64,000 nucleotides of DNA from Gammaproteobacteria bacterium (GCA_965221695.1 OZ244905.1:3360001-3424000), one strand, 5' to 3'. Counted from the stretch's first letter, positions 1 to 64,000 are shown. Notes: generated from the sequence alone by a model not told the origin. Translations and numbers: made by a program.

Positions 1-1946
1 GCCACCAAACGATAATCATCTTTCCAGCCCCAATCGATGCGCGCGCTCAGCGCTCCGCCGGTGTTCATCGGAAGCACAAATTCACCGCCAATGGTATAGG
101 CAAAATCCGGAGAACGCGCCAACTGGGTGCCGGTGGAAATATCGTCATTGCCTTGATCATCGGTAATGCGCGCATCCATCCACGCGCCGGATGCATTGAT
201 CTGAAAATTTTCGGTTACCAGCAGGGTCAGGTCCAACTCCACACCGTCTACCTGCGCTTCACCCACGTTCGAGACCCGCACATCATCGCCGACGATTGCG
301 GGAAGTTGCAGGTCTGTGTAATCGGTGATGAATGCCGCAGCGTTAAAGCGCGCCCGGTTATCCCAGAAATCGCTCTTCAAGCCGATTTCGTAGGTATAGG
401 CCTGTTCTTCATTGAACGGGTTCAAACCGTCGAACGGCGCGCCGGGGTTGGGTGATCTATCGTTAAACCCACCGCTTTTGAAACCACTTGATACGGACGC
501 GTAAGTCATGATCCCGTCGTTCCACATGTAAGAGCCGGCGACCCGGAAAGTAAATTCCGAGAAACTCTCTTGCGCGCTGCCGACAACACCATTATGAAAT
601 GCGCGGATTTTCTTGTCTTCCCAGGTGCCGCGTACCCCAACGGTCACATCAAGCCGGTCGGTAACGTGGATATTGCCCTCGCCAAATACCGCATAGCTAT
701 CGGTTTCTTCATTAAAAATGAATTCGTTCAGGCCACCTAATGTTGCCCGTTGCTGCCGCCGATGGTCGTCGGGTTTTTCGTGATAGTAGAATAGGCCAAG
801 GAGATAATCCAAACGTTCGGTAAAGCTGCCCTGCAGGTGGATTTCCTGTTGCACCTGTTCATGGTCACGCACGACAATTTCATCGCGCAACACCCCGGCC
901 GAGCCATCGAAATCAACCTCAAACTCATAATCAAACGTGCGGTAGGAGGTCAGGGACTTGATCAGGAAATCACCCACTTGCCACTCGATGGTCAATCCCA
1001 GTCCGTAACCTTCGTAGTCGGAAAAGGTATCGGCGCTGATGTTGCTCACGTAAAGGTCGCCCGTTGGCGTGGGCACAGGTTGTCCTGAGCCTGCCAGGCG
1101 CGGCGCATTGGGGTTACCGGCGATGATATTCATCGGGTTGCCATTGGTCTTTGAATCGACCCAGTCATAGGTGAAATTCACCTCCAGGTCACTGGTGACA
1201 TCCCAGAGCAATTGCCCGCGCAAAGCGGTCACGTCCTTGTCCCCGGTATCCACCGGGTTATTCGGGTCGAATTGGTTGATCACATGCCCATCATACGTTT
1301 TGCTCAGTCCGGAGACACGCAAGTACATATTATCGGCCAACGCCACGTTCCCCATGCCCTCAACATCCAGCCGATCATAGTCGCCGGCGGTGAGCTTGAT
1401 ACGCCCTTCCGTTTCCTGGGAGGGTTTTTTTGAGACGTAGTTGATTGCGCCGCCAATGGAGTTTTTCCCGAACAACGTGCCTTGAGGCCCACGCATGACC
1501 TCGATCCGTTCCACATCCACCAGGTCGATCAGCCCACCGTCACTCTGGCCGAGAAAGATGCCGTCGATGTAAAGGCCGACACCCGCCTCGGCCGTGGACG
1601 CGCTGCGATCCTGACCAATGCCGCGGATGAAGATACTGGAAATGGAACCACCGAAACCCCCGCCTGAGCCAATAGTGATATTCGGCACGTAGGTATTGAG
1701 GTCAACCAGGTTGCCTATATTTCTTTTTTCCAGGTTTTCCGCGTCCAGCGCAACCACTGACAGCGGAACGGATTGCGCGCTTTCCTCAATGCGCCGCGCG
1801 GTGATGGTGATTTCCTCGATAATCGTTGCGCCACCGTCTTGATTATCAGCCACGACAGGTTGTGCGCTTATGATAAAGATTGGCGCCGCTACCAGCGTTA
1901 CCAGCAACCTGTTGATATTCCTGCGAAATTTAAGGAACAATCTCAT
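1..1946 (-). CDS. TonB-dependent receptor (C-terminus runs off the window start)
   Basis: Not in the ORF track because it is open at the edge. Manual translation from ATG 1946 gives MRLFLKFRRN...IIEEITITARRIEESAQSVPLSV (TonB-box/plug), later EVMRGPQGTLFGKNSIGGAIN; GGAGG RBS upstream. Confidence 0.9.
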   Translation of the reverse strand, partial: MRLFLKFRRNINRLLVTLVAAPIFIISAQPVVADNQDGGATIIEEITITARRIEESAQSVPLSVVALDAENLEKRNIGNLVDLNTYVPNITIGSGGGFGGSISSIFIRGIGQDRSASTAEAGVGLYIDGIFLGQSDGGLIDLVDVERIEVMRGPQGTLFGKNSIGGAINYVSKKPSQETEGRIKLTAGDYDRLDVEGMGNVALADNMYLRVSGLSKTYDGHVINQFDPNNPVDTGDKDVTALRGQLLWDVTSDLEVNFTYDWVDSKTNGNPMNIIAGNPNAPRLAGSGQPVPTPTGDLYVSNISADTFSDYEGYGLGLTIEWQVGDFLIKSLTSYRTFDYEFEVDFDGSAGVLRDEIVVRDHEQVQQEIHLQGSFTERLDYLLGLFYYHEKPDDHRRQQRATLGGLNEFIFNEETDSYAVFGEGNIHVTDRLDVTVGVRGTWEDKKIRAFHNGVVGSAQESFSEFTFRVAGSYMWNDGIMTYASVSSGFKSGGFNDRSPNPGAPFDGLNPFNEEQAYTYEIGLKSDFWDNRARFNAAAFITDYTDLQLPAIVGDDVRVSNVGEAQVDGVELDLTLLVTENFQINASGAWMDARITDDQGNDDISTGTQLARSPDFAYTIGGEFVLPMNTGGALSARIDWGWKDDYRLV

Positions 1947-2001
1947 TGATGTTACCTCCGCTCTTAAATTGACCTGTTAAGGATATCCTGCTCGATTCAG
2001 G

Positions 2002-2043
2002 GTTTTCCGTGCTCTGACAAGCCCCGGATGGACTTGTTCAGAG
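2002..2043. repeat. Partial copy of MITE family A (terminal hairpin)
   Basis: GTTTTCCGTGCTCTGACAAGCCCCGGATGGACTTGTTCAGAG matches the last hairpin of the 151-bp elements at 45382 and 54235. Confidence 0.75.
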
Positions 2044-2084
2044 CCTGTCAATGACTATCCTAGTCATGATAAGCGGCAGCAGAG

Positions 2085-2107
2085 TAATACATTGTTTAGA
2101 TGTATTA
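2085..2107. promoter_or_regulatory. Candidate operator palindrome between the divergent TBDR and CoA-transferase genes
   Basis: TAATACAT-N7-ATGTATTA perfect inverted repeat in an AT-rich intergenic region. Confidence 0.4.
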
Positions 2108-2155
2108 TGAGTTTTTGATATGACCGCAATCAAAATAGATGCCGGCGGTATCTAG

Positions 2156-2394
2156 CCCGGAAATCTCACCAATTCGCTTGTCAGCATTAGATAGATGTTT
2201 GCTGTCAATGAGTTATGATAATTTGCCAAGTATGTTGCCATTACACACTGCGCTTGATGCGCCCTCGCTGGTCTTTTTTGCGTTAGCGGGCACATGCTCC
2301 CTCAACCAGAAGAACCACTATGCTTTCGGTCGCGAGCACCCGCTAACGCAAAAAATCCTCAGCGATCATCGCATCAATTGGTGAGATTTCCGGG
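2156..2394 (+). mobile_element. MITE-like element family B, copy 1 (239 bp)
   Basis: Perfect 19-bp terminal IRs CCCGGAAATCTCACCAATT; flanks CTAG/CTAA; long internal hairpin TTTTTTGCGTTAGCGGG...CCCGCTAACGCAAAAAA; near-identical inverted copy at 5282-5520. Confidence 0.85.
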
Positions 2395-2538
2395 CTAAAC
2401 CCGTTCTCATTATTTCCGAAGGCCGCAAGACAGTTGTTGATTCTTAATTTAATTGCAGGATAAAAAATAAGTATTACCGGGATTGCCGCGAGGTGATTTA
2501 TCGTTTGACAGTGTTCAGCGTCAGGATGAGGATGAAAA

Positions 2539-3765
2539 GTGAAAACAGTTAAAATGGGTATGAACAATACCGGCCCGTTAAGAGATATCAGAATCCTGGA
2601 TTTGTCCAGGCTGCTGGCCGGGAATTTCCTGTCTTTTCACCTGGCGGAGTTGGGCGCAGATGTGGTAAAAATCGAGAACACGCGCCAGGGCGACCCGCTG
2701 CGGGATTTCACTACCAAAGGCAAACAGGTTGCGTGGAAAATATTGTGCCGCAACAAGCGCAGCCTGTCTTTAAACTACACGACAGATGCACGCGGGCGCG
2801 AGTTGCTGTTCCGGTTGTTGGAGAATGCCCACGGGCTGATTGAAAATTTCAAACCCGGCGGCATGGAAAAATTCGGTTTGGCGCCCGATGTGCTGCACCG
2901 GGTCAACCCCAGGCTCGTGATCGTTCGCGTCAGTGGTTGGGGGCAGGATGGTCCTTACTCGCACAAGCCGGGTTTTGGCACGCTGGTGGAGGCATTTTCG
3001 GGTTATGCGGCCAAATCCGGTTTCCCGGACAGTGAACCACTACTGCCGAACCTGGGACTGGCGGACATGATCACCGGTGTTACCGGTGCGTTTTCACTGC
3101 TTTCCGCGATCAGGGAGGTCGAGGTGAACGGCGGCCGGGGACAGGTCATCGATCTCAGCCTGCTGGACGGTATCACCAGTTTCCTCGGCATTGATCCGGC
3201 GATTTGCCGGTTGACCGGCAAGCCAATTCCCAGGCTCGGCAACAGGGGTGAAGTCTCGGCGCCGCGTAACCTGTACCGAACAAGCGACGGGCGTTACATC
3301 GCCATTTCCGCCTCCATGCAATCCATGTTTGATAAGTTGTTCATCGCGATAGGGCAGGCAGACCTGCTGGATGATCCCAGGTTCAGGACCAATGAGGATC
3401 GCGTCAGGAACAGCGATAAACTGGATGAGATATTGGGCGCATTCATCGCCCGGCGCAGCGCCAGGGACAACCTGGACTTCTTCGAGAAAAATGATGTGAC
3501 CGCGGGTCCGCTCTACGATGCCATCGAGATCCTGAACGACCCGCATGTACAGGAACGTGGCGTTTATGTCTCGGTGGACGACCCGGACCTGGGGCCGATG
3601 CCGGCGCCGAATATTGCGGCCCGGTTATCCGCGACACCCGGTAGTCTGCGCACCCATGCGCCAAAGCTTGGCGAGCATACCGAGGAGATTCTGCATGCAT
3701 TGGGCTTGACCGGCAACGAGATAGCCGGGCTGGAAGCTGAACAGGTGATCAAATGCAACAGGTAA
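2539..3765 (+). CDS. CaiB/BaiF family (class III) CoA-transferase
   Basis: PLRDIRILDLSRLLAG, LGADVVKIE, RNKRSLSL, IENFKPG, SGWGQDGPY motifs. Confidence 0.92.
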   Translation: MKTVKMGMNNTGPLRDIRILDLSRLLAGNFLSFHLAELGADVVKIENTRQGDPLRDFTTKGKQVAWKILCRNKRSLSLNYTTDARGRELLFRLLENAHGLIENFKPGGMEKFGLAPDVLHRVNPRLVIVRVSGWGQDGPYSHKPGFGTLVEAFSGYAAKSGFPDSEPLLPNLGLADMITGVTGAFSLLSAIREVEVNGGRGQVIDLSLLDGITSFLGIDPAICRLTGKPIPRLGNRGEVSAPRNLYRTSDGRYIAISASMQSMFDKLFIAIGQADLLDDPRFRTNEDRVRNSDKLDEILGAFIARRSARDNLDFFEKNDVTAGPLYDAIEILNDPHVQERGVYVSVDDPDLGPMPAPNIAARLSATPGSLRTHAPKLGEHTEEILHALGLTGNEIAGLEAEQVIKCNR

Positions 3766-4598
3766 CCACGCAATTTTACCGTTCTCTGCTGTTTGTGCCC
3801 GTGTTGGTAAAGCGGCGCGTCAACAAAGCTGCCGGTCTGCACGCCGATACCATCATACTGGACCTGGAGGCTTCTATTCCACTGGCTCAGAAACAGGAAG
3901 CCAGGGACAAGGCGCCCGAAGTGGCGGATTTTTTGCGGGCCGCCGGCAAGTCGGTCATGATTAGAATCAACCGTGCCAACGCAGAGGATGCGGTAATGGC
4001 CGCGGCCGCTGATATAGATGGCCTGGTGGTCCCTGTCGTTGAACAACCGGATGATATCTATGGCATCATCAACGCAATTCGCGCAGCAGGACTGACGGCG
4101 CCGCCGCTTCTCCCCATTATTGAAACGCCGCGGGGTCTGCTTAATTTGAGTGAGCTGATCAGCATCGACGCGGGCGTTTGCGGCCTGGCATTCGGGGCGG
4201 AAGATTTCGTCCAGGTGATGGGCAGTCGCGCCCTGCCTTGTGCTGATCTGCTGTTCAACGGCGCTTGGCAGGTGGCTGTGACCGCCAGGGCCTACGGCAT
4301 TAAGCCCTATGGAATTGCCGGCAGCCTGGTTGACTTCAACGACCTGGACACTTACCGCACGCTTTGTGAGCAGGCCAGGCGCATCGGCATGGTGGGTTGC
4401 CCGGCAATACATCCGGGCCAGCTTGACGTTCTCAACGAAGTCTTTTCAGCGTCCCCGGCAGAACTGTCTTACGCGTCCAGGGCAATAGCCGAATTTGAAG
4501 CTGCCGGAGAAAAAGCGATTGCCGTAGAGGGCCGGTTGGTGGATTACCCGATATATTTCAGATTCAAGCAATTACTGGAAGAGTACGGTCAAGCATAG
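3753..4598 (+). CDS. HpcH/HpaI aldolase / citrate lyase beta (CitE-like) CoA-ester lyase
   Basis: RSLLFVP, IILDLE, IRIN, IIETPRG, LAFGAEDF, AIHPGQ; overlaps the upstream CoA-transferase. Confidence 0.88.
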   Translation: MQQVTTQFYRSLLFVPVLVKRRVNKAAGLHADTIILDLEASIPLAQKQEARDKAPEVADFLRAAGKSVMIRINRANAEDAVMAAAADIDGLVVPVVEQPDDIYGIINAIRAAGLTAPPLLPIIETPRGLLNLSELISIDAGVCGLAFGAEDFVQVMGSRALPCADLLFNGAWQVAVTARAYGIKPYGIAGSLVDFNDLDTYRTLCEQARRIGMVGCPAIHPGQLDVLNEVFSASPAELSYASRAIAEFEAAGEKAIAVEGRLVDYPIYFRFKQLLEEYGQA

Positions 4599-4727
4599 TC
4601 GCTGTGTCACAATTTCACTCCGGGCAGTTCACTTAGCTCCGCCCGCAGGCAGGCGGGACGCCTGCAATCCCGGGCTGGATGTGCCCCGAACTTATCCGCC
4701 GCAACACCGGGCCAACACCCAGCCGCA

Positions 4728-5249
4728 TTACTTATCCGGAATCAACGGATCGGGAATGTCATAAAATTCGACTTCGACGCTTACCTGGCCGCTACGTGTG
4801 AGCCGATCCACTTCCCGGGCATCGGGACCGAGCGGTTCCTTGAATTCCCCGAGCTGCGGCATGCCTTTCTCCATCTTTGATTTGGCCTTCAGTACCATTT
4901 CGTGCAGCTCTGCGGAGTAGGGCAGTTGGTGCGACCTCGGACGGGACCTGCCGGACAGGTCATTGAGGTCTTTGAGCCAGAGATAGACCTTGCCCTCGGC
5001 GCCAGTCATCTTATCCGGCTGTACAATATCCGCGGCGACCAGGCGAAAACGCGCCGGGGGCTGGTCCCCGGTCGGCCAGCCAAGCAACGGGGGCCAGGAC
5101 AGGTACGTGATAACGTACAGCAGCGTGGTGGCCACGATGGAACCGGCCTTGACTTTCCACGACCAGTTGGAATACAGGTTGATGCTCAGCAGCAGCAGCG
5201 CAACCAGTACATAAGCGGCGACCAATCCGGTGATTCCCAGTGTATACAC
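4728..5249 (-). CDS. Hypothetical membrane protein (two N-terminal TM helices plus soluble domain), third gene of the MotA-like module
   Basis: 173 aa ORF, hydrophobic N-terminus, AAGGAG RBS, co-oriented with the two upstream genes. Confidence 0.7.
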   Translation of the reverse strand: MYTLGITGLVAAYVLVALLLLSINLYSNWSWKVKAGSIVATTLLYVITYLSWPPLLGWPTGDQPPARFRLVAADIVQPDKMTGAEGKVYLWLKDLNDLSGRSRPRSHQLPYSAELHEMVLKAKSKMEKGMPQLGEFKEPLGPDAREVDRLTRSGQVSVEVEFYDIPDPLIPDK

Positions 5250-5281
5250 GATGATTTCTCCTTTGCGGCGATGAATGTTAG

Positions 5282-5520
5282 CCCGAATATCTCACCAATT
5301 GATGCGATGATCGCTGAGGATTTTTTGCGTTAGCGGGTACTCGCGACCGAAAGCATAGTGGTTCTTCTGGTTGAGGGAGCATGTGCCCGCTAACGCAAAA
5401 AAGACCAGCGAGGGCGCATCAAGCGCAGTGTGTAATGGCGACATACTCGACAGATTACCATAACTCATTGACAGTAAACATCTATCCGATGCTAACAAGC
5501 GAATTGGTGAGATATTCGGG
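5282..5520 (-). mobile_element. MITE-like element family B, copy 2 (239 bp)
   Basis: Reverse complement of 2156-2394; perfect 19-bp IRs CCCGAATATCTCACCAATT; exact TTAG/TTAG flanking duplication (5278-5281, 5521-5524) that includes the stop codon of the upstream gene. Confidence 0.88.
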
Positions 5521-6114
5521 TTAGCCGATAGATACCAGTTGTTTCGGCAAGAAATTGATGTTTGATACTTTTCCGTCGATGTTGATGCGGAACCTGAAGG
5601 CCGTTTTCTCCACGCCGTTTTGTTCCAGGGTAACCGTATCGTAATACACGATCTCCAGGGATGGATTGACCTTCACCAGGCGCACCTGTACATCAACGGG
5701 TTGTCCGGTTTCCGTTGCGTAATAATGCAGGTTGACGATGTATTCACCTTTTACCACCCCCCTGATGGTAACGACTTCCTGGTTGAGCGGGTTCTGCAGC
5801 TCCTCGCCATTGACTAAGATGGTGTCGTTGACCAGTCCCCTGTCATCGCGGTCCAAGTGCAGCAAGCCTGCTTCCGGGTTGCGGAACCAGACCACCCTGC
5901 CGTCCGGGTCTTCGACCCATACATCAATGTCATCGGGGTTATTGTCTTCCCAGGTGATGGTAAGAATATATTCGGCCTTCGGGTCGATGATCCCGGACTT
6001 GGCCTCGGGATTCATGAACATGATTGCCACCAGGAACAGGAAGGTAAAACCCAGCAGGGCATTGAACAGCAGGTCCGTGAACGGGTCCGATTGGTAGCGC
6101 TTGTAGTTGTTCAC
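5521..6114 (-). CDS. MotB/ExbD-like single-pass membrane protein with a YfaP/DUF2135-like soluble domain
   Basis: N-terminal TM DPFTDLLFNALLGFTFLFLVAI with an Asp in the ExbD/MotB-like position; then ITW...DIDVWVEDPDG...LDRDD...NQEVVTI; no OmpA-like domain recognisable. Confidence 0.65.
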   Translation of the reverse strand: MNNYKRYQSDPFTDLLFNALLGFTFLFLVAIMFMNPEAKSGIIDPKAEYILTITWEDNNPDDIDVWVEDPDGRVVWFRNPEAGLLHLDRDDRGLVNDTILVNGEELQNPLNQEVVTIRGVVKGEYIVNLHYYATETGQPVDVQVRLVKVNPSLEIVYYDTVTLEQNGVEKTAFRFRINIDGKVSNINFLPKQLVSIG

Positions 6115-6857
6115 GTCAGCTTGGGCAGGATATGCACCTGGGTCAGGTGCTTGGTGGTATCGATCAGTTCATCGGCAGCCTGGTCCAGCAGGTGGAACTG
6201 GGCCGCGGTCAGGATACTGCAGGTCAGCCCGGCAAACGTGGTGTATAACGCGGTGCCCATACCCGAACTCATCTCCTTGAGTATATTCTGCATCGTCGTC
6301 ACGTCAAAGTCCGTTACATTCACCACGGAACCGAGCATCAGCACAAAACCGATGATCGTGCCCAGCAGCCCCAGTTTTATCATGATATCGGTACAGAACC
6401 AGCCCAGGTTATGGGGATTTTTAAGTTTCGCCTCAAAAACCTCGATCAATTCCTTGTTGTTCGCATTCACCGTAATGTTTTCGGTCTGCTCATCCGGCGC
6501 CGGGCTGGATTGCGCCCGATAGAACAGGTCCAGCAGGTAACGGGTCAGCAGGCAGTCGGGCAACTTTTCGTTGTTGTCCAGGTATACCTGATCGCCGTTC
6601 ACCGCAAGCTCGTGCCGGCGCGCCAGCGCGTAGACCTTCTCCGAGTGATTGATTTCCACCGAGATAAACCATACCCGGCGTGCGCAGTACAGGGTCATGA
6701 TGATGAACATCAGCGTGATGACCCAGGACAGCTTGCTGACGTCGCCCAGGTAAAGCAACAGCAGCACTTTCTCGCGCAGCGCGAGGAACAGCGCAAAACC
6801 GATCAAGCTGATTAGCAGCAACCATACAAGTAATAAATGATGTTCGCCTTTTTTCAT
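6111..6857 (-). CDS. MotA/TolQ/ExbB proton channel family protein
   Basis: LGLLGTIIGF...MSSGMGTALYTTFAGL helical pair typical of the family; two additional N-terminal TM helices. Confidence 0.85.
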   Translation of the reverse strand: MKKGEHHLLLVWLLLISLIGFALFLALREKVLLLLYLGDVSKLSWVITLMFIIMTLYCARRVWFISVEINHSEKVYALARRHELAVNGDQVYLDNNEKLPDCLLTRYLLDLFYRAQSSPAPDEQTENITVNANNKELIEVFEAKLKNPHNLGWFCTDIMIKLGLLGTIIGFVLMLGSVVNVTDFDVTTMQNILKEMSSGMGTALYTTFAGLTCSILTAAQFHLLDQAADELIDTTKHLTQVHILPKLT

Positions 6858-6932
6858 GATTGTTTTTAGGAACCTCCTTTATTTCAGCGGGCAGGCAAAT
6901 TCTATCCCGGATCCTTTGTGTCTGCCCCCCCG

Positions 6933-7478
6933 TTACTCCCGTATCACCACCTTGGTGCCCAGCGGGATATATTTTCTCAGTTCGTTAATCTCTTCGTTGG
7001 TCACTGCTATACAGCCTTCCGTCCAGTTGTGCGCCTCATGTATCCGGCTTTTCTCGTCAGTGATCCGACCGATGCCGTGGATGCCGATATATCCGCCGAG
7101 TCCGGTATTCTGCGGCGGTAGGCTATTACGCTTGTACGCGAGGACAATCTGCTTGAATTCGACGGCAGAAATGACCTCATTCGAGTAACCGCGCCAGGCA
7201 TCAAGGGGGTTAGGATAATTTAACTGGATGAAAAAATGAAATTTACTGTTGGATTTGAAATCAATCACCCGGTATGTGCCAATAGGCGTCTTGTTATCGC
7301 CGGCGCGTATCTTCGTGCCTTTCCCGCCTCTCCCGTGAGAGATATCGTAATACCTGATCACTTCCTCATCCTGCTTGACCACCAGCGTACGCTCGGACTT
7401 GCTGACCTCGACGGTATACGGCGACGCGGCTGCCGCCAGGCAGAAAATACTCAGGATGATGGTGAACAGGAATTTCAT
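6933..7478 (-). CDS. L,D-transpeptidase (YkuD) family protein, exported
   Basis: Signal peptide; VEVSKSERTL, GDNKTPIGTY, LNYPN, IGIHG, WTEGCIAV (His/Cys catalytic motif). Confidence 0.9.
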   Translation of the reverse strand: MKFLFTIILSIFCLAAAASPYTVEVSKSERTLVVKQDEEVIRYYDISHGRGGKGTKIRAGDNKTPIGTYRVIDFKSNSKFHFFIQLNYPNPLDAWRGYSNEVISAVEFKQIVLAYKRNSLPPQNTGLGGYIGIHGIGRITDEKSRIHEAHNWTEGCIAVTNEEINELRKYIPLGTKVVIRE

Positions 7479-7551
7479 CGAAGCCTATTTTTAAGGTTTA
7501 CGCTGCGGAAATCAACTGGTTCATTTTAACCACCTGCATTATACTGTCTCC

Positions 7552-9054
7552 ATGGCTTATGCTCGCAAACGATCTCTCAGTCACCTGTTGCTGGTGCATG
7601 AGATCGCCTTCCTGTTCTTAGTGGCAGTGACCGGCTTGCTCACCGGTTTGTCCGCCTACCTGTGGCAGAAAACCTCAGCGGCATCCGACCGCATCAACAA
7701 CTCGATTTACCTGAGTGAGCAGTTACGCGGCGAACTGTATCGGCAATTGCAGCAGGTTTCGCGGGCGCGCTGGTCCGGCGACGAGGATGCGCTGGAAGTA
7801 TATTATGAATATTCAAGGCGTATCGGCCGCCATTTCAACCAGTTGCGGCGCACTTCTCTGACCCGGGACGAAGATGAGGTGGTGCAGGCGCTGCAACTGG
7901 CTTACCGTAAGATTCAGATCGATATTTACCGCATCTTCGACGAACCCGCTCGTCCGGACACGACAGGAACACCGCATATCATGGATTTTCGCAATGCCGA
8001 TGCGATGTTTGATGAGTTCGAGCAGAAATACCTGGAATTGAAGGCGCTGTACACAGAACAGCTCCGGGAACTGGAACAGACCATTGAATTCTGGACCCGC
8101 TATGCGCCGGTTTTGATCCCGGTGCTGTTCCTGCTGGCTGTCGTCATCGTGGTGATTACCAGCCGCATAATCCGCAACAGTTTCGTGCGGCCGATGGCTG
8201 CGATCATGGCCGGCGCAACGGAAATCAGCCGCGGCGAACTGGGCCACAGGATTCCGGAACAAGGTGTGAATGAGGTCGCGCAACTGGCCGGTTCCATCAA
8301 CCATATGGCCGCGGAGTTGAAAACCAGCCGTGATGCGCTGGTGGAGCATGAACGGCAGGCAGCGCTGGGGAGTCTTATCCCGGTCGTCGCCCACAATATC
8401 CGCAACCCGCTGGCCAGTATCAGGGCTGCCGCGCAAGTGCTGGACGACGCAGACAACAAGGACGAACTGAAGGAAGGCAAGCAGGCCATCGTCGGCACCA
8501 TCGACCGCCTGGGGCGCTGGGTGAATGCGCTGGTCTCCTACCTGCATCCGTTGCAGCCCGAGTTAAGAGATGTCGGCGTTGTTGCATTGCTGGATGCGGC
8601 GCTGGCGCTGTTGCAGACCAAAATCTCAGAGAAGGCAATCACTGTGAAGCGGGAATACCGGGACCTGTCAATCACTCTCAAGGTGGACCCGGACCTGATG
8701 GAGCAGGCGATCTACGGCCTGATGGCCAATGCCGTGGACGCCTCGCCGGCCCGCGTCGAACTGTTGATAACAGTGACTGAAACGGAACAGGCCGTGATTA
8801 TAGGCATTCGCGATTACGGCCCCGGCCTGCCGTTCAAGCCGGAACCCGGAAACCTCGAACCCGGCCCTTCCACGAAACGCTTCGGCACCGGCCTGGGCAT
8901 ACCCATTGCATTCAAAATCTGCCAGAGTCATGGCTGGCGCCTGGATTTTGAGACGCAGGAAACCGGAACCCTGGCAAGAATTACCGCGCCAAAACGCGAA
9001 CCAGCGGAACAATCGGGCCAGGGTGAAATCTCTTCTGACCCCCATATATCCTGA
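7552..9054 (+). CDS. HAMP-domain sensor histidine kinase
   Basis: Two TM helices around a periplasmic domain, HAMP, H-box AHNIRNPL, N-box ANAVDA, DYGPG, GTGLG. Confidence 0.92.
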   Translation: MAYARKRSLSHLLLVHEIAFLFLVAVTGLLTGLSAYLWQKTSAASDRINNSIYLSEQLRGELYRQLQQVSRARWSGDEDALEVYYEYSRRIGRHFNQLRRTSLTRDEDEVVQALQLAYRKIQIDIYRIFDEPARPDTTGTPHIMDFRNADAMFDEFEQKYLELKALYTEQLRELEQTIEFWTRYAPVLIPVLFLLAVVIVVITSRIIRNSFVRPMAAIMAGATEISRGELGHRIPEQGVNEVAQLAGSINHMAAELKTSRDALVEHERQAALGSLIPVVAHNIRNPLASIRAAAQVLDDADNKDELKEGKQAIVGTIDRLGRWVNALVSYLHPLQPELRDVGVVALLDAALALLQTKISEKAITVKREYRDLSITLKVDPDLMEQAIYGLMANAVDASPARVELLITVTETEQAVIIGIRDYGPGLPFKPEPGNLEPGPSTKRFGTGLGIPIAFKICQSHGWRLDFETQETGTLARITAPKREPAEQSGQGEISSDPHIS

Positions 9055-10496
9055 TGCCAGATAACGACATCACAAGACACAGCAGTCCCCTGGTGACAGA
9101 AACCGAGGTGCCGCTGCTGGAGAAGAGCATACTGATCATCGAGGATGAGTCGGTATTTGCCGGCGCGGTGCGCAAGCGATTGGCGCGCGCCGGGTACAAC
9201 GCCGAAGTCGCCGGCGACCTTGCGCAAGGCGCGGCAAAACTCAAGGAAACCACCCCGGACCTGTTGCTGCTGGACATGCGTCTGCCCGACGGTTCCGGCC
9301 TGGATTTTCTGTCCGGCTTGCAGGATAACGGCGAGAGCGCGTTTCCGGTACTGGTAATGTCCGCTTACGGCGAGATTGAAGACGCGGTGTCGGCGATGAA
9401 GTCGGGGGCGTCCGATTACCTGAAAAAACCGATCGACCTTGATGAACTGATAATTACCGTCGAGCGGGTCCTGGAACAGGCTGCGCTGTCCCGGAAGCTG
9501 ACCTATTCCAGCAAGCGCGAGCAACACTCCCATGAAGGTGTGGAATTCCTCGGCGAGAGTCCTGCGGTGACTGCCGTCAGGCAACAGATCGAACGCCTGC
9601 AACAGGTAACCGGCGCGGCGGTTCCGCCCACCATCCTGGTTCTGGGTGAGACCGGCGCCGGCAAGGACGTGGTAGCCCGGCTGCTGCATGCGAACAGCGC
9701 CCGCAGCGAACGCCCGTTCGTGCACGTGGATTGCGCAAGCCTGCCCAAGGACCTGATCGAGGCCGAGCTGTTTGGCCACGAGAAAGGCGCGTTCACCAGC
9801 GCGCACGCGGCCCGGACGGGCCTGATCGAGGCGGCGGAGGACGGGGTGTTGTTCATGGATGAAATCGGCGAATTACCGATGGATTTGCAGGCAAAATTAC
9901 TCGCGGTGCTAGAACGCAGAACCTTGAGGAAGGTCGGCGCCACCAAGGAACGCCCGGTGGCGGCCTGGATCATCGCGGCCACCAACCGGGATATCGCCGA
10001 CCTGGTGAACCGGGGCGAATTCCGTTCCGACCTGTATTACCGCCTGAACGTATTGTCGATTTCGCTGGCGCCGTTGCGCGATCGGGGCGATGATATAATC
10101 TTGCTGGCCAGGCATTTCATGGCCCAGAGCGCCAAACGCTACGGCATAAGCTCCCTGGGTCTTTCCGCGCAGGCCGTGCAAGCGCTCAAGGCATACCACT
10201 GGCCGGGCAACGTGCGTGAGTTGAAGCACATGATTGAACGGGCCGTATTACTGTCCGGAGAAGGCGAATTGTCTGCCGCCAGCCTGTCCTTGGCTGCCCC
10301 GGCACAGCCCGAGGTGGGGACGGACATCGGCAGCTCGCCCGTTGTCGAGGCTGATTTGACGCTGGATGACGCAGAGCTGCTGCTGATTAAAAATGCGCTG
10401 GATAAGTGTAACGGCAATGTGTCCAGGGCAGCCCGTGAACTGGGCATTACCCGCATGGCCCTGCGCTACCGGATTAAAAAACACAACCTTGATTGA
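9054..10496 (+). CDS. Sigma-54-dependent response regulator (NtrC/AtoC type)
   Basis: Receiver (IIEDE, LLDMRLPD), Walker A GETGAGK, ELFGHEKGAFTSA, WPGNVREL, Fis-type HTH. Confidence 0.95.
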   Translation: MPDNDITRHSSPLVTETEVPLLEKSILIIEDESVFAGAVRKRLARAGYNAEVAGDLAQGAAKLKETTPDLLLLDMRLPDGSGLDFLSGLQDNGESAFPVLVMSAYGEIEDAVSAMKSGASDYLKKPIDLDELIITVERVLEQAALSRKLTYSSKREQHSHEGVEFLGESPAVTAVRQQIERLQQVTGAAVPPTILVLGETGAGKDVVARLLHANSARSERPFVHVDCASLPKDLIEAELFGHEKGAFTSAHAARTGLIEAAEDGVLFMDEIGELPMDLQAKLLAVLERRTLRKVGATKERPVAAWIIAATNRDIADLVNRGEFRSDLYYRLNVLSISLAPLRDRGDDIILLARHFMAQSAKRYGISSLGLSAQAVQALKAYHWPGNVRELKHMIERAVLLSGEGELSAASLSLAAPAQPEVGTDIGSSPVVEADLTLDDAELLLIKNALDKCNGNVSRAARELGITRMALRYRIKKHNLD

Positions 10497-10703
10497 CGGG
10501 AGAGTGAGATGAACGAAGATACCAGACAAGCCATCGAAGCGGCCTCGTTCCGGCGCCTGGTCGGCTACCTGCGGGAACATAGCGAACGGATTAAACAACA
10601 CAACCTTGATTGACAGGAGAGTGAGATGAACGAAGATACCAGACAAGCCATCGAAGCAGCCTCGTTCCGGCGCCTGGTCGATTACCTGCGGGAACATACT
10701 GAG
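10470..10703 (+). repeat. 117-bp tandem duplication spanning the regulator stop codon and the DUF1244 start
   Basis: Units 10470-10586 and 10587-10703; about 8 mismatches by manual comparison, no indels. Confidence 0.92.
10509..10613 (+). pseudogene. Chimeric mini-ORF created by the duplication (DUF1244 N-terminus fused to regulator C-terminus)
   Basis: MNEDTRQAIEAASFRRLVGYLREHSERIKQHNLD*, with its own GGAG RBS copy. Confidence 0.6.
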
Positions 10704-10928
10704 GTGCAGAACATAGACCTGATGAACCTGGCCGGCTTTTGCCGCAACTGCCTGTCGAAATGGTACCGGGCAGCCGCCGAAGAGCGCGGCGTGGAACTGG
10801 ACTACGAGCAGGCCCGAGAAATCATCTACGGCATGCCCTACAGTGAATGGAAACACAAGCACCAGCAGGAAGCAACCCCGGAACAGGCGCAAGCCTATGC
10901 CGACCGACAAGCGCGGGAACAGGGATAA
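10626..10928 (+). CDS. DUF1244 domain protein
   Basis: IEAASFRRLV..LR...VQNIDLMNLAGFCRNCLSKWY...AREIIYGMPYSEWK..HQ is the family signature. Confidence 0.9.
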   Translation: MNEDTRQAIEAASFRRLVDYLREHTEVQNIDLMNLAGFCRNCLSKWYRAAAEERGVELDYEQAREIIYGMPYSEWKHKHQQEATPEQAQAYADRQAREQG

Positions 10929-11937
10929 ACCCAGCGCCATAGCCGCACTGGCGGGGACGCTGTGCCTGCTGTTCACCTGCTGGCAGGCTGCCACAGCAGG
11001 CACGCTGGAACAGGTGCGGGAACGCGGCAAGCTGCGTTGCGGCATTGTCGAGAGCAGCCCCGGTTTCAGCAGTATCGACGACTCCGGCCAGCGCGTCGGG
11101 TTTGACATCGACCATTGCAAGACCATATCGGCAGCGGTATTTGGCGATATCAGGATCGAATACGTACCGGTGACCCCGCATACGGTGTTTACCCTGCTGC
11201 AATCCGGCGAGATAGATATTTTCCCGGACGGCGCCACCTGGTCCTTCGTCCGCGACGTATCCCTGGGCCTGGATTACACCGGAGTCTACCTGTATGCCGG
11301 GCAGGGGTTCGTGGTGCGCCGGGATTCCGGGGTAAGGTCGATCAAAGACCTGGACGGCGCGACCATCTGTATCGCCCAGGGCACCACCCTGGAGCAGAAC
11401 ATCGCCGATTACTTTGCCGCACACGGCATGTCCTATACGCCCGTCACGTTCGCCGACATAGACAAGGGGTTGCAAGCCTATTACGCCGATCGTTGCGACA
11501 CATTCACCAATGAGCGCCTGTCCACGGCCGGGCGCATCGCCAACTGGCCGGATCGGGAAGACCACCTGATCCTGGACGAGGTGATCTCAAAAGAGCCTTT
11601 CGCCGCGCTGGTGCGCCAGGACGACCCGCGCTGGCGCGATATCGCGCTCTGGGCATTCAATGTCCGTTTTGCCGCCGAGGAACTGGGCATCAGCCAGGAC
11701 AATGTCGATGAGGTAAGGGAGAACTCGTCGAACGCGGAAATCCAGCGCCTGTTAGGCGCCCATGGCGGTTTCGGCGAAAAACTGGGCCTCTCCAACGACT
11801 GGGCATACCAGATCATCCGCCTGGTGGGGAACTACAACGATATGTGGGAACGAAACTTCAGCCCCCTGGGCGTAAAGAGAGGCCTGAACGCAAGCTGGAA
11901 GAACGGCGGCCTGCACTCCGCCTTGCCCTTCAGATGA
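10897..11937 (+). CDS. aapJ: General L-amino acid ABC transporter substrate-binding protein
   Basis: TLEQVRERGKLRCG, GFDIDHC, LQSGEID, GQGFVV, ISKEP, IRLVGNY, RGLNASW.NGGL; start codon uncertain. Confidence 0.85.
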   Translation: MPTDKRGNRDKPSAIAALAGTLCLLFTCWQAATAGTLEQVRERGKLRCGIVESSPGFSSIDDSGQRVGFDIDHCKTISAAVFGDIRIEYVPVTPHTVFTLLQSGEIDIFPDGATWSFVRDVSLGLDYTGVYLYAGQGFVVRRDSGVRSIKDLDGATICIAQGTTLEQNIADYFAAHGMSYTPVTFADIDKGLQAYYADRCDTFTNERLSTAGRIANWPDREDHLILDEVISKEPFAALVRQDDPRWRDIALWAFNVRFAAEELGISQDNVDEVRENSSNAEIQRLLGAHGGFGEKLGLSNDWAYQIIRLVGNYNDMWERNFSPLGVKRGLNASWKNGGLHSALPFR

Positions 11938-13103
11938 GAACAGGGGACAGTGTAATTAATCGGGATATTATTTATCAGGTCGTTCTGTTAATTGTCATCG
12001 CGGTCCTCATCTATCTGGTAGCGGTGACTACGCAGGCGAACCTGGCGCGTCTTGGTGTTGATTCCAGTATTGATTTCCTGTGGAAGCGGGCAGGCTTCGA
12101 GATCGGCCAGAAGCTGATTCCCTATGACGCCAATTCCACGATAGCCCGCGCGTTTGTAGTCGCGTTGCTCAATACCCTGCTGCTGGCCGCGGTCTCCATC
12201 GTGTGCGCCAGCATCCTGGGACTGTTCATCGGCATTGCCCGGCTCTCCCACAACTGGCTGGTATCCCGTCTTGCTCTTGTTTACATAGAAGTATTTCGTA
12301 ACATCCCCTCGCTGTTGCAGATATTCTTCTGGTATTTCGTTGTCCTGCGCACATTGCCGCGCAGTGGCGAGAGTATTGAATTCTTCGGCGCCATCTTCCT
12401 GAACAACCGCGGGTTGTTCGTGCCGTCGGTCAGTTTCGGGCAGGGCGCGTTCTGGATCGCCGCGGCGTTGCTGGCCGCCTGCGGCATGGTGTTTTGGCTG
12501 CGGCGGCAGGAACGGCGGCGTGCCGCCGGCCCCGGTCGGGTCCCTTCTGAATCCCGCAGTACCAATGCGCTTGCGTCCTGGAGCCTGTTGATCCTGGCAG
12601 GTATAGCCGGCGCCATCGTGTTGCTGGCCGGCGCCCAGGTCGAGATCCCGAGGGAAACCGCTTTCGGCTACCGCGGCGGTATCGTGATGATGCCGGAATT
12701 CCTGTCGCTGGTGGTGGGTCTGTCCATGTACAACGCAACCTATATCGGCGAAATTGTCCGTTCCGGTTTCGCGTCCATCCCGCGCGGCCAGGTCGAAGCA
12801 GCGGATTCGCTGGGCTTGCGGCGCTACCACACCATCCGCCTGGTGCTGTTCCCCCAGGCCCTGCGCGTGATCATACCGCCGCTTACAACCGTTTACCTGA
12901 ACCTGTTCAAAAGCACGTCCCTGGCCGCGGCCATCGCCTACCCCGAAGTAGTGTCGGTGTTTGTCGGCACCGTGAACAACCTGGTAGGGCAACCGCTGTT
13001 CATCATGGCGATTACCATGGCGGTGTATGCGTTTATCTCCCTGTGCATCGCGCTGTTCCTGAACTGGTACAACACAAGAATAGCGCTGACGGTGGCGCCA
13101 TGA
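11934..13103 (+). CDS. aapQ: Amino acid ABC transporter permease
   Basis: AGFEIGQ, LLNTLL, IARLS.NWL, EVFRNIP.LLQ, EIVRSG..SIPRGQ.EAA; ATGA overlap with aapJ. Confidence 0.88.
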   Translation: MRTGDSVINRDIIYQVVLLIVIAVLIYLVAVTTQANLARLGVDSSIDFLWKRAGFEIGQKLIPYDANSTIARAFVVALLNTLLLAAVSIVCASILGLFIGIARLSHNWLVSRLALVYIEVFRNIPSLLQIFFWYFVVLRTLPRSGESIEFFGAIFLNNRGLFVPSVSFGQGAFWIAAALLAACGMVFWLRRQERRRAAGPGRVPSESRSTNALASWSLLILAGIAGAIVLLAGAQVEIPRETAFGYRGGIVMMPEFLSLVVGLSMYNATYIGEIVRSGFASIPRGQVEAADSLGLRRYHTIRLVLFPQALRVIIPPLTTVYLNLFKSTSLAAAIAYPEVVSVFVGTVNNLVGQPLFIMAITMAVYAFISLCIALFLNWYNTRIALTVAP

Positions 13104-14158
13104 GTAGCTGGCTACGTAACAACTTGTTTTCTTCGCCGTTGAATACGGCGCTGACCCTGGTCTGCGCCGGTTTGATCGTTATGGTCGGCGTTCCGCTGGT
13201 CAACTGGTTGATTATCGACGCCTACTGGACCGGTTCAACTCCGGCGGACTGTCCCGACAAAACTGCTGCGTGCTGGCCGTTTGTGCGGGCGCGCTTTGAC
13301 CAGTTCATGTATGGCCTGTACCCGCAGGCCGAACGCTGGCGCGTGAACCTGGGCCTGGTATTAATCTTCCTCACGGCCCTGCCGCTGTTCATTCCACGGT
13401 TCCCGGGCAAGCGCTGGGCGTTGGCGCTGCCGCTGATAGCCTGGCCGCTGATCGGGACATTCCTGTTCCTGGGCGGTCATGGCGGGCTGGTCTATGTTGA
13501 GACCGGCAGTTGGGGCGGGTTCTTCCTCACCGTGATCACCGCGCTATTCGTGTTGTCCACCTCGTTGCCGATTGCCGTGATGCTTGCCCTGGGCAGGCGC
13601 TCATCGATCCCGCTGATACGGGTCTGCTGTGCGACCTGGATCGAGTTGTGGCGCAGTGTGCCGGCCCTGGTAGTCCTGTTCGTCGCGATCATCATGTTCC
13701 CGCTGTTCATGCCGGAAGAAATAAAGATCGACAAGCTGTTGCGCGCGCTGGGCGCGCTCACTATCCTGATGTCCTGCTACATGGCCGAAGCCATCCGCGG
13801 CGCGCTGCAATCCATTCCCAGAGGGCAGTTCGAGGCCGCCGAGGCGCTGGGCATGGGTTACTGGCAGCGCATGTTCCTGGTGATCCTGCCGCAGGCCTTT
13901 CCCGTGGCCTTGCCGCAGATAACGAGCAACTTCATCGGCCTGTTCAAGGAAACCACGGTGCTGCTGATCATCGGCCTGTTCGACCTGCTGGGCATGGTGC
14001 AGAGCGCCGCTTCCGACCCGGCCTGGCTAAGCCCCGGCGTCAGCGCCACCGGTTACCTGTTCGCGGCCGTGTTTTTCTGGTCATTCGGCTTCGGCCTGTC
14101 CCGATACAGCGCCTGGCTCGAAAGGAAGGCATCCATCTACAAGGCGCGTGCAGGCTGA
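13100..14158 (+). CDS. aapM: Amino acid ABC transporter permease
   Basis: WLRNNLFSS, ACWPFV, GLYPQAERWR, LALGRRS, AEAIRGALQSIPRGQFEAA, FIGLFKET; ATGA overlap. Confidence 0.88.
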   Translation: MSSWLRNNLFSSPLNTALTLVCAGLIVMVGVPLVNWLIIDAYWTGSTPADCPDKTAACWPFVRARFDQFMYGLYPQAERWRVNLGLVLIFLTALPLFIPRFPGKRWALALPLIAWPLIGTFLFLGGHGGLVYVETGSWGGFFLTVITALFVLSTSLPIAVMLALGRRSSIPLIRVCCATWIELWRSVPALVVLFVAIIMFPLFMPEEIKIDKLLRALGALTILMSCYMAEAIRGALQSIPRGQFEAAEALGMGYWQRMFLVILPQAFPVALPQITSNFIGLFKETTVLLIIGLFDLLGMVQSAASDPAWLSPGVSATGYLFAAVFFWSFGFGLSRYSAWLERKASIYKARAG

Positions 14159-14197
14159 AGTCTTTGCGTTGATCGATAATCAGCTTTGTCCTTCCGA

Positions 14198-14252
14198 ATC
14201 ACCCGAAAAGGGTTATCTTCACCTCTGGCCGTTATCACCCATCGTGGGTAAT
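14198..14252. promoter_or_regulatory. Two copies of a candidate activator-binding palindrome upstream of the hydantoin/DUF917 operon
   Basis: ATCACCC-GAAAA-GGGTTAT (14198-14216) and ATCACCC-ATCGT-GGGTAAT (14234-14252), 36 bp apart. Confidence 0.5.
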
Positions 14253-14413
14253 TGTCATTCCCCACCCAAATCCGTATAAATCACAATAGATTTACAACAA
14301 TTGCGGCATTATTGACTATCTGACCCGGATATAGCGCCGCCCACTTGGAGCAAAACAACAATGGTTGCCTGTTCGTAGAGATATTTGGCAAAAAGTCGAA
14401 GGGGAGACCTACG

Positions 14414-15127
14414 ATGAAACATGAAATTCGGCTATGTGTGCCGATTACCACTGAAGGGTTGCGCCTGGAGGAAGACGTACAAGGTCATGGAGGCCATGAT
14501 ACCCTCATCAGTGTGCGTATACTAAAGGAAGGACCACCCTCGATAGAAAGCCATGTTGATGAATTGCTCGCCGTTCCCGATCTCATTCGCTTGGCCAGGG
14601 AAGCAGAGGAAGAAGGAGTCGATGCAGTCATCATAGATTGCATGGGTGACCCTGGCCTTAGCGCGGTCAGGGAGGCCGTTTCCATTTCTGTTTATGGTCC
14701 CGCACAGACATCCATGCATGTGGCTTCCATACTGGGTCGCCGATTCGGAGTCGTCACTGTTCTAAAACGCTTGCATCCACTGATACGCGAGCTGGCGGTG
14801 CATTATGGTGTTGAGCGTAGCATGGTCTCTCCCCGTTCAGTGGAGATTCCCGTTCTGGAAATCGAAAAGGAACCGGAACGCCTACAGCAATTGTTTATCA
14901 AGGAAGCAATAAAAGCGGTGGAGCAGGAAGATGCGGACGTTATCATCCTCGGCTGTACCGGATTTTATGGCATGACAGAGAAGATTGAAGCGGGGTTAAA
15001 GGATGCCGGTATTGAGGGTGTCCCCGTACTTGACCCCATACCGGTAACGATCGAATTCGCTGCTGCCATGTTGCATAGCAATCTCTCACATAGCAAGCGG
15101 GCATTCCCGATACCACGGGAGAAATAG
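14414..15127 (+). CDS. Asp/Glu/hydantoin racemase family protein
   Basis: GPPSIES, DAVIIDCMGDPG, IILGCTG (two catalytic Cys), HSKRAFP; GGGGAG RBS before ATG 14414. Confidence 0.9.
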   Translation: MKHEIRLCVPITTEGLRLEEDVQGHGGHDTLISVRILKEGPPSIESHVDELLAVPDLIRLAREAEEEGVDAVIIDCMGDPGLSAVREAVSISVYGPAQTSMHVASILGRRFGVVTVLKRLHPLIRELAVHYGVERSMVSPRSVEIPVLEIEKEPERLQQLFIKEAIKAVEQEDADVIILGCTGFYGMTEKIEAGLKDAGIEGVPVLDPIPVTIEFAAAMLHSNLSHSKRAFPIPREK

Positions 15128-15132
15128 ACTAG

Positions 15133-16704
15133 ATGCGCATAGGCGTTGATGTTGGTGGTACTAATACTGATGCCGTGCTGATGAATGGCGCAGAAGTACT
15201 TGCCACCAACAAGTCACCTACTACCGAAGATATCAGCAGTGGCATAGTCGCGGCTATTCGTTCCTTGCTCGAAGGAAGTGAAATATCAGCCGCTGAAATT
15301 GAGCAGGTCATGATCGGGACTACTCATTTTACCAATGCTTTTGTTGAGTGTCGTGATCTGCGGGAAGTGGGGATACTCCGGCTGGGCCTCCCGGCAACAG
15401 CGGCCATTCCACCTCTGACGGACTGGCCGGACGATCTCGCAGACGCTATGGGGCGTCACATCTATCTGGTCGATGGCGGATATGAGTACGACGGTCGCGA
15501 AATTTCGTCGTTTAACGAAAAGCAGGTAATGAAGGCCGCCCGTGATTTGCGATCGAACTGTATTGAGGCTGTGGCTATCTCCTGCGTCTTCTCAACGGTA
15601 AACGGCGCCATGGAAGCACGAGCTGCCGAGATACTGCGCAATGAATTACCAGGTGCATTCATCGCCTGTTCCAGCGATATAGGTAGCACAGGACTTCTGG
15701 CGCGGGAAAATGCCACGATCATCAACTGTAGCCTTTCAACATTAGCTGGCCAAGTCATGGAGTCCTTCAGTGACGCACTGAACTGTCTCGGTATCCAAGC
15801 GCCCTTGTACATAAGCCAGAACGACGGCACGCTTATGAATGCTGATTTTGCCGCCCGTTTTCCAGTGTTGACCTTCGCTTCAGGCCCCACCAACAGCATG
15901 CGTGGGGCGGCCTATTTATCCGGTGAGAAGAATGCCATCGTGGTCGATATTGGTGGGACTACCTCGGATGTGGGCATGTTGACAAACGGCTTTCCGCGAC
16001 AGACCGCCTCTGAAGTCAGATTCAGCGGTGTGCGCACGAATTTTCGTATGCCGGACATCCTTTCCATCGGGTTGGGTGGGGGTAGTATCGTGCGCCTGAA
16101 TGATCCCGTGAGCATCGGTCCCGACTCAGTAGGATATGAGCTATTGCAGGAAGCGCTCATTTTTGATGGTTTCACGTTAACTGCTACCGATGTCTCCGTT
16201 GCATTGCACAAACTGGATATCGGTGACTCATCCAAGGTGGAGCATCTGGACAAAAAACTCTTGGGTGACTGTAGCGATATCATCCACGATTGTCTGGACA
16301 CAGCCATTGATCGTATTAAGGCCAATGCGGAAGCGTTGCCCGTCGTACTGGTGGGCGGTGGTAGCATCCTTGTTCAGCGTTCGCTTGCACGGGCCTCCAT
16401 GATGATCACACCAGACCATTTCGAAGTGGCCAATGCTATCGGCGCCTCCATCGCCCAGATAAGTGGCGACGTCGACAATGTCTACACATATGAATCAATT
16501 AATCGCGAACAGGCGCTTGAGGCGGCAAAGGCCGAGGCAACCCGGAACGCTATTAATGCCGGCGCTGAGGAGGAGAGTATAGAAATCGTGATGTTGGAAG
16601 AGATCCCTCTTGCCTATATGCCGGGTGGAGCGGTGAGGGTGCAGGTGAAAGCAGTCGGCGAATTAGCGAATTCCGTTACAGAGGATTCAGGAAATGGAAA
16701 TTAA
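15133..16704 (+). CDS. Hydantoinase/oxoprolinase family protein (short HyuA-like form)
   Basis: RIGVDVGGTNTDAV, GTTHFTNA, SQNDGTL, SGPTNSMRGA, VDIGGTTSD, ANAIGA. Confidence 0.9.
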   Translation: MRIGVDVGGTNTDAVLMNGAEVLATNKSPTTEDISSGIVAAIRSLLEGSEISAAEIEQVMIGTTHFTNAFVECRDLREVGILRLGLPATAAIPPLTDWPDDLADAMGRHIYLVDGGYEYDGREISSFNEKQVMKAARDLRSNCIEAVAISCVFSTVNGAMEARAAEILRNELPGAFIACSSDIGSTGLLARENATIINCSLSTLAGQVMESFSDALNCLGIQAPLYISQNDGTLMNADFAARFPVLTFASGPTNSMRGAAYLSGEKNAIVVDIGGTTSDVGMLTNGFPRQTASEVRFSGVRTNFRMPDILSIGLGGGSIVRLNDPVSIGPDSVGYELLQEALIFDGFTLTATDVSVALHKLDIGDSSKVEHLDKKLLGDCSDIIHDCLDTAIDRIKANAEALPVVLVGGGSILVQRSLARASMMITPDHFEVANAIGASIAQISGDVDNVYTYESINREQALEAAKAEATRNAINAGAEEESIEIVMLEEIPLAYMPGGAVRVQVKAVGELANSVTEDSGNGN

Positions 16705-17803
16705 GTCATCGGATATTGAAAACCTTGCGCGGGGCGCTGCCTTCCTCGGTTCCGGCGGCGGGGGAGATCCCTATATCGGCGGCTTGTTGCTGGAAAAGGC
16801 CATCGAAGTTGGACAACCACCGACAATTATTTCAATCGACGATATCGGTGATGATGCTGTGGTAGTACCAATTGCCATGATGGGGGCGCCGACGGTCATG
16901 CTGGAGAAACTACCTAATGGCGCTGAGCCCGAAAAGGTCTTGCGCCGTTTTGAAGAACGTCTGGGCAAACGGGCAACCGCTCTGGTAGCAGCCGAAATTG
17001 GTGGTTTGAATGCGCTTCTTCCGCTTATCGCCGCTGCCCGTCTCGGACTTCCCGTCGTCGACGGTGACGGTATGGGCCGCGCTTTCCCTGAATTGCAGAT
17101 GGTTACTTTTAACATTTTCGGTGTGCCCATCACGCCTATGATTATGACGGACGAGCATGGTAATACCGTAGCCGTGGACTGTGCCAAGGGTGAAGATGCT
17201 GAACGCATTGCCAGGCATATAGTAATTTCCATGGGTGGGGCAAGCCACATCTGCCTTTATTCCATGACTGGCCGACAAGCGAAGGATAGTATCGTCAGAG
17301 ATACACTAAGTTTGGCCTTAGGGATAGGCGAGAGTATAAGTTCAGCCCGTACCTCGTCTACTGACCCTGTCAATTCCCTGATCGATTACTTGCGTTCAAC
17401 GACCTATTACAAAAACTGTGGTGAAGTTTTCAACGGCAAGATCGTCGATCTGCTCAGGGAAACCAGGCGCGGCTTCGCTATCGGTCGGGTCATCATAGAA
17501 AGTGTCAATCGATCATCAGACTATTTGGAAATCGAATTCCAGAATGAAAACCTGATTGCCAGGATAAGTGGCGAGACCCGGGTTATCGTGCCGGACCTTA
17601 TTTGTATTGTTGAACAGGACACCGCGGAACCCATAACCACCGAATCCCTACGCTACGGGCAGCGAGTCAGGGTTATTGGTGTGGGCGCCGCGCCCATTAT
17701 GCGTACCGATGCAGCGCTCCATATATTCGGACCTGATAAGTTCGGCTACGACGAACCGTTCATACCGGTGGAGGATTTAAATGATTTTCATACTGATTTA
17801 TAA
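16694..17803 (+). CDS. DUF917 family protein (thiohydantoin desulfurase-like)
   Basis: GAAFLGSGGGGDP, MMGAPTV..EK, EIGGLN, VDGDGMGRAFPELQM, FQNENL, PDLI, TESLRYGQRV. Confidence 0.88.
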   Translation: MEIKSSDIENLARGAAFLGSGGGGDPYIGGLLLEKAIEVGQPPTIISIDDIGDDAVVVPIAMMGAPTVMLEKLPNGAEPEKVLRRFEERLGKRATALVAAEIGGLNALLPLIAAARLGLPVVDGDGMGRAFPELQMVTFNIFGVPITPMIMTDEHGNTVAVDCAKGEDAERIARHIVISMGGASHICLYSMTGRQAKDSIVRDTLSLALGIGESISSARTSSTDPVNSLIDYLRSTTYYKNCGEVFNGKIVDLLRETRRGFAIGRVIIESVNRSSDYLEIEFQNENLIARISGETRVIVPDLICIVEQDTAEPITTESLRYGQRVRVIGVGAAPIMRTDAALHIFGPDKFGYDEPFIPVEDLNDFHTDL

Positions 17804-17827
17804 CAAACAATTTAACGGGGTTAACTT

Positions 17828-20035
17828 ATGAAAAATTCTGAGAAAAACTCAAGTTGGGTGGGACTCACACTACTCGCCATGACATTTTTATTGCCGGACA
17901 AGGTATTCGCGGAGAATGTACTCGAAGAGATCACCGTTACTGCAAGGCGGCGCCAGGAGTCGTTACAGGAAGTACCGGTTTCCGTTTCTGCGTTCACCAA
18001 ATCTGCGTTGGAGGAGCGTTCCCTCACGGACCTCGGCGACATCGATCAGTTCATTCCGAACCTGGTCCACACTGAAGGACTCGCCGGTGGTAGCAGCGGG
18101 CAATATCGTATTCGCGGCGCCGGTCAGGACGACTTCGTTACCACCAATGAACCCTCGGTAGGTATCTACTTGGATGGCGTTTATATCGGCCGGGTTGCGG
18201 GCGCAGCCTTGGATTTGCTGGATATCGACCGTGTCGAGGTTATGCGCGGCCCCCAAGGTACCTTGTACGGTCGCAATACAATCGGTGGTGCGGTCAATGT
18301 CATCACCAAGGATCCTGACAATCAATTTGGTGGCTACGTGGAAGGTGTATATGGCTCTCGTGACCGCTTCGATTTCCTCGGCAGCGTGAATATACCAATA
18401 ATAGAGGATATGCTCGCCATCCGCGCTGCCTATGTCCATCATGAAGAAGACGGTTGGATCGATAGCCTGGACAACGGACGCACCTTTGGCGATGAAAACA
18501 GGGACGGCGTACGCATCTCCGGTCTTTTTACGCCCAACCAACAGTTCAGACTCCGGTTCAGCGCTGACTACACAAAGGATGACGGCGAAGCGGACCCCAG
18601 TTCGGCAACGCGTATAGAACCGACTTCCTTTATCCCACCCAATTTCGCTGTTCCGGAAAATAATGAAAACACTTATTCGGGTTTTCGTCCGGGCAATAAC
18701 GCTGAAGTATGGGGGGTGGCTGCTGACTGGACATGGGACTTCGGTCCTGGCTCCTTGCGTTCCATTTCTTCTTATCGTGACCTTGAACATCTCTCCGGAA
18801 TCGATTTTGACGGCACACCGTTTAACTTTTTCGACCAGTTGAACACTGTGGTACAGGACCAGTTCAGCCAGGAATTACACCTTCTGGGCAATTTCATGGA
18901 AGGTCGTGTCGATTACCTTCTGGGCGGATTTTACTTCAGCGAGGATATCACCGGGACATTCCATTATCCTCTGGGACCGGTTATGCTTGAGGAGCAGAAT
19001 GTAATTGATAATAGCAGCGTTGCTGTGTTCTTTAATGTGGATTTTGCGCTAACAAACCGCTTCAATCTCGGTGGCGGCGTGCGATATACTGAAGAAGACA
19101 GGGATATATTCTATAACCACAATTTCCAGGCGCCTGGACCCAATGGTGTCGTAAATGGCTTCCTCACCCAGCCACTTACGGATATCGTAGCCGTCATGCC
19201 TGCCTATCCCCCCGGAACAGATCTGGACCGGAAGCTGAGTTTCAATGCAACCACATGGCGGGTGTCAGCAGATTTTGACCTGAATGACGATATAATGCTC
19301 TTTGCATCCATCTCAGAGGGATTCCGCTCCGGCGGCTTCAATGGCAGACCCTTCGGTAATCCACTGGCATTGACGACTTTTGGTCCCGAGACCCTGCGTT
19401 CCTATGAGCTTGGTTTCAAGTCAGACCTGGCAGGTGGCCGCCTGCGTTTGAATGGCGCCATCTTCTTCTCAGATTACACCGACATGCAGTTCTCGGCCAT
19501 CCTTGCAGGCAGCCCAAGCGTCGTGACCGACAATGCCGGTGAGGCGGAGATACTCGGTGTGGAGTTCGAAGGCCACGCCAACCTCACAGATGCCTTTCTC
19601 CTGGATTTCAGTATTGGCTACATGGATGCTGAGTTTACCCAGCTTGAGCCGGGTGTGGTTGCCAACGGCATCGACCTGAATGATCCTATTGGTCTGACAC
19701 CCGAATGGTCATATAACATCGGTGGGCGCTACGAACATAGCGTGGGAGATTTTGGGACCCTGACGGCAAGGATTGACTACTCCTATACTTCAAAATACCC
19801 CTTTTTGCCGCAAGCCAACGAATTCGACTTTCAAGAGGGTTTCGGGCTCGCCAACCTGAATATTTCATTCGAACCAACAAACGAGAACTGGCAACTGAGC
19901 ATTTATGGTACTAACATCTTTAACGAGGAGTACAGCTACTTCAAGGAAGATCTGCGTCTAACCTTTCTCGGACATGTGTTGGACTTTCCGGCGCCCGGTG
20001 ATGAGTGGGGGATCAGGATGGCATACCGTTTCTAG
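17828..20035 (+). CDS. TonB-dependent receptor
   Basis: Signal peptide, LEEITVTARRR, EVMRGPQGTLYGRNTIGGA, C-terminal YRF. Confidence 0.95.
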   Translation: MKNSEKNSSWVGLTLLAMTFLLPDKVFAENVLEEITVTARRRQESLQEVPVSVSAFTKSALEERSLTDLGDIDQFIPNLVHTEGLAGGSSGQYRIRGAGQDDFVTTNEPSVGIYLDGVYIGRVAGAALDLLDIDRVEVMRGPQGTLYGRNTIGGAVNVITKDPDNQFGGYVEGVYGSRDRFDFLGSVNIPIIEDMLAIRAAYVHHEEDGWIDSLDNGRTFGDENRDGVRISGLFTPNQQFRLRFSADYTKDDGEADPSSATRIEPTSFIPPNFAVPENNENTYSGFRPGNNAEVWGVAADWTWDFGPGSLRSISSYRDLEHLSGIDFDGTPFNFFDQLNTVVQDQFSQELHLLGNFMEGRVDYLLGGFYFSEDITGTFHYPLGPVMLEEQNVIDNSSVAVFFNVDFALTNRFNLGGGVRYTEEDRDIFYNHNFQAPGPNGVVNGFLTQPLTDIVAVMPAYPPGTDLDRKLSFNATTWRVSADFDLNDDIMLFASISEGFRSGGFNGRPFGNPLALTTFGPETLRSYELGFKSDLAGGRLRLNGAIFFSDYTDMQFSAILAGSPSVVTDNAGEAEILGVEFEGHANLTDAFLLDFSIGYMDAEFTQLEPGVVANGIDLNDPIGLTPEWSYNIGGRYEHSVGDFGTLTARIDYSYTSKYPFLPQANEFDFQEGFGLANLNISFEPTNENWQLSIYGTNIFNEEYSYFKEDLRLTFLGHVLDFPAPGDEWGIRMAYRF

Positions 20036-20055
20036 TACTAGTATGGGTATCTCCA

Positions 20056-21039
20056 ATGGATAAAGGCATTGGCGTGCTGATTCCTGATACGACACCGCCA
20101 GCAAATATCGGGGATCTCTGCAGGCAGGTGGAGGCATGGGATTATGACGAAATCTGGGTCAGTGAAGATTATTTCTTCAATGCAGGTATTTCCAGCGCAG
20201 CGCTGGCCCTCCAGGCAACGAATATTATACCTGTCGGTATTGGCATTTTATCCGCCGTAGTTCGGCATCCTGCCGTGACAGCCATGGAGCTTGCTACTTT
20301 GGCTGGCGCATTCCCGGGGCGTCTCAGAGCAGGGATCGGTCACGGCGTACCCGCTTGGACCAGTCAGATGGGCCTCACTCCGGAAAACCGCTTGGCTACC
20401 CTGCGGGAGGTAATCACGAGTATACGTCGCCTGTTGGCCGGTGAACTCCTGGACCAGACTGACGGACGCTTTCAGTTCAATGGCGTCAAACTCACCCAAC
20501 CGGTCGAGAATGTGTCTCTCTACGCAGGCGTCATCGGACCACAATCTCTTGCCTTGTCGGGGGAGATAGCCGATGGCACTGTATTATCCATAATGGCGGG
20601 GGCAAAGTATTTGGCTTATGCGCGGGACAATATCAATCGAGGGATGGAAAAAGCCGGACGTTCCGGAACACATCCTCTGCCAACCTACACCTTGTATTTG
20701 GTTGACAATGATCGTCAGCGCGCGCGCGGGGCTGGCCGGCAAGCGCTCTCAATGCTCATGAGCGCTTTTGGCTCCAGCCAGTTGACAGGTGTGTATGGCA
20801 TCAATGATCAACTGGAAGACATGATCACACGCGGTGGTCCCGAGGTGATTGCAAATGAGATGCCTGATGAGTGGTTGGATTGGTTCATGGTGGTTGGCGA
20901 ACCGGAGGAATGTGCCGACGGGATCAGTCGCCTGCACAGGGCAGGAGCGTCATCGGTAGTCCTTATGCCATTGGCGATAGAAGATATTATGGCGCAACTC
21001 AGGCTCACATCCGATAAAGTATTGCCATGTTTAAGTTGA
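20056..21039 (+). CDS. LLM-class (luciferase-like) flavin-dependent oxidoreductase
   Basis: IWVSEDY, GIGIL....RHP...AMELATL, GRLRAGIGHG, GP..LALSGEIADG. Confidence 0.85.
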   Translation: MDKGIGVLIPDTTPPANIGDLCRQVEAWDYDEIWVSEDYFFNAGISSAALALQATNIIPVGIGILSAVVRHPAVTAMELATLAGAFPGRLRAGIGHGVPAWTSQMGLTPENRLATLREVITSIRRLLAGELLDQTDGRFQFNGVKLTQPVENVSLYAGVIGPQSLALSGEIADGTVLSIMAGAKYLAYARDNINRGMEKAGRSGTHPLPTYTLYLVDNDRQRARGAGRQALSMLMSAFGSSQLTGVYGINDQLEDMITRGGPEVIANEMPDEWLDWFMVVGEPEECADGISRLHRAGASSVVLMPLAIEDIMAQLRLTSDKVLPCLS

Positions 21040-21060
21040 TACACTAGCTGCGAAACAGAA

Positions 21061-21942
21061 TTGAGGCCCGGTTTGCGATTTATCAGCGTACAGACCATTT
21101 CTGATGCCCTGTCAGCGCTCGCCCGCCATGGTGATGGCGCTACGGTCCTGGCCGGGGGTACTGATGTGATGATCCAATTAGGCCGCAAAGAACTCGAAAC
21201 AGAAGCTCTGATACATATCGAGGCTCTGAATGAGTTGAAGACGATTCAGTCTTTAAATGACCGGGTGGAGATTGGCGCATTGACCACTCATCGATCCATC
21301 GCGATGATGGCCTTCCCGCTCGCCCTATACAAATCGCTCCGCTCGGCTGCAGCCTCAGTGGGGAGTTGGCAGACTCAGTCAGTGGGAACTATCGGTGGTA
21401 ATATCTGTAATGCTTCACCGGCGGCAGATATGCTGCCGCCTCTACTTGTCCACGATGCTCAGTTGCGGTTGCGCAGCGAGGCGCGGGGTGAGCGCACAAT
21501 TTCTATCAATGATTTTTTGCTGGGACGCCGGCATACGGCACGGAAGTCAGATGAGCTTCTAACCCATATCACCATTGATGCCGTTCCGGAGAGAAGCGCG
21601 GATGTGTACTTGAAAGTGGGACGGCGAGGCGCAATGGAAGTCGCTATTGTCGGGCTGGCCCTGCGGCTGACAATGGATGAGGAACCTGAACTGATTAGTG
21701 ATCTACGCATTGCTACTTGCGCAACAGGTCCGATTTCTTGCCGGGCGACGGAGGCAGAGGCTGTCCTCAGGGGACAACGCTGGTCCCAAGAGCGTATTTC
21801 CGAAGCAGGTGAAGTCCTTTGTAGAGAGATCAGCCCTATCGATGATGTACGCGGAAGCGCCGCTTACCGTTTGATGGTATTGCCGCGACTGCTGCAACAT
21901 GCGATGAGCCAGTGTTTGGAGAAAATCCAGTCTCCACCATAA
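21061..21942 (+). CDS. Xanthine dehydrogenase family FAD-binding subunit (CoxM-like)
   Basis: LAGGTD, IGALTT, GTIGGNICNASPAAD, PIDDVRGSAAYR. Confidence 0.9.
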   Translation: MRPGLRFISVQTISDALSALARHGDGATVLAGGTDVMIQLGRKELETEALIHIEALNELKTIQSLNDRVEIGALTTHRSIAMMAFPLALYKSLRSAAASVGSWQTQSVGTIGGNICNASPAADMLPPLLVHDAQLRLRSEARGERTISINDFLLGRRHTARKSDELLTHITIDAVPERSADVYLKVGRRGAMEVAIVGLALRLTMDEEPELISDLRIATCATGPISCRATEAEAVLRGQRWSQERISEAGEVLCREISPIDDVRGSAAYRLMVLPRLLQHAMSQCLEKIQSPP

Positions 21943-21963
21943 GAAGAAGCAGGTTAGCAAACT

Positions 21964-22440
21964 ATGCAACGCATAAAACTCAAGGTAAACGGTAGACAGG
22001 AGGAAGTCTCGGTAAACGATACTGAAACGCTGCTGGACATGCTGCGAGGACAACTCCACTTAACCGGCACAAAGGATGGTTGTCGCGAAGGCGAATGTGG
22101 CGCCTGCACTGTCCTCATAGATAACTTGCCCGTCGATGCCTGTATCTATCCTGCTATGGCAGCGGCTGGCCGGGATGTGGAGACTATTGAAGGCATTGGT
22201 AACAGCGCTCATCCTACACTATTGCAGCAGGCGTTGGTGGAGTGCGGTGGACTGCAATGTGGTTTCTGTACGCCGGGGATTATCATGATCCTGACCGCGT
22301 TATTAAGGGAAAACCCGACACCTTCTCCCGAACAAGTGAAGGAGTCTCTGTCAGGCAATCTGTGCCGTTGCACTGGTTATATCCAGGTTGAAGAAGCCTT
22401 GGTCAAGACCGTTGGGCGACAGAAGGAGGTAATAGCATAA
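21964..22440 (+). CDS. Xanthine dehydrogenase family 2Fe-2S subunit (CoxS-like)
   Basis: GTKDGCREGECGACTV, QCGFCTPG, GNLCRCTGY. Confidence 0.95.
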   Translation: MQRIKLKVNGRQEEVSVNDTETLLDMLRGQLHLTGTKDGCREGECGACTVLIDNLPVDACIYPAMAAAGRDVETIEGIGNSAHPTLLQQALVECGGLQCGFCTPGIIMILTALLRENPTPSPEQVKESLSGNLCRCTGYIQVEEALVKTVGRQKEVIA

Positions 22441-24731
22441 TGTCTGTGATCGGTGAAGCGTTGCCGCGTACGGATGGACTTGCAAAGGTCACCGGCGAAG
22501 CGATCTATACGGTGGATTACTCTGAGACTGGCATGCTTCATGGTTGCCTGCTGCGTTCACCCATCGTTAGCGGCCGTATTAAGCATATAGATATATCGAA
22601 GGCCGCGGCGATGCCCGGTGTCCGAGCAGTGGTAACTGCCGAGGAGGCTCCCAAGGGATTGGCAGGTATGATTATTCTCGATCAACCCCTGTTCGCCTCC
22701 GATACGATTCGCTACGAAGGAGAACCTGTCGCCGCGGTGGCCGCCGACACATTGCACCAGGCCCAGGCAGCGGTAGCAATCATAGATATAGATTATGAAG
22801 AACTGCCCGGTGTGACAGATATGCAGGCGGCCTTGGCGGACGATGCCCCTCTGGTTCACCCCCGATGGGAATCCTATTGCCGCGCCCCTATGGCAGCGCA
22901 AGCTGATCTTCGTCGTGAGGGTAATATCGTTGGTGAACTCATCGCCAATCCGGAAGGCGTCGATGAGGCTTTTGAACGTGCTTATATCATCGTAGAAGAC
23001 GAATTCGAAGTCAGTCGTCAATACCAGGCCTATCTCGAACCCATGAGTGCAGTAGTCACTTACAGTGAGGGCCGTTACACAGTGCACACAGGCAGTCAGT
23101 TTTCTTTCAATATTCGCGATGAGTTATCCCAGTATTTGGGTGTGCGACCTTCAAATATACGGGTTATAGGCAAAACAGTTGGCGGTGGTTTTGGGGCCAA
23201 GTTGGGTTGCGGGACCGAACAGTACGCGGCCGTGTTGTCGAAGGCGGCGGGTGGCCGTCCGGTCAAAGTGATAAAGGATAGAAGCGAAGACATTATCACC
23301 GCGCCGTGCAGAGAAAATGTTTGCATGCGTATACGCTCTGCTATTGACAAGGATGGAAATATCACAGGTAGAGAGTTTAGCTGTGATTTTGACAGTGGCG
23401 CATATGCTATTGAGACTCCTTTTTTTCCCAGTATTGCCCTACACTTCGCCGCCGGGGTCTACCGCGTTGGGCCAACAAGGGTGACTGGCCGTGCCGTTTA
23501 TACCAACACCGCGCCAACTGGCGCCTTTCGGGGCGTATCCGGTCCTCATATCTATCTGGCAGTGGAAAGACACATGGATCACATTGCCAGCAAGTTGGGC
23601 ATTGACCGCCGGCAATTTCGTTTACGCCATTTATTTCAGGACGGAGATAGCCTGTTAAACGGTCAGGTTCTTGATGATGCGCACATACTGGAACAAGGAT
23701 TTTACGCTGTTGATAAAATAGCGCCTTGGGTCAACGTGAAGAAAAAGAAACAAAAATACCATGGCGTGGGTATTGCAGCAGCAATATGGTTAACCAATCC
23801 CTCACCGGGCAGCTTGACCCTAACCTTGGATGAGGACGAATCTGTACAGGTGGTTACGGCGGCTAATGACAATGGCTCCGGGGCGCTTACCATGGGTATC
23901 ACCCAGATTGTAGCCGAGGAGCTGGGTCTTCGGCCGGAAGATGTGAGGATCGCCTTCCCGGATACGGACACTTGTGGTTATGATGCTGGTTCACAGGGTA
24001 GTCGTACAACACATATCGTTGGTCGCGCTGCCATTGATGCCGCCGCTGAAGTTAAGGCAAAGATATTTGAAGTTGCTGCTGGTATGCTGGAGGCCAATAT
24101 CAATGATTTGGAGCTAGTGGAGGGAACAGTGGGTGTGGTGGGAGCGCCCGACTCCCGAATTTCCTTGGGACAAGTGGTCATGGCCGCCACCTATCAGGGT
24201 CGATCGGTGACCGGCGCTGGCGCCTATATGACACCGCCAGTGCCTTTCAATCCCAGTTGCGCAACTGGCTTGGTATTTCCGACTCTGCCCACTCCCACCT
24301 ACCACGTACATCAGGCGGAGGTAGAAGTGGACCCAATTACGGGAAATGTCCGCGTAGTACGCTATATTGTCGCCCAGGAAGTGGGCAAGGCCATCAATCC
24401 CGACGGTATCCGAGGTCAGGTCCAAGGCGGCGTGGTGCAGGGTCTTGGCCTGGCGCTTTACGAAAGCCTGCGACTGGAACGAGGGCGTTATAAGGAAAGA
24501 ACACTTGAGTCCTATCGCCTGCCGCTGGCCATTGATGTTCCTAATGTTGAAACTATTCTGCTGGAAAATGCTGACGAAGCAGGTCCTTTTGGCGCTAAGG
24601 GAGTGGCGGAACCTCCTATTGCTCTGGCGCCGGCAGTCATCGCCAATGCCGTCAGCGACGCCATAGGCAAACCCTTCAATAATATTCCCATCACACCGGA
24701 AGCAGTTCTCGCAGCGCTTGAAGACAAATAA
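22440..24731 (+). CDS. Xanthine dehydrogenase family molybdopterin-binding subunit
   Basis: KVTGEA.Y, GGGFGAK, GAFRG, GSQGSR, GQVQGG..QG.G, GAKGVAEP; lacks the CO dehydrogenase AYXCSFR loop. Confidence 0.92.
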   Translation: MSVIGEALPRTDGLAKVTGEAIYTVDYSETGMLHGCLLRSPIVSGRIKHIDISKAAAMPGVRAVVTAEEAPKGLAGMIILDQPLFASDTIRYEGEPVAAVAADTLHQAQAAVAIIDIDYEELPGVTDMQAALADDAPLVHPRWESYCRAPMAAQADLRREGNIVGELIANPEGVDEAFERAYIIVEDEFEVSRQYQAYLEPMSAVVTYSEGRYTVHTGSQFSFNIRDELSQYLGVRPSNIRVIGKTVGGGFGAKLGCGTEQYAAVLSKAAGGRPVKVIKDRSEDIITAPCRENVCMRIRSAIDKDGNITGREFSCDFDSGAYAIETPFFPSIALHFAAGVYRVGPTRVTGRAVYTNTAPTGAFRGVSGPHIYLAVERHMDHIASKLGIDRRQFRLRHLFQDGDSLLNGQVLDDAHILEQGFYAVDKIAPWVNVKKKKQKYHGVGIAAAIWLTNPSPGSLTLTLDEDESVQVVTAANDNGSGALTMGITQIVAEELGLRPEDVRIAFPDTDTCGYDAGSQGSRTTHIVGRAAIDAAAEVKAKIFEVAAGMLEANINDLELVEGTVGVVGAPDSRISLGQVVMAATYQGRSVTGAGAYMTPPVPFNPSCATGLVFPTLPTPTYHVHQAEVEVDPITGNVRVVRYIVAQEVGKAINPDGIRGQVQGGVVQGLGLALYESLRLERGRYKERTLESYRLPLAIDVPNVETILLENADEAGPFGAKGVAEPPIALAPAVIANAVSDAIGKPFNNIPITPEAVLAALEDK

Positions 24732-24878
24732 ATAGCTTAACCGGGATAGAAGTTCATTACTGTCCCTTTGGCTCTCTATATTCAACTCCTTTCAGCGCTG
24801 TTTCGAAGATGTGCTAGTATCGTAAGATAAGAAGCAGGAGTAGTAATTTCCAGTTGACTGAAATGTGTGTATACCCTT

Positions 24879-27602
24879 ATGCAGCATTCAAACCTGCTAA
24901 CTGAATCGAAGCTCAGACCGCCACTGTTGAAGCAGCAGACTATCCGGCGTTCAGCGTTAATTGCACAGCTTGACCAGGTCATGACCAGGAAGCTTGGAAT
25001 TGTGCATGCGCCGGCTGGATACGGGAAGACTACCATCCTTGAACAGTTCTACAATTACAGGGCTGATTCGGGTGTTGCTGTATCATGGCTGACTTTGGAT
25101 GAGGAAGATCAGTCTCCCGGCCGGTTGCTAAAGCATATCATCAGCGCCCTGGAGCGTTCGGGCCTGCCCCCCATTGAACTTGGAAGATATCACGAGCGCC
25201 ATCTGACCCATGCGACTCGTAAATCCATTATTGAGGAACTGATGAATTCGTTGTCAAGGGTTACTGGCGACAGGATTCTGTTTCTCGACGATTATGAAAA
25301 GGCAGATTCATCGGGAACCGGGCAAATCGTTACCGATTTGCTCCTGATGTTACCTGTAAACCTGCATATTGTCATTGCTACGCGACAACAACCCAAGCTG
25401 CCTTTGGGGACATTAAAACTGGATGATGAGTTGGTCCTCGTCGATGTTGACCAGATGCGATTCAGCGAGTCGGAAATCGAATCCTTTCTTGGAGGCATGA
25501 AGGAGGTCGCACTGACTGCCGAAGATATCACCACCCTGACTACCAAGACAGAAGGTTGGCCTATTACTCTAAACCTGATTAAAGTGTGGCAACAGAAGGG
25601 TGGCATTAACGCCGACCGTGTCAGGCAACTGTCTGGGGAAACTATCGAAATCGCGGATTATCTTTTTGAACAGGTATTCGATAGGCTGAGCGATGCGGAA
25701 AAGGAATTTGCCCTGGCTACTTCGGTACTGGACAGGTTAAATGGGGATATCGCCAATGCCCTGTGCCAGCGCACTGACTGCTGGAAGATCATTGAACAAT
25801 TCGAGGTCAAGGGGCTGTTCATAGTGCCTCTGGATGACAGACGTTCCTGGTATCGTTATCATTCGCTGTTCCGCGAATTCCTTTCACAACGGCTTTCCTG
25901 GAATGATTCGGGTCGGGTGTCGAAGTACCATATTGCTGCGGGAAGGTGGCTTGCCCGCCATGACGCCGCCGCTGAGGCAATCAGGCATTTTCTTACTGCG
26001 AATGAACCGGAACTGGCCGCTGAAACAGCCGCAGAAAAGGGTGGCTGGCAACTGATATGGAGTGGTCAATCAGCGCTGCTTAGTAAAGTCTGTGAATCTG
26101 TCCCTGAGAAAATCATTCAACAGCATGTTCGCCTCCATCTGGGGCAGATATATATGACAGCGCGTACAGGTGATGCGCAAAAGGCGGTCACTGACATGGA
26201 GGAACTCAAACAGGAAAGAAAAAATGAACTATCGTCAAATGCTACGCTGGCGGCTGAAGTGCAGACTGTTGAGGTTGTGCTGGCAGGCTATGCTGATCGT
26301 TGTTTGACTCAGCAGGAAATAGATGATCTGGAACGCGCCGCCAACGATGGCGTTCTCCTGGATGTCGCCTTGCTTGCAATGATTCATAATTACCTGTTGT
26401 TATCCTATATGGACACATGCCGCTTCGACCGCGCTCGTATTGAAGCGGACAAGGCTATTGCTTATTACCGTGCCTCGAAACATGATTTTGCCGTCGATTT
26501 GGTCAGGGTCCATGTAGCCCAGTCCTTGGTAGCCGAGGGCAGGTTATCCGACGCCGCCGTCCTGTGTGATATGCAACTGGAAAACGACAGTCGCCTGTTT
26601 AACGAAACCCAGGCGGTATTTCGTGTAATTGCTGCAGAAATTGCCTGTGAACGCAATAATCTTGAAAGGGCATCTTCACTATTGGACGATGTCGTCTCTT
26701 TCCTTGAGGAATACGGAAGCTGGTTCAATATTTACGCCAGTATGTACAGGACCGCAACCACGCTTGCACGAATCAATGAGGGTACTACTGCTGCTCTACA
26801 GATGCTGGAAAGGGCCAGGGCCACCGCAGCCCAGCGGCGAATCCTGCGACTTGAACGCTTTGCCGAATTGATGAGTGTCAGGGAACTTGCCTTAGCGGGC
26901 AGGACAGATGAGGCTGGGGAAATCCTGGCTGGTTTGGATAAATCCCTGTTGCTAGAAGATGATACTGGAAAAACGGACCTATCCTGGCATATTTACGAAG
27001 CGCCTGCCGCTATACAGATACGAGTTTCTCCTGATGTCAAGGTTTGTGAAAATCACCTGAACGCTCTGGATGTCACCATCAATAAAGCACAACAACATGG
27101 GTGCGCACGCCAGCTTATCAGCGCCCTTAACCTGCGGGCCCTGATCGCGGCAAAATTGGAGCACGCGGAAGAAGCAGTACGGACACTGGAAAAGGCTCTC
27201 ACGTTGGCAACACAGGAAAGTTACCAGAGGGTATTTATCGATGAAGGGCGCCCTTTACAGGAATTATTAGAATCAACGTTAAAGAATAATGATCTGTTTC
27301 GGGAGCGGCATGAGCGATTCGCACGCACGATTCTGGCAGGTTTTAATCATCCCGCCGACTCGGGCAAACGTACTGGTACCGCAGCTCGCCTGACTGGTCG
27401 AGAGGTGGATGTGCTTGCTCTTATTGAATCCGGTTTATCCTCCAAGGAAATCGCTAATTCACTGGAACTTTCCGAGAACACGGTGAAGCACCACAGGAAG
27501 AATATCTATCGCAAACTGGGCGTCACCAGCCGTTCTCGTGCGATCGCTGAAGCTCGGCACCTGCAGCTTTTTTCAACTGAGGTCACTGGACATCCGGGAT
27601 AG
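24879..27602 (+). CDS. MalT-like large ATP-binding LuxR (LAL) transcriptional regulator
   Basis: SKLRPP, APAGYGKTT, WLTLDEED, TEGWP, WYRYHSLF, C-terminal LTGREVDVL...SENTVKHHRKNIYRKLGV. Confidence 0.92.
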   Translation: MQHSNLLTESKLRPPLLKQQTIRRSALIAQLDQVMTRKLGIVHAPAGYGKTTILEQFYNYRADSGVAVSWLTLDEEDQSPGRLLKHIISALERSGLPPIELGRYHERHLTHATRKSIIEELMNSLSRVTGDRILFLDDYEKADSSGTGQIVTDLLLMLPVNLHIVIATRQQPKLPLGTLKLDDELVLVDVDQMRFSESEIESFLGGMKEVALTAEDITTLTTKTEGWPITLNLIKVWQQKGGINADRVRQLSGETIEIADYLFEQVFDRLSDAEKEFALATSVLDRLNGDIANALCQRTDCWKIIEQFEVKGLFIVPLDDRRSWYRYHSLFREFLSQRLSWNDSGRVSKYHIAAGRWLARHDAAAEAIRHFLTANEPELAAETAAEKGGWQLIWSGQSALLSKVCESVPEKIIQQHVRLHLGQIYMTARTGDAQKAVTDMEELKQERKNELSSNATLAAEVQTVEVVLAGYADRCLTQQEIDDLERAANDGVLLDVALLAMIHNYLLLSYMDTCRFDRARIEADKAIAYYRASKHDFAVDLVRVHVAQSLVAEGRLSDAAVLCDMQLENDSRLFNETQAVFRVIAAEIACERNNLERASSLLDDVVSFLEEYGSWFNIYASMYRTATTLARINEGTTAALQMLERARATAAQRRILRLERFAELMSVRELALAGRTDEAGEILAGLDKSLLLEDDTGKTDLSWHIYEAPAAIQIRVSPDVKVCENHLNALDVTINKAQQHGCARQLISALNLRALIAAKLEHAEEAVRTLEKALTLATQESYQRVFIDEGRPLQELLESTLKNNDLFRERHERFARTILAGFNHPADSGKRTGTAARLTGREVDVLALIESGLSSKEIANSLELSENTVKHHRKNIYRKLGVTSRSRAIAEARHLQLFSTEVTGHPG

Positions 27603-27692
27603 AATACACCGATTCTGCAGATGGAATTCAAGGCCAGAAAAAACCGGAGAACCGGATTTATTCAGGTTGAATTGGCCTGACCCTCTCAGGGC

Positions 27693-28961
27693 TCACAACA
27701 ATGTAAAATCTGCTGAAAGCTTCGTCCAGTGGTCTCTCAGGACTTCCTTGTGCGGCTCATGCATGGGCAGGTCCCGCAACATGCCCGGCCACAGGTCTCG
27801 GGCTGCTGCCAGCGAATCAAGCAAATGCGTTCTCACAGCCGGCCACGGGACGTCTATCCGCTTACTCCAGGCTTGGAAATGTTCCAGGTTTATGGCATGC
27901 CATTTTTTCTGCTTACCAAGGTTTAACGCGATACCGGTTTCGCTCGGGACGTATGGCAGCGTCGACACGATATCGTAGGCAGGCGCCAGTTTCGTGTGTA
28001 CAGTGTCGGGATAAACCAGGGTCCAGTTCTTCAAGTGGGCATCGCCGTTGGCCAGCAGCACATTCACCAGCAGCCGGCGGGCCATCTGCTGGATATCTCC
28101 CAACCCATCCTCGCTGTAACGGTATAATGCCATGCCGACCTGTTCATAATTGCTCTTCCCGTACTTCTGATGGGGAAAAAACTCGAATACCTGCGCGAAG
28201 TCTTCCGTATGGATACGCCCCTGGGAGCTGCGGTCAAAACGGCGGATGACGTAGGCATGAGGCTCGTCCGGTAATTGGATTGCCGGAAGGTTCTCCAGTG
28301 TTTCCATTGAAATCAAATCTATCTCAGGGATTTGCACGCCTGCGGATTCAGCCAGTTTCATCGCGCTGTATTCATTTTCCGGCACATTACGGTGCAGCGT
28401 GGAAGGTGTTTTGACAATCCAGTCGTCAGTCCCGACCTTTGCGCTGATGTTATAGCGCCGGTCTCGCCAGGTAGTGGAAAATTTCATTTGCATCCCGGCC
28501 AGTGAAAACTTTTGCGCAACTGCGTGGGCATCAATTTGAACTGTCTGCGTCCTGCTCCTCGCAGACAATGACCATTCCGGAATCTCACCCGCGGGCACAG
28601 GCGCTGCAATGATGGCGCCGGGCAGGTTGTTTCCAACCCATGCCAGCAAAGGGAATTCGTTCTCCGGATGAATTCTCAATGCTTCGGATAACAGTTCCCG
28701 TAGAGCGCCTTCCGGCAACAGGTTGGACAGCACGGCCGGGATTCGTTGTGAACTGACCAGCGCCTTGTCCAGGTAGTTGGAGTTTGCTCTTTGGGTCAGC
28801 GTCATCGTGGGCCGGTCCTGTTCACGCAAAGCCTTGTAGTCCGGATCAAAGGTCAGGATATTTTTCCCGCCGGTGTGATGGGTGAGTATCCCAACCTTGC
28901 GCCCGTGCAAGGTCAGTTGCAACGCTTCAACAGATTCCATTTGCCCATTAATTTGCGACAT
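27693..28961 (-). CDS. hipA: HipA-family toxin kinase with N-terminal coupled domain
   Basis: SNLLPEG, FSLAGMQMK, NEY..MKLA, RRFDR, EDFAQ, NGDAHLKN, LAPAYD. Confidence 0.93.
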   Translation of the reverse strand: MSQINGQMESVEALQLTLHGRKVGILTHHTGGKNILTFDPDYKALREQDRPTMTLTQRANSNYLDKALVSSQRIPAVLSNLLPEGALRELLSEALRIHPENEFPLLAWVGNNLPGAIIAAPVPAGEIPEWSLSARSRTQTVQIDAHAVAQKFSLAGMQMKFSTTWRDRRYNISAKVGTDDWIVKTPSTLHRNVPENEYSAMKLAESAGVQIPEIDLISMETLENLPAIQLPDEPHAYVIRRFDRSSQGRIHTEDFAQVFEFFPHQKYGKSNYEQVGMALYRYSEDGLGDIQQMARRLLVNVLLANGDAHLKNWTLVYPDTVHTKLAPAYDIVSTLPYVPSETGIALNLGKQKKWHAINLEHFQAWSKRIDVPWPAVRTHLLDSLAAARDLWPGMLRDLPMHEPHKEVLRDHWTKLSADFTLL

Positions 28962-28963
28962 CG

Positions 28964-29296
28964 CTATTCGTCCTCGAATTCAGCCAGTAATGCAGACCAG
29001 GAGGAATCGCTGGCCTGATCCTGCCATTCATCAGCGGTTATGGCATCTAAGTCAAGCCGGCCCGACCGCAGCAAATTTTCCAGTTGTCGAGCTTGTTCGC
29101 GGGGTGCGATCAGCAGTTCCAGCCCCATTCCTTCCAGGACGCGAAAAAGCGTGGAAACCCGTATGTCATGACCCGCCTCAACGCGCTGGTATTGCTGTTG
29201 TGACATGCCGATTTTCATCCGCATATCCGATTGCTTCAATCCCAATTTGCGCCGGTGCTTCCCGATCATGGATGACAGTTCAATCAATGTTTTCAT
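28964..29296 (-). CDS. hipB: Xre/HipB-like antitoxin
   Basis: HTH RRKLGLKQSD...GMSQQQYQRVEAG...STLFRVL; 2 bp upstream of hipA. Confidence 0.85.
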   Translation of the reverse strand: MKTLIELSSMIGKHRRKLGLKQSDMRMKIGMSQQQYQRVEAGHDIRVSTLFRVLEGMGLELLIAPREQARQLENLLRSGRLDLDAITADEWQDQASDSSWSALLAEFEDE

Positions 29297-29322
29297 GGTG
29301 AATCACCGGGCTGCTCCTCAAA

Positions 29323-29370
29323 TACATAATATTAGTTGTTTTATCGGAGATATACAACAAAAATATTGTA
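29323..29370. promoter_or_regulatory. Candidate HipB autoregulatory operators
   Basis: TACAT-N8-TTGTT (29323-29340) and TACAA-N8-TTGTA (29353-29370) directly upstream of hipB. Confidence 0.45.
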
Positions 29371-29447
29371 ATATCATTGCTCAAAATGTCACAACCCAGC
29401 AGGAAAAAAAGCAAAGCTGAAATCATCCTGATCAGCGCTGACCAGGC

Positions 29448-29774
29448 CGGGTCAGGACAGACGAATCCGGTAAGTCCGTCATCTCCGAGTTTGCAACGGT
29501 ACAGGTCTTCCGGGATGCCATCCGCGTCACGGTCAGGACCGCCACCGGCCGGACCGACCAGATCAGGGTGCATGCCGGCTTCATCGGTCATCCCCTGGCC
29601 AGTGACGGAAAATACGGAGACTGGGACTTCAACAAGAAACTGCGCGCGCTATGCCTGAAACGCATGTTCCTGCACGCCGGTAAACTGTCCGTGCCGGCAT
29701 TGAGAAAGACCGGAGAATACCGATTCAGCGTGCCGTTGCCGGATGACCTGGCAGAAGTATTAGCGCTATTGTGA
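29448..29774 (+). pseudogene. rluC: 3-prime remnant of an RluC/RluA-family pseudouridine synthase
   Basis: Manual translation RVRTDESGKS.ISEF...TGRTDQIRVHAGFIGHPLASDGKYGD..FNKKLR...LKRMFLHA...PLPDDL; GRTHQIR degenerated to GRTDQIR; no N-terminal half or HRLD motif. Confidence 0.8.
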
Positions 29775-30716
29775 TGCCTTGACGTACTCTGCTACCTGTC
29801 TATGGGTCGCAAACCACACACCTTCGTGCTGTTTCATGTATTTAATCAACTTGTCGTATATGCCAATCCTGGATGCCCGGCCCGAAATATGGGGATGGAG
29901 AATAAACAGCATCATGGTCCCTTCGTCATATAAGGTGTCAAACCCGTCCTTGAAGGATTGAAGCAGATCACCGGGAGTGACAAGTCCGGCAGTAAACGTA
30001 TTCATCGGGTCCAACACAGAATCCTCGAAATTAACATTGCCCGGCAACTCAATTAATTGTATCGGTTCGCCATTAACGGTGAGCGCATGAGGGCTGTCAT
30101 CGGCTGCCAGTCCACTGTCATAGAGAAAACCCAGTTCTTCCAGGATGGAGTGGGTATTTTCACTGTAAACACCAAAAGGCGCACGATAGCCGACCGGTCT
30201 TTGGCCGGTCTGGCTTTCCAGGTAATCCCTGGATTTCTGAATGATATTTTTTTCCTGTTCCCTAGTCATACCGATAACACTTGCATGGATCCAGCCATGT
30301 ACCGCGAACTCATGCCGGCCGGATTGCTTGATCAAGCCGGTCATATCGGGCGCAAGCTGCAGGCTCACGGCAGGGATAAAAAAGGTGGCCGGGACCTCAT
30401 GCCGGTCCAGCAAGGCAAGGATACGTTGCAGGCCTTTCCTGGCGCCGTACTGTTCCATGGACAGGAGCAGGGGATCCGGTGTGCCACCTTGCGATAACGT
30501 ATTCGTTTCATTATCGGCATCAAAGGAAAACAGGACCGCGATCCGGTTGTTGTCAGGCCATTGCGCTGGTTGTAAATCCTGCCCGGCCCTGATTTTGTTA
30601 ACCGTCGCATCAATTTTTTCAGTCGACCATTGCCACGCCGGTTGACTTTCATGCTCTTCTGCCTGAACAGGGAAGGGCAAGATGGTAATGCATAGTAATA
30701 AATATAATATTTTCAT
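29766..30716 (-). CDS. Polysaccharide deacetylase (CE4, PuuE/PgdA-like) with signal peptide
   Basis: FSFDAD, YGARKG..RIL, ATFFIP, HEFAVHGWIH, GYRAP, LYDS, LHPHISGR. Confidence 0.85.
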   Translation of the reverse strand: MKILYLLLCITILPFPVQAEEHESQPAWQWSTEKIDATVNKIRAGQDLQPAQWPDNNRIAVLFSFDADNETNTLSQGGTPDPLLLSMEQYGARKGLQRILALLDRHEVPATFFIPAVSLQLAPDMTGLIKQSGRHEFAVHGWIHASVIGMTREQEKNIIQKSRDYLESQTGQRPVGYRAPFGVYSENTHSILEELGFLYDSGLAADDSPHALTVNGEPIQLIELPGNVNFEDSVLDPMNTFTAGLVTPGDLLQSFKDGFDTLYDEGTMMLFILHPHISGRASRIGIYDKLIKYMKQHEGVWFATHRQVAEYVKASQ

Positions 30717-30751
30717 CGTTGAGATTACCCTGGTTGTAAAAACTGATTATT

Positions 30752-32134
30752 TCACAGCACCGTCGTTAGTTCCGATAAAGCCGCAACGCTGTCATAAGTA
30801 TCTAGAGCCAGAACGAACTCTTTTAATCCCTCGGCTTTTTCGGAACCCAGTACCGGTATCGCCATAGCAAGATATTTTTTTATGATCTCTTCTTCGGACA
30901 CTGGAAGCATCGGGGTGCCTCTGGGCGCCGGTGCGGTTTCCTCAAATTTGGCGCCATGGGTAGTCGTAATGACAACCCGCGCTGAAATACGTCGATCCTC
31001 ATTATGAAAAATAGTATCACACGCGCTATCCGGATAGATTTTCACCCGGGACCCGATAGATAATACTGTTTCATCATGGAATAAGTCCTCGTTGAACCAC
31101 CCCGGACCCGGTTGAAGCCCTAACATCACCATCGCTACGCAATAAGGAAGGCTGAACTGGGCATCCACCAGTTCCTGCGGTTCGATTATGTTGAACATCT
31201 CGCTGAGGTCCGTCATGGACCAGACATCGATTTGCGCAACATCCTGATGAGTCAGGCCGTGCCGGTTGACAATATTTTTAATAATATCTAGCGTGGGGTG
31301 GATAAACCAGCAACAGGACCACGTCTTGATACTCGCATCCATAATATAATATTCAGTGCCGAGGCCATGCGTCAGCAAATCAAAATCACACCGATCGGAT
31401 CCCGCCATTCTCCAGAACCCTTGCGAGCCGTCCAGGATGTCCCTGCAGCCAACAAACCCCGCTTCAGCCAGCTCAGTTGAAACCGCCCCAACCTGTGCCG
31501 GCATTGCTACTGCATCCTTGAGCCAGGTCAACGGCCGGTTGTCCCAGCCCCATTTCTGACCGGACGGAACCGGAGCGCTGGCACCGGCGATGCCCAGCGC
31601 GTTCAGGGTTTGTAATTTATTCAACTCTCTGAACTTCGCTGCCGACGTCACTGCGCCGAATGTTTGATTTGTTCCCAGGCCCCATACTTCAGCAAAACGC
31701 GCTGTCGATGGCCATCCGGCTTTCGCTACCCGGCCGCCGACTTCATATCCTGTAATATAACTAAGGAGAAAATGATGCCCGCTTACATCTGTATACTTGC
31801 TCATTGCAAGCAGGGTTCCAATCAGGGTCGAAGACAAATGGCCTGCAGCGCTGCTGTCGTCATAATCCAGTGCGTTGATCAGCGTTGCATTCAGGTATGC
31901 CGATGTGCCGACGCTAACTTTTTCACTACAGCCCAACACCCCTGCATTGCCGGACGAGATTTTTGCAAGCGCCCTTACAGCTGTTTGCCCGAGGACCGAT
32001 TGAACACCACCGAAACCACAGCCAATCGAATCAAGCAACCAGAACTTCGCTTTTCTGACAACCTCATCAGGCAAATCCGAAAACGATGTCTTAGTTATGT
32101 AATCAGCAATTATTTTCGTCGCAGAATCTGACAT
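30752..32134 (-). CDS. MmgE/PrpD family protein
   Basis: LLDSIGC, NALDYDD, GH, ITGYEV, ALGIAG, K...CC..IH, AQFSLPY, PRG.P..P; start taken at MSDSATK (RBS AGGAG). Confidence 0.88.
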   Translation of the reverse strand: MSDSATKIIADYITKTSFSDLPDEVVRKAKFWLLDSIGCGFGGVQSVLGQTAVRALAKISSGNAGVLGCSEKVSVGTSAYLNATLINALDYDDSSAAGHLSSTLIGTLLAMSKYTDVSGHHFLLSYITGYEVGGRVAKAGWPSTARFAEVWGLGTNQTFGAVTSAAKFRELNKLQTLNALGIAGASAPVPSGQKWGWDNRPLTWLKDAVAMPAQVGAVSTELAEAGFVGCRDILDGSQGFWRMAGSDRCDFDLLTHGLGTEYYIMDASIKTWSCCWFIHPTLDIIKNIVNRHGLTHQDVAQIDVWSMTDLSEMFNIIEPQELVDAQFSLPYCVAMVMLGLQPGPGWFNEDLFHDETVLSIGSRVKIYPDSACDTIFHNEDRRISARVVITTTHGAKFEETAPAPRGTPMLPVSEEEIIKKYLAMAIPVLGSEKAEGLKEFVLALDTYDSVAALSELTTVL

Positions 32135-32141
32135 TCTCCTG

Positions 32142-33254
32142 CTACTCGGTTGATACGGGTGGTTTGCCCAGAAATATTTTATAGGTGGCGATAAACAGCA
32201 CCGGTAATACAAATACAAACAGGAAACCCCAGGCTATTGTGCCATAACCCTTGGCAATTAAAGTTATTATGCCTATTTGACCGAATAGCGAGCTTATCAA
32301 CAACCCGCTGATTGCCACACCGGAATGTACACCGGGTGGCAAAACTCTTCCAAGCCTCTCCATCGACCAGCTGTCCAGCCGCTCATTAAGCGCCTGGATA
32401 AAACCGGAACCCGTGCCTAAAAAGGTTCCCAGCATTGCCAGCAGATAAATCGATAACAGCAGTCCATTATCCAATCTGTTAATCATCCAGTGAACGGGTA
32501 CTTTTTGCGTTGTAATTTCCGGCAACGCACCCAGAAACGAGATATGAAACAATAGGCCGGGCAACATAAGAAATATCCCGCAAAGCGCGCCGCTTAGCAG
32601 CGCCTCTGTCCTGGTCCTGATCCCGCGGGTCGCGAACAGGGTAAAGACAGCCGCCCCGGAGGAGTACAAGGTAAACTTGGATGCTGATAACAACCAGTCG
32701 GTCTGCGCTGGTGGGGATGATTTTCTCAGTTCGGATGCGATTTGTCCCAAGCTATCAAGAAAAACGACAACGAAATAAAACAAAAACGCGCTGTAAAGGA
32801 ACAAGGTGAGAAACACCATAACTTTCTCTACTAACTCGCGGCCGTAAAATATCAACACTGCGACAATACCCAGCATGATAAGCAGTCCGATTTTATCCGG
32901 TATGACGGTATGTTCGGCAATCATCGCTCCCGCGGCAGAACCTACGACACCCAACACCAGCAGTAATAGACACAAGTATAATATTTCAAAGACTACCCAG
33001 AACGGACCGATCAATGCCTTAAAAAAAGTCCGATAGTCATAAGCGCTTACCTGGCGGGCAAATTCAAAGGTCAAGGCAGTGAGAATCGCGATACCAATCG
33101 CCGATAGTGCCAGACCATATATTCCGCCGTAGACCCCGTGCCGCGTATAAAATTCCACCACTTCCCTGCCCGTGCCGTAACCTCCGGCTATGGAAAGGGA
33201 AAGGTAAACTCCTACCGGGATGACATAGGCTTGGACCAACCGTGAATGAAACAT
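32142..33254 (-). CDS. YkvI-like multi-pass membrane transporter
   Basis: IAGGYGTGREVVEF, YDYRTFFK.L.G, GII.LIAKGYG; about ten hydrophobic segments. Confidence 0.75.
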   Translation of the reverse strand: MFHSRLVQAYVIPVGVYLSLSIAGGYGTGREVVEFYTRHGVYGGIYGLALSAIGIAILTALTFEFARQVSAYDYRTFFKALIGPFWVVFEILYLCLLLLVLGVVGSAAGAMIAEHTVIPDKIGLLIMLGIVAVLIFYGRELVEKVMVFLTLFLYSAFLFYFVVVFLDSLGQIASELRKSSPPAQTDWLLSASKFTLYSSGAAVFTLFATRGIRTRTEALLSGALCGIFLMLPGLLFHISFLGALPEITTQKVPVHWMINRLDNGLLLSIYLLAMLGTFLGTGSGFIQALNERLDSWSMERLGRVLPPGVHSGVAISGLLISSLFGQIGIITLIAKGYGTIAWGFLFVFVLPVLFIATYKIFLGKPPVSTE

Positions 33255-33344
33255 AAGTTGATTTCAGCTTGAATTTAAATCTTTGTTTCTCGTAACAGGC
33301 TAACTGGTCTGTGTTGCAGCAACTCGAAAAGAAGCCGATTACTG

Positions 33345-33950
33345 CTAATCCAATAATTGGAATTCTGCTTCCTTTACAATGTTATCCGGATGACAACCCA
33401 TGATGTCCTGCGGACAGGCAGAAAACGCCATGTAACAATCGAACAAGGCTTCCATCACAACATAGTCACCTGGTTTTGAGACGGATTCCTGAACAGCGAT
33501 ATTAAACTTCCTGTCATCCAAAACAAAGTTCATGAACAGATTAAAGGAGCCACCGATTTTAATTGGACAATTCACACCTATGAGGGCTAATCCTTCAATC
33601 ATATTATCCTGGCAATTGCGATGGTAGCCCTTACAGCCAAGGTTTTCGTAACGCTCACGATCACAGGCCGGCATCAAAGTATCGTGTATTCCAGGTGATA
33701 TATCTTCCACAAACTTGACTATCGGTCTCCTTTTGTTGGTTAACAGGATGTCTCCCTGAATGGGCCAGAGGTGCGCACTGAGTGCACGGCTACAAGCTAC
33801 ATCCATGAATTCATATAGGTCATAGGCATTGAGTGCCCAGTAGTCGATGGCCTGGGTACCGTGTGTATTGATCACTTTTACTTTTTGTCCCATCTCCACA
33901 CGCACGGCACGGCCATGACCGGCCGGAATAATTGTAGTTATTTCATCCAT
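33345..33950 (-). CDS. DUF1989 (urea carboxylase-associated family) protein
   Basis: INTHGTQAID.WA, HDTLMPACD, HRNCQDN, NLFMN, SKPGDYV, FSACPQD (three conserved Cys). Confidence 0.88.
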   Translation of the reverse strand: MDEITTIIPAGHGRAVRVEMGQKVKVINTHGTQAIDYWALNAYDLYEFMDVACSRALSAHLWPIQGDILLTNKRRPIVKFVEDISPGIHDTLMPACDRERYENLGCKGYHRNCQDNMIEGLALIGVNCPIKIGGSFNLFMNFVLDDRKFNIAVQESVSKPGDYVVMEALFDCYMAFSACPQDIMGCHPDNIVKEAEFQLLD

Positions 33951-33965
33951 TTGTAAAAAACTAAT

Positions 33966-36185
33966 CTAATATCTCGCAGAAAAACTCACACCTGCTGTTC
34001 GCTGTTTATTGGCCATAAGCTGATTCGCCGCAGCGATGCTGAAACCTTCTACAATGTAAAGTTTGTCTGTGAAATTATGTACATAACCGGCAATTTCAAA
34101 GCGATCAGAGGGGCCGCCACGCCAGGCTACTCGAGCATTCCAGATAGTATAGTCCCCGCCGATAGCGGTGATATTATTGTCAGAATCATAAAAATAGTCG
34201 TCGGAATAATTAAATGACACTTGTGCGGAAGCCTGACCGCCAAACACAGGATGAAAAACACGCATCAGGCCGTTTGCAGTCCACTCCGGAGAGAAAACCA
34301 GTTGTGTTCCGGACAGATCGACCATTATTGTACCGCCCATGCCATCCGCCTCAGTGCTGAAAAAGTCAGACGTCTCCGTATCCAGGTATCCCACACCAAA
34401 TTGTGCTTCAAAAAAGTTCAGCGGCTGCATAAATAATTCCATTTCAAAACCTGCTATTTCAGCGTTACCTGCATTTTGCAAGCGGCTGACAGGCAGGCCG
34501 TCAATATCGGCCTGGGTAAAGGCCTGAAAATCCTCATAGTCATAATAAAATCCGGTAGCGTTTACGCGTAATCGCCCGCCCAGCAAGGTGGTTTTAAACC
34601 CAGCCTCAAATGTGGTCACTTTCTCGTCATCATAAGGGGCAAGTTGGGAGACCTCTGCGACCAGACCGCCGCTGTTCCATCCACCACTCTTGAAGCCGCG
34701 AGCAATATTTGCGAATAACAGAGTATTCTCATTTAACCGCCAATCCAGACCTGCATTCCAGGAGACGTTATCGGTCTCGAAGCTATCTTCGAATACAAAT
34801 GAGGGAGCCGGGAAAAACAATAATCCGGTATTAACGGTATCGTGAAGAGTTTTGTCTTCGGTGGTATATCGAATCCCCAGCTCTATAGTCCAATCCGGGA
34901 CAAAGCTCCAGTCAGCATGAGCAAAAACCGCCAGTGCTTCCGTGTCCTGGTCATGAAATATATCGTAGTTTAACGGAAAAGCACCAGGGTTAAACGGGGG
35001 TTCGAGTGAGTTACCTCCCAGCTTTTCATCAGTGAAATAATAGAAGCCGAGCAACGCTTTCAAATCATCTGTGGTATAAGATAAGCGAATTTCCTGGGTA
35101 ACCTGGGTTGCGTCTACCCTGAATATAGGATGTAAAATAAGTGGTAAAAAAGAACCGGTTGTATCCTGGTGGTATTTGTCGACGGTTTCGGCCGCTGTAA
35201 TTGACACCACGCCCCATTCATCCCGCTGCCATTCAAATTTTGCAGACCCACCGATGATATCAATATCCAGTGGTGTTTTCCCGCGCCCCTGAGTAAAGGG
35301 TTCATCCAGGTTTGGGTTAGCGTCCTGCTGGCCAAAAGCATTCACGCAAGTAAATGACTCCAACTGTTCCAGGTTGCAGAGTGCTAAAGTCACAGGGTCC
35401 AGTTGTCCGCGAAACTTGTAAAGTTGCGCATCATTTCGAATAAATCCCGCATGAAAATTCAGTAATACGCTGAGTTCATTAGTCATATCAAGTTCCAGCT
35501 GAGCGCGTACTGCATCCATGTTCCTTGCGTTGCCTTTTACACCACTTCCGGGGTCACGTTCCTGCAATCCGTCATTCTCATCATGAATAACGGAGAGGCG
35601 TCCTCTGACACGGTCACCCAATGGCCCACTGACAGCGCCTTCAAACTTTATGCGCTCATGAGTACCTACTGTAACCTCGCCAAAGGCTTCGAGATCTTCA
35701 GTTGGTTTATTGGTCACAAAGTGGGCAAGACCTCCCGTGGTATTGCGCCCATACAACGTACCCTGGGGACCACGCAAGACTTCCACACGCTGCAGGTCAA
35801 AAAGAGAGACTGTCTGGCCCGCAAGCGAACCCAGATATACTTCATCAATATATACGGCTACCGGACCTTCATTGGAATCGGCAAAATCATTCAAACCTAC
35901 TCCACGAATAGACAAGGCGGGGTTGCTGCCATCGCCGGAGGGATGAGCAAAATTAAAATTTGGTACCTGACTGGTAATATCGCCAACAGTATCAAGGCCC
36001 AATTCACGGATCTGAAGGCCGCTGATCGCGGTCACCGACCCGCCGACATCTTGAACGTCCTGTTCGCGCTTGGTTGCAGTAACTACGATTTCTTCCAATA
36101 TACCCTGGGCATTAGCAGGCAGGAACGAGCTCAAAAGAAACAGCCCCAGAATAACTCTCAGAATAATTATAACTGGATAGTTCAT
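33966..36185 (-). CDS. TonB-dependent receptor
   Basis: Signal peptide, LEEIVVTATKR, EVLRGPQGTLYGRNTTGG, C-terminal aromatic residue. Confidence 0.95.
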   Translation of the reverse strand: MNYPVIIILRVILGLFLLSSFLPANAQGILEEIVVTATKREQDVQDVGGSVTAISGLQIRELGLDTVGDITSQVPNFNFAHPSGDGSNPALSIRGVGLNDFADSNEGPVAVYIDEVYLGSLAGQTVSLFDLQRVEVLRGPQGTLYGRNTTGGLAHFVTNKPTEDLEAFGEVTVGTHERIKFEGAVSGPLGDRVRGRLSVIHDENDGLQERDPGSGVKGNARNMDAVRAQLELDMTNELSVLLNFHAGFIRNDAQLYKFRGQLDPVTLALCNLEQLESFTCVNAFGQQDANPNLDEPFTQGRGKTPLDIDIIGGSAKFEWQRDEWGVVSITAAETVDKYHQDTTGSFLPLILHPIFRVDATQVTQEIRLSYTTDDLKALLGFYYFTDEKLGGNSLEPPFNPGAFPLNYDIFHDQDTEALAVFAHADWSFVPDWTIELGIRYTTEDKTLHDTVNTGLLFFPAPSFVFEDSFETDNVSWNAGLDWRLNENTLLFANIARGFKSGGWNSGGLVAEVSQLAPYDDEKVTTFEAGFKTTLLGGRLRVNATGFYYDYEDFQAFTQADIDGLPVSRLQNAGNAEIAGFEMELFMQPLNFFEAQFGVGYLDTETSDFFSTEADGMGGTIMVDLSGTQLVFSPEWTANGLMRVFHPVFGGQASAQVSFNYSDDYFYDSDNNITAIGGDYTIWNARVAWRGGPSDRFEIAGYVHNFTDKLYIVEGFSIAAANQLMANKQRTAGVSFSARY

Positions 36186-36276
36186 GGTTACCCCCAAAAT
36201 AAATCAATAAAATAGTAGCTAATTACCGCGTTATGTCCTTATTAATCCGTTTCGCACAGACCATATCTGAACTTTG

Positions 36277-36304
36277 TATATTACCCTACATAGGGTAGTA
36301 TAGA
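36277..36304. promoter_or_regulatory. Palindromic operator in the divergent TBDR/MFS promoter region
   Basis: TATATTACCCTA-CA-TAGGGTAGTATA; contains CTAC-N5-GTAGTATAGA, also seen at 41692-41710. Confidence 0.55.
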
Positions 36305-36334
36305 CAGAATTTAACACGGAGTAAATTCTTATTG

Positions 36335-37711
36335 ATGAATGCGCCAAATCATAATGAGAAGAAAGTATCGCCTCCCTATGTAGGCTTCGGGATTGCTGGG
36401 CTGGGAACAGGCCTGGTCGTCCAGGTACCTATTCTTTTCCTGCTCGTGTATATGACGGATATACTGGCCATTCCGGCTGCGCTGGCAGGTCTAGCCTTGT
36501 TCGGGACGCGCGTATTTGACATCATCACGGACCCTATTATGGGTGTCATCAGTGATCGTACACATACCCGCTGGGGCCGTCGGCGTCCTTACCTGCTATT
36601 GGGGGGAGTAACGGTAGCAGTTTCCCTTTTCTTTCTGTTCTCTGCGCCCCTATATGAATCCATGTATGCGCGCCTCACCTATGTCATGGGCCTGTTTATC
36701 ATTGTTCAAACCGGTGTCACGATATTCATGGTGCCCTACTACGCCATGCCCGCAGAGATGACGGATGATAATTATCAGCGCACCAAACTTATGTCCACAC
36801 GCGCCTTTTTTTCCCTTGCAGGCGGACTGATTGGTGGTGTGCTTGCTCCATGGATTGTGATTAACGCAGGTGGCGGAGAGAGAGGCTATGAATTAATGTC
36901 ATCTGTTGTCGCCGTAATCTGCGGGTGCGCTTTTATCGCGGCTTTTTTTGGCACGGCCAGGGCGCAATTTGGCGGCCGAGATGTTCACACCATCCCCGTC
37001 AAACAGCAAATCGAAGTAGCACTGAACAATCGTCCTTTCAATATATTTATGGTAAGTTTTGTCATCTATGTAACAGGAATGGGGTGCTTCTCAGGAACTG
37101 TACCGTATTTTGCACGGTATATGCTGGAACTTCCCGAGGCTCTTTCCGTTATCTGGGTTTGTATTCTCGTACCTGCAATTCTCTCCATTCCGCTATGGAC
37201 AATGATCACCAGAACGATTGAGAAAAAAAACTGCTTCATCACAGCTCTTGGAATGATGGCAACAGGTTCTTTGTGTCTGTTCCTGGTAGATACTCAATTT
37301 CCCCTCCCCCAGGTCTGGTCTTTCTGTGTGATCTTCGGTCTGGGATTTGGTGGTACACAAGTCATCGCCTGGTCAATATTACCGGATGTTATCCAGTGGG
37401 ATCGATGGGCCTCCGGTATGGAACGGGGAGGAATTTTTTCGGGGGGTATGATAGCCTTTGAAAAGACAGGCTTTGCCCTGGGCAGCCTGACCGCCGGCGC
37501 TATCCTGAGCATCTTCTGTTATCTGGAATCCACTGGTGAAGAAATAGTGGAGCAGACATCAGGCGCCCTGATGGGTATCAGAATTGCGGCCAACGTTGTC
37601 CCGGCCGTACTCTTCTCCATAGCTGCCTTAATCATGCTGGCCTATCCGTTGACAGATCACATGAAGACATCAAAGGCAGATGCCAGAGCAGACAGTAACC
37701 TTACAGCCTAA
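36335..37711 (+). CDS. MFS transporter, glycoside-pentoside-hexuronide (MelB-like) family
   Basis: YMTDIL, RVFDIITDP.MG.ISDRT.TRWGRRRP, PY.AMPAEMT, PDV. Confidence 0.88.
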   Translation: MNAPNHNEKKVSPPYVGFGIAGLGTGLVVQVPILFLLVYMTDILAIPAALAGLALFGTRVFDIITDPIMGVISDRTHTRWGRRRPYLLLGGVTVAVSLFFLFSAPLYESMYARLTYVMGLFIIVQTGVTIFMVPYYAMPAEMTDDNYQRTKLMSTRAFFSLAGGLIGGVLAPWIVINAGGGERGYELMSSVVAVICGCAFIAAFFGTARAQFGGRDVHTIPVKQQIEVALNNRPFNIFMVSFVIYVTGMGCFSGTVPYFARYMLELPEALSVIWVCILVPAILSIPLWTMITRTIEKKNCFITALGMMATGSLCLFLVDTQFPLPQVWSFCVIFGLGFGGTQVIAWSILPDVIQWDRWASGMERGGIFSGGMIAFEKTGFALGSLTAGAILSIFCYLESTGEEIVEQTSGALMGIRIAANVVPAVLFSIAALIMLAYPLTDHMKTSKADARADSNLTA

Positions 37712-37737
37712 TAGAAAGCGATGGAGAACAACCGAAC

Positions 37738-38712
37738 ATGCGCGCAATTGTCGTAAATCAGCCCGGTGATGTATCACAACTGGAATTAACCCGGATACCG
37801 GAACCTGAGGCCGGGCCCCGTGAAGTTCTGATCGATGTCCGCTATGCCAGTTGTAACTGGATGGATACGGAGAAACGCAGGGGGGTATATCCCGACAAGT
37901 CCCTGGCCTACCCGATGGTATTAGGTAACGAGGTCTGCGGGACCATCAGCATATGTGGTACAAATGTGGAGGGACTTACTGAAGGTCAACGCGTTGCAGC
38001 AATCCTGCCAAGCGGCGGATACGCCGAAAAATGTGTTACGTATACTGATTTGGTCATACCGCTTCCGGAATCGATCCCCGATACTCTGGGCGCTGCTTTT
38101 CCAATCGTTTCTATAACTGCTTATCACTTGCTGAATTCTGCGTATGCTTTAAAAGAAGGAGAAACGTTGTTGATCCATGCAATAGGTGGTGGCGTGGGGT
38201 TGATGGTTACACAATTAGCCACACAGGCAGGCGCCCGGGTCATCGGTACGGTCAGTTCGGACAGTAAGAGTGAACAGGCGTTGGCTTTGGGGGCTGAGCG
38301 TGTTGTCAATCGAAGTAAGGAAGATTTTGTCGAGGCAGCACTGGATTTCACCAATGGTCGGGGGGTCGACCTGGTTATCGATTCTTTGGGCGGTGAAACC
38401 GGTTATCGCAGTTTGGATGCACTGCGTCACTATGGCCATCTCATTAACATCGGCGAAGCTGAAGGGTGGCCGGTTGAGAACCTGCGGGATAAATTATACG
38501 AGCGTTCAACTTCATTTGCCGGATTTGAAACCATTCATGCCATGCAAAACCCGGCAGTCTGGCGCAGGGGTGTGGAATATGTAACAACTGCCTTTGCCGA
38601 GGGGAAACTAAATCTTCCCATTTCAGCGGTATTCCCCCTGGAGCAGTGTCAGGAGATGCACGAGAAAATGGAAAGCAGAACAGTATCAGGTAAACTGCTG
38701 TTAAGCATGTAA
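37738..38712 (+). CDS. NADPH:quinone oxidoreductase (MDR/zinc-binding dehydrogenase family)
   Basis: MRAIVV..PG, LGNEVCG, GGYAE, IHAIGGGVG, GRGVDLVIDS.G, GKLLL. Confidence 0.9.
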   Translation: MRAIVVNQPGDVSQLELTRIPEPEAGPREVLIDVRYASCNWMDTEKRRGVYPDKSLAYPMVLGNEVCGTISICGTNVEGLTEGQRVAAILPSGGYAEKCVTYTDLVIPLPESIPDTLGAAFPIVSITAYHLLNSAYALKEGETLLIHAIGGGVGLMVTQLATQAGARVIGTVSSDSKSEQALALGAERVVNRSKEDFVEAALDFTNGRGVDLVIDSLGGETGYRSLDALRHYGHLINIGEAEGWPVENLRDKLYERSTSFAGFETIHAMQNPAVWRRGVEYVTTAFAEGKLNLPISAVFPLEQCQEMHEKMESRTVSGKLLLSM

Positions 38713-38726
38713 TCTGTGAAAGATCA

Positions 38727-39344
38727 ATGACTATAAGACGGAAGAAAAAAAGACACCTCAAGGCTAGGACCCGCGATCTAATTGTAGATGAAGCGGAGAA
38801 AATGATAGCAAAACGGGGAATAGATGGACTCGTACTGGATGATATTGCCGAAGCGCTGGGTATTCAACGTCCATCGCTCTACACGCATTTCAATGGGAGA
38901 GACGGTATTTTGACTGCCGTCGCGGAACGTGCTTTTATCCAGCTCTCGCATCAGTTCCAGGATGATGAAAACCCGGACCCGGTTGTCACTATAAGTAAGG
39001 GTGTTGACGAACTGGTGAATTTCCTGGTTCAACATAAAGCGTATGCACGATTATTGGCTCGCGATTTTTCCACCCCCGGTGGCTTGCCGGCGGTGAATAC
39101 CGTGTTGGGCTCCCTGGAATCAGTTGTGGTCCCGGCGTTATTGCAACCGCTCTACGACAGGCTCAATAAAATCATTGTGCGCGGTCATAATCAGAGTAGG
39201 TTCGGGAAGGTGGACCCGTTTGTCTTCCTGACAGCCCTGCTGGGGAGCATCATGGCATGTCTGCTGCAACACAGGCAGGAACTGGAGAACCTGAACGAAA
39301 TAATGACCAAGATGGCAATGGGATTACTCTCGGAACAAAAATGA
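38727..39344 (+). CDS. TetR/AcrR family transcriptional regulator
   Basis: TRDLIVDEA...G.....DDIAEALGIQRPSLYTHF HTH. Confidence 0.9.
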   Translation: MTIRRKKKRHLKARTRDLIVDEAEKMIAKRGIDGLVLDDIAEALGIQRPSLYTHFNGRDGILTAVAERAFIQLSHQFQDDENPDPVVTISKGVDELVNFLVQHKAYARLLARDFSTPGGLPAVNTVLGSLESVVVPALLQPLYDRLNKIIVRGHNQSRFGKVDPFVFLTALLGSIMACLLQHRQELENLNEIMTKMAMGLLSEQK

Positions 39345-39373
39345 GCGCAGCCGGGTCTGCCTTGTAAAGGTGT

Positions 39374-40618
39374 TCAGCCCACTCCTGCAAGCTCGATCAT
39401 TGAATGCAACAACACATTGGCTCCGGCAGCCACATCAGATGAAGATGCATATTCGGCTTCATTATGACTGATGCCGTTTTTGCAGGGGATAAATATCATC
39501 GCCGTTGGCGCCAGTTCAGCAATACTCATCGCGTCGTGTCCTGCCCCGCTCAACATCCGTTTGTAAGGATACGCCAGGTTTTTCGTAGCCTGTTCAATAA
39601 CGGATACGATATCATGGTCAAATCTTACCGGCTGTTTCTTCAGCAAAATCCTGAATTCAAATCCGAGATCCCTTTTATCAGCTAGTAGGGCAAGCCCTTC
39701 CTTAACGTCAGTCAGCAGTGAATTCAGGACCGCCGTATCAGGATGTCTGCAATCAATCGTAAAATACGCCTGACCGGGTATGGTACTGATGGAATTGGGG
39801 GTGATATCAAGGGCGCCAACCGTCATCTTCACGGAGTCATCCGTGCCCATTGCCAGCAGGTTTAAAAAGACAATCATCTCGGCGGCGCCAAGGCAGGCAT
39901 CCCGGCGCATATCAAGTTTGACCGTGCCGGCGTGGCCGTCTTCGCCGGTAAGTGTCACTTCAGCGGCAAAAGCGCCCTGGACACAATCCACGACTCCGAT
40001 CGTTTTTTCCTCATGTTCCAGGATCGGGCCTTGTTCAATGTGCGCTTCTATAAATGCATCAAACTTCCGTGTTCCCGCTATTTCACTGCCGTAATAACCT
40101 ATGCTCCTGAGATCATCAATTACCCTTGTTCCATCTTTGGTCATGGTCTGGTGTACATCTGCTGTTTTCAATTTCCCGGCAAACACCTGTGAACCTGTCA
40201 ACGGAGGTGAAAAACGGGCCGCTTCCTCATTGGTCCATACAATGACATCGATCGGTTTTTGAGTCTTGATATTGTGGTCGTTCAGTGACCGAACGACTTC
40301 CAGGCCTGCGAGCACACCATAAATTCCGTCGAACTTGCCTCCATGGGGCTGGGTATCGAGGTGACTGCCGGTTGCAACCGTAGGCGCATCGGGCTCCTGT
40401 CCGTTGCGTCTGGCATATATATTTCCGACTTCGTCGACCGACACTGTACATCCGGCTTCTGTTGCCCACTTGACAAACAGGTCTCGCCCCTTCTGGTCTT
40501 CCTTACTCAGAGCCAACCGGCGGCAGCCACCGTTGGGTAATTCACCATGGCTCCCCATCTCCATGATGCTATCCCACAGCCTGGTTTCATTAGCCGTGAT
40601 GGAATTGAATCTGGACAC
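39374..40618 (-). CDS. M20 Zn-dependent amidohydrolase (N-carbamoyl-amino-acid hydrolase / beta-ureidopropionase type)
   Basis: GGCRRLALS, GSHLDTQP.GG.FDG..GV, WTNEE..RF, EAHIEQGP, GHAGT, SGAGHDA, GISHN..E. Confidence 0.92.
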   Translation of the reverse strand: MSRFNSITANETRLWDSIMEMGSHGELPNGGCRRLALSKEDQKGRDLFVKWATEAGCTVSVDEVGNIYARRNGQEPDAPTVATGSHLDTQPHGGKFDGIYGVLAGLEVVRSLNDHNIKTQKPIDVIVWTNEEAARFSPPLTGSQVFAGKLKTADVHQTMTKDGTRVIDDLRSIGYYGSEIAGTRKFDAFIEAHIEQGPILEHEEKTIGVVDCVQGAFAAEVTLTGEDGHAGTVKLDMRRDACLGAAEMIVFLNLLAMGTDDSVKMTVGALDITPNSISTIPGQAYFTIDCRHPDTAVLNSLLTDVKEGLALLADKRDLGFEFRILLKKQPVRFDHDIVSVIEQATKNLAYPYKRMLSGAGHDAMSIAELAPTAMIFIPCKNGISHNEAEYASSSDVAAGANVLLHSMIELAGVG

Positions 40619-40621
40619 GGC

Positions 40622-41602
40622 TCAAAGACGAATTAATGGTTGGTGAGCACAACGAAAAGAGCCACCGCATCGGTATACATGGCCATATGGAAGGCGAACC
40701 ACTTCAAAATTACGTTTTTTAAGTTCTTTCTCCATTAAATCATGCTCCTCTTCGGCAGGAACAATTACGGTGTGATCATCAATAACCAGATGATTTGTAC
40801 CCAGGGCATTGTTACAATATTCCTTGCTGACATCTATGATGTCCCAATCTTTAATATACTCAGGCACACCATCAGGAAAAGCCTCGGTGCAGGCAATGGC
40901 AACTCCCTCACGGGGAAGGCAAAGCACACAATCGAGGTGTTGAAAACAGGATGGATCCACACCAACCGTTACCACACTGTACTCCTCACCCAGCATATGT
41001 TGTAGCCAGCGTGCGCCTTCCTGGTTGCTGCAATGCCCCGAGTGGCCGACGAGGATCTTTTTATCTAGGACAAACACATCACCGCCTTCCAGGTAACCCC
41101 ATCCGGGCGCATCCACACTTTGATCGGCGCCGCAGTCAGGCTGGGCAAAATACCTGGCGCCGCGTTCCATCGCCTGCACGAGAATGTGCCGTGTGGCAAA
41201 CCGCTGGCGGCGGTGAAACATCGTACGGGGCGCCAGTTCGATGACATTGCTGCCTATGGTCACGAAGCCGTCACGGTGCCAACCCGTTGGCGACCCCCAG
41301 TTATCGCCGTCCGGAAATTTGCGGTTCGCTTCACCGATTAATGCGCCGCGATGAACCTTTATTCCGGATTTTTCCAGAAAACTGACTACCCCTTCGATTT
41401 GCGCCTTCCAATTCCTGAAATAATCAGGATTGACTTCCTCAAGACTTAGCCCCGGGTTAGATTGCCACATCTGCCTGAATTCGCCAACCGGGCGTAGATC
41501 CGAATCCACGTTCCATTTGGGAAAGATAAATTCGTGCGATGAACCATAAATACATTCCTTCAGTTCACCCCATTCGGCGCGTACGTATATTTTGTCAGGC
41601 AT
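40622..41602 (-). CDS. Pentein superfamily enzyme (amidinotransferase / guanidino hydrolase-like)
   Basis: V.AEWGELKE..G start, RD, LEGGD, HLD, GGSFRC (Asp/His/Cys catalytic set). Confidence 0.85.
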   Translation of the reverse strand: MPDKIYVRAEWGELKECIYGSSHEFIFPKWNVDSDLRPVGEFRQMWQSNPGLSLEEVNPDYFRNWKAQIEGVVSFLEKSGIKVHRGALIGEANRKFPDGDNWGSPTGWHRDGFVTIGSNVIELAPRTMFHRRQRFATRHILVQAMERGARYFAQPDCGADQSVDAPGWGYLEGGDVFVLDKKILVGHSGHCSNQEGARWLQHMLGEEYSVVTVGVDPSCFQHLDCVLCLPREGVAIACTEAFPDGVPEYIKDWDIIDVSKEYCNNALGTNHLVIDDHTVIVPAEEEHDLMEKELKKRNFEVVRLPYGHVYRCGGSFRCAHQPLIRL

Positions 41603-41687
41603 TACACTTTTTTACTGGTTAATTGATAACAACACATCATCCTATAAATAAATTCAATGAACGTAAGTTGGTATCTTTCGTATCAAT

Positions 41688-41710
41688 TATACTACGCTAC
41701 GTAGTATAGA
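41688..41710. promoter_or_regulatory. Palindromic operator upstream of the pentein gene
   Basis: TATACTACG-CTA-CGTAGTATA; shares CTAC-N5-GTAGTATAGA with 36286-36304. Confidence 0.55.
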
Positions 41711-41844
41711 TGCAAAGTTACACAAAAATATTGTAATTTAAGAAAAACTCCCTGCGATCCCAGGCTGGTGCCGTGGTTTTCCGGCGCAGCGCTTGGCTGA
41801 AATCAAAGACCTCGTGTCTGAGCTTGCCAGCAAGTTAAAACAAG

Positions 41845-41871
41845 GGAAACTCTGATTAAGTCAGAGCTTCC
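41845..41871. repeat. Mini family-A element (27 bp)
   Basis: GGAAACTCTGA-TTAAG-TCAGAGCTTCC flanked by an exact CAAG/CAAG duplication. Confidence 0.75.
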
Positions 41872-41879
41872 CAAGTTGG

Positions 41880-43508
41880 CTAACCCCTGTTGCGCGGCAT
41901 CAGGATATACGGCCAGGGGCTGGGCATGCCGGCGCTGGGCATTTCAATCAATACCGGGCCGGTCTCTTCGAATGCCGTTTGCAAGGCCTGGCGTAACTGT
42001 TCGGGTGTTTCCACGCGCAGGCCCAGGGCGCCGAAGCTCTCCGCAAAGCGTACGAAATTCGGATTGCACAGGTCCGAGCCGATGATGTTTCCGCCGAATT
42101 CCTCCTGCTGTGCCCGTTTTACGTTGCCGTAAGAGTCATTGTTGAAGACGATGTTGACCAGGTTCAGGCCGTATTTTACTGCGGTCGCCATTTCCGTTGC
42201 CTGGTACATGAAGCCGCCGTCACCGCCCAGCGCCACCACTTTTTTATCGGGATTGGCAGCTTGCACACCGAGTGCGGTCGCGTACCCATACCCCAGGTTC
42301 CCCTGGTAGCCGCTGCTGATGAATTGCCGCGGCCGGTAAACCGGAAACCCGTACCATGACGCATAACCGACCTGGGTGATCTCATCCACCAGGAAGCCAT
42401 CCTCCGGCAACTCCTCCCGGATCACCTTCAATATTTCCATTTGCGGTCCCAGCTTCTGTTCGTATTCCTTGAACGTCGCGTTTTTCAGGGCGGTCAGTTC
42501 CTGTTTGCGCGATGGCCTGGAACTATTGTGGCGCTCCAAGGCCACTGCCAGGTCGGCTAGCGCCCGCCCGGCGTCTGCAACAATGCCGATGTCCGGCTCG
42601 GTGACGGTTGTAATCTGCGCGGCATCAATATCGATACGGACGATTTTCAGTTCGTCATCAAGACCCCATAGCAGTTGCTGATCTCCCAGTCTCGTGCCCA
42701 CGGCCAGCGCCACATCTGCCGCGCCCCAGAGACGGTGTCCGGCGCTCCATGGCTGGCTCAGGTAATGGCGGTCGTCGATGATCCCCTTCCCGCTCCATAA
42801 GGTTGTGCAAGGCGCTTGCAGGATTTCTGCGACCCGGAGCAACTCTGCGCCGGCATCCACGCAGCCATGGCCGATTACAATCAACGGTTTCTTTGCGTTG
42901 CCGAGCAGGCGCGCGGCCGCCTCGATCTGGTCGGGGTCGGCCCCGGGAGGCTCCGGGGCAGGGGACGGCGCTAGCAGTTCCACGTCCTCTTGCAGGCCCA
43001 TGATGTCCGGCGCCATCTCCAGCGCGACCGGGCGCGCCCGCCCTGAGTGCATTTCCCGGAACGCCCGGTCAACCAGGCGCGGCGCATCTGCGGGTGTTTC
43101 TATTCGTTCCGCCCATTTCGTCAGGCTTTGCAGGATGCCTAGTTGATCCGGTATCTCGTGCAGTAATCCGACACCTTTGCCAATCCATTGCGACGGGATC
43201 TGACCGGCCACGCACAGTACCCGTTCATTGCACGCATACGCGGTGCACAGGGCCGAGCCGGTGTTCAGAATGCCCGGTCCGGGCACGACCGAATAGACAC
43301 CCACCTTGCCCGTGGACCTGGCATAGCCATACGCCATATACGCGACCCCCTGCTCATGGCGGGCATTGAAGACTTTGATCTCGTTCTGTTCGTTATAAAT
43401 GGCATCGAACAGGAAATAAGTCTGCCCCCCCGGCAGGCCAAAGACGGTATCAACGCCGTAGCCGCGTAGTGATTTGATAATGGCTTCAGCGCCGGTCATT
43501 TTACTCAT
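41880..43508 (-). CDS. Thiamine pyrophosphate-dependent enzyme (acetolactate synthase large-subunit-like, probably catabolic)
   Basis: VFGLPG, RHEQG, VPGPG, GDGGF...N.VFNN TPP motif; no ilvH/ilvN partner nearby. Confidence 0.88.
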   Translation of the reverse strand: MSKMTGAEAIIKSLRGYGVDTVFGLPGGQTYFLFDAIYNEQNEIKVFNARHEQGVAYMAYGYARSTGKVGVYSVVPGPGILNTGSALCTAYACNERVLCVAGQIPSQWIGKGVGLLHEIPDQLGILQSLTKWAERIETPADAPRLVDRAFREMHSGRARPVALEMAPDIMGLQEDVELLAPSPAPEPPGADPDQIEAAARLLGNAKKPLIVIGHGCVDAGAELLRVAEILQAPCTTLWSGKGIIDDRHYLSQPWSAGHRLWGAADVALAVGTRLGDQQLLWGLDDELKIVRIDIDAAQITTVTEPDIGIVADAGRALADLAVALERHNSSRPSRKQELTALKNATFKEYEQKLGPQMEILKVIREELPEDGFLVDEITQVGYASWYGFPVYRPRQFISSGYQGNLGYGYATALGVQAANPDKKVVALGGDGGFMYQATEMATAVKYGLNLVNIVFNNDSYGNVKRAQQEEFGGNIIGSDLCNPNFVRFAESFGALGLRVETPEQLRQALQTAFEETGPVLIEMPSAGMPSPWPYILMPRNRG

Positions 43509-43644
43509 TACATCTCTCTCTGATTATTTTGCGGGAGTGGTTTCAGGACACCCATACCATTTTATTAGGTGTTATGAAAAGGCGTTATAATACCTGAAAG
43601 CAGTAATTTCGCACTCTCTAGTTCACTCCAGCGGAGTTCCCCAG

Positions 43645-44511
43645 ATGGCAGTTGTATTGATCACCGGATGCAGCAGTGGTATCGGTAAAGTCAGCGCCCT
43701 GGCGTTTGCGCGTAAGGGTTATCACGTATTTGCGGGCGCGCGCAATCCGAACGACTGTGCCGCGTTAACGGTTATTTCCGAAAACGAGAGCCTGAAGCTG
43801 GAGGTCGTGCAACTCGACGTGACCGATGCGCAGGCAGTCAGCGACGCGGTGGCCCGCGCAATTGATGTCAGCGGTCGAATAGATGTACTGGTCAATAATG
43901 CCGGCATTGGCAGGCTTGCGGCGCTGGAAGATATGACAGATGGCGATATCGACCAGGTGATGCAGGTCAACTTCATTGCGCCTGTGCGCCTTTCCAGGGC
44001 GGCGCTGCCGGCCATGCGCGCGCAAGGCTATGGTCGTATCATCATGGTGTCTTCCCTGTCGGCGCTGGTCGGCTTGCCGGGGGAGACGATATATTGCGCG
44101 AGCAAGGCAGCCCTTGAGGCCATGGCCGAAGGACTGCGGCATGAAGTGGGATGTTTCAATATTGCCGTATCGGTGGTGGAACCGGGATCGTTCAATACGG
44201 CGATGCCGGGCAAGATCGCGCAGGGCGCCGTCTGTCCGCCGGATTCGCCTTACGCCCCCCTGCTGCAACACCTGCAGCAAGAGGCGGCAGCCGGTTCCGG
44301 CCACGGTGATGATCCGCAACGGGTCGCAGAGTTGCTGGTGCGCATTGCCGCAGAGGAGCATCCTGCGTTTCGTTACCCGGCAGGTGAGCAAGCCGAATCG
44401 GTGACGGAAACCCTGCGCGGCCTTGACGCAGATGCGCGGGAACGGTTTATCCGCGCCGTAAATAATACCAACTGGTGGTCGTCAGGGGAGCAAAACAAGG
44501 AGGCAGGGTAA
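43645..44511 (+). CDS. SDR family oxidoreductase
   Basis: LITGCSSGIG, VNNAG, YCASK, VEPG. Confidence 0.92.
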   Translation: MAVVLITGCSSGIGKVSALAFARKGYHVFAGARNPNDCAALTVISENESLKLEVVQLDVTDAQAVSDAVARAIDVSGRIDVLVNNAGIGRLAALEDMTDGDIDQVMQVNFIAPVRLSRAALPAMRAQGYGRIIMVSSLSALVGLPGETIYCASKAALEAMAEGLRHEVGCFNIAVSVVEPGSFNTAMPGKIAQGAVCPPDSPYAPLLQHLQQEAAAGSGHGDDPQRVAELLVRIAAEEHPAFRYPAGEQAESVTETLRGLDADARERFIRAVNNTNWWSSGEQNKEAG

Positions 44512-44527
44512 TGGTATGGGGAGCAGG

Positions 44528-45265
44528 TCAATGCCGCAGTATCTGCCCCAAAAATGTCTTGAGCCGTTCCGACGAAGGATTGCCGAAGAAATCTCCCGGA
44601 TTGTTTTGTTCGATGATACGGCCCTCGTCCATAAAGATTATGCGGTTCGCGACCTGGCGGGCGAAGCCCATTTCATGGGTGACGCATAACATGGTCATGC
44701 CGGATTCGGCCAGGCCGGTCATGGTTTCCAACACCTCGCCGATCATCTCCGGATCCAGCGCGGATGTGGGTTCATCGAACAGCATGATTTTCGGTTTCAT
44801 GCACAACGCCCGGGCGATGGCTACCCGCTGCTGCTGGCCACCGGACAACTGGGCCGGGAATTTTTGCGCGTAGTCACGCATTTTTACCTTGTCCAGGTAA
44901 TACATGGCCAGTTCCTGCGCGTCTTTTTCTGTAGTCTTCCGTACCCGCACCGGGGCCAGCGCCAGGTTTTCCATTACGGTAAGGTGGGGAAACAGGTTGA
45001 ACTGCTGGAATACCATGCCGACCTCTGCGCGCACGGCGCGCACGTCCCTGTTATCCGCCAGCGTTGTTGCCAGCACAGTCAGCGAGCCAGACTGGTAGTT
45101 CTCCAGCGCATTGATGCAGCGAATAAGCGTGGATTTGCCTGAACCGGATGGGCCGCAAATGACAATCTTCTCCCCGGCCTTGACCTGCAGAGTAATGTCC
45201 TTGAGAACATGGAACTCGCCGTACCACTTGTTCAAATTGTCGATTTGAATTATGTCGGAACTCAT
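44528..45265 (-). CDS. aapP: Amino acid ABC transporter ATP-binding protein (AapP-type)
   Basis: [66 protein letters not shown]. Confidence 0.85.
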
Positions 45266-45381
45266 GGCTCAGAGGGTTTCGGCAGCATTCATCCGGAGGT
45301 CATGCTGGAATTTGCCCACCAGTTCAAACATGCTGTGCAGGCAACCTGAATTTGCTTAAGCAAGTATAGTAATACATTATA

Positions 45382-45532
45382 GGAACCTCTGATTAAGTCA
45401 GAGGTTCCTACGATACAAGGATGTATCGTCAAAATCAATGACTATAAGGCATTGATTTTGTGAGGAAAACAAAAATCGCATTTTTGTTTTTCGTACTCTG
45501 ACAAGTCCGGGATGGACTTGTTCAGAGTTTCC
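45382..45532 (+). mobile_element. MITE-like element family A, full copy 1 (151 bp, five consecutive hairpins)
   Basis: Ends GGAACCTCTGATTAAG / CTTGTTCAGAGTTTCC; TATA/TATA flanking duplication; inverted copy at 54235-54385. Confidence 0.88.
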
Positions 45533-45575
45533 TATAGTTGTCGAAAATGTACGATTGCACGAGGTTAATTCAGTA

Positions 45576-47207
45576 ATGCGAAACAAGCTGAGTCATGTAT
45601 TTACCGGTTCATTATTGAGAACTGCCGGGGCGCCAATAATTTTATTATTCATGGTTGCCTGCAGCGAGCGGCAAGCACCGCCCAATATCGTGTTCATCAT
45701 GTCTGATGACCATGCATACAAGGCGATTAGCGCATATGGACATGGCTTGAATCATACTCCCAACATCGACCGGATTGCAAAAGAGGGGGCGATTTTCAAC
45801 AGGGGATTCGTTACCAATTCGATTTGCGCGCCCAGCCGGGCTGTCGTGCTCACCGGAAAACACAGTTTCGTCAATGGCAAAGTAGACAATATCCAGGCAT
45901 TTGACTGGGATCAGCCGAATTTTGCAAAACAGTTACAGGCAGCGGGATATCAAACTGCGCTGATAGGCAAGATACATCTGGACGGGCAACCGCAGGGATT
46001 TGATTATTCTGTGGTACTGCCGGGGCAGGGACATTATTACAATCCGGACTTTATTGAAAATGGTGTAACCAGGCGTATCAAAGGTTATATCACGTCAATT
46101 ACCACTCAACTGGCCCTGGACTGGTTGGAGAATAAACGAGACAGAGAAAAACCGTTCCTGTTACTGTACCAGCAAAAAGCGCCACACAGGAACCGGAAAC
46201 CGGAAGAAAAATATCTGACCTTGTTTGATGATAAAACCTTTAAACCACCGGCAAACTATTTCGATGATTATCGCCGGCGCGGGTCTGCGGCCAAACAACA
46301 GGAAATGCGTATAGATATCCATGCCAGGTGGGGGCATGACTTCAAAATGATCTTTGCGCCGGACGGGGAGGCTACGGACCTTAATGAAGAACTCGAAAGG
46401 TTTGATGACGATCAAAGAAATGCCTGGCTTGCTGCGTACGGCCCAAAAAATGAAGCTATGAAAAGGTTGAACCTGACAGGTTCTGAATTGTCGATCTGGA
46501 AGTTCAACCGCTACATGAAGGACTACCTCAGAACAGTGCGGTCGATTGATGACGGTGTAGGCGAAGTTCTGGATTACCTGGATGAAAACGGCCTTTCTGA
46601 AAATACGATTGTGATTTACACGTCCGACCAGGGGTACTACCTGGGCGAACACGGATGGTTTGACAAGCGATTCATGTATGAAGAATCCTTCAGGATACCG
46701 ATACTTATGCGTTACCCGAAGGAAATCAAGGCAGGCGCGCAAATTGATGAACTGGTTCAGAACCTGGATTTCGCCCCGACACTGCTGGATTACGCCGGAG
46801 TGAAACCAGCGGACGGGATTCAAGGCGAATCGTTAAGAAAAATCCTGAGCGGGGAATCATCAAACTGGCGGGATGCTGTTTATTACACCTATTATGAGTT
46901 CCCTTCGGTACACATGGTCAAACGGCATTACGGAATAAGAACCAGCCGTTACAAGTTAATCCATTTTTACTATGACATCGATGAGTGGGAAATGTATGAC
47001 CTTGAAACAGACCCTGCGGAAATGAACAACGTATACGAGGATGAACACTATGCATCAGTGAGAGCGGCTATGCATCGAAAACTGGCAGAGATAAGGGAGA
47101 AATATGGCGATTCGGACGAATTGAATCAAATGCACCTGGAACGATACCTGAATGACACTTCTATGCACCATTATGAAGAATATATCCTCAAACACATCCG
47201 TGGATAA
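45576..47207 (+). CDS. Cys-type formylglycine-dependent sulfatase, probable lipoprotein
   Basis: PNIVFIMSDDH, NSICAPSRAVVLTG (CxPxR), GKIHL, YTSDQG..LGEHGWFDKR; lipobox-like MVAC. Confidence 0.93.
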   Translation: MRNKLSHVFTGSLLRTAGAPIILLFMVACSERQAPPNIVFIMSDDHAYKAISAYGHGLNHTPNIDRIAKEGAIFNRGFVTNSICAPSRAVVLTGKHSFVNGKVDNIQAFDWDQPNFAKQLQAAGYQTALIGKIHLDGQPQGFDYSVVLPGQGHYYNPDFIENGVTRRIKGYITSITTQLALDWLENKRDREKPFLLLYQQKAPHRNRKPEEKYLTLFDDKTFKPPANYFDDYRRRGSAAKQQEMRIDIHARWGHDFKMIFAPDGEATDLNEELERFDDDQRNAWLAAYGPKNEAMKRLNLTGSELSIWKFNRYMKDYLRTVRSIDDGVGEVLDYLDENGLSENTIVIYTSDQGYYLGEHGWFDKRFMYEESFRIPILMRYPKEIKAGAQIDELVQNLDFAPTLLDYAGVKPADGIQGESLRKILSGESSNWRDAVYYTYYEFPSVHMVKRHYGIRTSRYKLIHFYYDIDEWEMYDLETDPAEMNNVYEDEHYASVRAAMHRKLAEIREKYGDSDELNQMHLERYLNDTSMHHYEEYILKHIRG

Positions 47208-47306
47208 GGACGTCCCGTTGCTTTCTTACAACATCCTTTAAATCCGCGCTCCCGAATGTAGCAGTAAATCAGGCACACCAACAAAAAACACGGAAAATTT
47301 TTCTGC

Positions 47307-47335
47307 TTGACAGAAAACTGTTTCAGCCTTAGATT
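47307..47335 (+). promoter_or_regulatory. Sigma-70 promoter of the TBDR with an operator-like palindrome in the spacer
   Basis: TTGACA-17 bp-TAGATT; the spacer holds GAAAACTGTTTC. Confidence 0.55.
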
Positions 47336-47442
47336 ATCGTAAGAATTCTCTTGTATTAATAAATAGTTGTCATTCCATCCGGTTTGATACGACGAAAAAA
47401 AATAACAAAGCATTGTTACGCGAGCCTTATATGGGGGTCCAA

Positions 47443-49941
47443 ATGAAACTTAAAACCTGTTTGTTTACGCTGCTCACCATCTCCATCGCAGTCCCTGTGT
47501 ATGCCCAGGGGACGCTGGAGGAAATTGTTGTCACCGCGCAACGCAGGGAGCAGAACCTGCAGGAAGTGCCGGTCAGTGTCACCGCGTTTACCGGCGCCAC
47601 GCTTGAGAACCTGAAGATCACCGAAGCTTCCCAGTATTTGCAGATGACCCCCAACGTCAGTTATACCGAGGATGGGCAGGTAGGCGCACGCGGCATCAGT
47701 GTCGCGATGCGCGGTGTCAGCAATATCAATACGGACGAGAGCGCATTTATACAGTCGATCGGCGTCTACCTTGATGAATTCAGTGTCTCGGCGGTGGCCA
47801 ATGCCACGCTCAACCCGCAACTGCTGGACTTGGAGCGGCTGGAAGTGCTGCGCGGCCCGCAGGGCACTTATTTCGGCCGCAACTCGGTAGGCGGGGCGCT
47901 GAATATCCAGACCCAACGGCCGACCGATGAATTCGGTTACAAGATCATCGCCGGCGGGCGCGGGTATGAGACCACCGGTTCCCAGTGGGATGTCGGCGCG
48001 ATCGTGAACATACCTTTCAGTGACAACTTCAAGGCCCGCGCCGTGCTTTATTACGAGGACAATTCCGGCATCGTCAAGAACATCGTCCCGGGTGGTGGCG
48101 ACAGTGGCCACGACTTCGTGATGGGGCGCATCAATGCCGAGTTCACCCCTTCGGATGCGACCACCATCAACGTGACCTTCATGCGCACGGATGAGGAGCA
48201 GGGCATGGATGAGACGGTGCCCTCCGGTGTCTGGGATACCGACTCGGTGGCCACCTTTGGTCTAAACCGGCCTGATGGTTCAACGTTCAGTTCGGCCCTG
48301 GATGACGGAACCGGCTTCTGGCCCCAGAACCGCGACAAGGCCGCACACACGGCGATCGGCGAGCGCAACGACAACAGTTCGACCATCAGTATTCTCAACA
48401 TCTCCCACCAACTGACCGATGAAATCACGATCAAGTCGATTACCGGCCGGATCGATACCACCAATGAAAAGGTGTTTGACAACGATCTGGTCCCTGAAGA
48501 CCTGGTGAGACGTTACCAGGAAAGAAATGCCGAGTCTTGGAGCACCGAGTTGCGGGTGGAATTTTCCAATGAGCAGTTCGACTGGATTACCGGTTTCTTG
48601 TACGCGGAGGACCGGGTGTCCCAAGACCCGTTGGACGGCGCGCCAGGTGGCGGTCTGGGAGTTGTTAACGGTGTGACCACTTCCGCAGATGGCGGCATAT
48701 CGCTTGATCCGGTGCCGAGCGGGGATCCCTCTGAATCGAGAATTGTGGATTTTGTCGGACAGCTACCTCCACTGTTTCTTTCGCAGAACACGCCAGACGG
48801 GCAACCGCCGCTTTGCCTGGGTTGCGCGCTGAGAAACAATAAAAACGACAGTTGGTCAATATTCTCCGATATCACCTGGCATGCGACGGAACAATTGGAC
48901 CTGACTGTCGGTTTCCGCTACACGGAAGACGATATCTCCGCGAGAACCGAGGAGATTAATTTGTTTCGCAGACCGAGAATCGCCGATATGCCGGTATTCA
49001 CCGCCGGCGATACCTTTGATGATTTCACGCCGCGTTTCTCCATCGGCTGGCAGGCAACCGACGATATGAGGCTGTATGGCACGGTCTCCAGAGGCTACAA
49101 GGCAGGGGGATATACACTCGATTTTGACGGAGCTGCGCCTAACATGGGTATAGTCAGAGAAAAGTTTGATAAAGAGACACTCTGGAACTATGAGATCGGC
49201 CTCAGGTCCGAATGGTTCGATCGCAGGGTGAGACTGAATATCTCCGGATTTTATCTTGAGTGGAGTGATATGCAACTGGAAACGTTTTTCTTCGCAGTAC
49301 CGGGTGACGCCACATCAAATGTGGCGAAAACCATAAACGTCGATAAGGCCGAGGCAAAAGGCTTCGAGTTGGAACTGGCGGCAGCCCCGGCGGAACGTTT
49401 CCTGATTACCGCGGGACTGGGCTACACCGATTCGGAGATAACCAGTGATAATACTGCCAGGATCAGCGGCAACCTGGACGTTTCCCTCAAGGATCACCGC
49501 TTGCCTCGTTCTCCCGAGTGGACCTGGAACATGGCTGCTGAATACAGTTGGCCTTGGGACGGCAATGAAATGTATATCCGCGGTGAGTGGATTTACCGGG
49601 ACAGCCAGTTTTCCACCATTGAGGACGTGACCTATCGCCAGACCAGCGGTGCGCCTGTACTCAGGGATACAACAATGCCTGCAGTTGGAGACAATGTTAT
49701 AGGAGTCATACCAGACCGTTCCGACGGTTTCCCGTTCCGCTCGCCGGATTACCACCTGGTTAACCTGCGCGCCGGCGCTGTTCTCAATCAAAACTGGGAG
49801 TTGAATGTCTACGTGAACAACCTGTTTGACGAAGAATATTACACCGGCACCGGCGAAAACTTCGGCCTGAGCGGCTTCCGCCTGCGCCCGCATCCCCGTT
49901 ATTTCGGTGGCAGCGTCAGCTACAGCTTCGGCGGTATCTGA
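47443..49941 (+). CDS. TonB-dependent receptor
   Basis: Signal peptide, LEEIVVTAQRREQ, EVLRGPQGTYFGRNSVGGA, C-terminal beta strand YSF. Confidence 0.95.
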   Translation: MKLKTCLFTLLTISIAVPVYAQGTLEEIVVTAQRREQNLQEVPVSVTAFTGATLENLKITEASQYLQMTPNVSYTEDGQVGARGISVAMRGVSNINTDESAFIQSIGVYLDEFSVSAVANATLNPQLLDLERLEVLRGPQGTYFGRNSVGGALNIQTQRPTDEFGYKIIAGGRGYETTGSQWDVGAIVNIPFSDNFKARAVLYYEDNSGIVKNIVPGGGDSGHDFVMGRINAEFTPSDATTINVTFMRTDEEQGMDETVPSGVWDTDSVATFGLNRPDGSTFSSALDDGTGFWPQNRDKAAHTAIGERNDNSSTISILNISHQLTDEITIKSITGRIDTTNEKVFDNDLVPEDLVRRYQERNAESWSTELRVEFSNEQFDWITGFLYAEDRVSQDPLDGAPGGGLGVVNGVTTSADGGISLDPVPSGDPSESRIVDFVGQLPPLFLSQNTPDGQPPLCLGCALRNNKNDSWSIFSDITWHATEQLDLTVGFRYTEDDISARTEEINLFRRPRIADMPVFTAGDTFDDFTPRFSIGWQATDDMRLYGTVSRGYKAGGYTLDFDGAAPNMGIVREKFDKETLWNYEIGLRSEWFDRRVRLNISGFYLEWSDMQLETFFFAVPGDATSNVAKTINVDKAEAKGFELELAAAPAERFLITAGLGYTDSEITSDNTARISGNLDVSLKDHRLPRSPEWTWNMAAEYSWPWDGNEMYIRGEWIYRDSQFSTIEDVTYRQTSGAPVLRDTTMPAVGDNVIGVIPDRSDGFPFRSPDYHLVNLRAGAVLNQNWELNVYVNNLFDEEYYTGTGENFGLSGFRLRPHPRYFGGSVSYSFGGI

Positions 49942-49965
49942 TTAACGGGTTATATCGTCTTTTCA

Positions 49966-49993
49966 CCCTTGCCGGAATGGCTTCCGGCAAGGG
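49966..49993. terminator. Strong stem-loop downstream of the TBDR (terminator or mRNA-stabilising hairpin)
   Basis: CCCTTGCCGGAA-TGGC-TTCCGGCAAGGG; no U-tract follows, so intrinsic termination is uncertain. Confidence 0.45.
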
Positions 49994-50008
49994 CTGTAGG
50001 AGAAACCG

Positions 50009-50509
50009 GTGATACGGGTTGTCGCGCTAGCTATCCTCTTATTTTTGCCGCATACATTCAGTATCGCCGAGCAACCAGATGACATGAACACAGAGATAGA
50101 CCAACGCGCATTTGCGCTGGGTAGCTTGTCAGCCTTTGCCGAAATGGTCAGGGTCGGTGTCAAGACGTTGGCGTTAAGCGCTCCTCTCACGTCGGAAGAA
50201 ATGGACGATCTGGTGGCAGATGCAGAACACATTGCAAGGGAGGAGGGAGTATTGCTCTACCGCGAAGCGGACCTGATTGTCACCGACCTGTTCCCGGCTG
50301 ACGTGGCTGAGGGCAAGCACGTGTTGCTTATCTATAAGGGCGCGACACTGGAGACATACCTGGCCCTGAAAAAAAGGAAGTCCGAACTGATGGTCTCCGG
50401 TTCCTATGCGGGCGAGGCGCGCCGGGATATTGCCAGGCAATTCGGCAAGCTGCTCAGTTATCCCGACGCCAATATCGAAGAGCTGATAAACAAAAACCGG
50501 AACCCATAA
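50009..50509 (+). CDS. Hypothetical exported protein
   Basis: 166 aa, signal peptide, AGGAG RBS before GTG; AFAEMV..GVK.LALS.P and FGKLLSYP look like conserved blocks. Confidence 0.7.
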   Translation: MIRVVALAILLFLPHTFSIAEQPDDMNTEIDQRAFALGSLSAFAEMVRVGVKTLALSAPLTSEEMDDLVADAEHIAREEGVLLYREADLIVTDLFPADVAEGKHVLLIYKGATLETYLALKKRKSELMVSGSYAGEARRDIARQFGKLLSYPDANIEELINKNRNP

Positions 50510-50592
50510 TTTTCCGGCAGATGGCGCATCCATTCAGATGACGCGTACATTCTCCATTCTAATGGCATCCCAGTCGGCGGCCTCTATGTTAA

Positions 50593-50621
50593 GCAACCTC
50601 TGATTAAATCTCAGAGCTTTC
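50593..50621. repeat. Mini family-A element (29 bp, degenerate)
   Basis: TTAA followed by GCAACCTCTGA-TTAAATC-TCAGAGCTTTC, immediately upstream of kdgK. Confidence 0.65.
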
Positions 50622-50633
50622 TCTACTCAACCG

Positions 50634-51608
50634 ATGATTAATTGGAAGTGCGACGACCCGGCCAGGATCGGGGCCATCGGCGAATGCATGATCGAGAGCC
50701 GCGAGATAGAGTCAGCGTCAAGCTCTGCCCCCCGTACTCCCCGAACGTTTTCCGGTGATACGCTCAATATGTTGTGTTATATGGCAAGATTGCTGGACCG
50801 GGCCTACGCGGAACTGTTCTATATCACCGCAATAGGGATGGATGCCGCCAGCGCCGCGATGCTCGCGCACTGGGAGACGGAAGGAATCAATACCGCGCTC
50901 GTCAGGCGCTTACGTGACAGGTTGCCGGGCAGTTACACCATCGCGACCGGACGGGGAGGTGAACGCCGTTTCACCTATGACCGGGCTGAGTCCGCGGCGC
51001 GTGAACTGTTCTCAGATAATTATGCGGCAGATCTGTCGAAATCGCTGAAGGGGTTTACACTCTGCTACCTGTCCGGCATCTCGGTCGCGATCCTCCGTCC
51101 CGATGGCAGGGAGGCATTGTTGAACCTATTGCAGACATTACGCAGAGCCGGCGTGATAATCGTGTATGATCCGAATTACCGCGCAGCGTTGTGGGAGTCT
51201 GCCGGTGTAGCAAGGGACTGGGCCGGGCGCATATACGATGAAACAGATGTGGCCATGCCCGGTTTTGCGGATGAAAAAGCGCTGTTCGATGATGCCACGC
51301 CAGAGCATACATGTCACCGGCTGACCGGGCTGGGGATCGAGGAGGTGATAATGAAAAACGGTTCATTACCCTGCCTGGTTGCGACCGGGCAGGAAATTCG
51401 TCACTTTCCCGTGACGCGCCAGCCGCAGGTGGTCGATACCACGGCCGCGGGGGATTCGTTCAATGCCGGCTATATGTCAGCAAGATTGGTCGGCCGCGAT
51501 ATCGCCGCCTCAGTCCGGGCCGGGCAAATTCTGGCAAGCACGGTCGTGCAATACCCCGGCGCCATCATTCCCCGCGACGCGACCCCATCTCTGCATAGTA
51601 TTTGTTAA
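50634..51608 (+). CDS. kdgK: 2-keto-3-deoxygluconate kinase (PfkB family)
   Basis: IGECMIE, GDTLN, GER.F.Y.R..SAAR, SGI..AIL, DPNYR..LW, VVDTTAAGDSFNAG. Confidence 0.85.
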   Translation: MINWKCDDPARIGAIGECMIESREIESASSSAPRTPRTFSGDTLNMLCYMARLLDRAYAELFYITAIGMDAASAAMLAHWETEGINTALVRRLRDRLPGSYTIATGRGGERRFTYDRAESAARELFSDNYAADLSKSLKGFTLCYLSGISVAILRPDGREALLNLLQTLRRAGVIIVYDPNYRAALWESAGVARDWAGRIYDETDVAMPGFADEKALFDDATPEHTCHRLTGLGIEEVIMKNGSLPCLVATGQEIRHFPVTRQPQVVDTTAAGDSFNAGYMSARLVGRDIAASVRAGQILASTVVQYPGAIIPRDATPSLHSIC

Positions 51609-51622
51609 GGAAACTCTGAACA
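51609..51622. repeat. Solitary family-A inverted-repeat end
   Basis: GGAAACTCTGAACA begins at the base after the kdgK TAA (TTAA context) and runs into the GGAGG RBS of the next gene. Confidence 0.55.
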
Positions 51623-51637
51623 GGAGGCCTGAAAATC

Positions 51638-53002
51638 ATGCCATCACCCGAAAAAACCTGGTCGTCCAGGTTCACCTTCCTGTGCGCGATGGTCGGCGCG
51701 TCCATCGGGCTGGGAAATCTCTGGCGTTTCCCCTATGTGGCCGGAGAAAACGGCGGCGGCGCGTTTATCATCGTCTACCTGGTTATCATCCTGCTGCTGT
51801 GCGTCCCGCTGGTCATCGCGGAGCTGGCGCTGGGCCGGCGCGGCGGCAAAAGCCCGGTAATGACGATGGTCAACCTGTGCAGGGAAGGCCGGCATTCGGG
51901 TTTCTGGACGGCTATCGGCTGGTTGAGTATTCTCTCTCCGGTTATTGCCTTGTGCTTTTACGCGGTGGTTGCCGGCTGGTCGCTGGATTATGTCTTTTTT
52001 GCGCTGCGCGGCGAGTTTGTCTCCATCACGCCCGATAACGCGCAACAACAGTTTGCCGGACTGCTTGCGTCCCCCGAGCGTCTGACCCTGTGGTATACGT
52101 TGTACCTGGCAGCCACCGTATGGGTCATCGGCCTGGGTGTGCGGCGCGGGATCGAAGCCGTGACCAAGATTATGCTGCCGGCCCTGTTTGTGATGATCAT
52201 CATACTGGTGATCTACGGGCACATCGAAGGGGCGCCGGCGCGCGCCTGGCAATTCATGTTCAACCCGGACTTCTCCAGACTTACCTGGCAAAGCGTGCTG
52301 CTGGCGCTGGGACAGGCGCTGTTTTCCATCACCGTGGGCACCGGGGCGCTGCTGACCTACGGCGCGTACCTGTCCAGGGACATAACCTTGCCCGGCCCCA
52401 CCTGGACGATTGTGATCAGCGACACGCTGGCCGCGCTGTTATGCGGCCTGGCCGTGTTCACCATCGTGTTCGCGTCCGGGCTGGACCCGAGTGGCGGACC
52501 GGGACTGATGTTTGTTACCCTGCCGGTCGCGTTGGGAGCCATGCCCGCCGGCCATTTCTTCAGCGTGCTGTTTTTTGCCCTGGTGTTTTTTGCCGCGTTT
52601 ACCTCTTCCCTGGTCATGTTGGAACCCTTCATATCGTATATGGAAGACAAGGGTTACAAACGCGTTGCGATGTCGGCGCTCACCGGCTTCCTGATCTGGC
52701 TGGTCGGCCTCAGCGCGGTATTTTCGTTCAACGTGATAAAAGACTTCAAGCCCTTGTCGCTGATCCCGCTGTACCGCGACAAGAATATGTTCCACATAAT
52801 TGAATTCAGCGTGTCGAATGTGATGCTTCCGTTCACCGCGTTCCTGATCGCGCTGTTTGCCGGCTGGGTCATCTCCTCTGACCTGTTGCGTAACGAGATG
52901 GGTATCGGCAATAACCGGGTGTTCATGATTTGGAGATTGCTTACCCGTTATATCGCGCCGCTCGGAGTCGGCAGTGTCCTGGTGTTCGGGCTTGTCTCTT
53001 AA
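51638..53002 (+). CDS. Sodium-dependent transporter (NSS/SNF family)
   Basis: WSSR, GASIGLGNLWRFPY..GENGGGAF, ALGQALFS, GPGLMFVTLP. Confidence 0.93.
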   Translation: MPSPEKTWSSRFTFLCAMVGASIGLGNLWRFPYVAGENGGGAFIIVYLVIILLLCVPLVIAELALGRRGGKSPVMTMVNLCREGRHSGFWTAIGWLSILSPVIALCFYAVVAGWSLDYVFFALRGEFVSITPDNAQQQFAGLLASPERLTLWYTLYLAATVWVIGLGVRRGIEAVTKIMLPALFVMIIILVIYGHIEGAPARAWQFMFNPDFSRLTWQSVLLALGQALFSITVGTGALLTYGAYLSRDITLPGPTWTIVISDTLAALLCGLAVFTIVFASGLDPSGGPGLMFVTLPVALGAMPAGHFFSVLFFALVFFAAFTSSLVMLEPFISYMEDKGYKRVAMSALTGFLIWLVGLSAVFSFNVIKDFKPLSLIPLYRDKNMFHIIEFSVSNVMLPFTAFLIALFAGWVISSDLLRNEMGIGNNRVFMIWRLLTRYIAPLGVGSVLVFGLVS

Positions 53003-53031
53003 GGAACCTCTGACTTAATCTCAGAGGTTCC
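53003..53031. repeat. Mini family-A element forming the entire intergenic region between convergent stop codons
   Basis: TAA | GGAACCTCTGA-CTTAATC-TCAGAGGTTCC | CTA; a perfect 11-bp stem. Confidence 0.8.
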
Positions 53032-53985
53032 CTAATCTCTGCGGGATAATAATTTCCTGGACAAGCCGGGGCCGCGTCCGGGTTTGCTCCAGGGACAGAC
53101 CTGTATGCAGATCCCGCAGCCATAGGTGATGCTGAAATAGGGAACGCACTTATCAAAGTCCACGTACCATTTTTCCTCGCCACGCACCAGTTGTTTGCTG
53201 TCTGAAATGGCATCGGCCGGACAGTCTATGACGCAACGCCGGCAGGCGAGGCAGAGATCCTCAACACCGATATCCACGGGACCGTCAACAGCAAGGGGCA
53301 GGTCTGTCAACACGGTTGCCAGGCGGAGGTTGGCGCCCAGCTCCCTGTTGATCAGCGACCCGTGTTTACCCAGTTCGCCCAGGCCAGCCCTGATAGCAAG
53401 GGGGATATGCAGGATGTCGGCGCTCTCGCAATATGCTCTTGCAGGCCAGCCGAGTTTGCGAATCCAGGCTGCCACCCGCACCACGGTATCAGTGATCTGC
53501 GTGTAGGCGCGCAAGGTCTCGACTCCACCCTCTACGCCGGTCACGTGTTCCTCCATGAGATCGAAATCCATCCCGTAAGCAATGGAGACGGCATACTTGT
53601 AAGGCTGTTCGATATCATGAAACTGCGCATCTTCCGTGAACGTCGTAATGCCGACTGCATCAGCGCCGAACTTGCGCGCGATTTGCTTTACCTGCTCTGT
53701 CATGGCGCCGGCATCCGTCACCTCGATACGCTTGGTCGCGATAGCTCCATCAGCTTTGCGTAACAACCACCTTGAGAACAAGCCCCTGATAAATAATCTG
53801 AATGGCATTGTCATCAGGAAAAACAGTTCCAGCGCCCACCACTCCACCTCGCGGAAACCGGAACTGTGGAATATCGGTACCGGCCGGCGCTTTTCGGTTT
53901 CTCCCAGGCCGTTGATTTCATTGCCGGATTTCGGCTGGGAACGGTATTTGAAATGGTACGCCGGTTGCGGCCAGGCGTGCTTCAT
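53032..53985 (-). CDS. Reductive dehalogenase-like cobalamin / 2x[4Fe-4S] protein (RdhA/QueG superfamily), no Tat signal
   Basis: FGADAVGIT, LG.PARA, PLAIRAGLGELGKHG.LI, LRLATVLTDLPL..D.P, CLACRRCVIDCP, KW.VD..KC, CGICIQVCPWSK. Confidence 0.75.
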   Translation of the reverse strand: MKHAWPQPAYHFKYRSQPKSGNEINGLGETEKRRPVPIFHSSGFREVEWWALELFFLMTMPFRLFIRGLFSRWLLRKADGAIATKRIEVTDAGAMTEQVKQIARKFGADAVGITTFTEDAQFHDIEQPYKYAVSIAYGMDFDLMEEHVTGVEGGVETLRAYTQITDTVVRVAAWIRKLGWPARAYCESADILHIPLAIRAGLGELGKHGSLINRELGANLRLATVLTDLPLAVDGPVDIGVEDLCLACRRCVIDCPADAISDSKQLVRGEEKWYVDFDKCVPYFSITYGCGICIQVCPWSKPGRGPGLSRKLLSRRD

Positions 53986-54188
53986 TGCGGTTTATTCTCC
54001 AGCAAGTCCTCGAGGATGGCCTCGGTGTTCTCTTGTTGCGCCCGGCGGTAGGCGCGCCTGATCTTACGCCCCAGCGTAAACCAGAGCGCGAGGAAGGCAA
54101 AGCTGTCCAGCAACAGGGCAATATCCCGCCTGGCACGCTGTAGCAGTCCCGGATTGGTCAGGTAGAATTTCTCTTCGAAGGAAGGCAT
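53982..54188 (-). CDS. Small hypothetical protein with one hydrophobic helix
   Basis: 68 aa; ATGA overlap with the RdhA-like gene; its tail carries the GGAG RBS of that gene. Confidence 0.6.
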   Translation of the reverse strand: MPSFEEKFYLTNPGLLQRARRDIALLLDSFAFLALWFTLGRKIRRAYRRAQQENTEAILEDLLENKPQ

Positions 54189-54234
54189 AGTTGATAGAAT
54201 ACAGGATAAAGGCGTTGATAAGCATATAATGTTA

Positions 54235-54385
54235 GGGAACTCTGAACAAGTCCATCCTGGACTTGTCAGAGTACGGAAAACAAAAATGCGATTTTTGTTT
54301 TCCTCACAAAATCAATGCCTTACAGTCATTGATTTTGACGATACATCCTTGTATCGTAGGAACCTCTGACATAATCAGAGGTTCC
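54235..54385 (-). mobile_element. MITE-like element family A, full copy 2 (151 bp)
   Basis: Gap-free reverse complement of 45382-45532 with a few substitutions; TTA flanks on both sides. Confidence 0.88.
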
Positions 54386-54499
54386 TTAGCTCGTCTTGCT
54401 CCAAACTAACGGGCTCTATAGCCGGATTAACCATAGCAGCAGAGTTGAAAATAAGTCTGAAGGAAGCTGCAAGACATCTATTGTAAATGAGATGATCTA

Positions 54500-55708
54500 A
54501 TGAAAATCACCAGCGCCAAAGTCATCGTCACCTGCCCCGGCCGTAACTTCGTCACGCTCAAGATCGAGACGGACGCAGGCGTTTACGGGCTGGGCGACGC
54601 GACGCTCAACGGGCGGGAGCTGGCGGTGGTTTCTTACCTTGAGGAGCATGTTGTTCCCTGCCTGGTCGGGCGCGACCCGCGCCAGACGGAAGATATCTGG
54701 CAGTTCCTGTATCGCGGCGCTTACTGGCGGCGCGGCCCGGTGACGATGACCGCCATCGGCGCGGTGGATACGGCATTATGGGACATCAAGGCCAAGCTCG
54801 CAGACATGCCGCTGTACCAGTTGCTGGGCGGCAGCAGCCGCGCCGGAGTCATGGTCTACGGCCATGCCAATGGCGCGGATATCGACCAGACCGTCGATGA
54901 GGTGGGCAGGTATATCGACATGGGCTACAAGGCCGTGCGCGCCCAGAGCGGCATCCCAGGCCTCGCGTCCACCTACGGCGTGAGTAAGGACCGGCTGTTC
55001 TATGAACCGGCAGATGCGGACCTGCCGCAGGAAAATACCTGGTCCACGGAGAAATACCTGGATCACACGCCGTTACTGTTCGACAGGATCAGGCAGCAAT
55101 ATGGCTTTGACACGCACCTGCTGCATGACGTGCACCACCGCCTGACCCCGATCGAGGCGGCGCGCCTCGGCAAATCCCTGGAGGAATATCGGCTGTTCTG
55201 GCTGGAGGATGCGGTCCCGGCGGAGAACCAGGAAGGCTTCAGACTGATCCGGCAGCATACAGTGACCCCGCTGGCCCTGGGCGAGGTCTTCAATACCATT
55301 TGGGACTGCAAGGACCTGATCCGGGAACAATTGATCGATTATATCCGCGCCACCGTCGTCCATGCCGGTGGGATCACCCACCTGCGCCGCATCGCCGACC
55401 TCGCCGCGCTGTACCACGTGCGCACCGGCTGTCACGGGGCAACAGACCTGTCGCCGGTGTGCATGGGGGCGGCGCTGCACTTCGATACCTGGGCGCCGAA
55501 CTTCGGCATCCAGGAATACATGCGCCACACCGCTGAGACCGACGAGGTATTCCCGCATGCGTATACCTTCAAGGACGGCTTTCTGTATCCGGGCGACGCG
55601 CCTGGCCACGGTGTCGATATCGACGAGAAACTCGCGGCAAAGTTTCCTTACCGGCGCGCGTTCCTGCCGGTAAACAGGCTGGAAGACGGCACCATGTGGA
55701 ACTGGTGA
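54500..55708 (+). CDS. manD: D-mannonate dehydratase (ManD/RspA, enolase superfamily)
   Basis: MKIT...[52 protein letters not shown]. Confidence 0.93.
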
Positions 55709-55983
55709 CCAGCGATGGCGTGTGCGTTGTCTGCGGAACTGTATACGGCCGCCCAGGTACGGGAACTTGACCGCCTGGCGATCAAAGAGTGCGGCATCCC
55801 GTCGCTGACCCTGGTGGAGTGCGCGAGCGCCGCTGCCCCGTGGAACTGGTGACCTGCGATGGCGTGTGCGTTGTCTGCGGAACTGTATACGGCCGCCCAG
55901 GTACGGGAACTTGACCGCCTGGCGATTGAAGAGTGCGGCATCCCATCGCTGACCCTGATGGAACGCGCGGGCGCCGCTGCCCT
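55696..55983 (+). repeat. 144-bp tandem duplication spanning the manD stop codon and the nnr start
   Basis: Units 55696-55839 and 55840-55983; about 9 mismatches by manual comparison, no indels. Confidence 0.92.
55715..55852 (+). pseudogene. Chimeric mini-ORF (Nnr N-terminus fused to the ManD WNW tail)
   Basis: MACALSAELYTAAQVRELDRLAIKECGIPSLTLVECASAAAPWNW*; the conserved LMERAG has decayed to LVECAS. Confidence 0.6.
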
Positions 55984-57343
55984 GGATGTGCTGGTCAGCC
56001 GTTATCCGGATGTTCGGAGTCCGGTCATTGTCTGTGGTGGCGGTAACAATGGCGGCGACGGTTATGTGCTGGCGCGCCTTGCGCAGCAGGCGGGACTCAA
56101 GGCCAGGGTGGTAGCGCTGGTCGAGCCAGACCGGCTCAAGGGTGACGCGGCTGCCAGCGCACAGAAGTATTTGCAGACAGGGAGCGTTGAGACGGCGCTG
56201 GCGACCGATGGCGCAGACCTCATTGTCGATGCCTTGCTGGGCAGCGGCCTGAACCGTCCGGTGGAAGGTATTTTTGCCGAAGCCATTAAACAGATCAACG
56301 GCGCAGCCGCCCGTGCGCTGTCCCTTGACATTCCTTCAGGATTGAATGCGGATACCGGCGCGATCCTGGGAAACGCAGTCAAGGCCGATGCCACGATCAC
56401 GTTCATCGGACTGAAACGGGGTTTGTTTACCGCAGCAGGCCCTGAATTCAGCGGCGAGATTATGTTCAGCGACCTGGAGACGCCTGCCGGCATCCATGCC
56501 GGTCTCAGCCCCGACGCGCGCCTGGTGGACCCGGACGAAGTAATGCATTGCCTGCCGCCCCGTGCGCGCGCTGCCCATAAGGGCAGCTATGGTCACGTAC
56601 TGGTTATCGGCGGTGATTACGGCTACCAGGGCGCTGCGATCCTGGCCGCTAGCGCTGCCGCGAGAACAGGCGCCGGCCTGGTGACCTTTGCAACAAGACC
56701 GGAACATGCGCAGACAATCCCCCTGTTCCGGCCTGAATTGATGACCGCGGCCGTGACCGGTGCGCGTGACCTGGACGAGATCCTTGACCGGGTCACCGCG
56801 GTCGCCATCGGCCCGGGACTGGGGCAGTCGGATTGGGCAATGTCGCTATTTGCCAAGGTCTTGCAGACCCGGCTCCCGTTGGTGGTGGATGCCGATGCGC
56901 TGAACCTGCTCGCGCTGGAACATCAACGTCGGGAAAACTGGGCGCTGACGCCTCACCCGGGCGAAGCCGCCCGCTTGTTGGACACGACCTCCGCAGAAAT
57001 CCAGGCAGACCGGTTTGCGGCGGTGGCTTCATTGCGTGACAGGTTCGGCGGCGTAGCTGTGCTCAAGGGAGCGGGCAGTCTGATCGCAGGCGCAAGCGGC
57101 CCGATCCGTCTCAACCGCACCGGCAACCCGGGCATGGCCAGTGGTGGAATGGGTGATGTTCTGACCGGGGTCATTGCCGGGCTGATTGCTCAGGGTCTGG
57201 AACCCGACGCAGCCGCAGTAGCAGGGGTTTACCTGCACGGTCTTGCCGGGGATGAATGCGCGCGCCAGGGAGAAAGAGGGATGCTAGCCGGTGATCTGCT
57301 CCCTGTTCTTCGTTCGTTGGTTAATCCCGGCTCATGCGCCTGA
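55859..57343 (+). CDS. nnr: Bifunctional NAD(P)H-hydrate epimerase/dehydratase
   Basis: LMERAG, GNNGGDG, DALLG.G, LDIPSG, HKGSYG, GPGLG, DADAL, TPHPGEA, GG.GDVL.G. Confidence 0.95.
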   Translation: MACALSAELYTAAQVRELDRLAIEECGIPSLTLMERAGAAALDVLVSRYPDVRSPVIVCGGGNNGGDGYVLARLAQQAGLKARVVALVEPDRLKGDAAASAQKYLQTGSVETALATDGADLIVDALLGSGLNRPVEGIFAEAIKQINGAAARALSLDIPSGLNADTGAILGNAVKADATITFIGLKRGLFTAAGPEFSGEIMFSDLETPAGIHAGLSPDARLVDPDEVMHCLPPRARAAHKGSYGHVLVIGGDYGYQGAAILAASAAARTGAGLVTFATRPEHAQTIPLFRPELMTAAVTGARDLDEILDRVTAVAIGPGLGQSDWAMSLFAKVLQTRLPLVVDADALNLLALEHQRRENWALTPHPGEAARLLDTTSAEIQADRFAAVASLRDRFGGVAVLKGAGSLIAGASGPIRLNRTGNPGMASGGMGDVLTGVIAGLIAQGLEPDAAAVAGVYLHGLAGDECARQGERGMLAGDLLPVLRSLVNPGSCA

Positions 57344-57813
57344 CTGTCAACAGCCCTGAAGAAATGGAGGAGTTTGCGGCCGGCTGCGCGTTATGTCTGC
57401 CGGCGGGCTTTAACCTGTACCTGCAGGGAGAGCTGGGAGCAGGCAAAACTACCTTCGTCAGGGGAGCGTTGCGGGGACTTGGTTACCAGGGCATTGTGAA
57501 GAGTCCCACCTATACCCTGGTTGAATACTACCGTATTGGCAAACGTGACATTTATCACCTCGATCTATACCGCCTGGATACTGCCACAGAACTTGAGGAT
57601 ATAGGTTTCCGGGACTATTTTGACGGTCTCGCGATCTGCCTGGTAGAGTGGCCGGAGCGCGGCCGTGGCAGCCTGCCGGACCCGGATCTGCTCATTGACA
57701 TCGGCGTAGATCGGATGCAGCGAGACCTGAATTGTCATGCCCACACTGCCGCAGGTGAGAAATTCCTGCAACAACTCGGCGCTGAGACGCCTTCCCAGAC
57801 TATTCGCGTGTAA
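57334..57813 (+). CDS. tsaE: tRNA threonylcarbamoyladenosine biosynthesis ATPase
   Basis: GELGAGKTT, VKSPTYTLVE, HLDLYRL, VEWPE; synteny. Confidence 0.95.
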   Translation: MRLTVNSPEEMEEFAAGCALCLPAGFNLYLQGELGAGKTTFVRGALRGLGYQGIVKSPTYTLVEYYRIGKRDIYHLDLYRLDTATELEDIGFRDYFDGLAICLVEWPERGRGSLPDPDLLIDIGVDRMQRDLNCHAHTAAGEKFLQQLGAETPSQTIRV

Positions 57814-57951
57814 ACGGGAATTCAGTGAACAAAGAGTCGCCCTGCGGGCGACACAGAATTTGACTGGACTCCCGCTTTTCAGCCTGCCCCTGTATGGCGT
57901 TGAGCAGGGGCGATTGAATCATAACAAATACAAAAAAAACAGTTAGATAGC

Positions 57952-57980
57952 TTGACTTTTTAAAAAATAAATTAGATAAT
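57952..57980 (+). promoter_or_regulatory. Sigma-70 promoter of amiB
   Basis: TTGACT-17 bp-GATAAT in an AT-rich stretch upstream of ATG 58015. Confidence 0.55.
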
Positions 57981-58014
57981 TACTGCAGTAACACTGAAAC
58001 ATATGGCATAGCGG

Positions 58015-59313
58015 ATGACGCGATATCTCTCAAGTTATTGTTTACTCCTGATTTTTTCCTTGCCATCCGGGGCGGAGGAAAGTGTGCGCCTGAAGAATAT
58101 TCGGGTCTGGGCAGCCCCTGATAACACCCGAATTGTCTTTGATATAAGCAGTCCGGTCAGGCATAAGCTGGAAATGTTAACCAATCCTCATCGGCTAGTG
58201 ATCGATCTGCAAAATACCGAACAATTCGCGCAACTGCCGCAGCCGGCGTTGGGAGACGGATACGTGCGAGGTATCCGGCGCGGTCAGCATGGCGATTTTC
58301 TCAGAGTCGTGTTGGATTTGAAAAAGCAGGTTCAAGCAAAGAGCTTCATGCTGGCGCCGAATAAACATTACGGCCACCGGCTCGTGCTGGATATATATGA
58401 TAAGCAACAGGAACAAGTGGTTGGGAGGCAAATTGCGCCGCCTGCGGGACATCGCGACATTGTCATTGCCGTTGATGCCGGTCATGGCGGTGAAGACCCG
58501 GGAGCAATTGGTCCGAACGGGACTCATGAAAAGACCGTTGTCTTACAGATAGCAAGAAAAATGGTTGAGATGATAAATCGGGAACGCGGGTTGAGTGCGG
58601 TCCTGACCCGGACAGGCGATTATTTTTTGCCATTGCAGAAGCGCGTTGAAGTCTCGCGCCGGCACCAGGCAGACCTGTTCATTTCCATACACGCCGACGC
58701 GTTTACCAACCACAGAGCGCGCGGCGCGTCTGTATATGTTCTATCAAATCGGGGCGCTAGCAGCGAGCACGCGCGCCGGCTGGCCGATCGGGAAAATGCC
58801 TCCGATCTGATCGGCGGGGTCAGCCTTGATGACAAGGACAGCGTGTTGGCGTCGGTGTTGCTGGACCTGTCCCAAACGGCTAGCCTGGAGGCCAGTATCG
58901 ATGTGGCTGAGAATATTCTACAAGGCCTGAGGAAGGTGAGTAGACTGCACAAGCCCAGGGTGGAGTCGGCGGCATTTGCCGTATTGAAAGCGCCTGATGT
59001 TCCTTCTCTGTTGATTGAGGCCGCGTTTATTTCCAATCCGCAGGAAGAAAAGAATCTGAATAGTTCAGCCTACCAACAGAAACTTGCCCAGGCTGTGACT
59101 CTCGGAATTAAACGTTATTTCGAAGAGAATGCCCCTGACGGCACATTGCTGGCAACCCGGAAACATGTGATAGCAAGAGGCGATACGTTAACGGAAATTG
59201 CCAGGCAATACCGTGTCAGCCTTGACAGCCTGCGAGCGCTGAATGGCTTATCAAACAACCGTATCAGAACAGGCCAGGTATTGACCATCCCGAAAACCCT
59301 TGGCGACGGTTAG
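58015..59313 (+). CDS. amiB: N-acetylmuramoyl-L-alanine amidase (AMIN + Amidase_3 + LysM)
   Basis: DAGHGGEDPGA, FISIHADA, GASVYVLS, LIE..FISN, C-terminal LysM; synteny with tsaE-mutL. Confidence 0.92.
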   Translation: MTRYLSSYCLLLIFSLPSGAEESVRLKNIRVWAAPDNTRIVFDISSPVRHKLEMLTNPHRLVIDLQNTEQFAQLPQPALGDGYVRGIRRGQHGDFLRVVLDLKKQVQAKSFMLAPNKHYGHRLVLDIYDKQQEQVVGRQIAPPAGHRDIVIAVDAGHGGEDPGAIGPNGTHEKTVVLQIARKMVEMINRERGLSAVLTRTGDYFLPLQKRVEVSRRHQADLFISIHADAFTNHRARGASVYVLSNRGASSEHARRLADRENASDLIGGVSLDDKDSVLASVLLDLSQTASLEASIDVAENILQGLRKVSRLHKPRVESAAFAVLKAPDVPSLLIEAAFISNPQEEKNLNSSAYQQKLAQAVTLGIKRYFEENAPDGTLLATRKHVIARGDTLTEIARQYRVSLDSLRALNGLSNNRIRTGQVLTIPKTLGDG

Positions 59314-59344
59314 CTAATTCATCTGCGTAATCCGCTGATAATCA

Positions 59345-61069
59345 ATGGTTATACCCAGGATCAGCGAATTGCCCGCCACCCTGGCAAGCCAGATCGCTGC
59401 GGGCGAGGTCATTGAACGGCCCGCGGCTGTCGTCAAGGAACTACTGGACAATAGTATCGACGCCGGCGCCGACAATGTGACGGTGGCTGTCATTGACGGC
59501 GGTCATAAACTGATTTCCGTCAGCGACAATGGCCACGGCATTCATCCCGATGATATCGAACTGGCATTGCGGCGCCACAGCACGAGCAAGATCAGCGCCC
59601 AGTCTGATCTGGACTGCATCACCAGCCTGGGGTTTCGTGGAGAGGCCCTGGCCAGCATCGCCGCGGTATCCAGATTTTTGCTTGTGTCGAGAACCGATCA
59701 GTCTGATTGCGCCTGGTCATTATCCTTCGACCCGGTTAGCGGCAACTCAACTCTAAAGCCGGCGGCACGCGCCCGCGGCGTCACCGTAGAGGCTGCCGAT
59801 ATATTTCAGGCTGTGCCGGCGCGCCATAAATTCATGCGCAGCCAAACCACAGAATTTCTCCATATCAGTGAACTGTTCAAGCGCGTGGCCTGTAGCCGTT
59901 TCAACGTCACGTTTACTCTGACACAAAATAACAAGACACACCTGCGCTATCGTGCTTGTGCGGAGAATATGCTTGAGCGGGTAGAAGACGTATTTGGCCG
60001 CCGTTTTGCAACTGAATCGATTCCGTTGAATTATGAATCCAAGGGTATGCGGCTATGGGGATGGTTGGGTGGTGGCGACCTCAGCCGTAGCCAGTCCGAC
60101 CGGCAGTATTGCTTTGTCAACGGGCGAGTGGTCAGAGATAGAAAAATTCTCCATGCTATTCGATCCGCGTTTGGTGAATCTTTACCCACAGGCCGTTATC
60201 CGACTTGTCTGCTGCACCTGGATATCGATCCCGCCGCTGCCGATATCAACGTGCACCCGACCAAGAGTGAAATCCGTTTTAAGGATAACCGTGGTGTCCA
60301 TGATTTTATCCAAATGAGTCTGCTGGACGCGCTGAGAAGCGCGCATTCGCTGGACTTGAACGATACCGGCCCAATCTCAGACAACAGTCGGCCGGCGTAT
60401 CAGCCACCCCAACTTCAGCGAGAGCCACAACAGGTCAGAGAAGCCAGCTTGTTCTATCAAAACCTCGTCTCCAAAGAACAACAGGCTGACCTGGTTAACA
60501 AAACTGCCGGACTGGGTATCCCTCGTTTGGCGTTGTCGCCGGAGGTAGCGCTGGCGCAGCGCAAAGAAGATATTATTATACTGAATTACCAGGCGGTGAG
60601 AGCCTATATCCTGGGGTATCGGTTAGAACAGGAATACCGGAATGAGTCGGTGCGTCGCCGACCTTTGCTTGTTCCCGTGCATATGGAAGTTGGGAAATTT
60701 CAGGCCGGCCTGGCGGAGCAGCGCGCTGACCTGCTGGAAACAGTCGGCTTGTCGTTGCGTGTTGTGTCAGAAAATACCATCTCTATCAGGGAAATTCCCG
60801 CTTTGCTCGAAGAAACGGATGTCAAGACCCTGGTGTCAGCGGTACTTGAAGCGTTGCGACAGTTGGATGAAGGGGCGACCCCGGCACAACGACTAATGAC
60901 GGTTATGGTAGGCAGTATGGGATCATCCGGGGAGATACCAACCAATTCCATGGTTGAAGATCTATTGAGTGATTTGGACAGAACGGATCTCGACACCTCG
61001 CAGAAATCTTACAAAGGCCTGTGGAGGGCTGTTTCGCCGCGTGAGTTGAGCGACTTGATAGATGAATGA
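59345..61069 (+). CDS. mutL: DNA mismatch repair protein
   Basis: QIAAGEVIERPA.VVKEL..NSIDAGA, DNG.GI, TSKI, LGFRGEAL, DINVHPTK.E.RF. Confidence 0.95.
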   Translation: MVIPRISELPATLASQIAAGEVIERPAAVVKELLDNSIDAGADNVTVAVIDGGHKLISVSDNGHGIHPDDIELALRRHSTSKISAQSDLDCITSLGFRGEALASIAAVSRFLLVSRTDQSDCAWSLSFDPVSGNSTLKPAARARGVTVEAADIFQAVPARHKFMRSQTTEFLHISELFKRVACSRFNVTFTLTQNNKTHLRYRACAENMLERVEDVFGRRFATESIPLNYESKGMRLWGWLGGGDLSRSQSDRQYCFVNGRVVRDRKILHAIRSAFGESLPTGRYPTCLLHLDIDPAAADINVHPTKSEIRFKDNRGVHDFIQMSLLDALRSAHSLDLNDTGPISDNSRPAYQPPQLQREPQQVREASLFYQNLVSKEQQADLVNKTAGLGIPRLALSPEVALAQRKEDIIILNYQAVRAYILGYRLEQEYRNESVRRRPLLVPVHMEVGKFQAGLAEQRADLLETVGLSLRVVSENTISIREIPALLEETDVKTLVSAVLEALRQLDEGATPAQRLMTVMVGSMGSSGEIPTNSMVEDLLSDLDRTDLDTSQKSYKGLWRAVSPRELSDLIDE

Positions 61070-62006
61070 TGTGGTTGTCTACCTAATGGGACCTACGGCC
61101 TCGGGCAAAACCTCGCTGGCAGTTGAACTGGTAAAATATCTGCCACTGGAAATAATCAGCGTCGATTCAGCCATGGTCTATCGGGGAATGGATATCGGCA
61201 CAGCTAAACCGTCCCGGGCAACACAACAAATAGCCCCTCATCGCCTGATTGACATCTGTGACCCCACAGAGGCTTATTCGGCTGGCAGGTTTCGGCAAGA
61301 CGCGCTTGCGGCGATTGATGACATCCACAGGAATAATCGGATTCCCTTGTTGGTTGGCGGTACGGGACTGTATTTCCGCGCCTTGGAGCAGGGATTTTCC
61401 AATCTGCCTGCCACGCGCCAGACAGTACGGGCGCGCCTGACAAAAATGTTATCGGAAAGCAGTTCCTCCGCATTGCATGCGGAACTGAAGCGTGTTGATC
61501 CCGCCTCGGCCAGGCGTCTTCATCCCAACGACTCACAGCGCGTCCAACGTGCTCTGGAGGTCTACGAGATGACCAGTACACCCTTATCCGAACTGACCAG
61601 TAAGGGGCGGTTGGGCGCTTTGCCGCATACGATTATCAAACTGGCCCTGGCGCCTTCCGATAGGCTTGTTATTCGGGAACGGGCCAGGCAGCGTTTTATC
61701 GGGATGTTGCAACAGGGGCTGGTGGATGAGGCGCGCGGCTTCTTTCGGCGTGCGGATATGCATGAGAACCTGACTTCCATGCGCATGGTCGGATACCGGC
61801 AGGTGTGGGCTTACCTGGCAGGCCGTTTCGGATATTCCGAAATGCGTGAACGCGCCGTGATCGCGACGCGGCAACTGGCTAAGCGCCAACTTACCTGGTT
61901 AAGAACAGAGAAGAATGCCACTTGGTTCGATAGCGGCGCAGAGGATATCAGACAGGAGGTCATGAAGTTTCTGTGTAAGAATCCTGCGTTTTCCTCCGCT
62001 ATGTAA
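61062..62006 (+). CDS. miaA: tRNA dimethylallyltransferase
   Basis: GPTASGKT, ISVDSA.VYRGMDIGTAKP, VGGTGLY, TRQLAKRQLTW. Confidence 0.96.
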   Translation: MNDVVVYLMGPTASGKTSLAVELVKYLPLEIISVDSAMVYRGMDIGTAKPSRATQQIAPHRLIDICDPTEAYSAGRFRQDALAAIDDIHRNNRIPLLVGGTGLYFRALEQGFSNLPATRQTVRARLTKMLSESSSSALHAELKRVDPASARRLHPNDSQRVQRALEVYEMTSTPLSELTSKGRLGALPHTIIKLALAPSDRLVIRERARQRFIGMLQQGLVDEARGFFRRADMHENLTSMRMVGYRQVWAYLAGRFGYSEMRERAVIATRQLAKRQLTWLRTEKNATWFDSGAEDIRQEVMKFLCKNPAFSSAM

Positions 62007-62139
62007 TATAATTGTACTCCCACGCTCGCTTGACTGACGGGCTTGTCTGCATTGGTTGTCGGAATGAACCGAAAACAGGAATGCTGGTTATCACAATGCG
62101 GATAATAATAATCATAACGAATAGAAATGAGGTGGCATT

Positions 62140-62382
62140 ATGAGCAAGGGTCACACACTCCAGGATCCATTTCTTAACACTTTGCGCAGGGAACGAATTC
62201 CCGTATCGATTTACCTTGCAAACGGCATTAAGTTGCAGGGCCATGTTGAATCATTCGATCAGTTCGTCATTCTACTGAAAAACTCGGTGAGTCAACTGGT
62301 TTATAAACATGCGATCTCAACAATCGTACCCGCCAGAAATGTAAGGTTGCCGTTGGCGGAAGATAACAACCATGAGCTATGA
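62140..62382 (+). CDS. hfq: RNA chaperone Hfq
   Basis: [30 protein letters not shown]. Confidence 0.98.
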
Positions 62383-63313
62383 GCGAGGTCACAATCCCAA
62401 GAAAGTCTGTGTATTAGGATCTATCAACCTCGATATCGTTGCCTCTGTCAAAAACCTGCCGCTGCCCGGGGAAACGGTTATCGCTCGCAATCTTGCGCAA
62501 TTCCCCGGCGGCAAAGGCTCAAATCAGGCGGTCGCGGCTGCGCGATTGGGCGCGGATACGTTAATGATCGGCGCCACCGGCAATGATGAGCCGGGCGCAC
62601 GGATGAGAGCTTTTTTGCAGGAGCGCGGGGTCAGTACGGCATTGGTAAAAGTTGATGCCGAGCATCCTACCGGACAGGCCTTGATCAATGTGTCTGAACG
62701 CGGGGAGAATGCCATTGTCATTGCGACGGGCGCAAACAGCGCGCTGCTTCCCTCCGACATTTCAACTGAAGAGCTATCATCCTGTGGTGTTTTTCTGGCG
62801 CAGCTTGAGACCCCGGTTGAAACAGTGAAAGCTTTTTTCAGTTATGCTTCTGCGCAGCATGGGACAACCATACTGAATGCGGCGCCGGCTGAGCCGGAAG
62901 GCGCGGCGCTTTTTCCCCTGGTCGATGTACTGATAGTCAATGAGTTGGAGCTCACTGCGTTTGCGGGTCTGCCCGAACCACCGCAGCAACCGGCCGCGGT
63001 TGTTCACGCAGCGCGACAACTGATGTCCCGTGACGGACAAACTGTTATTGTGACACTGGGAGCAAACGGAGTTGTTGTGGTAGATGATGAACAGCACAGT
63101 CTGATCCCGAGCAGACCGGCAAATGTGGTGGATACCACCGGGGCGGGAGATTGTTTTTGCGGGGTATTTGCGGCGGCGCTGGCCGCAAAACCAGTATTGA
63201 ACGAGGCAGTTGAACTGGCTGTCACAGCCGCGTCGATCTCGGTGGAGCGCGCCGGCGCCGCGACCTCGATACCGACCCGCGCTGAAATCGAAGCTGTTTT
63301 GAATAGTAGCTGA
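62372..63313 (+). CDS. rbsK: Ribokinase (PfkB family)
   Basis: [41 protein letters not shown]. Confidence 0.9.
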
Positions 63314-63403
63314 ACTCTCGGGCCGTGTTTACCGATGATGAAGCAAAATTGCGCCGGCCGAATGTTTGACCTCCAGGCCAGGCGGCTGCCGTATACTGGT
63401 TGA

Positions 63404-64000
63404 ATGTTCAACCCGTTTGAAGCTTTCATCGGCCTGCGTTATGTCAGGGCCAGGCGTCGCAATCATTTCATTTCGTTCATATCCCTGGTGTCGATGCTTG
63501 GGATTGCCGTCGGCGTACTGGCCTTGATTACTGTCCTCTCGGTGATGAACGGGTTCCAGCAGGAACTAACCGGGCGCATCCTGGCAATGGCCTCCCATGC
63601 CGATGTGCTCCATGAAGACGGGGCCATCGGGGACTGGCGCTCGGTAGCCGCAGTCCTGAACCGGCAGCAGGGGATAGTCGGCGTTGCGCCTTATTTTCGT
63701 GCGGAAGGAATGCTGGTGCATGAACAGCGGGTACATGGCGTGGTATTGCGCGGCATTGACCCGGAAGCGGAAACAACGGTTTCCCTGGTCGCACAGAAGA
63801 TGCAAGCCGGTAAATTCTCAAGGCTTGAAGCGGGCGCTTACGGCATCATTATCGGGTCGGAGACCGCGCGTAAACTGAGAGTCGCACCCGGCGATATGAT
63901 CACCCTGGTGGCGCCCCGGGCCGGCGAGGGCATTGCCGGTTTTCTGCCGCGCTTGAAGCGGTTCACTGTTAGCGGCATCTTCAGCGCCGGCATGCGCGAG
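63404..64000 (+). CDS. Lipoprotein-releasing ABC transporter permease LolC/LolE (truncated by window end)
   Basis: Manual translation MFNPFEAFIGLRYVRARRRNHFISFISLVSMLGIAVGVLALITVLSVMNGFQ; frame stays open to the edge. Confidence 0.9.
   Translation, partial: MFNPFEAFIGLRYVRARRRNHFISFISLVSMLGIAVGVLALITVLSVMNGFQQELTGRILAMASHADVLHEDGAIGDWRSVAAVLNRQQGIVGVAPYFRAEGMLVHEQRVHGVVLRGIDPEAETTVSLVAQKMQAGKFSRLEAGAYGIIIGSETARKLRVAPGDMITLVAPRAGEGIAGFLPRLKRFTVSGIFSAGMRE

What the first reader, a model, noticed from the sequence alone, without database searches (positions are those of the whole stretch)
14414..27602. Candidate new catabolic pathway for a (thio)imidazole/hydantoin-type heterocycle using a molybdenum hydroxylase
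Seen: one tightly packed run of racemase, short HyuA-like protein, DUF917, TBDR, LLM oxidoreductase and a three-subunit Mo-hydroxylase, followed by a LAL regulator; no HyuB subunit. Known: DUF917 members act as thiohydantoin desulfurases in bacterial ergothioneine breakdown, where the ring is oxidised via ergothionase and thiourocanate hydratase. Neither of those is in this window. Xanthine-oxidase-family enzymes hydroxylate N-heterocycles. Inference: TBDR import, LLM/Mo-dependent ring oxygenation to a (thio)hydantoin, desulfuration, racemisation and ring opening, possibly finished by the carbamoylase at 39374. Thiohistidine-like metabolites (ergothioneine or ovothiol derivatives) are plausible but unproven substrates.
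Basis: partly seen in the sequence, partly recalled or inferred. Interest (0 to 1): 0.7.

Follow-up and report, generated by a model that had tools for sequence, protein, structure and literature searches.

The report
Molybdenum–F420 ring-opening catabolic operon
These genes look like an undescribed bacterial route for eating a nitrogen-containing ring compound, in which a molybdenum enzyme and a cofactor-F420 enzyme prepare the ring and a two-protein, ATP-using enzyme cuts it open; the ring is probably related to cyclic dipeptides and probably not to ergothioneine.

Summary
The operon is real. The molybdenum enzyme belongs to an uncharacterised subfamily that travels with DUF917 across phyla: 22 of 23 long-flank metagenome loci carry DUF917, 20 the short HyuA, and 14 an intact related LLM. 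The link is one-way: 0 of 48 HyuA/DUF917 loci picked independently carry this subfamily.

The ergothioneine/desulfurase reading is not supported. DUF917 scores 82 bits against a 440 cut-off, lies outside the desulfurase clade and has different putative active-site residues. The closed genome has only ordinary HutU/HutH. No carbamoylase occurs at any of the 75 loci.

DUF917 instead models as the partner of the short HyuA ATPase (ipSAE 0.82, best control 0.00). The LLM is Mer-like, the host makes F420, and two related operons sit beside F420 genes, so it is probably a reductase, not an oxygenase.

Best reading: Mo hydroxylation, F420H2 reduction, epimerisation, then ATP-dependent opening of an amino-acid-type cyclic amide. 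The leading, untested substrate class is pyrazinone/pyrazine to diketopiperazine. This scan noted the HyuA–DUF917 pair, the diketopiperazine idea and a similar F420/Mo operon before, on other DNA.

The parts
14198..14250 (+). Two CACCC-N5-GGGT inverted repeats 36 nt apart upstream of the operon; candidate operator, picked by eye
   Evidence: Only pair under 150 nt apart among 53 strict matches in the genome; not seen upstream of 27 related loci
14414..15127 (+). Hydantoin/allantoin-racemase-family epimerase; both catalytic-Cys motifs present (DCMGDPG, GCTG)
   Evidence: PF01177; best PDB 3qvj, E 6e-28; motifs
15133..16704 (+). Short HyuA-like actin-fold ATPase (523 aa), predicted ATP subunit of a heterodimeric ring hydrolase
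   Evidence: PF05378/PF01968; ATP motifs intact; complex model
16694..17803 (+). DUF917 protein of the HyuA-linked clade, predicted hydrolytic subunit in place of HyuB; not a thiohydantoin desulfurase
17828..20035 (+). TonB-dependent receptor; accessory, reduced to a remnant in the closest relative
20056..21039 (+). Mer-like LLM oxidoreductase, probably F420-dependent
   Evidence: Best PDB hits are Mer, E 5e-33; best NCBIfam hit Mer 139 bits, below the 276 cut-off; host F420 genes
21061..21942 (+). FAD subunit (CoxM-like) of the Mo hydroxylase
   Evidence: PF00941, PF03450
21964..22440 (+). 2x[2Fe-2S] subunit (CoxS-like)
   Evidence: PF00111, PF01799; Cys motifs
22440..24731 (+). Mo subunit (CoxL-like) of an uncharacterised xanthine-oxidase-family subfamily; signature Q194, L255, E/D325, V366, W450, N453, S480, E724
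24867..27602 (+). MalT-like (LAL) LuxR regulator; travels with the HyuA-DUF917(-racemase-receptor) module rather than with the Mo enzyme
   Evidence: beside HyuA/DUF917 in 19 of 20 loci from related genomes, but in 1 of 75 Mo-subfamily loci

Best explanation
An inducible catabolic operon for a small nitrogen heterocycle. (1) The receptor imports it (inferred). (2) The three-subunit Mo hydroxylase puts a water-derived oxygen on a ring carbon next to nitrogen, making a cyclic amide (family chemistry; catalytic Glu retained). (3) The Mer-like LLM uses F420H2 to saturate the ring; an SDR fills this slot in other lineages (inferred). (4) The racemase inverts the alpha-carbon (family chemistry). (5) A HyuA-DUF917 heterodimer uses ATP to phosphorylate the lactim oxygen and hydrolyse the ring, with DUF917 replacing HyuB (complex modelled; chemistry inferred from caprolactamase). 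The product is an amino acid or dipeptide handled by peptidases and deaminating enzymes, not an N-carbamoyl amino acid. The leading substrate class is a pyrazinone or pyrazine converted to a 2,5-diketopiperazine. I put about 0.75 on the general scheme (Mo-made lactam, F420 redox step, ATP-dependent opening, no sulfur), about 0.45 on the statement with an amino-acid/dipeptide-type ring, and about 0.25 on pyrazin(on)es specifically.
For: Co-conservation: 22 of 23 long-flank loci of the Mo subfamily carry DUF917 and 20 of 23 the short HyuA. They appear in several gene orders and with at least four DUF917 clades. The one Mo clade without DUF917 (8 congeners) has a classical HyuA+HyuB pair beside it in 7 of 8 loci, so either kind of ATP-dependent ring hydrolase accompanies the enzyme. 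Complex: ipSAE 0.82 against best control 0.00; runs share at least 83% of contacts; partner pLDDT at least 86; the mark was reached by 116 of 157 solved and 2 of 215 mismatched pairs, counts only rough here. The docking core, DUF917 residues 70-75, contains E71, present in 83 of 83 HyuA-linked and, by E[KR] motif, 0 of 16 stand-alone DUF917s. F420: the host has cofE, fbiC and fno. One genome places fno, cofE, cofD, cofC and fbiC right after DUF917-HyuA-HapK-LLM-CoxMSL (L126/L141), and another puts fbiC after CoxMSL-LLM (L105). An LLM of this type or one SDR family is present in 20 of 23 long loci. Products: no carbamoylase in 0 of 75 Mo loci or 0 of 16 annotated plasmid HyuA-DUF917 loci, against 6 of 8 true desulfurase loci. 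Xaa-Pro-dipeptidase-like M24 occurs in 18 of 75 and annotated peptidases in 6 of 16 plasmid loci. DUF917, racemases, peptidases and dipeptide transporters are enriched near cyclodipeptide oxidases (PMC11055893, passages).
Against: No activity is measured; the substrate is inferred from neighbours only. The window's operon holds no peptidase. The LLM is a deletion remnant in the closest relative (L034/L042, 79% CoxL) and absent in L091, so it is not always needed in cis. Racemase is present in only 3 of 75 Mo loci. 10 of 16 plasmid HyuA-DUF917 loci show no relevant peptidase. Four loci put the Mo enzyme beside a DUF917 that lacks E71 and has no HyuA in the fetched flank (L080, L085, L088, L103). 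NCS1 and PnrA-type nucleobase/nucleoside transporters occur at L091 and L101. The 75 loci are the best 80 of 234 matches and contain near-duplicates (21 groups at 70% identity). The direction of the F420 step is untested.
Confidence: 0.45

Rival explanations
1. Same enzymes, but the ring is an imidazole, imidazolone or nucleobase-like compound that is oxidised and reduced to a sulfur-free hydantoin or dihydropyrimidine, then opened to an N-carbamoyl product finished by an unlinked carbamoylase.
For: The racemase is closest to hydantoin/allantoin racemases. NCS1 permeases recur beside HyuA-DUF917. The host has four M20 amidase homologues, one at 39374. PMC11055893 suggests DUF917s are hydantoinases.
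Against: No M20 carbamoylase at 0 of 75 Mo loci and 0 of 16 plasmid loci. No nitrilase-family protein among the recurring families I scanned. The xanthine-binding positions are replaced (L255, I332, V366).
Confidence: 0.2
2. The route starts from a saturated cyclic amine or aminal. The F420 enzyme oxidises it to an iminium, the Mo enzyme turns that into a lactam, and HyuA-DUF917 opens it. Candidates are piperazinones, imidazolidinones and Pictet-Spengler adducts of amino acids.
For: Mer acts reversibly at an N-CH2-N/iminium centre (established knowledge). The congeners' version has a FAD-binding-4 oxidase, HyuAB and a methylamine/aromatic-amine-dehydrogenase-like pair, which fits a lactam that opens to an arylalkylamine.
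Against: An NADPH:F420 oxidoreductase in the same run of genes (L126, L144) usually supplies F420H2, though it is reversible. The racemase is more simply explained after a reduction.
Confidence: 0.17
3. The window is a mosaic. LLM+CoxMSL were inserted into an existing regulator-HyuA-DUF917-receptor-racemase module and serve a parallel substrate.
For: The window's DUF917 groups with congeners' copies that have no Mo enzyme. The regulator and racemase rarely accompany the Mo subfamily (1 and 3 of 75). 0 of 48 independently picked HyuA/DUF917 loci carry this Mo subfamily.
Against: The Mo subfamily has joined at least four different DUF917 clades and one HyuAB pair. The same fusion of modules is seen in L091 and L034/L042. 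Tight gene packing.
Confidence: 0.1
4. One reading: a thiohistidine-like compound is oxygenated to a thiohydantoin, desulfurated by DUF917, racemised, opened and decarbamoylated.
For: Same Pfam family as the desulfurases. One congener locus has a thiopurine S-methyltransferase directly after DUF917 (L031), and a Streptomycetaceae plasmid locus has a cysteine-synthase-family gene.
Against: 82 and 73 bits against cut-offs of 440 and 450. Separate clade. E101/D125/E133 are replaced and two His are present in the desulfurases. True desulfurases have urocanase-like, lyase-like and amidohydrolase neighbours and no short HyuA (4 of 4). The host has neither upstream enzyme.
Confidence: 0.05

Closest known systems
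ATP-dependent lactamases/hydantoinases HyuA-HyuB (caprolactamase CapAB, 5-oxoprolinase, N-methylhydantoinase; PDB 6yra, 7hk5)
   Same: Actin-fold ATP subunit with both phosphate motifs. Two-subunit design in which the A subunit phosphorylates the lactim and the B subunit hydrolyses it at a metal (PMC8453981, passages).
   Different: The A subunit is about 170 aa shorter and matches only over about 360 residues at 27-31% identity. No HyuB. The partner is DUF917, whose only clear structural match is PDB 2o3i, a protein of unknown function (Z 39.3, rmsd 2.4 A over 339 residues).
Thiohydantoin and S-methyl-thiohydantoin desulfurases of ergothioneine catabolism (NCBIfam NF058529, NF058532; primary papers recalled, not read)
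   Same: Same Pfam domains; shared GGGG, MxG, NE and P motifs.
   Different: 25-29% identity, separate clade, different acidic/His residues, no HyuA-docking Glu, different neighbours.
Mo hydroxylase + ring hydrolase pathways: anaerobic indole-3-acetate (IaaIJK then ATP-dependent IaaCE), cotinine (CotA then CotB), nicotinate fermentation, reductive urate/2,8-dioxopurine route (all recalled; look-ups failed, one search listed nothing)
   Same: Same logic: Mo-dependent oxygen insertion beside ring nitrogen, sometimes a ring reduction, then hydrolytic opening.
   Different: I could not compare sequences with those enzymes directly. The Mo subunit passes no NCBIfam cut-off. The ring hydrolase is HyuA-DUF917, and the redox partner is a Mer-like F420 enzyme.
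4-Hydroxybenzoyl-CoA reductase alpha subunit (PDB 1rm6) and xanthine dehydrogenases
   Same: Best solved match (E 5e-86); Gln and catalytic Glu of the Mo site kept.
   Different: 472 bits against a 995 cut-off. The FAD subunit is 293 aa and matches the HcrB model in two stretches, consistent with no 4Fe-4S insertion (inferred). Purine-binding Glu/Arg/Phe are replaced by Leu/Ile/Val (residue roles recalled).
Mer (F420-dependent methylene-H4MPT reductase) branch of the LLM family
   Same: The top six PDB hits are Mer; 14 of the 16 NCBIfam hits are Mer or F420-class models plus the F420 hydroxymycolate dehydrogenase.
   Different: Below every cut-off; catabolic context in a gammaproteobacterium.

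Membership tests
Thiohydantoin desulfurase (NF058529) / S-methyl form (NF058532) | Score above curated cut-off (440 / 450 bits) | tested here: not met
   81.6 and 72.6 bits; control L121 scores 593
Thiohydantoin desulfurase | Same clade and putative active-site residues | tested here: not met
   FastTree of 99 sequences, midpoint root, no clade test; E101, D125, E133 vs Q, V/G, T, and His in desulfurases
Ergothioneine catabolic pathway | Ergothionase and thiourocanate hydratase in the cluster or genome | tested here: not met
   One urocanase (HutU 947 bits; thiourocanate model 692, below 930) and one HutH in a hut operon of a one-contig genome
Thiohydantoin desulfurase | Sulfide release from a thiohydantoin | not testable with these tools
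   Needs an assay
HyuA/HyuB ATP-dependent lactamases | Actin-fold ATP motifs in the A subunit | tested here: met
   DVGGTNTD, DIGGTTSD, GPTNS, GLGGGS, VGGG, ANAIGA; conserved in 63 homologues
HyuA/HyuB ATP-dependent lactamases | A HyuB (PF02538) subunit as partner | tested here: not met
   None in the window; DUF917 models as the partner
Xanthine-oxidase-family Mo hydroxylases | FAD, 2x[2Fe-2S] and Mo subunits; catalytic Glu and sulfido-site Gln; XdhC chaperone in genome | tested here: met
Xanthine dehydrogenase / 4-hydroxybenzoyl-CoA reductase / CO dehydrogenase equivalogs | NCBIfam cut-offs and substrate-site residues | tested here: not met
   Best 472/995, 426/780, 307/950; L255, I332, V366
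F420-dependent LLM reductases (Mer branch) | Nearest relatives F420-dependent, and host makes F420 | tested here: met
   linked F420 genes at L126/L141 and L105
Mer equivalog | Cut-off 276/349 bits | tested here: not met
   139 and 129 bits
Hydantoin racemase family | Two catalytic cysteines in family motifs | tested here: met
Hydantoin utilisation pathway (hydantoinase + racemase + carbamoylase) | Carbamoylase conserved with the cluster | tested here: not met
   0 of 75 and 0 of 16 loci; positive control 6 of 8. An unlinked carbamoylase is not excluded.
Diketopiperazine hydrolase (no characterised family found in my searches) | Opens cyclic dipeptides | not testable with these tools
   Neighbour evidence only

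The most novel reading that the evidence does not exclude
This is the missing gene set for bacterial breakdown of pyrazines and pyrazinones. One or two Mo hydroxylations give a 2,5-dihydroxypyrazine, F420H2 reduces it to a diketopiperazine, a racemase sets the stereocentres, and a new ATP-dependent HyuA-DUF917 hydrolase releases a dipeptide. Lineage-specific tail enzymes would reflect the side chain: alanine dehydrogenase at L126; KDG-kinase-like plus KDPG aldolase plus aminotransferase at L044/45/47/50, as expected for sugar-derived fructosazines; a PLP dehydratase-like enzyme and prolidase-like M24 in the large marine group, seven of whose loci show a second copy of the Mo subfamily.
Probability: 0.25. 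Interest if true: 0.85.

Novelty: new variant of a known kind. Interest (0 to 1): 0.63.

Why it matters
It links three uncharacterised enzymes into one testable pathway. The first is a Mo-hydroxylase subfamily found under Gammaproteobacteria, Pseudonocardia, Acidimicrobiia, Binatia and other names. The second is a Mer-like F420 enzyme, which offers a reason for F420 synthesis in proteobacteria. The third is a widespread ATPase-DUF917 pair that would be a new architecture of ATP-dependent amide hydrolase. It also shows that the Pfam name 'S-Me-THD-like' should not be read as desulfurase activity for this clade. If the substrate class is right, it would supply genes for cyclic-dipeptide and pyrazine turnover; a 2026 review states that no biodegradation pathway is described for methoxypyrazines (PMC13039779, passages). 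A route to experiments exists: the Mo subunit of locus L036 (LLM-DUF917-HyuA-CoxMSL) is identical to a protein named Pseudonocardia thermophila, and P. dioxanivorans CB1190 has an 85% identical one.

Tried and rejected
(2) 400 phylum genomes and the plasmid collection held no Mo subunit above 43% identity (only two candidates per genome were scored). (3) Carbamoylase, amidinotransferase-like, DUF1989, PrpD-like and PuuE-like neighbours of the window: none at 0 of 75 Mo loci, so I rejected them as parts. (4) The nitroreductase beside a Rhizobium HyuA-DUF917 cluster was not shown to be a cyclodipeptide oxidase, so I dropped it as evidence. (5) The palindrome upstream of the operon was not found upstream of 27 related loci. 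The sigma-70/terminator scan gave nothing beyond shuffles for promoters, 11 against 14.5. (6) Fold searches of the DUF917 model gave only 2o3i as a clear match. (7) No RNA holder listed. (8) Literature: DUF917 gave 6 papers, 4 listed. Searches listed nothing. Searches listed no paper describing this cluster, judged from titles and abstract starts. Three look-ups of recalled ids were not held. Most subscription papers are outside this library, so absence from print is not shown. No supplements were read; the gene-cluster supplements of PMC11055893 may bear on the diketopiperazine idea. (9) In one search I first counted two LLM remnants (L034, L042) and one 68-aa match (L081) as present (17 of 23); the recount at 120 aa or more gives 14 of 23.
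Full report
1. Observation. No HyuB, urocanase or aromatic-amino-acid lyase was found among the 49 window ORFs scanned. Contigs of two public runs reproduce the cluster with few differences. The host genome is one contig of 3.54 Mb, 96.85% complete.

2. Is the cassette conserved? Among 22 congeners, 17 have DUF917 (best 46-53% identity) and 8 have this Mo subunit (60-61%), but never together. That alone would have refuted the link. A metagenome scan with an alignment of the Mo subunit changed the picture: it gave 75 loci, the best 80 of 234 confirmed matches. 42 of 75 carry DUF917 and 42 a short HyuA; many of the rest are short contigs. Of the 23 loci with at least 3.5 kb on each side and 10 kb in all, 22 have DUF917, 20 the short HyuA and 14 an intact LLM at 38% identity or more. 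At 70% identity the loci, congeners included, form 21 groups. Of the 12 groups with a long-flank member, 11 have DUF917; the exception is the congener group, which has a classical HyuA+HyuB pair in 7 of 8 loci. Gene order varies, and the linked DUF917s fall in at least four clades. The reverse does not hold: 0 of 48 HyuA/DUF917 loci picked without regard to the Mo enzyme carry this subfamily (20 from related genomes, 2 own paralogues, 10 from the phylum sample, 16 hand-picked of 127 plasmid records), and 3 have another Mo enzyme. So HyuA-DUF917 is a general ring-opening module and the Mo enzyme a feeder into it. The counts are not corrected for kinship.

3. DUF917 is not the desulfurase. It scores 82 and 73 bits on the two desulfurase models (cut-offs 440, 450). 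Eight of 400 phylum genomes hold a member above cut-off. The four I fetched with wide flanks sit with a urocanase-like hydratase and an amidohydrolase, three also with a lyase and a carbamoylase, and none with a short HyuA. They are 25-29% identical to the window protein and form a separate clade. E101, N106, D125, N284 and E285 are invariant in 83 of 83 HyuA-linked DUF917s; the desulfurases differ at 101, 106 and 125 and carry histidines instead. The host's single urocanase and lyase are HutU and HutH in a hut operon.

4. DUF917 as partner of the short HyuA. The three DUF917 genes of the host each follow a 513-523-aa HyuA, as do those at 16 of 16 plasmid loci viewed. The complex model scores 0.82 against a best control of 0.00, with at least 83% shared contacts and partner pLDDT of at least 86. 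The mark was reached by 116 of 157 solved and 2 of 215 mismatched pairs; those counts are rough here because my own alignments were used. I found no like complex: the only DUF917 structure is 2o3i. The tightest contacts are DUF917 residues 70-75. E71 is present in 83 of 83 HyuA-linked sequences, while the E[KR] motif is absent from 16 of 16 stand-alone ones (two of these were assigned by clade). The ATP motifs of HyuA are intact. By analogy with caprolactamase, where the A subunit activates the lactim and the B subunit hydrolyses it at a metal (PMC8453981, passages), DUF917 would be the hydrolytic subunit. This step is modelled and inferred, not shown.

5. The LLM is probably an F420 enzyme. 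Its best solved relatives are Mer and nearly all NCBIfam hits are F420-class, all below cut-off. The host has cofE above cut-off, and fbiC and fno homologues. In G440 an operon of the same layout, with a more distant Mo enzyme and LLM, continues into fno, cofE, cofD, cofC and fbiC; L105 has fbiC after CoxMSL-LLM. Where the LLM is missing, one SDR family is often present; one or the other occurs in 20 of 23 long loci. The three exceptions are L091 and the closest relative, L034/L042, where LLM and receptor are deletion remnants.

6. The Mo enzyme. It keeps the Gln and catalytic Glu of the family and passes no named cut-off. Against the host's own XdhB-type paralogue, the purine-binding Glu, Arg and Phe positions hold Leu255, Ile332 and Val366 (roles recalled). 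Q194, L255, W450 and N453 are invariant in 63 of 63 subfamily sequences and 8 of 8 congeners.

7. What ring? A hydantoin route needs a carbamoylase: none was found at 0 of 75 Mo loci or 0 of 16 plasmid loci, while 6 of 8 desulfurase loci gave a hit. Recurring neighbours are instead a prolidase-like M24 (18 of 75; best PDB hits Xaa-Pro dipeptidases), a threonine-synthase-like PLP enzyme (15), an aminotransferase (8), KDG-kinase-like (5) and KDPG aldolase (4) genes, and peptide-type ABC systems. Beside HyuA-DUF917 elsewhere I found an Xaa-Pro dipeptidase above cut-off (L134), M19 dipeptidases (L133), an isoaspartyl peptidase with a dipeptidase, and minimal permease-DUF917-HyuA operons in Lactiplantibacillus and Parageobacillus. 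A paper on cyclodipeptide oxidases reports DUF917, hydantoin racemases, AroM, peptidases and dipeptide transporters enriched in their clusters, and itself suggests hydantoin or purine chemistry (10.1101/2023.09.25.559410 and PMC11055893, passages). PMC6061476 remarks that many oxoprolinase-annotated genes may be cyclic-dipeptide hydrolases (passages). These points favour an amino-acid-derived cyclic amide, most simply a diketopiperazine. A Mo hydroxylation plus a two-electron reduction is what converts a 3,6-dialkylpyrazin-2-one into one (chemical inference). Against this: 10 of 16 plasmid loci show no relevant peptidase, the window has none in the operon, racemase is rare at Mo loci (3 of 75), and nucleobase-type transporters appear at some loci.

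8. Comparison with what is known. It works like the recalled Mo-hydroxylase-plus-ring-hydrolase routes for indole-3-acetate, cotinine, nicotinate and urate. It is not a member of the ergothioneine pathway, of the HyuA/HyuB family in the strict sense, or of any named Mo equivalog. Ten literature searches listed no description of the cluster, but the library lacks most subscription papers. Earlier notes of this scan already described the HyuA-DUF917 pair, the diketopiperazine idea and a similar F420/Mo operon on other DNA; they are unchecked and not independent support. What this locus adds is the counted link of one Mo subfamily to the pair, the HyuAB replacement in one clade, the complex model with its marker residue, and a named cultured host for testing.

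9. Verdict. Observation confirmed; interpretation partly supported. New variant of a known kind of pathway, with an uncharacterised enzyme architecture at its core. Interest 0.63.

Noticed in passing
L006-L013 (8 congeners): The Mo subfamily (60-61%) sits divergent from SnoaL, a FAD-binding-4 oxidase, an LLM and a classical HyuA+HyuB. On the other side lie a receptor, an LLM, a hydrolase, a methylamine/aromatic-amine-dehydrogenase-like pair and a Rieske oxygenase. This fits a lactam that opens to an arylalkylamine.
   Followed up: partly
L001 (G000:C1:1317158-1329926) and L019, L025, L027: A second HyuA-DUF917 operon with a divergent MalT-like regulator, receptor, MOSC-FNR-2Fe2S fusion, NCS1 permease and a phenylpyruvate/indolepyruvate decarboxylase above cut-off; suggests an aromatic-amino-acid-derived, possibly N-hydroxy, ring.
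   Followed up: partly
L004 (G000:C1:2521265-2527657): Decayed copy: regulator, 141-aa HyuA fragment, receptor, racemase; no DUF917.
   Followed up: partly
L126/L141 (G440:C18): DUF917-HyuA-HapK-LLM-CoxMSL (37%) runs on into fno, an AsnC-type gene, cofE, cofD, cofC and fbiC; a peptide-type ABC system and alanine dehydrogenase lie on the other side.
   Followed up: yes
L044, L045, L047, L050: Mo subfamily clusters carrying a KDG-kinase-like PfkB, KDPG aldolase above cut-off and a class I aminotransferase; suggests a sugar side chain.
   Followed up: partly
L080, L085, L088, L103: A DUF917 clade without E71 and without HyuA in the fetched flank, directly after the Mo subunit; DUF1177 and DHDPS-family genes nearby in some.
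   Followed up: partly
L144 (G130:C7): A more distant Mo enzyme (36%) in a run with peptidase S51, an aspartase/fumarase-family lyase, aldehyde dehydrogenase and Fno, next to a Mer-like LLM and DUF1177.
   Followed up: partly
L162 (G003:C1:2823000-2836000): Receptor, two related LLMs (41-42%), HapK-like gene, NCS1 and a distant Mo enzyme (37%), without DUF917.
   Followed up: partly
L031:10306-13013: Thiopurine S-methyltransferase and a bis-PGD Mo oxidoreductase directly after HyuA-DUF917 in one congener.
   Followed up: no
window 27693-29296: HipA kinase plus HTH antitoxin pair right after the regulator.
   Followed up: no
window 29766-36197: Minus-strand run: receptor, DUF1989, YkvI-like membrane protein (Atlas 0.98), MmgE/PrpD-family and PuuE-like deacetylase; another nitrogen-compound catabolic unit.
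   Followed up: partly
window 39374-43508: M20 amidase, amidinotransferase/DDAH-like protein and a TPP enzyme of family PRK08266; not conserved with the Mo cassette.
   Followed up: partly
G000 whole genome: 16 HyuB matches, 13 CoxL-like ORFs, 71 receptor-like ORFs and F420 genes in 3.54 Mb: a specialist in ring-compound scavenging.
   Followed up: no
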